A stretch of DNA of 64,000 bases from Gracilinanus agilis (Eukaryota), in NCBI RefSeq assembly GCF_016433145.1, contig NC_058131.1, positions 61,767,974 through 61,831,973 on the forward strand. Direction: 5' to 3'. The stretch's first letter is position 1. The number at the start of each line of letters is the position of its first letter. Under the pieces are notes generated by a model that did no database searches, had not been told where the DNA came from, and saw only the letters and a program-made list of their open reading frames with translations. The translations under genes and the position numbers were made by a program. Below, one piece after another: positions 1-64,000 of the stretch.

Positions 1-400
1 TAGGACTCCAAAGAGTTGCAGCTGCTCAATAACAACCAGCAAGTTTCTTTCTAAAAGGGTCAAATACAAAGAATGCTATCCATCTCCAGAGAAAAAACTG
101 TTGGAGTTAGGAACGCAGATGAAAGCATACAATTTTTCACTTGTTTATTTGGGTATATGTTTTGGGGTTTGGGTTTTATAAGATTACTGACAAAAACAAA
201 AAATAGAGAAATATGTTTTGCATGATAATATATATATATAACCCAGACTAGATTGCTTGCCAGCTCTGGGAGGGGAGAAGGAAAGAGGAAGGGAGACAAT
301 TTGGATCATATAACTTCAGAAAACTTATGGGGAAATTTGTTATTTCATGTAATAGGTAAAAAATAAAATGTAAAAAAATTAAAAGGTCAAATATAGATAT
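1..400 (+). mobile_element. LINE-1 3' end fragment
   Basis: Similar to the L1 3' tails at 5085-5735 and 24130-24970; A-rich end. Confidence 0.75.
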
Positions 401-2199
401 ACTGTATGAAGCTTTTAAAACCATTTCTAGGAATGAAAAATGGAGCCCCTTCCTGGCTATAGCTCTACCAATCAGCCGTCCTATTCAAGTATTCTCTGGA
501 TAGGAGCAAGCCATGGGCTCTGAGTCATCCTTCTGGAAAGCAAGTAAGAAAAGGTCCCCTGAGGAGACCAATGCTGTAGTTTTAACATATTTCACTATAA
601 CTGCCACAATTGCTGATCTAGTGCCTTCAGAATGAATGAAATAAGGCCTGCCAACCAAATCACAGCCCAAGCTGGATGACTTCTGCCAGACTGAAACAGG
701 ACAAGGCAATGATGCTGGGAGGCAGTCATGGAGTATTGGTAATGATGCAGCAAGGCTGTCAAGGCTGCAGAAAAAGGAGGAACATCAGCACTGCCTTGAA
801 GAACAGTTTTCTGGAAGGAAAAAAGCCAGAAGTATCTCTATCACTGAAAATGTCACAATCCAGATTAAGAAACAGATTTCGTTCTTCAGAGCAACTGCAA
901 CCTTGGGAAGATTCCCAAAGACATGATAGTCATAGATGAATCTGAAGATACACAATGGTGAAAGAAACTAAAATGAACATTTCCCTCAAACTTATATGTT
1001 GTTTGATCTGTTTAATTTGAACTTAATCACAGAATTTCAGAGTTGGAAGGGAGATCTCATTTTACTCAATTCGGTATCTGACAAAATGCTCATTCTACTG
1101 CACCCCTAATAGGCAGTCACATGGTATTTACTTAAAGACTTCCAGTGAAGGAGTCCTACTAGTACATCCTGGGACAACCCACTCTACTTCCAAACAGTGT
1201 TAACTGTTAAGAAGGTTTTAATTTTACACTGAGTCTATATTCATTTTTTCTGCATCTTCCAAATATTGTTCCTAGTTCTGATCTCCAAGGATAAACAGAA
1301 TCAATCCAATTTCTTTTCCATATGTCAACCATTCAAACAATTCAAGACAACTACCATATTCTCTAGGTTGTCAGTGGATAGAGTCCTAGACCTAAAATTA
1401 GGAAGATCTGAGTTCAAATCTCTCTAGTTGTATGACCCCAAGCAAATCACTTAGCCTCTGTTTGCCTCGATTTCTTCAACTGTAAATGGAGATAATATGC
1501 ATTTTCTTTCCAGGGTTTTTGAGAGGATCAGGTAATATTTACAAACCGTCTGGCACATAGTAGGCAATAAGTACTTGTTCCCTTCTCTCCTTCCCCTCCA
1601 AAGCCTTCTCTTTAAGTATTGCTTTAACTTTTGAGTGCTTTCTAGAATTAAAATCTTAAGTGTTGCTATCTAGCTTTTAATCTTCAGGTTTAAAAAATGA
1701 AATAGCTTTTTCCAAATCTACATTCTAAGGTTTTCTTCCCTTTAAGTTATAAAACAAAACTTTGCCCATGCTGGAAAAGGGCTAAAATTTAGCAATTGAC
1801 TGTTGAGAAGCTATATTTATAAATGACCAATTTACAGAAGAAATTTTCAAAATCAGGGATCTTGTGGCTTTTTGATTCAGATTATTAGTCTCCTTTCTAG
1901 GATACTGGTATGAGCACTTATTGAAATCACAAACTCTTAGAACTAGACAAAAGATACAATAGGCCCTTTCTAACCTTGTGATGAAGAAAGCCCAGAATTC
2001 CCAAAAGTGAAACAGAAGCACAATCCTTGCCCCTAAATTGGCCCCTACAATTTCACCTTCCCTCTTTTGCCAGCAATTGGGGAGGATTTTGGCCTCAGGG
2101 CACATCAGTTCCCACCAGCTCAACTGGTCTAATCTACTACAACAGAGCAGAGAAGAAGCCTCAAAAAAAAAAAAAAAAAAAAAGAGGAAAAGCTCAACC

Positions 2200-2840
2200 A
2201 CAGAGAGCCAGAAAACAACCAGAAAAGCAAGTATACAGCCCACGAGCATGGAAAAAAGGAAAAAATATGAGTAAACAACAGAAGAAGAAAAAAAGAAATT
2301 ACAATTAAAAGCTTCTATTCAGAAAAAAAAACAAAGAATAGATGGAAGAAAGGAGGACCAAGGAACATTAAGCAAAACCTCAGAAACTCCAGCAAACTGG
2401 ACTCAGGCTCCAGAAGAGCTCAAAAAAGAATTCAAAAAAACAAATAAGACAGGTTGAAGAAAACTGGGAAAAGAAGTTAAAAAGCAAAATAAGTTATCTG
2501 AAAACAGAGGCACATAAACTAAAACAAAAAATATTGCCTTGAAAGCCAGAATTGACCAGCTCAAAAACAAGGCAAAAAATTAAAAGACAAAGAGAATTAT
2601 CTAAAAAGGAAAATAGATCCAAAGGAAAAGGAGTATCAAAAAGTCATGGATGAAACTCAGTCTTTAAAAATTAGAATTGAAAAAATAACTTTACAAGCCA
2701 TCAAGAATCTATAAAACGAAATCAAAAGAATGAAAAAAAAAGAAAATCTCAGTGGGTAAGGAAGTAATGGGAGGGAAGGAGGGAAGAACTCAAAAAAATT
2801 TTTAAAGAATAGTTAAAAATAATTTTTAATTTAAAAAAGT
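2200..2840 (+). mobile_element. Degenerate LINE-1 5' portion (ORF1 N-terminal coiled coil) joined to a short 3'-tail-like segment
   Basis: ATG at 2267 (MSKQQKKKK...), then across frameshifts NWTQAPEELKKEFK..QIRQVEENWEK, typical of L1 ORF1; very A-rich plus strand. Confidence 0.7.
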
Positions 2841-3019
2841 TAGGGACAAAAAAAAAGAGGGAAAAATATACTGTCTGTTTATTCAACCAGGTATACTATC
2901 CCCATCCCATTTAATCTAATCAAGCTGTAAGACTCAGCTCTAGTCCTACCTCTTAAGTAAAACCTCTCCAATGTCTAAACAAAAAGTTATCTGTATGCCT
3001 TCTTAAAAATTGCACAATT

Positions 3020-3255
3020 GGGACAGCTAGGTGGTTCAGTGGATAGAAAGTCAGGTCTGGAGATGGGAGATCCTAGGTTCAAATATCAGATACTTTCTAT
3101 GTGACCTTGGGCAAGTCACTTGACCTCTGCTGCCTAGCCCTTAATGCTCTTCTGCCTTGGAACCAATATTTAGTATTGATTCTAAGACAGAAGGAGAGGG
3201 AGGGAGGAACTGATACTTAATCTCAATTCTAAAACAGAAGGTAAGGGGTTTTTTA
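3020..3255 (+). mobile_element. SINE-1_Mdo-like tRNA-derived SINE with a partly duplicated tail
   Basis: gggacagctaggtggttcagtgg...ggttcaaat...ttctgccttggaaccaat...ttctaagacagaagg. Confidence 0.85.
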
Positions 3256-3796
3256 CATTTTTTTTCACATTTATATCACACTTACAGGTTAGAAAGAATT
3301 TTCCTAAAAACAATCTTTTGAAGTAAATAACTATGCCAGTAGTAGCAGTATTACCATTTTGTGGTTAAATAAAATGACTACCTGGACACTTAATTGCTGC
3401 TGTGCTTCCTTTGAACTTCTAATATTTAGCATCTGACTCCATACATTCTTTTACTACTAGCTTCATCAAAGTTATTTGTCTACCCAAATGGATGGCAATC
3501 TCTTTAAGCATATGGATTGAATCTTATACTTCTATTATTCTCCTGATAAAATATAGCACAGTTCTAAACATGTTAGAAGAGCCTAGATCAAACAAGATCA
3601 CTGTTAAGTACTTACATATAGAACTTACACTCTGGAACAGGTTCCAGGGTTCTGGGACCTATTCTGACTAAGGTAATAAAGTCTTGGAAATGAGAAATGA
3701 TATTCTTATCATAGGAGATAAAACTATATAACTCCAGGGCAAGGTAGCATAGAACCTCCCCAAATAGAGTCAATCTACTCTGTGGATAGTGAATTC

Positions 3797-4050
3797 TGTT
3801 GTTGTTGTTGTTGTTCAGTTGTATCTAGGCATATACAATTTATTGTGACCCCTTCTGGGGTTTTCTTGGCAAAGATATGGGAGTGGTTTTGCCATCTCCT
3901 TTTTCCAGCTCATTTTGCAGATAAGGAAACTGAGGCAAATAGGGTAACTTGCACAGGGTCACAACAGTTAGCAAGTCAAAGGCCAAACTTGAACTCAGGT
4001 ATTTCTAATTCCAGGCCCAGTGCTCTCTATCCACTGTACCACCTAATTGC
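3797..4050 (-). mobile_element. MAR1-like (CORE/RTE-tail) SINE
   Basis: (GTT)n tail, ggttttcttggcaaagata..ggagtggttt.gccat segment, MIR-like core. Confidence 0.7.
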
Positions 4051-5084
4051 TCTTAACTCTGATCTCCCTATTAAAGTTAGAAATATTTCCCTTATTTCTA
4101 TCTGCACTTTCACCACAGAGGCAGCTCCAGACTAGCCTACTGTTTAGGGACCTTGGACAGTTCAACCTTCTTGGGCCTTTTGAGTTTCCTCATTTGTAAA
4201 GAGGGGAGATTGAAAAGTGGGGTAGATAATCTGAGGTCTTTTTCTAGACATGAACCCCACAATATTAGAAGTTACAAAAATATCCTTTGAACAAGGACCC
4301 CAATTTTGCTGCTATGTAGTAGAACAGAGGGAACAAGAAATCTTAGTTCACAATAACCTATTCGAGAGATTTCTAGACAAGACGGTTGCCAAACAAAAGA
4401 AGATATTCAGTTCCCACATACTTAGGAACCCCAGGAAAAACCAGAAATTTGTACCATTTGAATAATAAATAAGAAATCCAATGAGAACCTACAGTGACTT
4501 CTAACCCAGAACTACAAAAAAGTGAGACCAGAAGCTCACAACAATGAGAAAGCAGGTCACCAGTAAAGCTAATATTTCTCCTCCCATGTTTTGTGCTTCA
4601 TTGTGGTATGATGGTGATCTTAAATTCTTAAAGGGTTATATCAATGCAAAGAAAGCTTTGACATGTCCTACCAAACTAGAAAGTACAGGGCCAGTAAGAT
4701 TGTCTCTTCTAAAGAGAAGCCTAGCTAAATTCAGAAACTCAGCCTCAGATTAATCAGAGGTCAATGGATTTGTCTGCCACAGCAATTCTTGAAGATAATC
4801 AATTTAGTTATATATTACAACTCTTCTAAATCAGTGGAAGGAATATTCATACTAATGAAATCAGGGTTCTTTTAAATAATGAAATATTGTGATCTTCAGC
4901 TGTTTCTTCCATATCTCAAACTACATCTTTTCTCATAGATGAAATAATGATGCAAAATACTTTGTAGACCTTAAAGTTCTATATAAATGTTAGCTATTAT
5001 GATGATGAAGATTCAAGAACCCAAGTAAAAACATTGAGGTACCAAAACACTACCTACCAAACTGGCCAATATGGCAGTAGAGGG

Positions 5085-5735
5085 AAGTGGGAGGGGGATG
5101 TGGCAAAATTGGGACACTAATGCATTGTTGGTGGAGTTCTGAACTGATCCAACCATTCTGGAGAGCAATTTGGAACTATACCCAAAGTGCTATAAAACTG
5201 CATACCCTTTGATCCAGTAATACCACTACTGGGTCTGTATCCCAAAGAGATAATAAAAAAAAGAAACAATCTATTTGTACAAAAATATTTATGGCTGCTC
5301 TTTTTGTAGTGACAAAGAAACGGAAATTGGAGGGATGTGTATCATTTGGGGAATGACTGAACAAATTGTGGTACATGTTGGTAATGGAAAACTATTGTGC
5401 TATAAGAAATGATAAGCAAGATGATTTCAGAAAAAGCTGGAAAGAACTGCAGGAACTGATGCAGAGTGAAATAAACACAACTGGGAGAACACTACACAAT
5501 AACAGCAATACTGGACAATGATTATCTGTGAAAACTTGGCTACTCTCAGCAATGCAATGATCTGGGACAATCCTGAAAATCTTATGACAGAGAATGCTAT
5601 CCACCTGCAGAGTCATCTTTCAAATCAGTGTATTTTTGGTTTGATTTCAGGTTTTTGTTATGTATGACTTTGCTCTTACAACAATAACCAATATGGAAGT
5701 GTGTTTTACATGATAATAAAAAAATGAAGGAAAAA
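5085..5735 (+). mobile_element. LINE-1 ORF2 C-terminus and 3' UTR fragment
   Basis: Canonical L1 ORF2-end sequence (tgttggtggag...aaccattctggagagcaatttgg...ccctttgatccagtaataccactactggg). Confidence 0.85.
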
Positions 5736-8428
5736 AAAAAGAACCCAAGTGGAAAAACTCCTTAAGAGGTAGAATCTCTCCTAAGTAAATGAGATTACCC
5801 ACATTTCTCTCTTTTGGAATCACTGTTTCTCGAAAACTTGGTAATAAAGGGGCTGTACCAAGTATTATCTCAATGACGTCTGAACTGACATAAGCCAGCT
5901 TAAACAGATAACGTGAATAAGATTCCTGGAAGGAAAATAATGTCAAATAAATCTCTTCTCAACCCTTTCAAACAGAATAGTTCCCTCCAAGATAGAGGGC
6001 AGGGAGAGAGAGAAAGAAGACAGACAAAAAGAAAAAAAATCATAACTTTCAAGTCTCTTGTGAAAAAAAAATAGAAATACCAAGATTATAAGCCAAGAAC
6101 TTATATTCACCTCTTGGTTCCCAATTTAAAGAACATCAATTTCAGATTCCATGGAGCCTGGGATCTGCCGAATGAAGATGATTCTGAGAAATAAGAAAAC
6201 ATTCAGTTCTAACCATAGTTATGTCCCTAAATTCATTGTCAGAAGAAAGCAAGTTCTAACCCATTAGAATGTAGTTAGTTCAGTAACAAAACTGGAGAGA
6301 GAAACCAAGAAACTCAAAGCAACCTGGACAAAGTATTACAGCAGCAAACCTGTTCTATAGTGTTCACGTTTCAATTCAATTACATTCACCTCAACAAATA
6401 TTTACTAACTACTATTAGTAGTACCAAGAGAGAGTCAAAAGATAAATAAGAGAATCATAGAATTATAAAATTATAACTGATAAGTATCTTAAAGAACCTT
6501 AAGGTACCTTAAAGGTATCTTAAAGAGGATAATAGCACCTACCTCACAAAGTTGTTGTGAGGATCTAATAAAATAGAATCTGTAACGCACTTAGCACTAT
6601 GTCTGACACAGAGTAAGTGCTTTAAAAATGTTATATTATTTACCATTATTATGTGCAATAGGCAGTCAGAGATGTGAGACTAGAGGTGAAAAGAGAGAAA
6701 AAGACTGGGCAAATAGATCTGAGAATCATTTGCATAGCAGTGATAATCAAATCCATGGGAGCTGATGAAATCATTAAACAAGTAGTATAGAAGGAAAAAT
6801 AAGAGGGCTTGGGGCAAAGTCTTAAGGGACACCCAAGATTAGCAGATATGACCTGGATAAAAAGCCAGAAGACTGAGAAAGAGTAACAGGAACAGGTAGG
6901 AAGTAAATCAAAGAGGTAGTGTTACAAAAACCTAGAGACTGAGTCTTTCTCTTGCTGTTTGGTTTTTTAACTTAACTGAATCAACAAACATTTATTACTT
7001 TCTATATATGTGCCCAGCATTGTACTAAGTGCAAAAGAAAACATTATAGTTATTGGATATATTATTAAGTTCTGCTTTCTTTACTTCCTCCGTTTCTCTG
7101 AATTTGTTTATTGCTTCTTACAGCACATTAATATTCTATTACATTTACAGATGACAGGGTTTTTCAGTCATTCCCCAATCAATGGGCACCCTCTTTGTTT
7201 CCAGTATTTTGTTACCAAAAAGACTGCTACTGTGAAAAGTCTGGCATATGCGGGAACTTCCTGTCATTGACCACTTTGGGGTATATGTCTAATATTGGGG
7301 GGAAGGGGTCACCATCCCCTCTTGCATTCTGGCTTCTAAGGCCATCACCACTACTCTACTTGTCAAGGGTGAAAAACCTAAGCATCAAGTTTCATGGGTC
7401 TTTCCCTGTCTTTAGAGTTGAGTATCTGGGTGGTTATCTATGACTGTCCAAATGCTAAACCTAAGTCTTCTCTCTGTGCTCATTCTCCTTGACTTCTCTA
7501 CATTTCACATTATTCTGCATTCCTTCTTTCTAATGCTCTCTCTTCCTTTGACATGCAACATTAAATATCTTACCTCCTTCTTTATTTATGTTATGACACC
7601 AACTATCCCACTGTTCATGCTTACAGTGCAATAATATTACACAATGGGAGATACATAAGGGTTCCAGATTACCATGGGTGGGTACATATGTACACATGCC
7701 CTCTCAAATTAGCCAAGACAAAAAGTCTGTGTCAAGTGAAAACTGCCTGGGAGAGCCTTCTACTTGATTAATGGAACTGGTCTGGCCACCATAGCTTCAG
7801 TGGGAGGCCATGAACTTATTTCACCCTTTCCTTTCAATGCAATGGTCTTCATAGAAAGGTTTTGGTTCTGACACAGGTACATAATCCTAAATTTGAAGTC
7901 TAGATCTACAGAAAAATACTCTGAAGCATTGAATTTGGACATAGATTGCCTATGGGAGAGATAGCCAAATAACCAAAAAATATTATCTCCCTCACCCTAA
8001 AGTCAGGGTTAGAAATGATCCCATTGGGAAAGGGGGGGAACCCCTATTAAAAGGGACTGTAATTGGTAACAATTGGTATCAAGAAAGTTACATGGTTTTC
8101 AAAAGTCAATGAATCCCTACTCTGGGCTGAATATGGTCCTTCACCTTTGAATAATACTAGTCACTTAAGGAGCTGCTGATGCCAACAAGTATGCTTGCAT
8201 GAAAAAGTAACTGACTGCCATGGAAAGAATATTGGATATAGAGACAATGGATAAAGGTTTATCCCAGCTGGATTTACTACTTTAAAAACCAGTGTGACCC
8301 TGGCCAAGTCATCTCCCATTGAACTAGACGATCTCTAAGGTCTCTTCCAGCTCTAAATCCTTTAAGAGCAAGCCCACCCCAAGCAGAAGAAGAGAAGTGA
8401 ACTAGCTGCAAAGTAGTAGAACGAAAAA

Positions 8429-8626
8429 GGGCAGCAAGGTAGCTCGGTGAGTTTGAGAGCCAGGTCTAAAGACTGGAAGTCCTGGGTCAAAATGTGGCCT
8501 CAGACTCATACTACCTGTGTGACCTTAGGCTTAACCCCCATTTCCTAGTCTTACTGCTCTTCTGCCTTGGAAGGGATACACAGTATTGATTCTAAGACCG
8601 ATGAGAGTTTTCAAAGAAAAAAAAAA
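8429..8626 (+). mobile_element. SINE-1_Mdo-like SINE
   Basis: Same head/core/tail structure; A tail. Confidence 0.8.
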
Positions 8627-8989
8627 TGGTGAAGGCTGGAGAGAGAAAGTTTGGTCAAGTCTGGGAAATGAGGGGGGGGGGGGGGATGACTTTTGGATTA
8701 CCAAGAAAGGAGTTAAAAGGAAAGGAAGTGCGAGATTGAGTAAACCCACTAGAGTGCAGAGTGGCTGCAGCCGTTCCCCCATGCCTTGGTCTGCCTAGAG
8801 CTGGAAGGGACCTTGGGAAATGTCTAATTCCGCCCCGTCATTTTACAGATGAGGAAACTGAGGCCAGAGAAGGGAGTGAGTAGAGTGGGGAAACCTGCAC
8901 TCTAGTAGCCCGACCCCCACCCTTTGTGTGCTCCAAGAGTGGGAGAGGCGGCAAGTCCCCCCACCGCCCCAGGAGCTGTGCAAACTGAA

Positions 8990-9660
8990 CCCAGAACGAC
9001 AGGTGGAGGAGGGGGATGGCGAAGACCTCGCCCGCCGGCCTGCGGCCCGAAATGACGAAGGCTTCATAAGGAAGGCCAGGAGAAGAAGGCCTCTGGCTCC
9101 GGGGCGCGGCGGCCAGGGTCCCTGGGCTCTGTGGACAGCCGGGGCCGACCCCCGCGAAGCGAGGCTAAGCCCAGCCCGCTACGGCCCGCCCCTCCACCCT
9201 GCCTCGATCGGGCTAGAGTGGTAGGGCCCGGGCGCTGAACCCTCGGACCGCCCGGGTGCAGGCTTTCTCGGGGCAGTCGGCCGGGCGGGGCCGCGCTCAC
9301 CTCAAACCCCACACAGCCTCCTCCACTCTTCGGCTTCCGCGGAGGATCCCGCCGCCGCCATCCTCTCGCGTCAGCGTCATTGCGTCATTATAGCGCGCCC
9401 GACGTCAAAACAGACCCACGGCGCCTACACTAGGCGACCTGGGGGTCGGACCTTACTCTCCAATGGGAGAACTGGCTGCCAATCAACGCCATGAGGCGCT
9501 CCCGCTCTGGATGCGCTTGTCAATCATTTCAATAGGCCTTGTAATAGGCTAACAGGTGAGGCCGAGGCTATAAAAGCTCTAGATGGTCGCGGACGAGCAT
9601 TGTTGTTTTGAAGAGGATTTGGTGAATTCTTTGTTCATTTCGTGAGAAGCGGGCAGGATC
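8990..9660. promoter_or_regulatory. PSKH1: CpG-island promoter, assigned to PSKH1
   Basis: Dense CpG; CRE-type motifs at 9370-9407; CCAAT at 9460 and 9479. Gene identity comes only from conserved order (NUTF2-EDC4-NRN1L-PSKH1); no kinase exon was found in 1-9300. Confidence 0.7.
9301..9380 (-). other. PSKH1: Probable non-coding exon 1 of PSKH1 (5' start approximate)
   Basis: Strong donor GAG|gtgagc at 9301/9300 followed by a GC-rich intron start; YY1-like GATGGCGGC near the presumed start; synteny. Confidence 0.6.
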
Positions 9661-10072
9661 TGAACCACCATCTTACAAAATAAATGGAAATAAGGGATAG
9701 GGCACTGATAACTAAGGGGCAGTTGGCTTTTTCCCAGTCTTCATTCTTCTTGACCTTTGACATTGTTGATCACCCTTTTTTCTCTAGATCTTTCCGGACA
9801 TCCCCTCCTCCTTGTTCTCCTCCTACCTCTCTGACTACTCCTCTGTGTCCCTTGCTGTATCCTCTTCCAGATTATGCCCTTCTAACATAGGGTTCTGTCC
9901 TGAGTCTTCTTCTGTACTATATCACCTGGTGATCTTATCAGCTCTGATGGATTTAATTACCATTTCTAGGCTGATAATTCTCAAATCTACTTTTCTTGCC
10001 CAATCTCTGCTGACCTCTAATTTTACATCTCCAACTGCTTTTCAGAGAACTCAAATTAGATGTCCTATAGAC

Positions 10073-10262
10073 TTTTTTTTTTAACCCTTACCTTCCTTCT
10101 TAGAATCAATTCTGAGTCTTAGTTCCAAGCAGAAGAATGATAAAGACAGGTAATAGGAATTGTGACTTACCCAGGACCATACAGCTTTTGAGGCTACATT
10201 TGAACCCAGGACCTACTGCCTTCAGGTCTGGCTCTCAATCTACTGAGCCACCTAGTTGCCCC
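10073..10262 (-). mobile_element. SINE-1_Mdo-like SINE
   Basis: T run followed by the reverse-complement consensus ending ctagttgcccc. Confidence 0.8.
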
Positions 10263-10786
10263 ACAGTAAACTTCTTAAACTAAATATGTTCAAAACAAAA
10301 CTCATTGTCTTTCCCCCTAAACCCTCCCTATTGCACACATGTTACTGAAGAGAATACCACCATCCTTCCGGTCCCTCAGGATGGAAATCAAGGTATCATC
10401 TTGGTTTCCTCACTCTCACTCTCACTCACACCCCAAATGCAAGGCCTGTCTTCTTTAAAGCAGCTGTCAAACATGCCCTCTTCTCTCCTCTGATGCTGCC
10501 ACAACTCTAGGGCAGACCCTTCTCACCTCACAATTGGATTATTCCAATAACTGCTGGTGGGACCTGCCTGCTTCAAGTCTCTCCTCTTTCCAGTCTATCC
10601 TCCATTCAGCTACCAGAGTGATTTCCCTAAAATGCAAGTCTGACCATATCAGCCCCCCCCCCTCCACCTCAATAAATCATAGTAGCTTCCTATTCCATCC
10701 AGGAGATCTAAATACAAAATGGTCTGGTTGGCATTCATTCAAATTCCTTCAAAACCTGGCTCCCTCCCTTTAGTCTTTTTTCTTTT

Positions 10787-10960
10787 AGCCCTTACCTTCT
10801 GCTTTAGAATACCAAATTAGGTATCAATTACAAGGTAAGGGTTAGGCAATTGAGGTTAAATGATTTCCTCAGGCTCACACAACCAGGAATTGTCTGAGTT
10901 CAGATTTGAACCCAGTACCTCTCCTCTCTAGATTTGACTCTCTCACCACTGAGCCCCCTC
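10787..10960 (-). mobile_element. SINE-1_Mdo-like SINE
   Basis: Reverse-complement consensus, more diverged. Confidence 0.7.
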
Positions 10961-12536
10961 ACTTTCCTGTCTAATAGCCTTCTTAATTGGACTCCCTGCC
11001 TCATCTCTCACAATTCCAATTCCTCCTCCATTTAGTTGCCAAAATTATTTTCCTAAAATGTGGGTCTGACCTTGCTACGCTTCTTAAACTCCAGGGGTTC
11101 CCTATTACTCCTAAGACCAAATAAAAAATCCTCCTTTTGATATTTAAAGTCCTTTAAAACCTAGTTCCTTCCTACTTTTCTAACCTTATTTTGCTACCCC
11201 CCCTTTCTATAACCTAAGATGCAGTTATGTTGGCCTACTTGCTAGGTTCTACACACAGCAATCTATCTCCTACTCTCCTCACTGACTTCCCCTATGCCTA
11301 GAATGTTCCTCATCTCCACCTGACTGTCCTGGTTTTTTTCAAGACTCACCAAATCTCACCTTCTATAGAAGCTGATACTTTAAAGCACATCAAGTACTTT
11401 CCTTCTTGAAATTACCTTCCTTTTATATATTGTATCATTGTCTATATACATAGTTCCTTCACATATTGGCTTGACTGAATTATAATGTGAAGGCAGGAAC
11501 ATTGTTTATATTTGCTTTTCTTTATATCCTTATCACTTCCTTAGAGTTATAAATCTAGGAAGCACTTGAATGCTGGTTGACTGACTGGTACCCTCATCAG
11601 AAATAATTGGAAACATGTAAAACCCAGTGGAATTGTACATCAGCTACGGGAGCGTGGGGGAATTTGGGGGAGAGGGAAAGAACATGAAATATGTAAGTAT
11701 GGGAAAATATTCAAAATAAAAAAATTAAATTAATATAAAATAAAAGAAAGAAAGAAAATTGGAAATAAAGTGGATTTGGAGGTAAAAAAAAATATTTTAG
11801 TCCAATTTTGGACACATTGAGTTTAAGCTCCCTGTGGAACATCCAGTAGGAAATGCCCATTGAGTAGGTGGTGCTGTGGGAATAGTGAAACTTAGTAGGG
11901 AAAGAATAGGGCTGGATGTACAGGGTGACCTCCCCTTCTTCTCCACCCAAATTTGCAGTTTTAGGCTATTAAAGCTTAAAACTGCTCTTAGACTTTTGGG
12001 ACACCTTGCATAATAGATTTGGGAGTCAATTCAAGGAGAGATCATTAAATCCATAGGAGCTGATGAAGTCACCAAGTAAGAGAGTATAGAAATAAAGACC
12101 TCAGAACTCAGACTTGAGGAACACCTCTAGTTTTATCTATCTAGAGGTGTGATATGGATATGTTCCAGAAAAGAATACTAAGAAGAAGACAGGAGAACCA
12201 AATCTCTAGAAGGAAAGATATATTCAACAGTGAGATTTGAAAGGATGAGAATTGGAGAAAAGTCATTTGATTTAGCAATTAATGTATTGTTGATAACTTT
12301 ATTTGAATGGTGACGTTAAAGTTTAATATCTACAGGTTTAACAACAAGCCAATCTGGCTTTAGCTATACCTCAGAGGACCTGAGTTGTTCTTATGAGCTG
12401 ATAAAATCCTCAAGGAGCAGACTGAGTAGCCTTCCTTAAAGGCTTTCTTCTTACCATAGGCTGGGAACATTCAGCTGAGCACAGCTGGTCATTCCAGAAG
12501 GCTTGCTTGGTTCTCCTTAAAACCTTGAGAAAGGAA

Positions 12537-12735
12537 GGTAGCTAGCTAGGTAGCTCAATGGATTTAGAGCCAGGGCTAGAGATGTGATGTCCTCAGTTCA
12601 AATCTGAGCTCAGATACTTCCTACCTGTGTGACCCTAGGAAAGTTGCTTAATCCCCAATGTCCAGCCTTTACTGCTCTTTTGCCTTGGAAGCAATTCACT
12701 GTATTGATTCTATGATGAAAAGTAAGGATTAAAAA
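12537..12735 (+). mobile_element. SINE-1_Mdo-like SINE
   Basis: Full head/core/tail. Confidence 0.8.
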
Positions 12736-12994
12736 CAACTCCAATAATGACCTTGAGAAGGAAGATTCCTTTGATTGAAGACCAAGATAGTAGTTTCTCC
12801 CATCTGCCACTGACTAGCTTTGTCACTTTGGGCAAATCCCTTCTCTATTCCGGACCTCAATTCCTTCCCCTACACTGGATTATGTGGCCTCTAAATTGTG
12901 TGTATGTGGGGGGAGGGGAATACTTATCCTTTTTTGTATTATGGACCTTTGGCAATCAACAGCAAAGCCCATGGACTCCTCAGCAGAGTTGGGT

Positions 12995-13187
12995 TTTTTT
13001 TTAAACCTTTACCTTTTGTCTTAGAATTAATATTATATAGTGGTTCCAAAGCAGAAGAGTGGTAAGGGCTAGGCAATGAGGGTTAAGCCCAGGATTACAC
13101 AGCTAGGAAGTATCAGAGATAATTTGATCCCAGGACTTTCTGTTTCTGACCCTAGCTCTCAATCCACTGAACCACCTAGTTGCCCCT
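12995..13187 (-). mobile_element. SINE-1_Mdo-like SINE
   Basis: Reverse-complement consensus. Confidence 0.8.
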
Positions 13188-13221
13188 AGTATGATGGTTT
13201 TTAAATGCTTTAAATTCATGA

Positions 13222-13385
13222 AAGGGCAGCTAAGTGACTCAGTGGATAGAAAACCAGGTATAGAAAGGTCCTGGGCTCAAATGTGGCCTAGTTGTGTGAC
13301 CCTGGGCAAGTCCCATTTGCCTAGTCCTTGCCTTTCTGTCTTAAAGTTGTTACTAAGACAGAAAGCAAGTGTTTTTGAAAAAGAA
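13222..13385 (+). mobile_element. SINE-1_Mdo-like SINE (internally shortened)
   Basis: gggcagctaagtgactcagtggatag...; head-to-head with the previous copy. Confidence 0.7.
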
Positions 13386-16300
13386 TATACATTCTAGTAG
13401 AGAAAACAAATATGAATATCATTAAGTTCACACAAGATAGATGGAATTGATGAGGGTGATCTAAAAGGGGAAGGCATGAGTAGCTTTGTAGGGCCAAGGA
13501 AAAGCCTCCTTCAGAAGGTAGGATTTGAGCTGAGCCTTGAAGGAAGCCAGGGAAAGAGAGGTGGAAGTGAGGGGGCAGAACATTCCAGGTATGGGGATAC
13601 AACCAGTTCAACAGCTATTATTCTTGTTTTCCAGATGAAAAAGCTAAAATTCAGAGATGACTTTGTACCATCCCCATAGTCACATCGGTAGGGCATCAGT
13701 GTTTGAATTAATATCCTTCCCTCTTTCCAATATGTCATCCTGCCCTCTTAATTAATGGACCATACATGGAAAGCTTTGTAACTACCTTCTCCTCTCTTTC
13801 TCTTAAGGTACTTCTAAGGATTAGGGGATAAAAATCAAATCAAAGAGACTATGTATATAAAGCGCTTTAGGAATTAAATAACACTATATAAATGACAACT
13901 ATTTATCATCAGTAGAGGAAGAAATCTAAAATAATCTAAAATAATAATACTACTACATATGTATGTGTATACATATATATAATATAACACTATAATACAA
14001 AAGTGTGCCTTTTATAGGAAGACACTTCCCAACCCTGGCTAAAAAGCTTGGGGAAGTAAGAGGTAATTCCATTCACTACCAGGGCTTAGCTCCTCCTTTA
14101 GTGGGAAGCTGCCTCCCTGATCACTCTCCATTCTTCTAATGCCTTGCTGATGCTCTGAAGGCGCCAGAGGATGAGGGAGCTAGTTGCCAAGGCTGAGTCC
14201 CTAAGGAAAGGGAGCGATTTCTAGTCCTCTCTTCCACCCCTTCTCTTTATTCCTAGGCCCCAGCTTTGTCCCTGGGAAGGAAAGGGATAATGCCCACAAA
14301 GCACTTAATCTCCTGGCCAGAAAGCAGTAGAGAGCAAATTAGGCTTCACTCCAGTTTATCCCCTGCAATAGGGAAAAGCTGGAAAGGAGCCATCTAAGGG
14401 ATTTAGGAAGCAAAGTTGGGAAGGGAAAGTAGGTCACTGGAGTTTTGAAACCACTAGCAGCTGAATGAGGAGGCTCCCCCACTTCTATCCTAGACAAGAT
14501 TCCCTAGGGGCTCTGTGGGTAGCTTAGGGAGGACCTACCCCGGATGGCCGGAAAAGGATTTCTGTCTAGTAATTACAGCAACATCCTGGGATGATTTAAT
14601 AGCTGTTGTAATAGCTCTTCAAAGTTTATAAGACACTTTACATCCATTATCTCATTTGTTTCTCACAACAGCTCTCTGAAGAAGACATGGCAAGTATTGT
14701 AATCTTCCCATATTGTAAATGAGGGCCCAAGAAGGTGGAATTCAAATGTAGAGACTCTCTTGATGTCAGAGTCCTACATGAAAGAAGTATTCAGGGTGGA
14801 GCCTCCCCTTCATAGCTCCTCTTCTCAATCCAAACCAATCTATTCACCTTGTCTCCTTGCCTTCAGAGCATAGGATACAGAACTATGTGGACAGCAATTA
14901 GAAGGCACGTTGGCATTGACACATCAACATGATTGTTTTTGATTGAAGAAGTCTCCAGGGAAGTACTACAGGGATCTGTCTTTGGTTTCTGGACTATTTA
15001 ACATTTTTAGCAGTGACTTAGTCAAGAAAGAACAATAGCATATTCATCAAATGTATAGGTGACGATGGGAGTTAGGTGGCTCAGTGGATTGAGAGCCAGG
15101 CTTAGAAACAGGAGATCTTAAGTTCAAATCTCACCTCAGACACTTCCTAGGGTCACTTTAAACACTTTAAATGACACAAAATTGGAAGGATTGCTAGCTG
15201 ACACACTGATCAACAGGCCTCCAAAAAGATCTTGACCAGTGTAAAAGAGAGAAAGACAGACAGGTGAAAGCTTCGCAAAGGTCTGGTGCACGACTTTGCA
15301 GAAGAGGGCTGGCATACACAGGGAATGAAAAGGAGAAGATTCTAGGGTGTGAGGACTGGATAAAAAGAGACTCACAGAAACAGTTGTGGGGAGTGTTCCT
15401 GTCACTTCAAGCAGTCGAGGAGAGCACTTCCTGCTGTTGGTTCCTATCCTTGGAAACCATTTGGTTCCTGTTTTCTGTGATTCAGCCACCCAGCCATCGA
15501 GTGAGATACTATCCATCTTTCTTCACTATAGTCCTACATAGAGTTCCTGAGATCCTGTGCCAACTGAGAAGAATCTTATCAGAGCCCAGCTGATCTGCCA
15601 GAGCCAACTTGGCTTAAGCCAAGGGGGGTGGATTCCCCAGTGTACCCTATCTGGTACTGATAGACTAATTCTCCAAAATAATATTTTGATGACTAGTTTA
15701 GATAGTGGGGTCTAATTAGACAGAGAGAATAAATTAAGGAGCTTCAAGATCCAGAAGAGAACTCCGTGAGGAGTTGGTAGATTTTGGGAGGAGATTAGAG
15801 AGGAAGATTAGAGTCACTCTTCCCTCTGGTCCTCTATCCTTCCTGAGTTTACAAATAATCCAGATTACTGTTTATATCAACAAAAGAAGCAGTCAGATTG
15901 CATTGAACAACCTGCAGGTGAGGCCTACCATCTGGGCCTACAGCCTGTTAACACCTACCACCAGGTTCAGCACTGATCTTGGGTTTGAGTCACCTATCTC
16001 AGGGTTGACTTACCTATTTCACCAGGCTAGAACAACGAGGTGAGTCAAACAGGATGAAATTTGAAATGGATAAATACAAAGCTTTATACTTGGATACAAA
16101 AAAAAATCAACTTTACCAGCATGAGGTAAAACAGAGTTGGCAGTTCTGGGGTTTAAGGGGACTGCCAGCTCAATACTCATCAGCAGTGTGATGTGGCAGC
16201 CAAAAAAACTCCCTTAGTTTTGAGACTGCTTTAAGAGGAACATAGTTTCCAGGAACAGAGAACTGTCCGACTTTACTCTGCCATTTTTAGACTTCATCAG

Positions 16301-16427
16301 GAATATGGTGTTTGGTGAGGAGTGTATAAAGTTTAAGGGTGCTGGTAAGCTGGAGCGTATCCAGAGGTAATTAGAATGGGGAAGGGCCTTGAGTCCATGT
16401 TGTATGAGGATTGATTAAAAGAACTGG

Positions 16428-16610
16428 GTTAACTAGGTGGCTCAGTGGATTGAGAGCCATGCCCAGAGATGGCCTCAGACACTTCCTAGCTGGGTGACTC
16501 TGGACAAGGAATTTAATTCCCATTGCCTAGCCCTTCCTGTTCTTCTGCCTTGGAACCAACACACAGTATTGATTGTAAGATGGAAGATAAAGGTATTAAA
16601 AAAAAAAAAA
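16428..16610 (+). mobile_element. SINE-1_Mdo-like SINE nested in CR1
   Basis: A tail; aaaagaactg repeated on both sides (TSD-like). Confidence 0.8.
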
Positions 16611-16798
16611 GAACTGAGCATGTCTGGCCTGGAAAAGGAAAAATTCAAGAGGAACATGATAGCTGTCCTCAAGTATTTGAAGGGCTTTCAGATGGAGAAG
16701 AGGAATTAGACTTGTTCTGTTTGGCCACAGGCCAGAGCCAATAGCAATGGGTGGAAGTTGCAAAGGGACAAATTTAGACTAGAAAACCTTCCTGACAA

Positions 16799-17092
16799 TT
16801 GCATTTGTTCAGTCATTTTCAGTGGTATCTGACTCTTCACAACTCCATTTGGGATTTTTCTGACAGATACTGCAGTGGTTTGCCATTTCCTTCTCTAGAT
16901 AATTTTACAAATGAGGAAACTGAGACAACCTGGTTAAATGAATTGCCAGGGTCATACAACTACTAAGTGTCTTAGGTCATATTTGAATTCAGGAAGAAAA
17001 TTCTTCCTGACTCCAGACCTGTCACTTTATCCACTGTACCACACAGCTACATACAGCTATGCCATGCTACTTTTGGATAACTCTAATGGTAA
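16799..17092 (-). mobile_element. MAR1-like SINE nested in CR1
   Basis: Same structure as 3797-4050; TSD TTCCTGACAA at 16789-16798 and 17093-17102. Confidence 0.7.
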
Positions 17093-17424
17093 TTCCTGAC
17101 AAGTACAGCTAATCAAAGGTAGAATGGGCTAACTAAAGAGGTGGTGGGTTCCACCCCTCCTTGAAATTTTTAAGATAGAGTTTGGATGATGAATAGTGGG
17201 ATTGTTTTAATGAAGATTTCTTTCATGTATGAATTTGGCTGAGTCAGTGATCGGTCTCCAAGAAGAGGCAGGGTAAATTGCCATGACCTCCTGGGAGGCC
17301 AAAATATGACTCCAAAAGGTAGGTGATCATCCTACTGGAGGGTGGGAAAATAGGTCCCCTTTGATAGACAGTCAATTGATGGACTACACCCTCTCATACT
17401 TATCTCCTGCCCTCATATCCTGGC

Positions 17425-17623
17425 TCTTTGTTTTGTTTTTGTTTTTTTAAACTCTTAACTTCTGTGTATTGGCTCCAAGGCGGAAAAGTGGTAAGGGTAG
17501 GCAATGGGGGTCAAGTGACTTGCCCAGGATCACACAGCTGGGAAGTGTCTGAGACCGGATTTGAACCTAGGACCTCCTGTCTCTAGGCCTGACTCTCAAT
17601 CCACTGAGCTACCCAGCTGCCCC
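17425..17623 (-). mobile_element. SINE-1_Mdo-like SINE
   Basis: Full length, with a (ttttg)n tail. Confidence 0.85.
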
Positions 17624-17859
17624 TATATCCTGGCTCTTTGGCAGGTGTCTTCGGAGGATGGGCTCTGCATACCTGTGTTCCAAGGCAGTGACCTTATCCA
17701 CCTTTTCATTTTAAAGGTGGGACAGAATAAATTGCAAAGGGGTGAATAGGCATGACTGGGTTGTGGTCTATGGCCAGAAGTCTTATTATATTATCTTTTC
17801 CCAAAAACCCGCCCCTCTCCTGAATATCCCTAAATTGAAAACCCCACCATCCTTACATA

Positions 17860-18645
17860 CAATCCAGTCATCTAGGTTTGGAACTCAACTCCCCCCTTTC
17901 ACTCACTTCACTTTTTGAAGCAGTTTTCAAATCTTGCCATTTTTACCTCCATACCTTCTCTCATATCTCTCCCCTTTTCTCCACTCTCACAATCACTACT
18001 TTAGTTCAGGCCCTCATCTTGCCTTGATTAGACTATTACAGTGGCCTCCTAGTTGACTTTTCTGCTTCATGTCTTTCTCTATTCTAATCAATCCTCTATG
18101 CAGCTGCCAGAATAGTTTTCCTAAAGTGTTTCTGACTGTACTACCTCACTCAATAAACTCCAGTAGCCAAGTTTTTTTAGCTCCCGGACCAAATGTTAAG
18201 CTCTTCACAATCTGGCATCTTCCCTCCTTTCCAGTCTTCTAACATTTGTCTCTTCTCCCTACAAATTCTATGATCTAGTTAGACAGGACTACTTTTTTAA
18301 CCCCACACATGTCACTTGATCTCTCAACTCCCTACCTATCACCCTTTGTCTAGAATGCTCTCCTTTACCTCTGTCTCCTAGAAATTCTCTCTTCCCTCAG
18401 TCCTAGTCTCTAAATCTTACCTTCTGTCAGACACCTTTCCCAGTACTTCCAACTCCTAGAGCCTTTCCCTCTGAACTTTCCTTTTGCTTCCATCTCCTCA
18501 TTATGTATTTGTGTGTAAATCATTATTTGCATGTCATCTACTTCATTAGAATGTAAGCTTCATAAGAGGAGAGATTATTCTTTGCCTTTTTTTCTATCCC
18601 CCAGTGCTTGGCACAGTGCCTGGCATAGAATAAAAATTTGATTAA
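17860..18645 (+). mobile_element. LINE-2 3' fragment
   Basis: L2 motifs ending in cccagtgcttggcacagtgcctggcatag. Confidence 0.65.
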
Positions 18646-18657
18646 AAAAAAATACTG

Positions 18658-18870
18658 AGGGGGTAGCTAGGAGGCTCAGTGGATTGAGAGTCAAGCCCAG
18701 AGATGGGAGGTCCCGGATTCAAATCTGATCTCAGACACTTCCTAGCTGTGTGACCCTGGGCAAGTTACTTAACACTGATTGCCTAACTCTTACCCAGCCT
18801 CTTCTGCCTTGGAACCAATACTCAGTATTGATTCCAAGACAGAAGGTAAGGGTTTAAGAAAAAAAAATTC
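18658..18870 (+). mobile_element. SINE-1_Mdo-like SINE
   Basis: Full length with an A tail. Confidence 0.85.
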
Positions 18871-19526
18871 TATTGATAATTATTGATTGACTAAAAAAAT
18901 TCACCTGCTTGGCTAGCTATATCAGGGAAGTTAACTGAATAATTAATTGCTAACAATTATTACTTACAAGGCTACCCTTTACCCTAGGACATGGCATAGG
19001 TATTTAAAAAAATAATAAAATGGATTTATTCACATTGCTCTCAAAAGCAAAACATTTAAAAATTATTAGTAAGTAAAATTACAAATTTATAAAAATTTTT
19101 GTTTTTTAGCTTTATCTCATTCCTTTTTATATCTACTTTGCATATATTTAAGTAATAGAACATATATCATTTACAAATATACATACATTGAGTACATGCT
19201 CAACAATTTTATCATTTATGGAGCATGTTATCTCCATTAATGGAGATAAAAAAGTTTGGAGATATGGACTTGATGACAATTGAGATACTTCCCAACTCTC
19301 CTATTCAGTGATTCTGTGACAAACAACTTCAAAAGACTTTGATCAACAAAATGATCAATCCCAATTCTAGACAACACATGATAAGGTATGCAACCTACCA
19401 ACTGACTACAGTAATTAGTTGCCAAGTCTTGTTGATTATGGCTCCTCAGTATATGTCTCCTTTGTCCTTTTCTCTTCACTGACTCAGACACCACCCTAGT
19501 AGGCCACCAGCCCTTATCATCATATC

Positions 19527-19700
19527 CCTTACCTTCAATCAATACTGTGTATCAGTTCCAAGATAGAAGAGTAGGCAATGAGGCTTAAATGATTTTCCCA
19601 GGGTTCCACAGCCTTAGAAATTTCTGAGGCCAGATTTGACCCCTGGTCCTCCTGACTCCAAGCCTGACACCCTATCCACTGAGCCACCTAGTTGTCTCCC
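19527..19700 (-). mobile_element. SINE-1_Mdo-like SINE
   Basis: Reverse-complement consensus with an internal deletion. Confidence 0.7.
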
Positions 19701-21584
19701 TTATTACCTCTTAAATGGATTACTTCAGTAGCCTAGTTAGTGTCCCTGAGTCTAATCTATCCATTCTATAGTCCATGTTCAATACAACTGCCAAATGGAT
19801 ATTCCTAATATTCAGGGTTTAATGCCATTCCTCCACTCAGGAAAGTAAGTGGCAAACTACCTATGCTCTTTGTTGATAACATTATGAGGCAAAGACCCCA
19901 AAGAGGATAAAGGTAGAGGGAAAGATCCTATATATATGAAAATATTCATTGTCATCCTTTTTGTGATAGCAAGGTCCTGAGAGTAAAATATGTGCCCATC
20001 AATTTGGGAAAGGCTGAATAAATTATGGCATATGAATATGTTATTGTACCTTAAGAAATTATGAATATAAAAAAATTAGAGAAACTTGGAAAGACTTGTA
20101 AGAACTAATATAGAGCACAATAAACCGAATTAACATTTGAAACTGGATATTCAAAAAAGACATTCTGGAGACATCTGAAACTGAGGATGTCTGAAACCAG
20201 AACACATTACCTTTGCCACCAAACCTATCATTTTTCCAATCTTTACTATTTCTGTCCAGGGCACAGGCTTCATAACTTTGATATTATCCTGGATTTCACA
20301 CTCCCTCATCCCACCTATCCAATCAGTTTCCAGCTTTCTACCTTTATAATATCTCTCACATCCAAACGCTAAGCTTCACTTATGGAGCCACCAGCTCAAT
20401 TCAGGCCTTCACCATCTCTTACTTAGATTACTGGACCAGCTTCCTAATGGTTCTCCCTACCTGTCTCTCCCTGCTGCTTTCCATCCTATACTCTTTGGCC
20501 AAAGTATTTTCCTTAAGTGCAAATGTGACCCCATGATCTCACTACTCAGTCAGCTCCACCGTATTTTTGTTGTTTCTAAGATCAAACACAAACTTTCGTT
20601 TGACTTCACAACTCAGCCCCAACTTCTCTTGTTATCACTCTACTCCTCCCCTACTCGGCAATCCAGCTAGATTGACTGCCTTGGTTTCTTTATACAAACA
20701 CACCCCACAAATAGGTGCCTTTGTGTTGGCTGGTTCCATGCCTGGAACTCCCTCCCTCCTTATCTCAGCCTCATAGAATCACTTTTTTTTTTCACTTTTC
20801 TAGTATTTTTTGTTACAAATATTTAATAAATTATAATAAATATGCTTATCCAAAAGAAACAGATTTTCACATCTGCTATGTCCAAAAATTTGTCTCATTC
20901 TTCCCCCATATCCCCAAAAGGCAAGTAAGATGATACAGGCTGTACATATATTATCATATAATACATATTTCCCCATTCTTCATGTGAAACAAGACACATA
21001 TTGCTTACACTTGTTAATATGAAAAATGATAAAGGCTGGTATAATAATATATATTAGTATTTTAATTAAAGCCATGTTGATAGATAAAATCATTAGACCA
21101 CGCGCTTGTAAGCATTCAAAACTGCCGCCTCCATACTGCCTCCTAGCCAAGCGCCTACTCGCCAAAGAAGAGACCACTCCCTCCTAACCCACGAGATTTA
21201 AGCGCTCCCCTGCGTCAAGACGTCGGAAACGGAAACCAGTTGGACCATGTTGGATCAAGGGAAATGTAGTTTTGATACATTTCCCTTGTCCATAGAAATA
21301 TATACATTTTTAGATGGTTTTTTCCAATTTCCTTTTTACACACTAGAAAAAATTAATAGAGGAAACAAAATGAAGAGTGGTATGTTTCAGTCTGCATTTG
21401 GACTTCATCTTTTCCTCCTATGGCACTTTAATGATATTTTTCCTGTTCCCTCTAAGTGATTAGTGTTCTTGCTCCCAAACTACCTCGTATTTAAATACTA
21501 TTGCAAGTATGCTCCAGCCTTCGCAGAGCCAAGATGGCCACATCTGTACCCTTCAAGGGTCCCTGAGGGCTTTGGAGTATTTTC

Positions 21585-21770
21585 TTACTTTCTGTCTTGG
21601 GATCAATACTAAGTATTGGTTCTAAGGCCCAAGCAATAGTGCTAGGCAATTGTGGTTAAGTGACTTGTGCAGGGGCACACAGTTAGGAAGTGTCTGAGAC
21701 CAAATTTGAACTCAGGACTTCCCATCTCCAGGCCTGGCACTCTATCTACTGTGCCACCTAACTGCTCCTC
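21585..21770 (-). mobile_element. SINE-1_Mdo-like SINE
   Basis: Reverse-complement consensus. Confidence 0.8.
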
Positions 21771-22739
21771 TTCACTTCTTTAAGGTCATTAGCTTAAGCT
21801 CCCACTGGCTGGGTAGCTCCCATGTGAGGGGTCAGTGACTAGTTCTCCTGTTCTATTTAACCACTTAACATAAATTATGTTTTACAAAGATATATTTATT
21901 TATCATTTATTTATTATTATTATAAAGTAAACAAAATAATAATAAATATTGTTTTTAATCATAATTAAAGCATGGACAAAACTGCAAAACTTTTCCCTAG
22001 CACTCTGCGTTAGATAAGTATACACTTTCTCCTGTACCACCTGGTCTTGGGGGAAGAATAGGCTCATAATTGAGTTCAGATCCTCCATGCATTAGTCCCA
22101 CCGAGTTCATGTCCAGATGAGTTGTGACTGCCAAACAAGTCCTCATCTCAGCTTCCAGTGGCCTGGATCCAGAAGGTCACTCCCTGCTCCTTGAGGCATT
22201 AATGCCAAGTTGACCAAAAACTCCAGGCTGGATTCTGTGACTCACTCCTCTGACCTTTCAAAACTCTCAAGGCCAGGAACTCCACTCCCTTCCCCTAGAA
22301 TGGAAAAGAACACACACAGAGTCCAGGGACCAAGGCAGATTCCGAGGATCACATGACCTCAGTGGGGAGAAGGCCCCCAGACCTCTTCCCTTCGTCATGG
22401 TATCATAGTCTCAGGAGTCAGAGAGGTAGCTGATGCTGCTGGGTCTTTCTTTAGATGCCCCTAATTGCAGCTGCACAGCTCATCTGAAAAAACTTCTCCC
22501 CATCACATACTTCACAGAAAAGAGCCAGGAACTGAACACTAGGTAGGCTTCCCAGTTCCCCCTAGTTCCTTCTGTGTATGTCATCCTAATTCTTCTGGAA
22601 GCAGGCCTCCCAGATGTTTCCACATGGGGAATTTACATCAGTTGAGCAACTTAATGGGGTCTGTAATGGATCCAAACCCTAGTTACACTAGGTTGTATTT
22701 GTTTCTATTTATTTACTTGATATTTCAATGTGTAGTGTG

Positions 22740-23480
22740 TCTTTTTATAGGTATTTATATCTCTACTATTAGAACGTGATTTCTTAGCAAGGACAGATTT
22801 TCATTCTTTATCCTTGTGTCCCAAACACTTAACAGAGTGCCGTGCACACAACATGCAATAGATAGATAAGAGAACAAGTAACTAAAGGAAAGCAATACTG
22901 ATAGACTTTAGAACTCTGATCAATGGAGTTACCAATCGTAATTTCAGAAGAATGAAAATGAAGCATTCTTCTTTTGCCTCTCAGAAGAGAGGTCATCGAG
23001 TCAACAAGGTTTTATGTGCTTACTTACTCGTGCACTGTGTCAATCTCTGGGGACACAGAGAAAAGCAAAAACGGGGAACTCTGCCCTCAATGAGCTCACG
23101 TTTTAATCCAGGGAGACAACACTCATACTATGTTCAGACAAGACAGAGACAGTGTAAATGGAAGGCAATCTCAGAGGGAAGGGACTGGAGGGAGGAGGAA
23201 AAGCATGAGGAAAGGCTTCCTATAGAAGGCTGGATTAGAACTGGTCTTGAAGGAAGTCAGAGAAGCCAGGAAGCAGAGATGAAGAGGACAAATTGTCCAG
23301 GCCAGGGTGATGGTTGGCTGGCTAGGGCAAAGACACTGAGTGGGGAGGAGAGGATCCCATGTGAAACAGCAAGTGGGCCAGTGTGGTTGGAGATGGCAAA
23401 GTGTGTGGAGAAGAGTCCAGTGTGAGAAGATGAGGGAGATAGGGAGGATCCAGCCTATGGAGAATAAGCCTTCCATGTCA
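22740..23480. mobile_element. LINE-2 fragments in both orientations
   Basis: L2 3'-end motif at about 22780-22860 and purine-rich reverse L2 at 23050-23480; source of the spurious ORFs here. Confidence 0.55.
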
Positions 23481-24129
23481 GATAGGAAAGAGATGGTATT
23501 TGAAGAAAAGAATGAGACCTACATCAGGAAAGGTCAATGGGTTGATTTATTTAATGATATTTACTGTAGGACTTCATTTTACTCAAACTCAACACATGAA
23601 TTAAGGGATACAAGATTGGCTATTGAAAAAAAGGCTGAAAGCTATATAAAATTTAAAATTTAATTGTTAAATCTGAGCCATTTTCCCCAAGCAGAATAAA
23701 GTCTCTCAGCAGTTCACCTCAAATCACTCATTCTCAATCTGAGAAGCATCACTGTGAGTCATTACATTGTTTGGTGCCAAACATGAGCTCTCTTATCAGT
23801 CTTTGTCCCGAGTTCTCACTTGTAACAAGTCTGTCCCAGGCTTCTCTTTCTTTCATTAATGCTACTTAGTTATGTTATAGCCCCAAAGTACAAGAAGAGT
23901 GATGCTGGCATCTCTGCTAAGCCCGAGAAAAATTATGAAGTGCCTAGATATAGTCATATAAGAAATACTTATTAAATAATGGAGTTGGCTATTCTGAATG
24001 CATTTTAACTTGCCCAAAGGATCTTGGAACCTATTGGTTGCAGAAAATGAGGTCCTACTATACTTGCTAGAAGGGAGGGCTTGTGTGTAGAGTGAGTTTT
24101 GTGTAGAGTGAGTTGAGGTGAGGTAACAG

Positions 24130-24970
24130 AGTTGTAAAATAAAAGGAATATCAATAAAATTTTAAATAGCAAAGAATTAGAAACTAAAGGAATGTTCCTC
24201 AATTGGGGAATGGCTGAACAAATTGTAGTATGTGATGATGATGGAATACTATTGTGCCATAAGGAATGTAAGCAGAACCAGGAAAATAGTGTACACAGTA
24301 ACAGCAATATTGTGGAATGATTGAATGTGATAGACTTTGCTACTAACAACAACATAATGATCCAGGACAAGTCTGAGGGACTTATGAAAAAGAATGTTAT
24401 CCACTTCCAGAGAAAGAACTGTTGGAGTAAGGATGCAGATGGAAGCATGTGATTTATCTCTTGTTTATTTGGGAATATGTTTTAGGGTTTTGGTTTTATT
24501 TTAAAATATTCCAGAAAAAAATACAGCTCTGTGTAGTTGTGGGAAACTTTCCTTGTGCTTTTGGGTGAAAGGGATCTTTAACTTCATATATAATAAACCT
24601 GTGACTCCATTGTACTTCAGAGAACTTTGAGCTAATAAGCTGGGCTTCCAATCTGTTTCGCTCTTTACATCTGAAGACCACCCTAGGCCACTCAGAAAAT
24701 CTCTGGTTATAGAGCAGGATCTCTATAACATATAGTATAGATAAATGGTTATTTGGTGTGGGTAGGACTAACAAATGGGGGAATCATGAAAGGGCTTACA
24801 AAAATGAATAACAGGGAAACATGTTTTGCATGATAAAACATGTATAACCCGATTGAATTGCTTTACCTCTGAAGGGGTTGAGGAAAAAATAGGAGGGAGA
24901 TAATTTGGATTATATAACTTTTGAAAACTCATATGGAAATTTGTTATTAAAATAATAAATAATAAAAATG
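24130..24970 (+). mobile_element. LINE-1 3' fragment, interrupted at about 24500-24795 by a templated insertion
   Basis: Both flanks are collinear with the L1 tail at 120-340. Confidence 0.8.
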
Positions 24971-25159
24971 TAAATATACAGAGGAAAGAAAAAAGTCAGA
25001 CAGAGTCTGAGGAACAGGACAATTTTATTACTACCTTGTTAACATTACTATAAATTATTTATATAATATTCATATAAATATATACTATTCATATAAATTA
25101 ATATGAATTAATATAGATATATAATGTTAATATAAATAAAATTTTAAAGCTATGCAAAA

Positions 25160-25355
25160 GGGGACTCAGTGAATAGAAAGCCTGGTCTGAAAGTCAGGAG
25201 GACCTAGGTTCAAATCTGATATCTGATACTTCCTAGCTGTGTGACCCTGGGCAAGACACTTAAGCCCCACTGCCTAGCCCTTAGCTCTCTTCTGACTTGG
25301 AATTGATATTTAGCATCAAATCTAAAGCAAAAGGTAAGGTTTGTTTGTTTTTTAA
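25160..25355 (+). mobile_element. SINE-1_Mdo-like SINE in the inverted-repeat spacer
   Basis: Head/core/tail recognisable. Confidence 0.75.
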
Positions 25356-25479
25356 AGCTTTTGCAAAAGAAATTTACTATCTCCGGTACAATCTTTGATT
25401 GTTTGTTTTTGGGTATTTGAATGAGTTTGCTGCTGGTTTAAGATTAAAATAATAAAAAATAAAATATTCCAGAAAAAAA

Positions 25480-25840
25480 CAACCAAATAACCCACCTCAA
25501 GCCAAATAAGAAATTGTGCTGGATCCCCATATCTTTACAATAAAATACAAACTCCTCTTCATGCCATTCAAAGCCCTTTACACTCTGGTTCCAGACTATC
25601 TTTCTAAGCTGATGACCTATTTGTTCATCCACTCTGCACTCCAAACCAAACTGGGCTCCTTGCTGCTCAACATTTTCCATACAATCTCCCACCTTTGTGC
25701 CTTTACCCAATCTTTCCCAATGCCTTCTCTACCCCTTTACCTCCTGAGACTTTAAGCTCCCTTCAAAGTTCAGCTCAAGTGCCACTTCCTTCAAATGCCC
25801 TTTCATGATTCCCCCATTTGTTAGTCCTACCCACACCAAA
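25480..25840 (+). mobile_element. LINE-2 fragment crossing the left boundary of the right inverted-repeat arm
   Basis: cttcaaagttcagctcaagtgccacttccttcaaatgccctttcatgattccccc is an L2 motif and is continuous across 25797. Confidence 0.6.
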
Positions 25841-26619
25841 TAACCATTTATCTATACTATATGTTATAGAGATCCTGCTCTATAACCAGAGATTTTCTGA
25901 GTGGCCTAGGGTGGTCTTCGGATGTAAAGAGCGAAACAGATTGGAAGCCCAGCTTATTAGCTCAAAGTTCTCTGAAGTACAATGGAGTCACAGGTTTATT
26001 ATATATGAAGTTAAAGATCCCTTTCACCCAAAAGCACAAGGAAAGTTTCCCACAACTACACAGAGCTGTATTTTTACCATAGACAAAACAAAAGCCTTAG
26101 AAGCTTCAAGGTGTAGATAAGAACCTATGCTAAACTTTCAGCTATATTGTTATCTCCAAGCCAAGTCTGGGAATATTTTGGTAGGACGGGAAGCCCCTGA
26201 ATTTTTCAGCCTTGACTACTTTTGAGACCAAGCAGTTTATTCTAAATCTGGGCAAAATGCCCCTGCTAAGGTTTCAGCCTTAGCTTACCAAGCAGCTGCA
26301 TTCCTGACCAAAGGGGAAGAATGTTAACCTCTTGACTGCTGATTTGCTGAGAGCTCAAAGCTTTTTAGTAAGGCTATATTGCTTTTTAAGAAAAAGTGTG
26401 AATCATGACAAGGATTCACAAGAGGAATCTCAGATTTTTATTTTAGATAACCCAATCCAGACTTACTCTGATAAGAGCAGAGGGGTCAACACGTGGCTCT
26501 ACTGGGCTGGGTTGACCTTTTGATGGGGTCCAGATAAAAATATCTATTCAAGATTCTAATTTCTCTTAATGACTTCCCATAATATATGCCCTCCATTTAC
26601 TTTTCTCTAAATAGATTAT

Positions 26620-26825
26620 TGTACTAAGCCTGGAGTCAGGAAGACCTGAGTTTAAATCTGACCAGAAACACTAACTAGCTGTGTTACCCTGGTCAAATCA
26701 CTTAACTTCTGTCTGCCTTAATCCACTGGAGCAGGAAATGGCAAACCATTCCAGTATCTTTGCCAAGAAAACCCCATGAACCGTATGGTCCATGGAATCA
26801 CAAGAGTCAGATTTGACTGAACAAC
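26620..26825 (+). mobile_element. MAR1-like SINE
   Basis: gaaatggcaaaccattccagtatctttgccaagaaaacccc...gactgaacaacaa. Confidence 0.7.
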
Positions 26826-27554
26826 AAAAATGTGTTGTAGCTCCCTAAAAATGTAATCTTCTTGAGGGCAGGGACTGTTTCATTTCTGTCTTTAGCATAT
26901 AGTACAATGCCTAGACCATAGTGGGTGTTTTGAATGTTAATTTGATTATATAAATTCATAGAAACAGAGCTGGAAAAGATCTCACAGTCCTTGTGGTCCA
27001 AACCATTCCTGAAACAAGAATCCTTTTTCTAACAGTATCCCAAATGATCAGTCATCTGGAGTTGAGGGATGGGATGCAGTGCCCAATACTTCTTGAAACA
27101 ATGACTTCCCTAATCCATTTTGGGTTAACTATTATTGTTAAAATATTTTTCCTTTCATTGTCCCTAAATCTGCCTTTCTGTGACCTTCACATATTATCAC
27201 TATTTCTGACCTCTGAGATTAAGCAAAACAAATCTAATTTACCCTCCTGTACGTGATAGCTCTTCAAATACTTGAATACAGTTATCCTGTCCCCTGCTAA
27301 GTCTTCTCTGCTCCAAGCTAAATGTCCCCGCTTTCTTCATATGATCTCCAGGAATATCTGACCCCCTCTTTCCCCATTATACTATCCTGCCTTTTTAATG
27401 CATTTGTGCTTTCATATTGCCAGTTTTTTTTAATGTTGGTTTGGACCATTTACTTCTCTGTAAACTACTTGAGGACACAGACTTTTAATCTCTAGCATTC
27501 AGCATAGTGCCTTGAACATAGTGCTTAATAAAGGCTTTAAAAATATTTTTAATA

Positions 27555-27739
27555 ACACTCATTCCATCTTAGAATCAATACTGTGTATTGGTTCCAAGGC
27601 AGGAGAGCAATAAGGACCAGACAGTAAGGGTTAAGTGACTTGCCCAGGGTCAGCTAGTTAGGAAATGTCTGAGGTCAGATTTGAATGACCTCCCATTTCT
27701 AGGTGTTGCTTTCAATCCACTGAGCCACCTACCTGCCCC
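27555..27739 (-). mobile_element. SINE-1_Mdo-like SINE
   Basis: Reverse-complement consensus. Confidence 0.8.
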
Positions 27740-28249
27740 CAATGCTTTTAAAATTAAATTGATTTTATGTTTTCCCCTCAGGGTTCTGTGGAATATAAGA
27801 CTACTTTAATTTTCTCAGAAGACATAAGTTTTTATTAAAAAAGCATTAATTTTCAAAATCCTTTGGGGGTAGGAAGGAGGGAAAGGGCCAATTCCTTCAT
27901 AAGAATGCCTAGTACTGGCTGAAAATTCCACATGCCTCTTTATCAGGGTTGAGGGAGTTCTACATCACACCCCTGCTCCTATCCCTAACTGCTCTAGATC
28001 CAGGGAAGGAGGAAAAGAGGCACAAAAGGATAAGGACCCATTCCTTTCTCACAAATCTCAATCTTCATTTCTGTCTAAATTGCTTCTCTGGTAATGGAAG
28101 CTTCACAGACCTCTTCAGCCTACACCTACACCATTCCTCAGCTTGATCATAAAACCCAGAGGCAGTATGGCATCAACCAAAATCGCAAAATGTCAGAAAA
28201 TGATTATTGCAAATTGTACCAACATGTAATCTTGGGGGGAGGGGCGGAG

Positions 28250-28432
28250 NNNNNNNNNNNNNNNNNNNNNNNNNNNNNNNNNNNNNNNNNNNNNNNNNNN
28301 NNNNNNNNNNNNNNNNNNNNNNNNNNNNNNNNNNNNNNNNNNNNNNNNNNNNNNNNNNNNNNNNNNNNNNNNNNNNNNNNNNNNNNNNNNNNNNNNNNNN
28401 NNNNNNNNNNNNNNNNNNNNNNNNNNNNNNNN
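28250..28432. other. Assembly gap (183 N)
   Basis: Run of n. Confidence 1.
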
Positions 28433-31400
28433 GTTAGAATCCTGGATCTGGAGCTGAATATCTGTGTGACTTCAGAAGAGTTACTTAATTTCAGTTGCTT
28501 CATCTATTGAATAAGGAGGTTAGTTTAGATAACTTCAAAGGCTTCTTCCAATTCTATATTCTACAGCTTAGAAGTGGAAGGAAACTGAGGCCCTGAGACT
28601 AAGTGACCTGCCTTTAAAGTCATATTGTCATTATTTAGCAAAGCTAAATTTGAACCTAGTATCACTGGCCCTCTTTTCCCCATTATACCATGCTCTGCCT
28701 TTTTATTGAATTAATTATATCATATTGTCATTTTTTATGTTCCTTTGAACGAAGAGACATTTACTTCCCTGAATAAAGTTGTTTGGGTATTTTCTCTTAG
28801 CCAGAGAAATTAAATGCAAATGAACAATCCAAAGCTCCAAGAAGACCTACCTACCTTCTGGACAACCCTGAAACGTAAGAGCAGGAGATCCCCTGGACAT
28901 CACCAGGTCTGACTCCTAGTCTGCCACCAAGAAAAAAAACTTCCCTCCATAGAATACCTGATTTCCCACCTCCCTCCATGGACCCAGTGTTTCCAGGGTA
29001 CAAGCAGACATACAAGTCCTTAGCTCCAAGATCAGATGGCTTGTTTTCCCTAGAAATCAGTGAGTTAGTGTTAGAGATCTCAACCTAAACCTTCTTGAGA
29101 TTTGATCAAATGGGCAACAAAGAAAGGAATACGATCAATTCAGTCTCCATGACCCAAGCCTCTACTCTCCTGGTCTTTGTGTGGCTAGCAGCTCTGAGTG
29201 ATAGGGCCCTGCAGTTTAGAGCCTCACAGAACAGGTTCCTATAAAACCATATTGAAATTGGGATGGGTGTGTATATGATTCAAGTGGGAGCCAACATACC
29301 AAGATAAGGGCCCTTTACAGGAGTTCTGTGTTAGGGTCAGGGAGCTCTTAGGCTGTTGCAGTCCAGGGTGATGGATTTCAAGGTAGAGGACCTGATTGTG
29401 AATCCTAACTCTACTACTTACTACCAGTGACACCTTGGATAAGTCATTTATTGTTTCTAGGGCTCAATTTCCTCATCTTTAAAAATGAAGATGTAGGACT
29501 AAATAATAATAGCTAGTATTTATTGAGTACTTTAAGATTTGCAAGGCACTTTACATATATTATTTTATTTGATTTTTTTTTTTAGATAAACAAGGCTAAG
29601 TGACTTGCCCAGGGACAAACAGCCAACTTTTGAATTCAGATCTTCCTGACTCCAAACCTAGCACTTCATCTGTTGTGCCTTTTAGCTGTCCTCTCATTCA
29701 GTTCTTACAACAATCTTGGGAAGTAGGGGAAAAAAAAATTTTACAGATGAGGAAACTGAGGCTGAGAAAGATCAAGTGACTTACTCAGGGTCTCACAACT
29801 AGTAAGTGTCTACATCAGGATCTGAATTCAGGTCTTCCTGACTCAATTTTAGGCACACTATCCACTATGCCACTTAGCTTAGATCATCTCTAAAGTCTAT
29901 TCCATATCTGGTTTCTGCCAGCATTCTTGTCTCCAGTATTGTTTATGAGGTTTGTAGGCTAGGAGGACCCCGTAGAAGTTGTAACCACAATTAGAACATT
30001 TAATGGGGAGACAGCCTTCACTTCACCAGCTTCTTGGACCTCAGAATTATAGTAGAAGCAAGGAGGTCCATAGGAACGTTAGCTCCAGCCTTCAGGGATG
30101 CTCAGCAGATAGCAGGAGCAAGGATGCTGCAGTACTGAGGCCAAAGGAACCCCAGATCATAGCAGAGTTGTGTGTATGTGTGTGTTTCCCCAGTATAGAG
30201 GCTCCAGAGAGTGCCCACTCCTTTCTCCAGCACAGAAAGCCAGTTCTTTAAAAACCATCTCAGCTAATGGACTATTGATAAATAATTAGCTTTTGTTCAT
30301 TGCATTGATCTAGGTGGGCCCATCCTCATTAGCATTTTCCCTTAGCCTAAGCTGTTATTCCTGCCCTCTTTCTCCCATGCTTTCCCCAAACAGCAAAGGG
30401 AAGCAATTTAGAGAGGGGAATCTAATGTCAGAAGACAGCCAGCCCCCCTTTTCCACCTTGGCTCTGGAGAGAAATAAAGAGCACACACATGAGGCGGCTG
30501 CCTCCAGGACAGCCCTTGCCTTCCTTAGCAACCCTGGACCACTCCACATGGGGGGATGAGGAGCACAGCCTCCCCCATCCTGCTCAGCCAAGCCTTTGTA
30601 CATCCTAGCTAGGTCTAAGGAAGGAAGGATTCACGAAATGAGCCAGGGAGGTTCCCAGGGGTACTCCTGTTTGTCAGTGGAAAATGCTGAGTTCACAGTC
30701 CCAGCCCTGGGGAGCTAGCTGCAGGCCCCAGACACACCCCTATCTATCCCTAACAGGGAATTTGTCTTCAGTTTTTCTTGTCTTTTCCCACTCAGGATAG
30801 GGCTGAATTCAGAACTGGCCATAACTGGCACCCTCCTTGCTCTTCCTTGCCCCACTCTAGCCAGATCTCTCAATGGTAGGGTCATGTCTTCTGCTTCTCT
30901 TTACCACAGTACCTGGCACAAAGACGGGTGATCAAGGCAGAAGGGACCTCATTTTATAGATAGGAAAATGGGGCACAGAGCAGGTCAGTGTTTCGATCGG
31001 GCTCTCACAGGGAGTAAGTAATAGATCTGGCATTAGAAGTCAAGGTCTTTCTCTTTTTCCCCTTAAACTCTGGACTTTAATCTCCTTGGAGTCCTGCCCA
31101 TAGGCACCCTGAGCAGCTAAGTGCCCTCAGCAGGTGGTCAAAGCTGCACACCTCAGGCATCCTTAGCTAGACTTATCTTTGAGCCAGGCAGCCCCAGGTA
31201 TGGGTCAGACAGATGCCCCAGACAGGTCATAGACCAGATGCTCCAGATCAGGGGCCAGTTTCTAAGGCTAGGACTGGAAGGAAACAACCTTTAGTACAAA
31301 TATAGATCTTTTTTTAATGAAACCAGAACAGACAGAGACTGAACAGAGGGAGGGAAGCATGGGACAGCATCCGGTGCCCATACAAGGGTCCTGAGGTCTT

Positions 31401-31933
31401 GTGAAACTCAGGGATCTCTAAATAGATGCAGGAATTATGGGAGAACAGGGCCTGGGGATAGAAAGGCAAGCCCGCGATTTGGAGAGGTCTCTGCAGCTCC
31501 CTAACCTGCTGCTGGAGTCCCAGTCAGAGCTGCCCTTGGTAAGTGCCTCCCTCCAACATAGCTGAGGGGTTATGGAACCCCACAGAACATGGGGAATCCT
31601 GTTCTCCCCTCTAAGTGGACACCGAGAAAAGGGATATGGGACCCCAGGATTTTCTTTCCCTTGAGAGTGCCAAGAGCCCTGGGAGTTATTCTTTTATACC
31701 TTTTCCTTGGATTTGGGAAGGCAAGGAGAAGATGGGAATCTCCTCTAGACCAGGAGAACCCAGAACCAAGTGGAGAAAAGGAAGGGCTGGACTCAAGAAA
31801 GGGAATTTGGTCTTTTTAGCCCCAGTGCTTTGCACATGATAGATGTTTAATCCAGTCTTTGGATTCAATTGGAGTAAGTCTCCAGCTTCTCCTTAGGGAT
31901 GGGCTGTGAGGGTCAGGCTCTCTCTTTGGTTGG

Positions 31934-32234
31934 CTAAGCCAAGGGCCCCAGGATGCAGGCGAGGGCCAGTGCTGCAGCCAACAATGCTGGGGCTGGGGCT
32001 GGAGCAGGGGAGGCAGGAGCAGAAGGCCCTTGCAAGGTCTCCTGATTGGTCTCCTCACTGGCTGCACCCCTAACATTGCTTGGGGGAAAGGGCCGAGAGC
32101 TGCACAGGTCATGTAGGTTGCCCTGGTATTGGACCTTGCGGAATTCCTGCTGCAGTGACTCCCAGATGGCAGTTGCCTCTTGTGGGCAGTTGGCCAGGAC
32201 CCCACTGGCACAGGTCTGAAAGTTTTCCCATGAC
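31934..32234 (-). CDS. NRN1L: NRN1L exon 3 (coding part, 301 nt including TAG), ending in a GPI-anchor-type hydrophobic tail
   Basis: SWENFQTCASGVLANCPQEATAIWESLQQEFRKVQYQGNLHDLC...ETNQETLQ...ALLAAALALACILGPLA*; the joined CDS is 546 nt = 181 aa with six core Cys. Confidence 0.93.
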
Positions 32235-32885
32235 CTAGAAGGAGATAAGGAGAGTCAGGAGTGAGCCTTGCCAGAAGGGCTGGAGCAGGGGACAGTTACT
32301 ATACTCTATACAAGGAGGAGTGACAAACAGAAGCTGAGAATCACAGACAGGGAAGGAGTTAGCTCACCTGGGAACAGTTGAGGCTTGGGAATGGGGGAAG
32401 CACTGAGAATGAAATGACATAGGATAGAGGTAGAAATGGAGTCAGCTGTGTGAAGCTGATTTTTGTGACCCCAATATTACTGCCCTTTCAAGGCCTCAGA
32501 GTTTTAGTCCATTCAGAATTTGCTGGTGGATTAGATTCTTAATCCCCACTCCCACCCCCAATCTTTTTTGCTTTGCCTACTGGTGCCCTGTTTCCAAGAA
32601 AACATGATGCTACTCTACCCTTTGTATTCTCCCCCAAGTCTGTGCTATCTGCAACCAAAAGATTTTCATCATTCTGCATTCCTTACCCAAAGCTTCGTGG
32701 TTTTCCCCTTTATAAACCCTGTATTAACTCAAGCAAAATGGGTTTCTCTCCTTGTATCCAAAACATGAGGGATCCCACTCCAGAGTCCTCTGATCTATCC
32801 AAATAAAATGTTTATTGCATTTTTCATGACTCAGTTTCTTTAATTTGATAGTAGTGAAAGACTTGACCAAGACCTTGGCTCTCAC

Positions 32886-33054
32886 CTGCAGATAGATTCG
32901 AGTTCCGGGGGTGTGAGGCCAGCCCCCTTGTCAGGCTGCGACTGCCCACTCTGGGCCATACTGTTCCCAAGGCTCATTAGACAGTCAGCAAAGCCCTTGT
33001 ACATAGTATCACATCTGTTATAGGTGGCAGCAGTCCCAGGACCAGGGGCCAGGA
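32886..33054 (-). CDS. NRN1L: NRN1L exon 2 (169 nt)
   Basis: LAPGPGTAATYNRCDTMYKGFADCLMSLGNSMAQ...ELESIC, the neuritin motif CD-x3-GF-x-DCL-x2-LG; polypyrimidine-cag acceptor, gtgag donor. Not in the ORF track. Confidence 0.93.
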
Positions 33055-35199
33055 CTGCACAGAACGAGAAAGAAAAAAAGCATTAATCTGGGCGCACACC
33101 CTTCACTCCCCAGGGAGCCCTGTTTACCAGTGCAACAGAACCCAAGGGAAGCAGCTCAGCTAGTCTGTGGCAGTGCCACTGGTGACCTGCTTAGGGAAGT
33201 AGTTTCACAAACCCCTGAGTCCCCCTTTCAATTCAACCAACATTTATTAATCATTTGCTATGTGCATGCACTGTGCTAGGAGTGCTGGGATTGGTATGAA
33301 GATAAAACTGAGCAGACTCTTCTTTTAAGGGGCTGACAAAGAAATGGAAGAACCCCTGTGCAGCAGCACATACACCCCTCAAAATAAGCAGAGTTTAGTG
33401 GAGGCAAGGAAGAAATCCAACAAGCTTTAAGAAAAATTTAGGTGCAAATCACTTTTAGTTGGGGAGAATGGTTCTTAGAAATGTCAGAGAGGCATCAAAT
33501 CTGAGATCTGAAGGAAAAGAATGTCAGAAGAATAGATTCTAGGGAACTGGGGCAGCCTTCCAGGAGAGGCCCCTAAAACCTACATGGAAGGCCATGGGAC
33601 TGAGAATTGCCTGGAACAGTGAGGGGGAAGGCCATTTCTTTGAGTCTCCCCACCTGTATGGGGAGAGAAGGGTGGCAAAAAAACAGGACCAAATCATCCT
33701 CCTTTCATCTTCTTACATCTGTTCCTGCTCCTTGTACTAAGTCTGAGTTCTTTCCCCAAGTAACTAAGAGGAACATGGTCTATGAGGCCCAGAGGGAGCC
33801 TTGGGATAGCTTCTGCCTAAAGAGGCAATCAAAATCTCCATATCACAATCCTCCCACCCTCAGGTCCTCATGCAATGGGTTGAAGCAGGCCAGGAGTGGG
33901 TCTAGTACCTCCAAGCAGGTGACCAATCCCCCTTCTAGTTTGAGTGTGCAAAAGATACCACCAAGTCCAGGAGTAGAGAGAAGACAGCATTTTCGACAAA
34001 GGACCACAGACCTTAATTTTGAGCCCTAGTCCAGGTTCGGCCAGGCCTCCTTCTTCCTCCAATGTCCTCCTCCTCTAGGGCTAGCTTTATCAACTCCTCA
34101 CTCCTTTTCTGCCCTCTTCCTCCAGAGGGGCTAGGGTGGGGAAAGGACTGAGTGCATTTCTTAAAAGGGGTCATCCAGTTCCACCCCAAGCAACCACTGA
34201 GGTTCTGTGGAGCACAGGCTGCCTATATACTTTTTTCTAAGACTCCTACTCTAGAATATATTCCTGACCCTGCTCAGGAATACCATTACTCAACTCTTTG
34301 AGGCCACTGAGGGGGCTGAGCTGGGGAAGGTCATCAATCCATCTGTTGTCAGCAATGGATAGAAGCCTGGGAGTGCAGTTCCCCACAAAACTGTATTCCC
34401 TCCCAAGCTTGGTTCCAGAGGAGAGATGAGAAAATCCCTCCCTACTTTGCAGTAGTGGCAGACTAGAGGTCCAAAACATTGCATATACTGTGGAGCCCTT
34501 TAATGCGTTGTTGATTAGTTTTGCAGAATCCTCTCCTTACAAAGGATGGCTAGCTGGGGTCGGGGAGGAGAGGGATATTTGGTGATGTTAAAACAAAAAG
34601 GTAGGAATTTTAAAAAAACTATTTAACCCGCCCCCTCCACACCCATAACCCCTGAGCACCAACTCCTCCATCTCTATTTCAACGCCAGCATCCAGTCCCC
34701 AAAGCTTCGATGCTCCCCCCCAACCCTCCTCTCTCCAGATTGCCAGTCAAAGTTGGGGGAGGAGGTGTGCGTTTGGGTCTGCGTAATGATCTTGGGGGCC
34801 AGTAGAGGTTCCTCTCCTGAAAGAGAAGAGCGGCACCTTCCTCCATTCTTAGGGATCAATTCAGGTTTTAGTCTGGGGAACAGAGGAAGAGTGGTCATGC
34901 GAGTGATGGGAGTTGTTGAAAACTGGATGAGGTCAGGACAAAAGGGAGATCCAGGAGCTTAGATCCTCTTCCCTTCCACACCTTTTAAAGCCGTCGTCTG
35001 AGTGAGAGCCCTGAACTTTGGCGGGGAGGGGGTGGAGCAGGGACCGAGGACCTTTAAAGGCAAAGTCTGCGGGATGCAAGATGATAGGACCATAAATTTG
35101 GATATTAAAGAGACCTAGTCTGATCCCCCATTTTACAGATGAGGAAACTGAGACCCAAAGAGGTTGTGACTCGCCCGACATCACACAGTAGCACGTTTG

Positions 35200-36050
35200 G
35201 GGTTTGAATTCCAGTTCAGCACTCCTTTCCAAGACGGGATCAGATTTTCTGGGCAGGGAAGCGATTGGGGAGTGGCGAGTGCCCCGACCTCTCATATCTC
35301 CCAGTCCCTCCTACACCCCCCAGAGTCCCCCTCCTCCCTAAGAACAAGTCTGGCACCGGAGGACAAGGAAAGGGGGACCCCTTTCCCAGTGCTCGGGCTC
35401 ATGGTTCCCCAGGACTTACAAAGCTGCAGGAGCAGAAATCCGGGGAAAGGGAGTGGTCTCCAGCAGCAGCGGCGGCGGCGGCAGCAGGAGCGCATTGTCC
35501 CGGGCCACGGCGGTGCCGGGAGCCCGCTCCCACCTCAGTCCCAAAGGCTCCGGAGCGCGAGTGCCAGCCGGTGAGCTGGGGCTAGGGAAGCACCACGGCC
35601 CCGCCCCTGCCTGCCTCGAGCCCCGCCTCTCCCCGCCTCCTCCTGCTCCTCCCCGAATCTCCCCATTCCACACTCTCTTCTACCAGGCTTCTTCTGCACC
35701 CCCACGCCATCCCTCTGGCTCTCTGCTTCCGCTACTCGATTGCCCAAGGGAGTCCACTTTCGAACCCAGGCGTCCACAGCACCGCCCCGGGGGATGTTAA
35801 CATGCGACCGCTCCAGCCCCATCCCGGTCTCAGAAGTCAATTGGGGGGGCCCCAGCCCAACGGAGATCAAAGCCGCCCCCCAGCCCCACCGCCAGCAAGT
35901 CACTGTCGATTTGTCCCCCCCCCTTCCCCCGCAGGCGCAGATGTCCAGGTCCATGACTCCGGCTCCAGAGGAGGTCGAAGCTGTTCTTCCTCCACTAGGC
36001 CCCAAGTCCCTCTGGCCCACAGGAAAGCTCGGCCCTCCATTAAGTGCCAG
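35200..36050 (-). promoter_or_regulatory. NRN1L: NRN1L CpG-rich promoter / first exon region
   Basis: Elevated GC/CpG, GC boxes (ccccgcccc near 35600), directly upstream of and around the NRN1L ATG. Confidence 0.75.
35420..35495 (-). CDS. NRN1L: NRN1L (neuritin 1-like / CPG15-2) exon 1, signal-peptide start (76 nt)
   Basis: MRSCCRRRRCCWRPLPFPGFLLLQL resembles the recalled human NRN1L N-terminus (MMRCCRRRCCC...); donor T|gtaag. Confidence 0.9.
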
Positions 36051-36502
36051 CAGCTCATCTGGGGATTGGCCGCAGGGGCTGCTTGCCCCAGTGGGATGGA
36101 AAATGGAGCCATGGGGTTCTGGGCTCTACCCACTGCTAACTGGCAGGTGCTAGGTGCCAGAGGTTGGCTCCCACCTCAGAAGGCCTGGGTGATGCCTTCT
36201 AAACATTCCCCATTAAGTGCACTAATGTTCCAACTGCTCCAGCTGGAGTAGAGGGATGGGGGGGACCCGGTCTGCACAAAGCCAAGAAAGAAAAAGGCCC
36301 AAGAGTGAGAGGCACGTGGCTGGGACCTGAAGTCCTGCTGGAGTCCAGGACATGGCCCTCTCCCCCTCTCCCCCTCTGAGCTTCCAGCAGGAGGAGGGAA
36401 GGGAACTCCCTCAGGGCCTGCCCACCTCAGGAAACAGCCTGGCTAAAGCATAGCAGGGAGAGAAACACAGACACCCTAGCAGAGGGTTTTATCTAAAAAG
36501 CA

Positions 36503-36508
36503 TTTAAT
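36503..36508 (-). terminator. EDC4: Probable EDC4 poly(A) signal ATTAAA
   Basis: tttaat on plus, in an AT-rich patch about 455 nt after the stop codon and just before the GC-rich NRN1L upstream region. Confidence 0.6.
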
Positions 36509-36961
36509 TGAATGTATTTTCAATGTTTCTCAAAAACAGAAAGATCCAAATGGGAGGTAAAAAGGAACATGTAAAATTCAACTCAAGTTATAATAGTTGA
36601 TTCTGGAAACATGCTCCCTAGCCGATGGAGCCTGGATTCCCCAACCTCCCAGAGCTGGAAGCCATAGAGCCCCTTCTGCCAGAGGAGCCAACCTGAGGGA
36701 ACAGCAGGGAGACCCCTTCAGCTCTGCAGGCATCACCAGAGCTGAACCCCCAAGGTAAGTCAGGGTCAACCAGCTCTCAGCTCCTCTGGCAGAGTGGAGA
36801 GGAGAGGGCGGCAGAGTTCTGGCTTTGGACTTTTCTTTATCACCAAGTTCCAGACAAAGAAACTCAGTATTCACCGGGTTCTCAAGGCCTGGAGTCATCA
36901 TGGTGGATACCACAAGCCCTCCTCCCTCCTCTGGTGGTTTGCCAAAGGTGCCTGTGTCCAC

Positions 36962-37154
36962 CTAGTTGAGACCAGGGACAGCCAGGCCCTGCAACATGAT
37001 GGTGAGACGCCTGGCAGCCTTGCAGAGAGAGTTGTGGGGCTCAGCCTGTAAGAACTGGAATAACTTCTGCCGCACCTGGGCCATGACTGAGCCCATGTGG
37101 TCCCTGGTGATAGGGTCACTGTGGTCCAGGTGCATTACGGCTTCCTCCAAGTAG
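36962..37154 (-). CDS. EDC4: EDC4 exon 29 (coding part, 193 nt including TAG)
   Basis: YLEEAVMHLDHSDPITRDHMGSVMAQVRQKLFQFLQAEPHNSLCKAARRLTIMLQGLAVPGLN*; tag acceptor. Confidence 0.96.
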
Positions 37155-37448
37155 CTATGAGTGAAAAAGAAATGCTGGCATTCAGAGGTATGGCAAAGTC
37201 CCCTGGCAGTGCAAGCCTCTGGAATCCCATGTTCTGTGAAGATAAATCTCTAATGGGGAAGGGAGGATTATAACCTTCTATGAGCTGTAGGTCCCCTAAA
37301 CTGAGGGTAGGGGTGTAGGAGACCACAGACCTGGCAACCTTTGCTACAGATTACTGGGATGAGGTAAGGAATCCGGTTCACTTTGTTCCTGAGCCAGTGC
37401 CCAAAGAGGGACCTGACCTCCACCCTCATCTGCTCTGCCCACACTAAC

Positions 37449-37612
37449 CTGAATTTGAGTTCCGTGCGGGTTCCCAGGTCAGAGGAGAGCTGCTGGATGA
37501 GGGAGAGCAGGACAGGCTGGGACAGAGGACAAGGTGGCTGGCCAAACACCTGCTGGGGGTCCACAGTCTCACATACAAAGAGCACCAGGTTTAGGTCAGC
37601 TGCTGTCAGGGC
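37449..37612 (-). CDS. EDC4: EDC4 exon 28 (164 nt)
   Basis: ALTAADLNLVLFVCETVDPQQVFGQPPCPLSQPVLLSLIQQLSSDLGTRTELKF; cag / gttag. Confidence 0.96.
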
Positions 37613-37877
37613 CTGAGGAGGTAGGATGGGCTAGTGAGAAGAGATGATGGGAAAAACTTTGGGAGAAGACATGTGAGGAAAGAATATTGGCAGAAGTGGA
37701 AAAAAGGGTCAGGGGGTACTTGAAGATGAGCAAGAGCCGGGAGGTGATGAAAGAGGCAGGAGAGGATGCTGGACCAGGAAAGAAAAGCCCCGAGAGCTCA
37801 ACCCAGGTCTTCCTGCTCCCCCTGCTGGCAGACTGGCAGCACAGTGCTCAGCCAGGAATTTGGCTAGGTTATGGTAC

Positions 37878-38097
37878 CTGTTGGAAAGCCTGGTTGAGGT
37901 GGCCCTGCTGCAACATCTGCAAGATATGTGCCTGCTGGGCCTGGCAGTCGAGGTGGGCAGCTGGGATGGGTGTGCCAGCAGCAGAACGCATGGCCTGCAT
38001 GATGCTAGAAGTAACTGCTGCCTGTTGCTCCTTCATGGCCAGACTTACTTCCCCCTTTATGATGCGCTGCACCTGGGACAGGATTGACTCCTGCATG
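37878..38097 (-). CDS. EDC4: EDC4 exon 27 (220 nt)
   Basis: MQESILSQVQRIIKGEVSLAMKEQQAAVTSSIMQAMRSAAGTP...GHLNQAFQQ; tag / gtacc. Confidence 0.96.
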
Positions 38098-38159
38098 CTA
38101 GAAGAGGAATAAGGCTGAAGCACTGACCCAGCTCTTTTATAACATAAGATCATCTAGTC

Positions 38160-38359
38160 CAGTGATGGGCAAACTATAGCGGGCCAGATGCAGCCCCCTG
38201 AAATGTTCTATCTGGTCATGCGACATTATTCCTAATCTGACAAATACAATGAGTAGGATACAATACAATGAAACTTTGGAAGAGATGCCTTAGAAACAGA
38301 CTAACAGATGAGCATTTCCTTTCCTTTGGCCCCCTCTTTAAAAAGTTTGCCCATCACTG
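38160..38359. mobile_element. Non-autonomous hAT (Charlie-type) DNA transposon / MITE, 200 bp, in EDC4 intron 26
   Basis: Perfect 16-bp TIRs CAGTGATGGGCAAACT (38160-38175 and 38344-38359) and a perfect 8-bp TSD ATCTAGTC (38152-38159 and 38360-38367). Confidence 0.92.
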
Positions 38360-38389
38360 ATCTAGTCCAAATTTTGTTTGCATCAAATT

Positions 38390-39420
38390 AAAGTTTTTAT
38401 GTAAACAAAACCAATGGAACTAAAATTAGAAGGAAAAGTTATCTAGGAAAAAAAATCTCTGCAACATGATCCTCTGAGAAAAGTCTTGTTTCCAAGATGT
38501 GTAAGGAATTGATTTAACATTTAAGAATAAGAGCCCTTCTTCAATTGATAAAAGTTACTGTTTACATAAAATAATATAAAATGTTTTCAGAGGAAGAAAT
38601 CTAAATTAACAACAAAATGAAAAACTGCTCCAGATTACTACTAACTAGAAGAATGCAAATTAAAGCAACTGTGAGATTGTACCTCAGACTAATGAAATTG
38701 TCAAAGATGACTTGCAACAAAAAAGGAATATGATTGGTGGAATTGTATGGAAAACAGGAACATTAATGAAGGTAATATTGACAAAAAGTTACTAAACCAT
38801 GCATATATCCTCTATCCCAGAAATATTGAAGAAAGAGGAAAAGTACCTATATGCAGAGAAATATTTTTAAGTAGTCCTTTTTGCAGTGACAAAAACATTG
38901 GAAACTGAGGGGGATGCCCATCATTTGAGAGAATGGCTGAACAAGTTAAGGGCATGGTTTCAAAGGAGAGGGGGAAGACTCATATGAACTGATGCAGAAT
39001 GGAATGAATAGAAGAATTTTAAAAGTAACAAAAACATCATAAAGACAAATAACTTTCAAAGGCTTATTCTGGTCAATGAAATGATTCCCCACGATTCCTG
39101 AGGGTCCTGAAGAACTATGCTAGAGAGGTGATAGATTCATGATGCAGAAAGAAATACACATTTTTGGACATGGTTAATGTACTGATTTGTTTTGTCTATT
39201 TTAAAAAATGAGTAACCAGTTAATTATACAGATTAATAGTTCTTGAACATACAAGCTCCAGAGGAGCAATTGGGTCTTTAAATGTCAAATGAATTTTTAC
39301 CCTTATATCCAGATGGACATAATGTATTTTAGGTTTTTGAAATTTTTTTTTAAACTGGAGGCAGAGGAGGGAGAGAAATTAAATGCTTGTTAATTGAGAA
39401 AAAAGATAAGAGTTAAAAAA
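38390..39420 (+). mobile_element. Old LINE-1 ORF2-end / 3' fragments, antisense in EDC4 intron 26
   Basis: A-rich degenerate L1 ORF2-end motifs (gaatgcaaattaaagcaactgtgag..., gatgcccatcatttgagagaatggctgaacaag). Confidence 0.65.
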
Positions 39421-40017
39421 GATTTAGCCAAAACATCCCATTTTACAGGTAAGGAAAAGGGAATGAGCATTTATGAAGTGTTTAATTTACTATATATGTA
39501 CTAGGTTCTATGCTAATAAGCACTTTAAAAATATCTCATTTGATCTTCACAGCCCAGGAAGGCAAATGCTATTAATCTCCCCATTTCATAGTTAAGTGAA
39601 CTGAGGCACACAGATTTGCCCGGGGTCATCCAACTATAAGGAACTGAGCATGGACTTGAACTCTAGTCCTCTTGATCCATGATGCTACCAACTGCCTCCC
39701 AGAGAAGGGAGATAGCAAGTGTCCCAAATCACCCAGTTATTTTTCCACTGAACTGGGAGATGAACAAATGTAAATGACTTCCTATCCTAGACAACAGACC
39801 CCCTGGGTTGGCTCCACCCCTGATGTCCAGGCCCTGCCAACTAGCTGTGTGAATGTGGGCAAATCATTGCACTTCTTCTTTGGGGTTCCTCAACCTTAAG
39901 CCCATCTCTATTAGCAAAAGAAAAGAATCCTTTCCTTGTGCCATGCCTGTGGGCCACTGTACAATGCAATGTTAGAACCCTCTTCTCTTTCCATGGGGTC
40001 GCCTATCTCCAACTCAC

Positions 40018-40204
40018 TTGCTCACAGCAATGTGGAGTTGGTGCTGGACCTCAGCCCGCACGCTGCTGCTCACAGTGGCTGCCATCTGTTCTGTGGCACT
40101 CTGCAAGGTGCCCACCAGTCCTCGAAGCTGAGCTAGCACCGGCTCTCGTGCTTCCTGTTCTCTCGCCTTCCGACTCTTCATGTGGTTCTCTAACTGCTGC
40201 AGGT
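40018..40204 (-). CDS. EDC4: EDC4 exon 26 (187 nt)
   Basis: LQQLENHMKSRKAREQEAREPVLAQLRGLVGTLQSATEQMAATV...HIAVS; cag / gtgag. Confidence 0.95.
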
Positions 40205-40363
40205 CTGAAGTTGGGGAGGGCAGAAGAGGGGGAGCTCAGTTATTGCTGAGACTCTAGACTTTAAGGACAAATTCCTAAAGGGGGGGGAGGGGAACTAAAT
40301 AAGGAAGGGAAGGAGCTTCCCCTCAGTGTAGAGGGCCAAGATCTGCATAAGAATATCACTCAC

Positions 40364-40529
40364 ATTCCTGGGTACCAAGCTTGAAGCTGTCATTGATCTG
40401 CTGGAACATGGCCTGGCAGCTCTTCTCAAAAGTGGGCAGCACAATGCTCTGGAAGGCCTCTCGGTAGGCAGCCTGCATAGGCCCTTGAAGCGTATCTGTA
40501 GTGGCACGGGCAATCGTGTCGGTCAGGTT
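40364..40529 (-). CDS. EDC4: EDC4 exon 25 (166 nt)
   Basis: NLTDTIARATTDTLQGPMQAAYREAFQSIVLPTFEKSCQAMFQQINDSFKLGTQE; tag / gtgag. Confidence 0.95.
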
Positions 40530-40667
40530 CTAAAGAAAATAATGGAAAACAGCACCAATATGTGAATTCCATGAGAACCCTCACCTCCATTTCAGAGGAA
40601 ACAACACCCCTATCACCACCTGTAGATATATTCAAAGATCTGAGACTCCCTGAAACAGGCTCCATAC

Positions 40668-40783
40668 CTTGGACTTGACCAGCTTGGTGACATTCTCCTT
40701 TAGGGTGCCTTCCACTGCTGTCAATTTGGCTGCCACAGTACCACTCAGCTGGTTTGTCACTGGCTCCAAGCTTTTGGAAACAC
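40668..40783 (-). CDS. EDC4: EDC4 exon 24 (116 nt)
   Basis: VSKSLEPVTNQLSGTVAAKLTAVEGTLKENVTKLVKSK; tag / gtatgg. Confidence 0.95.
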
Positions 40784-40949
40784 CTATGCCAGAGTAGAAA
40801 TAATAAAGGGATGGTTTAGGCTGAGATTCTTTCCTAGGGACAATGGACTGAATTGGTAGGTTGGATAAGAAAAGAAGGGGCCCCAGGGTTGCTAAATTCT
40901 TTTGCTACTGTACCTCCCACATTATGCTCACAAATATAATTTTACTCAC

Positions 40950-41105
40950 ACTGGGGAACCGTTTTCTTCATCTCTTCTCTAACTGTGCGCTCCAGTCGGC
41001 CTGCTACAGCTGAGGACAAGGCCTGGGACAACTGCTGTGACAAGTGTTCCTGCAGCTGCCCACTACGCTGCTGCCCCTCAGCCAGGGCCCGCTCTAACCG
41101 TCTCT
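40950..41105 (-). CDS. EDC4: EDC4 exon 23 (156 nt)
   Basis: RRLERALAEGQQRSGQLQEHLSQQLSQALSSAVAGRLERTVREEMKKTVPQ; cag / gtgag. Confidence 0.95.
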
Positions 41106-41461
41106 CTGAATTGCTGGCTAAGGAAATCTGCAGGCCCAAGTAGGTCAAGGAACTTCTACCACTATCCCTCCACCTGCTTCTAGCAAAGACTAGAAGAAGC
41201 CCACATGAGCTCTGGGCCCTTGGACATTCCCCAAATAACCTTGGGCTCTATAAAACACAAAGATTATGATTCCCCTTTTACAAAGGAGGAGTACTGAGGC
41301 TCCAAATCAAAAAGACTTGGCCTGAGTATCACAGCTAGTACTCACAGCTAAATCTCCAGAGCTCTTTCTTTGCTATGACAATGCTAGCAATTCTTAACAG
41401 ACACCCTGAGCTGGCCCTGGGGGTCTGTAGCCAGGCCCCCTCACACTGCCCTCAAGGATAC

Positions 41462-41639
41462 GCTCATGTTCTTGTCGAGACTCCAGAACTCTCTCCACAT
41501 GGCCCATGATTGAGCTCTGCACTGAGTCCAGCTGGTCTGTTAGCCGCTGTAGTAGCTCTGCATGACTCTGTCGGAGCTCGGCAAGCTCCCGCTGCTGTCC
41601 TCGAACCACAGCCAGCCATTCTTCAGGGGGTTCTGCTGC
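41462..41639 (-). CDS. EDC4: EDC4 exon 22 (178 nt)
   Basis: AAEPPEEWLAVVRGQQRELAELRQSHAELLQRL...ESRQEHE; cag / gtatcc. Confidence 0.94.
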
Positions 41640-41864
41640 CTGGCATAGGGACATGCATATCACTCTGGGTTGAGGGCACCATGCCCTCTCCTGACTGCTC
41701 CACCTCAGGCAAGACCTAGGATGTCTCAAAACAGAGCCCTGCTTGCTTGAAAGACAGCCTTTCAAGACTTGCCAGAGGGGAGAGAAGAGTCTTGGCTTGA
41801 GGGGCTATCTAGTTATGAAGGGAAGGAGAAAAGAGTCTAGTAAGAGGGAGAACTTTGAGCTCAC

Positions 41865-41901
41865 CTGGTGTTCTACCAGTCGGGGACCCTGGGACAAGTC
41901 T
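41865..41901 (-). CDS. EDC4: EDC4 exon 21 (37 nt)
   Basis: DLSQGPRLVEHQ; cag / gtgag; phases match the neighbouring exons. Confidence 0.88.
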
Positions 41902-42051
41902 CTGCAACAAGAAAAGAATCTAATGAGATTTGATGGCGTGGGACCTTACAGGAAAAGGGTGGGAAAAGTAGGAAAAACAAGAGGCCACGGGAATAGGACA
42001 GGATTTTTGATCCCCTCAGGGCCCTACCTGCTGCCCTATGGCTCCACCTAC

Positions 42052-42204
42052 CCATCATCCTTCTTGCCCTTTCTCTTCAGCTTGGGTGAGGCCCTGGGAG
42101 ACCCCTTGGTTTTCCAGTCCTTCACTGGCAGTCGTGGGGCCGTTGCTTTGGCAACGAAGCCCCCTGAGGTTGAGGCCAAGCTGGCCACCTCATCATCATG
42201 GTCA
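42052..42204 (-). CDS. EDC4: EDC4 exon 20 (153 nt)
   Basis: DHDDEVASLASTSGGF...KDWKTKGSPRASPKLKRKGKKDD; cag / gtagg. Confidence 0.95.
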
Positions 42205-42433
42205 CTGTTGGGGTGGGAGAAGGCAGTGAACACCTACTCACATTTATACCTCCCTGCCCACTCCACCCAATGGCCCCCATGGACAAGATAGGGATGGTCA
42301 GGACACTTGCCAAACAAGGAGATTTGGGGCTCAGGACCCAGCACTGAAGCCCTGAATTAGGCTGATATGGATGGGATGGAGAAGGGGGGATTCCTGGGTG
42401 GTTGGAGCAGTGGAGGGGTTGGGGGTGGAGCAC

Positions 42434-42535
42434 CTCTGCTCAGCGCTGGCATCCTGACTATCCTGTTGTAGCAGATGGTAGGCGTGCCGGTGGTAGGAAG
42501 AGCCCTTGTGTTTCTCCTGAACATCATCCCTGGGA
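42434..42535 (-). CDS. EDC4: EDC4 exon 19 (102 nt)
   Basis: PRDDVQEKHKGSSYHRHAYHLLQQDSQDASAEQ; cag / gtgctc (weak donor). Confidence 0.92.
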
Positions 42536-42879
42536 CTGTGTATAATTTTGAGGGTGAGGGAGATGATGAGAAAGGCCAGAGAACAAAGGACCATTCCCAC
42601 ACCCATTCACAAGATCCTGTGCTAGGGGAACAAGGAGATACAGGACAGAAGCCCCCCACCCCACCTTCCTAGGGCTGTGAAGTTTTCATATTTGTACTGG
42701 TGGCAGTGTGGGGAAGAAGTGCCAAGGGTATGAGTGCTGCCTGCCATGACTGTTCAAGAACAGCATGACTAAGACTGTAATCCCAGAAACTAGTAAAGGC
42801 AGAGACTAGAGCTAAGAAGAAGAGAAAGAACAGGAAGAGTGAGGTAGAGAGGGGTAGCCCACTCCACCTTGGCCTTTAC

Positions 42880-43313
42880 CTGTCAGCCAGGCTGTTGCGG
42901 GTTTCCCGGGTGATATCAGGTGCAGCAGGCCAGGCCTTACTGTCAGAAGCACCAGTCTCCTGGCTCAGCGCCGTCTCCAGTAGGGAAGGTGTACTCCGCC
43001 TCTCCCCCTCCCCAGTACTCCCATCCAGACTGTGCTGGGGGCCATGCTCAGGGCCAGGCCGGGGCCGGGGGGATAGCAGGTGGAGGGCCGAGGCAGCAGA
43101 TGCCATGCTGTCAGGCTCAAGGCCCTCAGGAGCAGTGGTGCCAAAGCCTCGGGATAGAGCCTCTGAGGCAATCTCAGGGATGTCCTGGGATAGGGCTGTG
43201 GAGGCTGAGGAGATGACGTCGGGGGAGCGGGCCCGGGTCGGAGAGGCCTGTGGCACCACCAGGGGCTCTACCTCCTGCAGCTCCAGGGACAGTGATGGGT
43301 TCCCTTGTGGGAC
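42880..43313 (-). CDS. EDC4: EDC4 exon 18 (434 nt)
   Basis: VPQGNPSLSLELQEVEP...RSPDVISSASTALSQDIPEIASEALSRGFG...NSLAD; cag / gtaaa. Confidence 0.95.
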
Positions 43314-43396
43314 CTGCCCAGAGAGCTCCCACTTAACCACTGCCCAGCTCCCTCCTAACCCCCAGTCATTCCACTTCCCAGAACCTGCTAACCCAC

Positions 43397-43550
43397 CTGG
43401 CTGGGCCCCTTAGTAGCTAGTTTATCAGAGAGGCCTGGGATGAGGACGCTGTGACCGCGGGGACTAGCCTGAAGGCTGCTACTGCTGCTGCTCAGGGTCA
43501 GACTGCTGTCTAGCTGCAGCTTGGGACTCAGGGTCAGCTCCTCAGGTGGC
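43397..43550 (-). CDS. EDC4: EDC4 exon 17 (154 nt)
   Basis: PPEELTLSPKLQLDSSLTLSSSSSSLQASPRG...KGPSQ; cag / gtggg. Confidence 0.93.
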
Positions 43551-43650
43551 CTGAATTAGGGGAAAAAGGCCGATCTTGTACAGAAGTCCTCTAACCCCTA
43601 ACTCTGCAACCCTTTATGCCTCTTTCCAATTCTAGGATTCTTCCTCTCAC

Positions 43651-43739
43651 CTGGGCATGGTTGTATCTGTGCCTGAGGTGGTATTCAAAGCTGTCACAGT
43701 TGTTAAAGAGCTCCCACTGCTCCCTGGGGACACTGTGAT
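43651..43739 (-). CDS. EDC4: EDC4 exon 16 (89 nt)
   Basis: ITVSPGSSGSSLTTVTALNTTSGTDTTMP; tag / gtgag; phases match exons 15 and 17. Confidence 0.9.
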
Positions 43740-43893
43740 CTATGGAGACATGAGGATGGCGGAACAATTGGCTTGAGAGTCCCAAAGCCCAGAAAGGCTT
43801 GGCATTCTGTGACTTAGTACAATTTATTCATCTTTTCTGGACTTTACAATGAAGGCAGCACTGAACTAGCCCCTCCCCTGCCCAGGGATATAC

Positions 43894-44090
43894 CTGTTGC
43901 AGAGAGGCGCTTGGAGTCATGAAGGCATCAGGAGTCATGAGCTTGGGCTTGGCCTCATTAGTCAAGCTGAGAAAGTCGGAAGGGACAGGCAGGTCAGCTA
44001 TTCGTCGAAGGTCAGGCTGAGAGCCCTGGCCAGAACCCTGGCCAGAGGCCAGACTTTCTGAGTTCAACTCTGGCAGGTGCTCGCCAAATC
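43894..44090 (-). CDS. EDC4: EDC4 exon 15 (197 nt)
   Basis: FGEHLPELNSESLASGQGSGQGSQPDLRRIADLP...KPKLMTPDAFMTPSASLQQ; tag / gtata. Confidence 0.95.
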
Positions 44091-44211
44091 CTAGGGGAGA
44101 AAAAAGCATCCCTGAGGTCTGTCCTTTTCAGAAAAAGACAGAGACAGAAAATGAAGCTGGACCCCTTCCCCTTTTTGCCCTACCACAAGAAGTATGAGCC
44201 CCACCACTCAC

Positions 44212-44303
44212 CAAAATCTTCCCGGGATGAATGGGAAGGGAGTGGGGCCACCACATCAGGGCTCTGCTGGGGCTGGAAGCGAATCTGAACATCCTGCAGG
44301 GCC
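44212..44303 (-). CDS. EDC4: EDC4 exon 14 (92 nt)
   Basis: ALQDVQIRFQPQQSPDVVAPLPSHSSREDF; cag / gtgag. Confidence 0.95.
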
Positions 44304-44427
44304 CTGGCAAGGAAGAAGACCTTGCTGCTCACCAGGAGTAGCCCTTTGAGGGTGAGCTCCTTAGGGGGTAGGGCTCCAAGTCCCTCAGCTGAGACTAGCC
44401 CAGAGGTTTCTAGGGGTAGGTACTTAC

Positions 44428-44500
44428 TTGGTGTGGACACAGAAGAGCTTGATAAGAACACCCGCTGCCGACTCGACTGTGCCAGCACCATGGGAGCCCT
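44428..44500 (-). CDS. EDC4: EDC4 exon 13 (73 nt)
   Basis: GSHGAGTVESAAGVLIKLFCVHT; cag / gtaag. Confidence 0.95.
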
Positions 44501-44629
44501 CTGTAAAGACAATGATATAACTTGATGGATAGTCATCTTCTTCCCATTTCTCTAGCTCCTAGAGCTGAGCCAGAGCAGCTAGTTTGCTTGGTTGGGGGGC
44601 TGGGGGCTGGGGTGGTAAATTAGACTTAC

Positions 44630-44810
44630 CTGTGCTCAAGCTGTCCCCTTCCTCCTCAGCTGGGAGAACCTCCGTGTGCCGAAGCCGGCAGCGGCTCACG
44701 ACCTGAATTCCAAAGCTCAGCACAGGGTGGGTAAGCAGGAACTCGGAAATGGAACTAAAGTAAGCCCTGCCTTCTTCCTGGTTTTGCAGCAGTTCCATCA
44801 CATACAGCAC
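44630..44810 (-). CDS. EDC4: EDC4 exon 12 (181 nt)
   Basis: VLYVMELLQNQEEGRAYFSSISEFLLTHPVLSFGIQVVSRCRLRHTEVLPAEEEGDSLST; tag / gtaag. Confidence 0.96.
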
Positions 44811-44972
44811 CTATACACAGTACCCAAAGAGCCGGCTCAGACTATCAGATTATCTGGAGAACCAAGACCTTCCCTCAGATCTCATTCCAGAGAGAAAGAT
44901 CTTCATCAGGAAGTCACATCTCACTGCCATCCAACTCCTGGATAACTCCTAATTTCTTCACCTAAGGCCTAC

Positions 44973-45075
44973 CTTTCTCTGCACATCACTGAGGATAAGG
45001 TATTCAGCTGAAAGGTCCAGACAGGCCTTGAGGCTGGGAGGCACACTCACTGAACTAAATATATCTGGACAAAAG
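44973..45075 (-). CDS. EDC4: EDC4 exon 11 (103 nt)
   Basis: FCPDIFSSVSVPPSLKACLDLSAEYLILSDVQRK; tag / gtagg. Confidence 0.95.
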
Positions 45076-45198
45076 CTAAGGGGATACAGAGGAGAGAAGC
45101 ATTAGTGCAAATGGGCCTCCATCCAAGAGTGGGGGTCAAGGCCCATAGCCTCCAAATCTGCTCAACCTTTCAAGCCCCACTTCCCCACCTCCACTCAC

Positions 45199-45294
45199 CG
45201 AATGGTCTGCAAACAGGTCCATGATACTGTACACCACATCTTTAGTTCCCGGTTTTGGTCAGCTCCTGTGATGAGGAACCTCCAGAAGGGGACT
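45199..45294 (-). CDS. EDC4: EDC4 exon 10 (96 nt)
   Basis: VPFWRFLITGADQNRELKMWCTVSWTCLQTI; cag / gtgag. Confidence 0.96.
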
Positions 45295-45520
45295 CTGCGA
45301 AACAAGGAGGAGCTTGGGGGTGGAGTGGGGGAGTGGGCATGGGCTCTTGGGGCCTTATTTGCCATTACCCACCCTCCCTTCTCCACTGGCAATATCACCC
45401 TATCCTTCGCTCCATGGTGTTCCCCCAAAGTTCCCAGGTCCTTTCTGCCACCCTCAATATTCCTGGCCTAAATCTTCTGGAGGGCCCAAAAGTAAAGGAA
45501 GAGGGAGGGAGCAGGCTCAC

Positions 45521-45604
45521 TCAGGGTCTTGTTTCTTGTGGTTGTCACAGAACAGAAGGCAGGAGAGGGGCCTGCCATCATGAGGCTTCCATTCATGGAG
45601 ACAC
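45521..45604 (-). CDS. EDC4: EDC4 exon 9 (84 nt)
   Basis: CLHEWKPHDGRPLSCLLFCDNHKKQDP; cag / gtgag. Confidence 0.96.
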
Positions 45605-45788
45605 CTGCAATGAAAATTGTGTGAAGATTGTCCAGGTACACAAACTGTCACTGGAGTTACAGAGATCCTACTTTCTAGACTCCATTAATCCTGTCTCTGC
45701 CAAACTCAGTCCCCAGCCTGATTATACTTCCATACCAAAACAACAAGCCAGTCCCTAGATCCACCTCCATCCCGCCAACTCGCCTTAC

Positions 45789-45898
45789 CTTGGCTCATCT
45801 TGGCCCTCTATATAGATCTGCCAGAACTTGACAAAGCCATCGTGACTTGCAGTGGCTAGAACAGTCCCATCAGGAGAGAGAGCTCCTTCACTCAGGCA
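45789..45898 (-). CDS. EDC4: EDC4 exon 8 (110 nt)
   Basis: CLSEGALSPDGTVLATASHDGFVKFWQIYIEGQDEP; tag / gtaag. Confidence 0.96.
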
Positions 45899-47029
45899 CT
45901 AGGAGGAAAAATGACCCAACCACTCACCATCCAACCCCAGGGACCAAGAAGAAAAGGGGAAAACCAACAGTTCTCATCAACATGGATTCAGTAACATCCC
46001 GGGCACACAGCATTAGGCTACATTAGAACATAGATGAAAAATGTCTATTTTATGGATGATTTGATAGGGTAGAATCTGGACATACAAACACATAGATGTG
46101 TATGCATACCCAATGGCAAATTCTTAGAGAAGAATATCTATGGATGGGATGAATAATTAGGGAGATTAAAGGAAATCTCAGTTTCTTCCTGAGTAAGGCA
46201 TCATCTTCATATTCTCCTTAAGAACATTTTATTCTTAAGAGGTAGATTGTTTTCAAAGAGTGCCCCTTGTAAGAGGCCATAAGGTTTAAAACTCAATACT
46301 TTTATTAATAACTTCAATAACATATGAAGGCATAACTATCAAATTTACCAAAGGAAAAATACTACAGTTCAAACCCTGGATGCCAGAATCAGGGTCCAAA
46401 CCAACTTCTGTAGGCCTTAACAATGAGCTGACTTAGATAAGATTAAATTTTAAAGGGATGCTCGGAAAAGACCACAGTTGGGTTTTAGGAATCAATCACA
46501 CAGATATAAGGGAATGGTCAGGCAACAGTTCTTAGGGGGAAAAAAAATTAGGTTAGTTTCAGGAAGGGGTGGGTGAGCTTGGGAGGATCCCAAGTCCAAA
46601 GAACTAGCTAGCACCATCCAGAGAGGAAAAGCTCTTTTGAACATTGCTGTGGTCAGCCCACCTATAGATAGTGAGTCCTGGGGATTAGTCTCATTTCAGA
46701 AAGACCACTGAGAGTAGCTCCATTCTACCAGTTCCCTTGTTTTTTATTCTTACTACAAAGTACATCTGATACATGGCAAAAAGGTCATGTTTGCTGACCT
46801 GATAGAATAGACTGCTCTGTAGATACAAGTCATACTACATGGCCTCACAAAATCTAGGATTCTAAAACTACCTGGTTGGTTGAGAGATGAACATTTCTGG
46901 GCCAAATTCCTAATGTCTGGGTTTGCTGGTCTAATCCTGAATAGAGATGGCAGAGACAGCCCTGACCAAAAGCACCACACAGGTTCCATGAAAAGAGGCT
47001 TCTAATGGAAAAGGGTCTGGAGTTCTCAC

Positions 47030-47134
47030 CGTGCTATGGCCCTTAACCACTATGAAGCCTTCTTTGACATGGCTGACATCCACAGGCCAGGAGCTATTGT
47101 TGGCTCGGAGAATGTCCAGGTCCCACACCTCAGC
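47030..47134 (-). CDS. EDC4: EDC4 exon 7 (105 nt)
   Basis: AEVWDLDILRANNSSWPVDVSHVKEGFIVVKGHST; tag / gtgag. Confidence 0.96.
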
Positions 47135-47249
47135 CTAAGAAAAGGAAGAATAAGATGAGTCCTCAGACAAATAGAAAGCTTCAAGGCCAAAAGCCAGGAA
47201 TCAGAACATCCTATAGGTTGTTTCAGATAACTCTAAGGCTCTCAGCCTG

Positions 47250-47450
47250 ATATAAGAAAGAGGAGAAAAGGAGAGACATGATACTTTGAGATATGAGAGA
47301 TGAAGGAGGGAGAGATTGGGGAGAGGTTGGGAGATGGGAGAGGGAGAGAGAAATGGGAGAGGGAGGGAGACAGAGAAAGAGATATGGGAAAGAGAGAAAG
47401 AGATGGGAGAGAGAGTGATGGGAGAGAGTAATGTAGAGGAAGAGGTATAC
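47250..47450 (+). repeat. Degenerate GA-rich tandem repeat (unit about gagatgggagag) in EDC4 intron 6
   Basis: Strongly purine-rich plus strand with a recurring gatgggagag. Confidence 0.75.
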
Positions 47451-47728
47451 TGGTTCTCTCTAGCTTTGAAGTGAGAGGGTAAAAACAAGAAAAATTATGG
47501 TCACTGAAACAAGCAAGTCCTCAAATCCAGCAGCAAAAATAAAAGGCTAATTCTATCATCCCAGTTTCCTGATAACTAAACCAAAGTTGGAAATAGGCAA
47601 TTAAAGGTGCTTGGCTACTGGGAACCCCTGAAAGAGGCTGCTGCGGTCAGCAAGCCTTTTCTCTCCCTCTCCCCAACCTCCCCCTACTCCAGCTGGCCTC
47701 TGGGGTCCCTCCAGGTCTTGTCCCTTAC

Positions 47729-47876
47729 CCTGTCCTCATGCAGCAGGGCCAGAGTCTGGCTGCCCTCCTCACTGCTTTCCTCATTCTCCTCTGGGATATA
47801 TGGACACCAGATGATCCTTCGGAAGTGATTCAATGGTGTGCCCTCTGAACGTTTAATGTTCACCACAATCTCCTCT
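47729..47876 (-). CDS. EDC4: EDC4 exon 6 (148 nt)
   Basis: EEIVVNIKRSEGTPLNHFRRIIWCPYIPEE...LALLHEDR; cag / gtaag. Confidence 0.96.
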
Positions 47877-48182
47877 CTGGAACAAAGCTAAGGTCCTGGC
47901 AGATTCCTAACTCAGAGTACAGGTTCCAGGCTTTCCCCTTCCCTAGTTCAGAGCACAGGAAATCTCTGAAAGGGTCTGAGACCCTGGTTGTTCCTATTGC
48001 CCCCAAAGCTAAGCCCCAGCAGGCAGGGTACTCAGAAGGGTAGGAGCTCCCCAGGGAGCAAAAGTGGATTAAGTGAAAGTAACAGGGCCTTCCACTTTGC
48101 CAAGCACCCCCAGTCCTTGCTCCCTTAGCAATCAAGAGATACCAAGTCCCGAGCAGACCCCAACCCACTCAAGGAAGGATAC

Positions 48183-48372
48183 TGAATCTTGTTGTTCTCC
48201 ATGGCCAGGCGCCACACAAAAAGGCTGCCAGATTCATCCAGGCAGGCCAACTGGGGGGAGTTGAGGTGAGCGAAGGCTAAGTCGGCCACGCTTCCTGTGA
48301 AGCCCTTCAGCAGTGTGCGTTCTGCTGTGCTGACACTGATCACCCGCACCATGGCTGAGCCATTGCTGGCAC
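48183..48372 (-). CDS. EDC4: EDC4 exon 5 (190 nt)
   Basis: ASNGSAMVRVISVSTAERTLLKGFTGSVADLAFAHLNSPQLACLDESG...; tag / gtatcc. Confidence 0.96.
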
Positions 48373-48922
48373 CTACAGACACCAGAGCTCATGACTGCTG
48401 GCCAGGCCCCACAAGCACCTTCCCTCAGCACAGGGCCCAAAGATGAATGGCACCAATCACAACCCAATCTCAAAATCATTCCATCTAACTTCTGACTCTC
48501 CAAGTCCCCAGCAAATACCCCACATAGTCTTATGAAGAGCCCCTTTCCTCTTTCCTAACAACAGGGCTCTAGTCTGCCCACACAACAATGTTCCCCCACC
48601 CCAGCTGTGATCTGGCAAAAGCCTGCTATCCCAGACAATTCCTCCACTGTGTCCTAAAAGGTCACCACTGAGATGGGTGAACAGAACTCGGGGTGCTTCC
48701 AGCAGTCAAGCACTTTCCTCATATTCAGAATATTCCTAGGGCAAGTAATAGCCTTACTTCCCAGGCAGGGGAAATCAAGGACTCAGAAGGGGCTTTGGGC
48801 CTAAGAAGAGAGTCCAAGTGTCCTGCCTTACTGCTACCAGACCCTGGGAGGACCTGGCTATGAGAGGGTTGGGGAAAAGTTCTTGCTAAGGAAGCCTCTG
48901 GTCCCAAGGGGTGGCAGCTCAC

Positions 48923-49022
48923 CTCGGATGGCATATGCCAAGAAGGAATTAGACACAGCGATCAGGTTGCCGTAATAGTATTTCTGTTCCCAGTCATATT
49001 TGGCCACTGGCTGGATTTTTAC
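48923..49022 (-). CDS. EDC4: EDC4 exon 4 (100 nt)
   Basis: VKIQPVAKYDWEQKYYYGNLIAVSNSFLAYAIR; tag / gtgag. Confidence 0.96.
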
Positions 49023-49513
49023 CTAAGGTCAAGAATGAAGAAGGTCCTAGGTCTCAGTCATACCTGCTCCTTTATCTCCATAAGGAAAATAGTAGCCTTC
49101 CCAGGCTCCAACCTTTGTTTCACTCCTCTTGCCTGTCTCCCCCCAGCTACAAATGGCCTACAGGTTCCCAACAAGTCCAGGAGATCAGAGGAAGGATGGA
49201 GGGGACAAAAGTTAACCAAGTCTTGGTAAGTCCTTGGTCCTTCTACAACCCTACAGGGCTTTTTAATCCTGCAGAAGGGAAAGGAGACACCACAATTGAG
49301 ATCCTAAGCATGCTCATCTTTTTGTAACTGTCTACTAGAGGAGAAAAAAGAGAAAAACAAGAAAAGGCCCCTCAGAGAAGATGGAAAAACTGGTAAGGGT
49401 GGAAAAGACATACTGATGTACCATCACAGCAGTTCATATAGGAGTTAGCCCAGCAGCCTCTGAAGCCACACCCCCCTAAACCCCTTCTAGACCTTAATGC
49501 CTTCATTCCATAC

Positions 49514-49625
49514 CTTGTTGCTCCCTCGAGCCTTGCTTGAGATGTTAGAGTCACTGCTAGCCACTATTTCCACCTCTTTTGCTGAAATCCCAATGCAAGT
49601 TGAGCTGTCATCTCCAGAAAGGCAG
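49514..49625 (-). CDS. EDC4: EDC4 exon 3 (112 nt)
   Basis: CLSGDDSSTCIGISAKEVEIVASSDSNISSKARGSNK; cag / gtatgg. Confidence 0.95.
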
Positions 49626-49992
49626 CTGGATAAGAAAAGACAGAGGAGAGGCCCCACAGCTCTGTCTCAGTCAAACTCTAAAGTGTACAGGGACATTTGT
49701 GCAGGAGGCTGAGGACTTCCTCCAAGGAAAGGAAGTCTTTATATTCCATCTCAGGCCAACCATTTAATCTACCTCATAGCTTTACTCCCACCTCCAGGAC
49801 CAGCTGCACTTGGGCTGGCTTCAAAGACTGTCCTACCTATTCTTCATTACTCAGTGTGTCTTAGATTCATCCCACCACCCTCATTTTACAGACAAGAACA
49901 CAGGGGTATGGAATTGAGCAACACAATTAATTACAGAGCAGCAACTATGAGCTAGAAACAATGCCCTTAACTTCTACTTTTGCAGTATTTTG

Positions 49993-50023
<31 letters not shown>

Positions 50024-50027
<4 letters not shown>

Positions 50028-50382
50028 TATCCTGGGACTCCATTCTAGGAGCATAGGGCCACAACCAGTAGGCAATGGGTCGCTCAGGGTCACCCAGCTG
50101 GGAAGTGTCTGAGCCTGGATTTGAACCTCGTCTCTAGGCCCGGCTCTCAATCCACTGAGCTAGCCCAGCTGCCCCTACTTTAGGTTGCAGTTTCTTTAGC
50201 AGATGTAGTNNNNNNNNNNNNNCTAGGGACCGTCCTTGGCCCAGGAGTGGTAAGGGTGGGCGATAGGGGTCAAGTGACTTGCCCAAGGTCACACAGCTGG
50301 AAGTGTCCGAGGCCGGACTTGAACCTAGGACCTCCAGTCTCTAGGCCTGGCTCTCAATCCACTGAGCCACCCAGCTGCCCCT
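50024..50382 (-). mobile_element. Two SINE-1_Mdo-like copies on either side of a 13-N gap in EDC4 intron 2
   Basis: Both end in ctcaatccactgagc..cccagctgcccc; (TA)n tracts on both sides. Confidence 0.7.
50210..50222. other. Assembly gap (13 N)
   Basis: Run of n. Confidence 1.
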
Positions 50383-50384
50383 TG

Positions 50385-50422
<38 letters not shown>

Positions 50423-51235
50423 ACATATATATACACACACACACACACATATATACATATTACCAATTACATGTAATTACAAATTTCCACACAAGTTTTC
50501 ATAAGTTATATGATCAAGCTTACCTCCCTCCCTTCCTTTTCCCCTTTCAGTGCTAGCAAGCAATTTGATCTAGGTTATATACATATTATCACACAAAACA
50601 TATTTCCATATTGTTCATTTACTTTTACAGTATTTTTTTTACAGTACAGAACAATTTTTTTTATAGTACAGAACAATTCTATATTCAGCAGTGCAAGTAC
50701 TGTTAACCCCACTTCTGAGAAAAGGTAGTTGGCTCAAAGTAGGGGGGTGATAACAGCACCTATCTTCTGGGACTGTTGTGAGGATCCAGTGCAATGATCT
50801 TTGTAAAGTGTTCAGTTCAGTGCCCAGCACATAGTCAGCACTGTATAAATGTTAGCTAGTACTGCATTTCTAGTATGCCATTCACCTTCCATAAACATAA
50901 TCTTAGTGCTATATTTTGTCCTCACATTGTAGACGAGTGAATTCTCAAAAAAAAAAAATCATAGTTTTGGCTACAATCTAACTCTATAAGGATGTTATCA
51001 TGTAACATTGTATATTATAGCTATGTGTTCAGTATCATATTCCCTTACTGTCAGTTCTGTGAGGGAAAGGGATGGTGTCTTGTGCCTCTGGATATTGCAC
51101 AGTGCTCAGGACACAGCATATATTTAATGAATGTTTCCTGTGTTTTACTCCATGATTAGGGTGGAACCAAATCCAAGAGGGAGGTAGTCTACTTCTGTCC
51201 CATCCCACCAATTCCTCATTGCCCAAGACACTTAC

Positions 51236-51392
51236 ATGACCTGCTTCTCTTCCAGGCTGGCCAAGGGTGCTAGCCTGTGACTCGGCTTGGCCAGCACAGT
51301 TCCATCACCAGAAGAAAGGGGGTCTGGCACCAGAAGTCCATTCAGATCTCCATTATAGGAGCTGGATGTTCGCTGGCTCTCTGTGCCTGAGC
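51236..51392 (-). CDS. EDC4: EDC4 exon 2 (157 nt)
   Basis: SGTESQRTSSSYNGDLNGLLVPDPLSSG...EEKQV; cag acceptor, gtaag donor. Confidence 0.95.
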
Positions 51393-54224
51393 CTGTATGC
51401 CAGGGGAGAAGGAAGATGTCATCTCTCAACTGCTCCTCAGAGTCAAGGAGGACACGCTCTTAAACATTTCCCAGCCTCCCACCTCTGTACTTTGGTTCAC
51501 ACCACTCCCAAATGGAATGCAACTCCCCTCTAGTCTCTGGTTAAATCTGAGAGCTGGCTGAAATTCCATTTTCTCCACAAAACCTTCCCACAACCCAAAG
51601 TGACTTTTCTGTTTTCTAAACGCCTGTGGTGCTTCTTGTCAACTCCACCACTTATTTTCTTGCCTGGTACTCTCCTTTAGCTTTTTCATGTAGTAATCTC
51701 TAAGGAACTCTGTAAACTCCTTGAGGGCAAGGGATGGCTTCTCATACAAAGGATTACAAACAGAGCAAATTGATGACATGCAGAGAACAACAGAGATCAT
51801 CTAATCCAACTCTCTCATTTTACAGATGAGGAAACAATCTGTTCAAGGTTATGTGATTTGCCCACAGTCAGTCCTACTATAAATGATTAGGCTGAGATCT
51901 GGAGCCAGGTCCTCCAACTCCAAATCGGGCACACAATTTTTACAACATGAGCCCTCACTTGAACATCTCTCTAGCACACAGCATTCACTGAGGAAATATC
52001 TGTTTATATCAATTCATAGAAGATAAGGCTAACAAGCCACTGACACAAATGGCTGACAAATGACTACTGTGCTGGCTCCTTTGATACTCTACCAAGTTAG
52101 GGACACTGTTGTCTTACGTCTGTGTAAGTACCACTCTGGGACCAGGCAGCTATAGATTTGGGGGCCTGGCTTTCTCCCTAACTGGGTTACCTGTTGCTAT
52201 GTTCCTGCATCACAACTTTCTCCCTGACCACTATAAAAAATAAATAAAAACAAAACAAAACAAAAAAACATCCCGGCTGTCATGGAAATAGTCAAAATAC
52301 CTTGATTGAAAGAGTTAAGGAGAAATGAACAAGAAATTAGGAATAAAAGAGGGAGAAGAAACAGTATGAGTTTAGCTAGGAAAACATACAGGACTCAGGG
52401 AAGAACTAAGTAACTGAGAAGATGCACATACTTGCATGGAAACTCTTGAGTAATATGCCATAGCTGTTTCCTAGACACTAAGCATCTCTAACAGGCTCAG
52501 AGCCAGGTCAGGGACCCAGGTGCCCAGGAGGCTTTAATCACCTGCTTACCTAATTTCAAGGGACAGGAGAAAAGGAAGAAAATGTCATTGATTTTCATGA
52601 ACATAGAATAATCCTAACTAGAACACAGCTTTGAGTTTAACTGCAGAAAGAAAGGGTAAGCCTTAAAAGACAGTAAATACAGAAGCCCTAAGGAAGAAAC
52701 TCCATAGCAATAAGGGAGAGATTAAAGGTGGCTACTTCTAATTTCTTCTGTAACAGAACAGATAAGAGAGTCATGTAGAATTTGTTGGAACATGAGACTG
52801 GTTTCTCTGAAATCTTATTTGTAAACTTCTTTTGCACAGTTGGAAGAAATGTTTCCAAATGAGCTTGTTGCTCTTAACAACTAGCTGCATCAGATATCCA
52901 ATACAAAAGTTGTTTCCTTCAATAGAAATTCAAGTCTACTCACCCTAGGTAGTACCAAAGATAAACAATAGCCCAGAGAGATATAGGGGTTGACAAATTT
53001 GAGAGTTATAAAACCCTATGGGTACTGATAATACTCTACATGAAAGTTAACCAAAAATAAACAGGAAAAGCAAATCAAGCAAACTGAATGGCAGCAAGGG
53101 GGGTTCTGCTTGGTATTCTTTGGTTTTTCCAGTCAGTAAAACTTTAGCCCCCAAGCAGTGAGGAAAAAAATATCAAAGTAGCCAAGATTAAGGGCAAGCC
53201 AAGGCCAAACTTGTCAGTAATGCCTCCAAGGGGCCCCAGGAAGAGAAGATACCCAAAAGTCAAAAAAGATATGGTCCTGCCCATCTCCAGGTCTGCCTCT
53301 CCCCACCAATAAGTCAAGGAATGCTCAACGAGGGGCTGTTGAAGTCTTAATTGAGAAATAAGTACAGTAGAATATGTCAGCTGGTAGATGGAGAGGGAAG
53401 TCCAAATGCCTAAGACTGTTGCCTGATTAATAAGAGAGGTTGTCAGGCCTGGAGATTATTTCTGTCTGTGACACTCCAATCAGTTGGTCTGCAGAAGCTG
53501 GAACAATTTGCCTTTCATACCTTGGTCACCTCCTGTTTAGAGCCCAACAATAATCTGTAAAGCCTATCTCCTCCATCTGCCTCAGTTGGCCTACATGAAA
53601 CACAGGAGTATCTTCTGTGGCTCCACAGGAAGAGAATAATCCTTAAAGTGGATTGGGTGGGGGGTGGGAGAACAGGTCTCCAGTTCTGTCTGCTTATGCA
53701 TTATCTGCTTCCCCAAACAGGCTGTCTTTACAAGAAGAGAGAATGGGGGTGGAAATGGAATGAAATGGTAAATACTGCCTGCTAAAAACCACTAGGCCTT
53801 ATGCTGCATGACCAACTCACATCAGATGTTCACGTATAAAGTGGGCGAAGGCTATATCAGCCAGTGGTCCCAGCATAAAGATGAAGCAGAATGCCCTAGG
53901 GCTGGTGGGGGCCCAGGGATTATATGGCTACAAGACAAGTCTCTGAATAAGAGCAGTGAGAAATGAGAAACCAGCAAGGACCAGAGAAAGGCTCCAAGGG
54001 CATCTATGACTAAGGAACTAACTGCAAATCACTCAAGAAAACGTAACAATCCTTTCTTCCATTTCCCCATAGCAAATGACAGGGTCCCTTTAATCCTCAC
54101 TGTTTTTGCACACAGCAGGGGCTTAACAAATGCTTTTCTATTCCATTCCTAAGGATGACTGGGATCAACAATAGAAGGGGGTTGAAGAGAATGGAAGAAA
54201 AGCTTAAGAGTTAGAACCAAGATG

Positions 54225-54408
54225 GCAGAACATCAGTGGACAGAGAGCCAGGCCCTGAGATGGGAGTTGCTAGGTTCAAATCTCACATAAGACACTTCCT
54301 AGTTGGGTGGGTGACCGTAAACAAGTCACTTAATTCCCACTGCCTAGCCCTTAATGCTTTTCTGCTTTTGAAATAATACAAAGTATTGATTCTAAAAAAA
54401 GTTAAAAA
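54225..54408 (+). mobile_element. SINE-1_Mdo-like SINE in EDC4 intron 1
   Basis: Head/core/tail recognisable. Confidence 0.75.
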
Positions 54409-54899
54409 CAGGAGGCACATAAGAGATCATCTAATCCAATGCTCTCATTTTTATTAGGTTAAGAAATCCAGAAGCCTGATTTTACAATTTATAGTTCTTT
54501 AAGGATTTAGGGCTTGATAAAATCTCACTGAATGCTCACAACTTTGAGAGGTAAGTAGTTTGAAAATGCTTGTCTCCATTCTGCAGATGGGAAAACTCTG
54601 AAGGATGACATGCTGGTATCCTAAGACTCCTTCCCTGGCTCTCATGGAGGGGGAGGGGGACAACAAAGTGGAAAAAACTCTGGATTTGGAAACCCTCATT
54701 ACACCACACCGTGGGCTGCTGGAGAGCCGGCGCTGTCTTCTCGCTTTCTTTGTATCCCCGGAACTCAACACTGCGCCGGACACACAGCAAGCACTTAATC
54801 AAAGCTCATTGACCACAGCCTGAGCAAAGCCGGGTTGGCTTCTTGGCCGTTTCACCTACGAGCTGTGTGACCTTGGCCTGGTCACTTTTCCCTTGAAGG

Positions 54900-55570
54900 T
54901 CCCAGCTTCCTCGGCAGTAAAAGGAGGGCTTGGGCCAGATGGTCTCTCAGGTCCGGCTCGGCCGGAGGTCCTGGGTTTGCGCCCCCACCAAGGTCGGGGT
55001 GGGGTGCCCTAGGTCCTTACCTCTCCCCCGCCCTAAAACCCCTCCCCCGCTCATACCCCCTGACCTCCAGGCGGACGGTCCAGCTTTAAGATGTCCCGCA
55101 GATGCTGCGTGGCGTCCTCGATGTCGATACTGGTGCAGGACGAGGCCATGGGGCCCGGCTGCGGGGCCTCGGCTCCGCGAGGGCGTCACCGTCACTCTCC
55201 TCCTCCTCCTCCTCTTTCTCCACGTTCCGGGCCCCGCCGTGGGACCACCGCTACCACTCCTGTTCCTCTCCCCACCTCCTCCCTTCTCCGCAGCTGCGGC
55301 GGTGCCTACAGAGACTGCTCGGTCCGTCCGCTCGCTTGCTCGGCAATCCCTCCGCCCCGCCAACCCCACCAACCGCCTCCACTTCCGGTCCGCCGCACGC
55401 CGAGCTCCCCCCCCCACCGCCCTCGAGGTCCGCGCCGCCCCACAAAGGTTCCGGCTTGCGCAGGTTCCGGCTCCGAGGCTGCGCGGGTTCGCGTTGCCCA
55501 CCGTCCTCAGAGTGGTCTGCGGCAATCCTGCGGAAGCCGAAGAAAAGCGCTTATTCCGTCCTAATTCTGG
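54900..55570 (-). promoter_or_regulatory. EDC4: EDC4 CpG-island promoter and 5' UTR
   Basis: High GC/CpG density in a CpG-poor background; perfect ETS/GABP motif ACCGGAAGTG at 55380-55389 (minus); GC boxes; no upstream ATG seen between 55380 and the start codon. Confidence 0.85.
55065..55149 (-). CDS. EDC4: EDC4 exon 1 (coding part, 85 nt)
   Basis: ATG 55149-55147; MASSCTSIDIEDATQHLRDILKLDRPPG; donor G|gtcag. Confidence 0.95.
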
Positions 55571-57492
55571 ACGGCTCAAGTTTTTACCAACCCTGTTTCA
55601 AAGAGAAGGAGAAAATGATACTGAGCTAAAAAGGTCCTTAAAGGTCACCCAACTTGTCTGGGGGAAACGGCACTGCTCTTAGGTTTGAATCCTGATTCTA
55701 CTTCCATGTCCCCGTGGTCTTGGGCAAGCCGATTGCTGCTCTGGACCTCAGTGTTCTCATTTGTATGACTAAGTGGTCTCTGAATCAGGATTCTTGCCCT
55801 GGGATTTTGGGGACAAGTGGCTGGGACAGAAAACTTAGACCTTGGCCCAACCACAAGCTGCCCTGCTATCCAGAGAATACTCATGACAGGTAGGCAAAGG
55901 CTAGTCCTGGACCATCTACAGACCTCAAAGTCGGAATGGTGACTTTTTAAGATTCTTATTCAGCCAAGTGGAAAATCAAATCGCTTAGAGCCAAATGAAC
56001 ACAGAGATAGATGTTCCTTCAAAACAGAATGGTGAGCACTCAGAAATCCTGGGACAATCAATAGTGGTCCACATTACCTGGCACATAATAGATGCTCAAT
56101 AAATGCTCATTTCCTTCTCTTTATATAACATTATAGGATTTACATAAGGCTTTCCTCACAACCCTATAAGAAAGGTAGCAGATTTTACACGGGAATGAAC
56201 TGGAGCTCAGAAATGACACTAAATTTGCCAAAGACCAATGTGGATAACTATGTAGGAATCAGAACATGAACTCAGATTCCTTTGACTACAGTTCCAGTCC
56301 TCTTTCCATTAAAACATGCTGTCCATCATTCTGAGAAGCAAGGGGGCTTATGTCACTCATTGCTCCTCATTTGAATATTTGTGAGATTATCTTTTCAAGG
56401 AACTCTAGACTAAGAGTGGTTAATTTCAAGGATCATTGGCAATCACAGGATTCAGAGTTGAAAAATATTTTAATGACCATCCACCTAATCTGATCTGTTT
56501 TACATACAGATGATGGGGGGGGGGGGGGCAGAGAAGGTAAATAACTAGCCTGCCCATAGTCACATAATAAGTTCAAGAGCTAAGATTCAAACCCGTATTT
56601 CTGGACTTTCTTCAACCAGGACGATAGAATAATAGTTTCAAGGAATCTTAAGGAAATATACTCCAAAGCTTTCACTTTATAGGTGAAGGCCTTGAGCCTC
56701 CAAGAGGAGAGATGACTTGCTGCAGGTCACATGGTTAGTGATAAAGGCCTGAAACCTAAGTCTTTTGATTGCAAGCTCTATATCCTTCCCATTATACCCT
56801 GCAGCTATCAAAGGCCAGGTCCCTATAGGGGAGTTGCACCTAATCTTCTAAGCCCCAAGGCCTGAAAAAGGGAAACTGGAGGACTTAGTTTGAGGCACAG
56901 AAAGTGATGAAATCCCACTTTCTGCTAGATAGTCTTTCTAATATGGCCAAGAAAACTTTATACCATCCAGTATGGCATGAGTTAAAAAAAAAAACAAACA
57001 ACTCAATAAATTTTGGGGTTGAGACTACAGGATTTTCTGGAGCTGGTCTGAGCTCTGTCGAGGTAGAGCATTGGATTGGACATGTAAAGGATTGACATCT
57101 ATTCCCAGCAGCATCATAGTTATCTGCTTCCTCACCTGACAAATGAGGTCAACCCTAGTCCTTCCCAAATCCAGAGAGGTCAAAGCATCCTTAGCAAAAC
57201 TGAATCAGAGATCCAGAAAATTCAAAAATTAGGATTAAAGGATCATAAGACTATTTGAACTCCCATATTACTGCATATTGATTACAATACATATTTGACA
57301 TCATCAAAAGTTGCCAACATGCAGGTGACTCAAGTGTCCAAAGAGGGGCTTGCCTAGAATGGAATTCCTAGTTATAGACTTCTAAGTAATCCAAATTTGG
57401 GGGGTCCTTTGACAACTCTTCTCCCAGGCTTAGATATTCCTCTGCCTTATCAAGTAAGACACAGTTTTAGTTTAAAAAAAAAAACACAACTC

Positions 57493-57498
57493 TTTATT
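57493..57498 (-). terminator. NUTF2: NUTF2 distal poly(A) signal AATAAA (long 3' UTR isoform)
   Basis: Minus strand TGTAC...TGTAATC-AATAAA-GAGTTGTG followed by a T run: UGUA upstream elements, canonical hexamer and U-rich downstream element. Confidence 0.6.
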
Positions 57499-60126
57499 GA
57501 TTACACATTTCAGGCACAGGTACATCATAGAGGCTGTCATATATAGTGTTTTTTTTAATAGTGATTGTAACGGGTCAGTTCAAATTAACCAGATCTGATT
57601 AACCTTCTCTCTCGCGCTCTCTCCCCCTCTGTTTGTGTGTCAAATAGTATCTACAGCCCCAGGTTTTTCAGAAGCATCTTTGTATCAAAATAAACAGCAC
57701 ATCTGTTCAGATGAGCAACATGCAAGAGCCCACAACTTAAGAAACATGTTATCCTAAAAAAGATCAGTCTTTAACCAAATACAAAAGGGAAACCATGTTA
57801 TAGAAATGTTTAACTTAGTTTTTACATTACTGGCCACAAACAATATTGGCCCCTACAGCAACCCTAACATGAGGCATTTCAGGCCCGTGGTTAGTGGTAT
57901 ATTTCAGGAAAGGTTCCCCTCATCTCCTCAAAGTTGGGAGTGGATCTGTGTCTGAGGAAGAAGAGTCAGTTGGTGTCACTGTACATAGGACCAGCTCAAC
58001 TTTGGTTTCTACCAATGCTTCTGGTGCACTGGGAAACTACATCAAGGCCTTGAAGGTCCTCTGAGGCCTCTCAAGAAGCAGCATGGTATAATGGGAGGAA
58101 AACCAGCTGAGGTATTTAGAATGAGACCTCAGTTCTAGCATAGGCTCTGCCACTGGCTAGCTGCACAGACTGACCTTAGCTAAGCAACTAATTTCACCTT
58201 TCTAAAATATGAAGGAACTAGATTAGATGACCTGAGGGGCCTCTCAGTTTTAACACTAGTTTTTTTAAAATGAGAGACCAGTTCAAGTCCTGGGGTGAAG
58301 GCAATTGAGGTTGGTTCTGGTCCTAAAAAAGGTCCTGTCATCCCTACTTGCCTTTTGAATCTCCTAGTTTAGCAGCAGATTTACCATTTAAACTACTTGT
58401 GGGGGGGGGGGGAGGGGGCTTGCTATAAGGCTTAGTGAGACCTGAAGCACAGAGGCCTTAATTTATCTTTCTATGGCTTATAACCCCTCAGATGTTAAGG
58501 ACAACAGGCTTAGGAGTGTCTGGCTTATGCAGTGGTACAATGCAAGTGGGGGAAGATGAATGATCCAGCAGAGAAAGGGTGTGTGTTTATGTAAGAATTT
58601 CAGAAGTATATAAAGTTGCTTTCTACTTCCTTCCATGTCTTCAAAACAAAGCCAGAGGCCAACAAAATAATTAAGCTTCTATTGCCACCAGAAGGGTATT
58701 TTAGGGACAGACATACAACACTGGGTAATAGGCCCAGTAATTAATTTTCTCACTAGAATGAAAGAGAGGAAACAGAGAGCAAATTACACCCAGGTTACAC
58801 CCAACCCCCACACCCTTAAACTTGTCTGAGTTCCTCCCCCAAGTCAATTCTGTGCTGGTCTGCCCACTATATAGCCTAAATGTTGCAGAATCCAGGGTAC
58901 ACATTGACAAGGCAGACCAAGGAGTTACAGGGTCACATGTATCTTAGAAAAAAAGAAAACTAAAGCTCAATATGGTCTTTTCTCCCTTCACCCAGCTCCA
59001 AATTAGAATAGAAAAGGAATTGTAAAAGAATCCCTGAGATAAAGAGAGAAAACAGCATCTTTCTAAGCCATGTCCAGGCAAAGCTAGTCTACCTCAGAGA
59101 TTCGGGGGGGGGGGGGGGGGGGAGAAGATCCACTGGCCCTTCATTCAGGTAGCAAATTGGACCAGGACATTACTGAAGACAACAAAGGGAGCCACAGCTG
59201 GCAAAAAAAGAGGTTTGTAGGAAGAATAGCTCTAACAGGAATTATTCCCACATTCACTATGAGAAATAAGTTAGCCAATCCTCAGCCCAGGAGGATCCCT
59301 CCAGAGGCTAAAGCTGGGACACCTCAGAGAAGTAGGTATAATGCCTCCCCCTTTCTGGAATATCAGTCCCTCTAATATCAATCTTGTCCCTGTTCTTTCT
59401 GATCTTTGCCTTTTAGATGAATGCTACTTCCATGGACCTATTCTAGAGAGGCCCTGCTTCTATAGAGTAGCTCTGGAGGACATGCTGTCCCTTCTAATGC
59501 AGAAAGGGAGCTCCCCTCCCCAAGAACTCTCTTATACATCCAAAAGTCTTTCCTGGAAGGTTCTAACAGATGGGACCCACTGGGAAGCACAGCCAAATGT
59601 TTGCCCTCTTGGTACTAAGATCTTTGATCTTAGGAGGACAACATACAAACTTGAAGTCCAGCATTAAGGAGGTGAACTATACTGGAAACAGTGGTGAGAT
59701 GCTAGAGAAGGCAAGTTTATGGGCAAAGCTGAGAAGTTCTGAAGGTACAGGACAAAGGGAGATGCCTCTCTTCTCATTCTAGGAACCTATCCTTCCTATG
59801 CCATCCTGACAGCCCAAACAAGGGTGTACACTTTAATCATCCCATTCCATAAGGAGTTCTAGGCCTTGGGCATAGGTGTCTCTGGCTCTAAGAAAACTGC
59901 AGGAATATCCTCTTAGAAACTTTCAGGCTTCAATGTTTCAGGAAGAGTCAGAGTGGAGAGAAGCTGAATGCTACAAAGGTTTTCTTTTTGTAAAGATTGA
60001 TCAGGGGAAAACTAAACCAGAGGAAAAAAAAATTAAGAGTCAGACCCACTGAGTTGTTTATGCCCTAAACAATCAACTAGGTAAACTAATTAAAACAATT
60101 TAAACTGTTAAGAAAATTTTCATGGT

Positions 60127-60132
60127 TTTATT
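60127..60132 (-). terminator. NUTF2: NUTF2 proximal poly(A) signal AATAAA
   Basis: tttatt on plus, about 400 nt after the stop codon, followed on minus by U/GU-rich sequence. Confidence 0.65.
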
Positions 60133-60525
60133 GTATAATGAGGCATTGGAACATCTGAACAAATCAGTATCTGGCTGCACACGCAGCTGCTGCTTTCTCC
60201 TTCGTTTCTTTGGGTTACTAGAGCAACTTGTCAGTACATTAAAAAAAAAAAAAAGACAACCTTTTGCATTACTTAGTCTTTCTAAGGCATGCGCTGGTAC
60301 AACACAAACTTCTCCTGTCAGATGCAGCTAGTCTAACGTCCAAACATCATGCACAACACACTCAAAACAGTGATGCCGCCACCACCTCGGTGTCCACCCA
60401 CCGAGGCCCTGCAGGCTTGTGTATGATATTTGGAGTGTTCTGAGGGGGCTGGGGAGAGGAAGTGTGAATAATATCAGGAAGAGGAGAGAGAAGGAAACAG
60501 CGTGGGTGCCTTGGGAAGAGAAGGT

Positions 60526-60639
60526 TCAGCCGAAGTTGTGCAGCGCTAGCCTGAACATGTCATTGGTGCAGACCCAAGCATCATTGATGTTCTTTAATAG
60601 AAATATCTGGTGGAATCCCATGATGGGGTCTTCATCAGC
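60526..60639 (-). CDS. NUTF2: NUTF2 (nuclear transport factor 2) last coding exon; upstream exons lie beyond the right edge
   Basis: Minus strand cag|GCT GAT GAA... reads [37 protein letters not shown] (37 aa + TGA at 60526-60528), the NTF2 C-terminus; AG acceptor at 60640-60641. Not in the ORF track. Confidence 0.97.
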
Positions 60640-63039
60640 CTGTGAAGAGAGAGAAAGACACACCTTTGAAAAATGTGGGAAGTGATGTCAGAAATTGGGA
60701 CCAGTCAGTTCTGAGTTTTTAGAATAAACAACACAATTACGCCACGCTGCCTTCAGGTAATAGAAAGATCAGTCAGTGGATTTAATCAGAAGATGGGCAT
60801 TGCAATTCTAGCACTGCTAATAAGCATCTATGCGCCCATGATCAAAATATTCCCCTTCTCTGGGCTCTGGTTTTCAGAGCTATAAAATAAGGACTATGTC
60901 CAGATACTGTCTAAGGTTCCTTTCTAGATCTAAATTTGATGACCCTATTAAATAAGGAAGTCAAGGTTATGCTAAAAGGCATATATTCCACAATTCTAGT
61001 GCCCTGAACCTCCAGGATACACCATCCAAGAGTTTGGGATTTTTAACAACTGTGAAAGAACGCATTATCGTCTACCAACCCTGGTTCAGTCAATCTTAGA
61101 GGCAAGGTTCTCTGTGAGGACTAGAAACAACTCCTTAGAAAGAGAGTTTTTTCAGTCTAGCTGCTGGCTCCAGCTAGAAATACTTAGAACTAACAAGCAG
61201 AGATTGCAAATCTTTGCAGAATCAGGATGGGAGCCTGAAATTTGCCAACCACTGACCCTGAATCCAAAGTTGGCTATTCCCTAGGGCAGCATGGACTCTC
61301 ATTAGATACATGGAACCATATCCCATGGAAAAGCAACATAGGCACATCAGATTAGAAAATGAGACCAGAAGCAGCATGCACTGGGCAGCCTAGGGTAGTC
61401 CTTTCAGCAGGGATTCCTTCAACTGTATCTAGGGAAGCAGGAACCAATCCAACAGACAGGCCTCCTGGGACTAGGGCAGGGAAAGGCAAGCATTACCAGT
61501 GAGAAAGGCAACCAGTCAGGAAAGGTCCTTCCCAGTCCTATGGCAGCTCAGGCTACAGGGAAAGAGACTTCAATTTCCCAAATGGCAGAGGTGCCTCTTG
61601 CAAAAGGTCCCTGGCCCTCATATTTCTTTCAAGCATCCTAAATAACATGTATTCCCTGTTTATTCCAAATAGCTGGAATTTAGACACCATGTCCAAATGG
61701 GTCTGCAATGAAGCAGTAGGCTGTTTGTATGGATATACCCTCTCAAACATAAGTTTGGCCCTGCTGCCCTGTGCGTGGAAAACCCAGAAAGCATCCAAGC
61801 GGATTGGAGCAGATGCCAATGGGGAGGGAGGAGATGGGAAGAAACAGGCATTCCATTTCTTATTGAGGGATTTTGTGTGTCTGTTTGATTTGGGGATGTG
61901 GCTTACCACTGCTACTAGCATTTTAGGGTGAAAGACATGAAGATACCACAGAGGTTCACCATATTCAATAAGCAACTTTATAAGAGTTTGATCTGAGCAC
62001 AACAAAGTGAGAGTCAAAGGCCCTCCTAGAAGCTGCTCAGGGAGATCTCTTGGGAGAATGAGGGGCAATGGGGATAACTGGGATAGTTGTTTTGTTGGTT
62101 TTCAAAAACTGTTTGATCTGGTGATCTGGAAGTCCTTTCCTGCTCAAAGAAGGGACAGAGCAGGGAAGACCTGGCACAGAAAAAAGAAGCCAAGTAGGAA
62201 CTGAAGAAAAAGCCATTTCAAAGGGCTCAGAAGGCTAGCAAGTATGTGCTGATACATAAGGCCTGGCAGGAGGAATTAAGTCCATCAACAAGATTCTTCA
62301 AAAACAGAAGCAAGGCTTTCTCTGTTTCTTCTTCACAAATTAGCTCCTCAAACTAAGGTACCCCCAGGGAAGTTAAATACTGATAATCCCACATTGGGAT
62401 AGGTAGTATCACAGTTAAGGTTTATATAGTCCTTGAGGTAGGGAGTATAATTTAATTAGGTCTCCTTAACAGATAAGAAAATCAGAAAGAGGTTAAGTAA
62501 CTTGCCCAAAGTCGTACAATTCAGACCACAGCCTTCTGCCATCAATCCCAATACTCTATGAGTTATGACAGTACTATCTCAGCAAAAGAGGTACAACCCT
62601 CTCTCTTCCCATGCTATGCTGATGTCTTGACAAATCCGATTCAAAAGGTCTCTCAGGGTTCTTAAAGAGAAGAATCTGTCTGCTCATAGCTCTGATGTCT
62701 CTTGGGGCTTTCAGAGATGCTCAAGCAAGCTCCTCGGATGGAATTCCCCAAGCACCCATGGATGGAATTCCACCTGTACTTCTTGGACATTCCCTAGCCT
62801 TCAAGATGTCCCTGACCATTCATTTTGCCCTGATTTCACCTAAGTAATCATTTTAAGGTTTTGGAAAAACACATCAGAAACTAAGACAAGATGGGAACCA
62901 TGATTAGACAATAGAACACATGAAAAAGTTCTGAGGATTTGGGTGGAATATAAACTTAATGGGTCAATGGTGTCACATAACAGCCAAAACCCCCCTCATC
63001 CAATCTTAAAGTGCAATATGAAGCCTAATATCCAGAATG

Positions 63040-63720
63040 GGGGAAGAATTAACAGTCCCATGGTCCTCTGCCCTGATCAGACAATAATCTATACACATTT
63101 CAAGAAGAACAGCGATAGGCTGGAGTTAGTCTAGAAAAGGAGAACCAGGATGGAACAGCAATTAGAGAAAGTGTCATATGAGGACTGGTTGGAACTTGGG
63201 TAGGAGGAAGAATGAGAATTACCTTCAAGTATCTGATAGATTGTCTTTATCTAGAAGAGAGATCAGAATTGATCTACTTTAGGGGCAGCTAAATGGCACA
63301 GTGGATAGAACATCAGGTCAGGAGTTGGGAGGTCCTGGGTTCAAATCTGGCCGCAGACATTTCCTAACTGTGAGATCCTGGGCAAGTCACTTAACCTCAA
63401 TTGCCTAGCCCTTATTGCTCTTCTGCCTTGGAACCAATTCTTAGACAGAAAGTAAAGTATTAAAAAAAAAAAAAAAAAGAATTGATCTACTTGGCCCCAA
63501 AGGGCAGAACAAGAAGTCACTGGTAGAAGTTGTAGAGAATTCTATTTCAGCTCCAAGTATAAGGGAAGACTTCTTCCTGATGAAAGCTCTATAAAACTGG
63601 AATGGGCTGCCTCAGGAAGCAGTGGCTTGTCCTTAATTTGAAGTCTTCAAACATAAGTTGGAAGACCACTTGGAGAAGATGTTGTAATGGAGGATCAAGT
63701 ACGGGTTAGACTAAAAATAT
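63040..63720 (+). mobile_element. CR1/L3 fragment in a NUTF2 intron, interrupted by a SINE
   Basis: Same CR1 3' motifs as the copy near 16 kb (ggaatgggctgcctcaggaagcagtgg...gaagtcttcaaac). Confidence 0.65.
63281..63479 (+). mobile_element. SINE-1_Mdo-like SINE with a 15-bp TSD
   Basis: AGAATTGATCTACTT at 63265-63279 and 63478-63492; long pure A tail. Confidence 0.9.
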
Positions 63721-64000
63721 ACAATAAGGAAATAAATAAAAAATACCCAAGTATGGGTTAGCCAAGAGAGCCATTGAGGCCCCTTCCAACTCTGTGCCTG
63801 TGATTCTGAATGACATACCTCAAACCTAGATCCCCAATGCTCAGGGGAATGTGAATCTGCACTATGCAGGCAAGTCTTCTAAGGCAGGTGTGAAGACAGA
63901 GGTGTATAGAGGGAGACATGCCCCACAGCAAGCTTAAGAGAAAGTCTGATAAGTCCCCCAAAATGGCAGCTGTTCATTCTATGTACCTCTGAAGCAGGAA

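What the first reader, a model, noticed from the sequence alone, without database searches (positions are those of the whole stretch)
24502..26075. Recent two-step templated insertion creating a 279-bp near-perfect inverted repeat
Seen: 24517-24795 is the reverse complement of 25797-26075 with one mismatch, a CpG-type change (TG at 24672-73 versus CG at 25919-20). The right arm is the donor, because L2 sequence runs continuously across its boundary. The left arm interrupts an L1 3' tail whose two halves are collinear with the L1 tail at 120-340, with roughly 8-12 bp missing. The left junction also carries a 20-mer, TAAAATATTCCAGAAAAAAA (24502-24521), that exactly copies 25460-25479 in direct orientation and overlaps the inverted arm by a 5-bp AAAAA microhomology. 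Established: small deletion + local templated inserts + microhomology-guided switching is the signature of polymerase-theta end joining or FoSTeS/MMBIR. Inference: a break in the L1 was repaired by copying first from about 1 kb downstream and then, inverted, from about 1.3-1.6 kb downstream. The event is very young and could be polymorphic. The arms could extrude a cruciform, or form a long dsRNA (ADAR substrate) if transcribed.
Basis: partly seen in the sequence, partly recalled or inferred. Interest (0 to 1): 0.75.

Follow-up and report, generated by a model that had tools for sequence, protein, structure and literature searches.

The report
Young inverted templated insertion in L1
A dead L1 element in this opossum-like genome carries a 294-base patch copied from two spots about 1 to 1.6 kb downstream, one copied forwards and one backwards. 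It is a clean, young scar of a known kind of error-prone DNA break repair, and it leaves a near-perfect 279-base inverted repeat with no sign of function.

Summary
Bases 24517-24795 are the reverse complement of 25797-26075: 279 nt with one mismatch (T at 24672 versus C, a CpG-type change). A 20-mer at 24502-24521 is an exact direct copy of 25460-25479 and overlaps the arm by AAAAA.

The 294-nt insert splits a LINE 3' tail. The two halves of that tail are collinear with another copy at window 68-374, and about 7 bp are lost.

It is the only long near-identical repeat in the 64-kb window. It has no target-site duplication, no terminal repeats and no poly-A, and it lies 2.2 kb from the nearest assembly gap.

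The best reading is a real germline templated insertion made by microhomology-mediated template switching at a break. Junction microhomologies are 0, 5 and 1 nt. That matches the pattern reported for two-fragment inverted insertions at yeast breaks.

Both templates lie on the strand that would survive as the 3' overhang of the right break end. One resected intermediate could therefore explain both copies. The polymerase and the order of steps cannot be read from the sequence.

No read-level check was possible. L2 continuity across the donor boundary could not be shown. This is a new, unusually long member of a known kind.

The parts
24389..24501 (+). Left half of the interrupted LINE (L1-type) 3' tail. 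Its last clearly homologous base is 24499; the TT at 24500-24501 is unassigned.
   Evidence: 85.7% identical to window 68-179. An ORF2 C-terminal-like motif (MEYYCAIRN) lies upstream at 24232-24324 (recognised from my own knowledge, not confirmed by Pfam or PDB searches).
24502..24521 (+). 20-nt direct copy of 25460-25479, the first templated fragment.
   Evidence: Exact match, and the only two occurrences in the window at up to 3 mismatches. It also aligns 15/20 without gaps to the LINE comparator at 177-196.
24517..24521 (.). AAAAA microhomology shared by the end of the 20-mer and the start of the inverted arm. This is the junction between the two templated fragments.
   Evidence: Read directly from the sequence. 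Source 1 ends in A7 and source 2 (reverse complement) starts with A5; the junction has A7.
24517..24795 (-). Left arm: the derived, inverted copy of 25797-26075. The C at 24795 could equally be the first base of the resumed LINE tail (1-nt microhomology).
   Evidence: 278/279 complementary. It interrupts the LINE tail.
24672..24673 (+). The only difference between the arms: TG here, CG in the donor (25919-25920).
   Evidence: The left arm has 1 CpG and the right arm has 2.
24796..24936 (+). Right half of the interrupted LINE tail. Homology continues to about 24974, inside the stretch I kept out of search tools.
   Evidence: Aligns to window 187-325 and beyond, collinear with the left half.
25159..25342 (+). 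MIR-like SINE copy inside the spacer. It is not part of the event.
   Evidence: 14 related copies in the window at 69-80% identity.
25460..25479 (+). Donor of the 20-mer, 958 bp downstream of its copy.
25521..25795 (+). Old dispersed repeat (L2-like by eye) that abuts the donor arm.
   Evidence: Homologous to window 11096-11384 (nhmmer E 9e-4; alignment z 7.8).
25797..26075 (+). Right arm: the inferred donor of the inverted fragment.
   Evidence: It is the only other copy in the window. Donor status follows from the left copy being the one that interrupts a repeat.
68..374 (+). Uninterrupted copy of the same LINE tail, used as the 'empty site' comparator.

Best explanation
This is most likely a real, evolutionarily young germline repair scar. 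A break in the 3' tail of a dead LINE, near 24500, was sealed with DNA synthesised on two nearby templates. One fragment is 20 nt copied directly from 25460-25479. The other is 279 nt copied in reverse from 26075 back to 25797. The two fragments are joined at an A5/T5 microhomology, and about 7 bp of the target were lost.

Shown by the sequence: the insertion, its two sources, their orientations, the three junctions and the single later CpG-type change.

Inferred: both fragments require the minus strand to the right of the break as template. After 5'-3' resection of the right break end, that is exactly the strand left as a 3' overhang. The simplest scheme is therefore:
1. The right end folds back on its own overhang and copies 279 nt (in cis, with 1-nt priming).
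2. The left end copies 20 nt from the same overhang (in trans, perhaps helped by 15/20 similarity to the LINE sequence at the break).
3. The two new 3' ends anneal through A5/T5 and are filled in.

Serial replicative template switching (FoSTeS/MMBIR), or capture of a pre-formed chimeric fragment by end joining, would give the same product. The polymerase is unknown.

The result is a neutral inverted repeat. It would matter only if transcribed, when it could form a 279-bp RNA duplex.
For: - Anatomy is exact and far beyond chance.
- The LINE flanks are collinear with an intact copy, so the left arm is the insertion.
- There is no target-site duplication, terminal inverted repeat or poly-A at either copy.
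- The nearest N run is at 28250, so both arms lie inside one contig of at least 28 kb.
- The single arm difference is a TG/CG change, the commonest real mutation.
- Junction microhomologies are 0, 5 and 1 nt. In yeast two-fragment inverted insertions from one locus, the outer junctions have a median of 2 bp (range 0-4) and the junction between the inverted fragments a median of 6 bp (range 2-11) (PMC11724301).
- Templated extension in cis (snap-back) and in trans are documented modes of polymerase theta (PMC4912351). Synthesis-dependent MMEJ is described in PMC2943611.
- About 100 inverted templated insertions of at least 25 bp occur as germline variants per human (PMC8421209).
- Only 0.34% of local 20-mers match the LINE comparator at the gap as well as the copied 20-mer does. 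This is consistent with template choice guided by imperfect homology.
- First-stage notes from this scan list many similar 90-370-bp local inverted copies in the same genome. One was followed up as real and old (s1-153903). These are leads only, not evidence.
Against: - The insertion has therefore not been verified in the animal.
- The tract (279 nt) and the template distance (0.96-1.58 kb) are far beyond typical polymerase-theta inserts and short template-switch events. In great apes the median is 12 nt and the maximum 128 (PMC7954356). MMBIR-type inserts were searched only within 100 bp of their template (PMC8421209).
- Two of the three junctions have 0-1 nt of microhomology.
- Only one LINE copy covers the junction, so the size of the deletion and the native sequence at the break are uncertain by several bp.
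- Native context of the donor arm was not demonstrated.
Confidence: 0.72

Rival explanations
1. Assembly or cloning artefact: a chimeric clone or read, or a consensus error, placed an inverted copy of downstream sequence inside the LINE tail. The animal's DNA has no insertion.
For: No read-level check could be run. Near-perfect identity is also what an artefact would give. Run X3 holds only 0.79 of the sampled words of 24300-26300, and which words are missing is unknown.
Against: The LINE resumes collinearly after exactly 294 nt, with a small deletion and a microhomology join. That is unlike a chimeric join. Both junctions are less than 300 bp apart and 3.4 kb or more from the nearest gap. The arms differ at one CpG-type site. 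No other such duplicate exists in the window.
Confidence: 0.1
2. One-step version: the 20-mer at 24502-24521 is native LINE sequence and only the inverted arm (about 274 nt) was inserted. The identical 20-mer at 25460-25479 has a separate origin.
For: The 20-mer aligns 15/20 without gaps to the LINE comparator at 177-196, within the 75-86% identity seen between these two LINE copies.
Against: It needs a second event to explain a sharp-edged 20/20 identity 958 bp away in sequence that is otherwise unrelated to the LINE. It also needs the coincidence that the arm was inserted exactly at the end of that identity. And it makes the comparator's positions 187-196 count twice, because the right flank aligns there at 22/29.
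Confidence: 0.1
3. Two independent insertions of a young mobile element, in opposite orientations, 1 kb apart.
For: The genome outside the window could not be searched, so the copy number of the 279-nt segment is unknown.
Against: There is no target-site duplication, terminal repeat or poly-A at either copy, and the target lost bases instead of duplicating them. No third copy exists in 64 kb. This reading does not explain the adjoining 20-mer copied from between the two arms.
Confidence: 0.03
4. An old inverted duplication whose arms are kept nearly identical by gene conversion, so the event is not young.
For: Arms of 279 bp that are 1 kb apart can in principle exchange sequence. A single difference cannot separate youth from homogenisation.
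Against: Identity is uniform from end to end and stops sharply at all four boundaries. The 20-mer, too short to be converted, is also still perfect.
Confidence: 0.05

Closest known systems
Complex templated insertions at double-strand breaks: two fragments from one locus in inverted orientation (yeast; Yu et al. 2024, PMC11724301)
   Same: Two fragments come from one nearby locus in opposite orientations. Microhomology is longer between the fragments (5 nt here; median 6 in yeast) than at the outer junctions (0 and 1 nt here; median 2 in yeast).
   Different: The switch points are about 590 nt apart here, against 2-119 bp in yeast. The fragment sizes are very unequal (20 and 279 nt). The donor lies on the same chromosome only 1 kb away. 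This is a germline event in a mammal, not an induced break in mutant yeast.
Polymerase-theta-mediated end joining / synthesis-dependent MMEJ with snap-back (cis) and trans templated synthesis (PMC4912351, PMC2943611, PMC5068794)
   Same: A small deletion plus locally templated insert, an inverted copy as expected from snap-back on the break's own 3' overhang, and a final join at a microhomology.
   Different: The tract is about ten times longer and the templates far more distant than usual. Two junctions have almost no microhomology. The enzyme cannot be tested.
Short-range template-switch mutations, four-point model (PMC5453318, PMC7954356), and MMBIR-type templated insertions (PMC8421209)
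   Same: A reverse-complement copy of nearby sequence replaces a few bases and creates a perfect hairpin-forming repeat de novo.
   Different: Those events have a median of 12 nt and a maximum of 128 nt in great apes, and their templates lie within about 100 bp. This event has an extra direct fragment, so it needs three switches rather than two.

Membership tests
Templated insertion by microhomology-mediated break repair (TMEJ / SD-MMEJ / MMBIR class) | The inserted bases are an exact copy of sequence near the junction | tested here: met
   20/20 and 278/279 identity to sites 0.96 and 1.3-1.6 kb downstream.
Templated insertion by microhomology-mediated break repair (TMEJ / SD-MMEJ / MMBIR class) | Microhomology at the switch points | tested here: inconclusive
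   5 nt at the fragment-fragment junction, 1 nt at the right junction and 0 nt at the left junction. The native target sequence is known from only one diverged copy.
Templated insertion by microhomology-mediated break repair (TMEJ / SD-MMEJ / MMBIR class) | Loss of a few target bases, and no target-site duplication | tested here: met
   Comparator positions 180-186 are absent and no flanking duplication is present.
Polymerase theta specifically | Dependence on POLQ; typical inserts of a few to a few tens of nt templated close to the break | tested here: not met
   The size and distance part was tested: 279 nt from 1.3-1.6 kb away is outside the usual range. Enzyme dependence is not testable with these tools.
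Four-point template-switch mutation (Löytynoja and Goldman) | A single reverse-complement fragment between two switches, at short range | tested here: not met
   An additional direct 20-nt fragment is present. The length of 279 nt exceeds the maximum of 128 reported for great apes.
Two-fragment inverted insertion captured at a break (PMC11724301) | Two fragments from one locus, in inverted orientation, with longer microhomology between them than at the ends | tested here: met
   The sources are 317 nt apart and in opposite orientation, with 5 nt against 0-1 nt of microhomology (paper).
Retroposon or transposon insertion (target-primed reverse transcription, twin priming, or cut-and-paste) | Target-site duplication, a poly-A tail at one junction or terminal inverted repeats, and multiple genomic copies | tested here: not met
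   None of these is present at either copy. Genome-wide copy number was not testable.
Assembly artefact | No independent reads span the junctions | not testable with these tools
Exact look-up of junction ORFs and a metagenome scan were blank, which is uninformative.

The most novel reading that the evidence does not exclude
This locus could be one instance of an unusually common class in this opossum genome: long (about 90-370 bp), local (under 3 kb), mostly inverted templated insertions that land mainly in retroposon sequence. That would imply a lineage-specific bias toward long-tract fold-back synthesis at breaks, and a steady source of long duplex-forming repeats. First-stage notes list ten or more such cases in about 626 windows. 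They are almost all unchecked, and no comparison with other mammals exists.
Probability: 0.15. Interest if true: 0.65.

Novelty: new member of a known kind. Interest (0 to 1): 0.35.

Why it matters
On its own, this is a textbook-clean natural example of a two-template repair scar with all junctions still readable. Most published germline cases are much shorter, so it is a useful illustration.

It shows how a 279-bp perfect inverted repeat can arise in one step from unique sequence. If the locus is transcribed, it would form a duplex of about -535 kcal/mol, the kind of substrate that RNA-editing and RNA-sensing enzymes see.

It would matter more if a census confirmed that such long local inverted insertions are unusually frequent in marsupials.

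Tried and rejected
- **Read check.** The look-up of sequencing runs gave three runs: X3 at 0.79 of the sampled words, X1 and X2 at 0.05.
- **Other routes to independent contigs.** Exact look-up of seven ORFs that span the junctions and donor boundaries found none in the collection. A scan of metagenome contigs for the left junction found nothing. All three blanks are uninformative.
- **L2 continuity across 25796/25797.** nhmmer and shuffled-control alignments against the only in-window homologue (11096-11689) are significant up to 25795 and not inside the arm. A motif search found no further comparators.
- **L1 identity by database.** Pfam and PDB searches of ORF pieces from this element and from the related one at 2-5.7 kb gave nothing. 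The label rests on the repeated A-rich tail and on an ORF2 C-terminal-like motif that I recognise from my own knowledge.
- **Gene context.** Pfam and PDB searches of the long ORFs in the GC-rich blocks gave nothing. Whether the locus is intronic or transcribed is unknown.
- **Retrotransposition readings** (target-primed reverse transcription from the T5 run at 26071-26075, or twin priming). Rejected: there is no poly-A/T at the expected junction and no target-site duplication.
- **Inversion reading.** Rejected: the spacer keeps the right LINE half collinear with the left half.
- **A 69-nt inverted pair at 29416-29484 / 29739-29807**. It proved to be two old MIR-like SINEs, not a second event.

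Full report
**Observation**

Bases 24517-24795 and 25797-26075 are reverse complements over 279 nt, separated by 1001 nt. They differ at one position: T at 24672 against G at 25920, so the left arm reads TG where the right arm reads CG. Complementarity stops abruptly at all four arm ends. The blastn E-value is 1e-142. It is the only repeat longer than 40 nt at 93% identity or more in the 64-kb window; the others are simple TA-type runs.

The 20-mer at 24502-24521 is an exact direct copy of 25460-25479. These are its only two occurrences in the window even with three mismatches allowed, against 0.04 expected from shuffles. It ends in seven A's. The last five are also the first five bases of the inverted arm, so the two copied pieces share a 5-nt microhomology.

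**The recipient**

The insert (24502-24795, 294 nt) sits in the 3' tail of a LINE.
- The left flank, 24389-24499, is 85.7% identical to window 68-179.
- The right flank, from 24795, is about 75% identical to window 187-374, on the same strand and in the same order.

The two flanks are therefore halves of one element, and the left arm is the derived copy. In the comparator's coordinates, positions 180-186 (7 bp) have no counterpart. The TT at 24500-24501 is unassigned, and the C at 24795 fits both the arm and the resumed LINE.

The 'L1' label rests on two things: the repeated A-rich tail, and an ORF2 C-terminal-like motif just upstream that I recognise from my own knowledge. Pfam and PDB searches did not confirm it.

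**The donor**

An old dispersed repeat at 25521-25795 is homologous to window 11096-11384 (nhmmer E 9e-4; alignment z 7.8). The similarity is not significant inside the arm (z 0.2-0.5). By eye, a motif typical of L2/MIR 3' ends spans 25797, but that is memory, not a test.

Donor status of the right arm follows more safely from two facts: the left copy is the one that interrupts a repeat, and no third copy exists in the window.

**What it is not**

- Neither copy has a target-site duplication, terminal inverted repeats or a poly-A/T at the position that target-primed reverse transcription would require. The target lost bases rather than duplicating them.
- It is not an inversion. The spacer keeps the right LINE half collinear with the left half.
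- The nearest assembly gaps are at 28250-28432 and 50210-50222, so both arms lie well inside one contig.

The copied 20-mer aligns without gaps, 15 of 20, to the LINE comparator at 177-196. That is exactly where the LINE is interrupted. Only 0.34% of local 20-mers and 2.1% of shuffles do as well. There are two readings:
- The broken LINE end found this template through imperfect homology. 'Microhomeology' is reported at such junctions in PMC8421209.
- The 20-mer is native LINE sequence and only the arm was inserted.

The second reading needs a separate event to explain a sharp-edged 20/20 identity inside otherwise unrelated sequence 958 bp away. It also needs the arm to have landed exactly at the end of that identity. 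And it uses comparator positions 187-196 twice. I rate it at about 0.1.

**Mechanism**

All of the following is inference from the product.

Both copied fragments need the same template strand, the minus strand to the right of the break. After 5'-3' resection, that strand is what remains as the 3' overhang of the right break end. One intermediate therefore suffices:
1. The right end folds back on its own overhang and copies 25797 to 26075, with 1-nt priming.
2. The left end copies 25460-25479 from the same overhang.
3. The two new 3' ends anneal through A5/T5 and are filled in.

Templated extension in cis (snap-back) and in trans are documented for polymerase theta (PMC4912351). Synthesis-dependent MMEJ is the matching repair model (PMC2943611).

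The junction pattern here is 0, 5 and 1 nt. It matches what Yu et al. found for two-fragment inverted insertions from one locus at yeast breaks. There the outer junctions have a median of 2 bp (range 0-4) and the junction between the inverted fragments a median of 6 bp (range 2-11). Those authors proposed microhomology-primed synthesis for the inversion and end joining for the capture (PMC11724301).

Serial replicative switching (FoSTeS/MMBIR) gives the same product. The sequence cannot tell these models apart or name the polymerase.

In size, the event lies far outside the usual range. Template-switch events in great apes have a median of 12 nt and a maximum of 128 nt (PMC7954356). MMBIR-type inserts were searched only within 100 bp of their template (PMC8421209).

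**Age**

One difference in 279 nt gives about 0.8 My at 2.2e-9 per site per year, with a Poisson range of 0.02-4.5 My (the rate is my assumption). The change sits at one of the donor's two CpG sites, and the donor keeps CG. That fits deamination in the copy after the event. It could also be a copying error by a low-fidelity polymerase (my own knowledge), in which case the event could be younger still. Uniform identity with sharp ends, and a still-perfect 20-mer, argue against an old repeat kept uniform by gene conversion.

**Consequences**

As RNA, the arms pair over all 279 positions, with a G·U pair at the mismatch on the plus-strand transcript. The arm duplex is -534.7 kcal/mol, and the pairing is kept in the fold of the whole 1559-nt stretch. 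Whether the locus is transcribed is unknown, because I could not identify any gene in the window. Cruciform extrusion is unlikely with a 1001-nt spacer (my own knowledge).

**What could not be done**

- The decisive check, reads across the junctions, failed. The tool itself says this is no evidence of anything. The call was still counted.
- Exact look-ups of junction-spanning ORFs and one metagenome scan were blank, which is uninformative.
- Misassembly is therefore judged unlikely only from internal features: a collinear flank restored after exactly 294 nt, a microhomology join, a CpG-type difference between the arms, and distance from any gap.

**Context from this scan**

These are leads only. 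First-stage notes list many other 90-370-bp local, mostly inverted templated copies in the same genome. One was followed up as a real, old and decaying scar in an L1 (s1-153903). Another was read as a by-product of an L1-driven insertion (s1-185007). This suggests the class may be common here, but I tested none of those loci.

**Verdict**

The locus is a new, unusually long and clean member of a known kind of repair scar, with no evidence of function.

Noticed in passing
window 24497-24508: The left junction creates a perfect 12-nt palindrome (TATTTTAAAATA) centred on 24502/24503, where the LINE flank meets the 20-mer. In addition, 24494-24502 is complementary to 25456-25464, which overlaps the start of the 20-mer's source. 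This may be chance in A/T-rich DNA, or a trace of how the left end was primed.
   Followed up: partly
window 25060-25138: An A/T-only tandem array of about four 19-nt units lies in the spacer between the arms, just after the LINE tail.
   Followed up: no
window 30000-46000 and 54900-55700: GC-rich blocks (50-56% GC) carry long ORFs open in several frames on both strands, for example 250 aa at 54930-55682. None matches Pfam or the PDB, so I could name no gene in the window.
   Followed up: partly
window 28250-28432 and 50210-50222: Two N runs of unequal length (183 and 13). They look like sized gaps of an older scaffold-style assembly. I left them untouched.
   Followed up: no
window 29416-29484 / 29739-29807: A 69-nt inverted pair at 77% identity, about 255 nt apart. 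It turned out to be two old MIR-like SINE copies in opposite orientation, not a templated event.
   Followed up: yes
I kept it out of all later searches.
   Followed up: no
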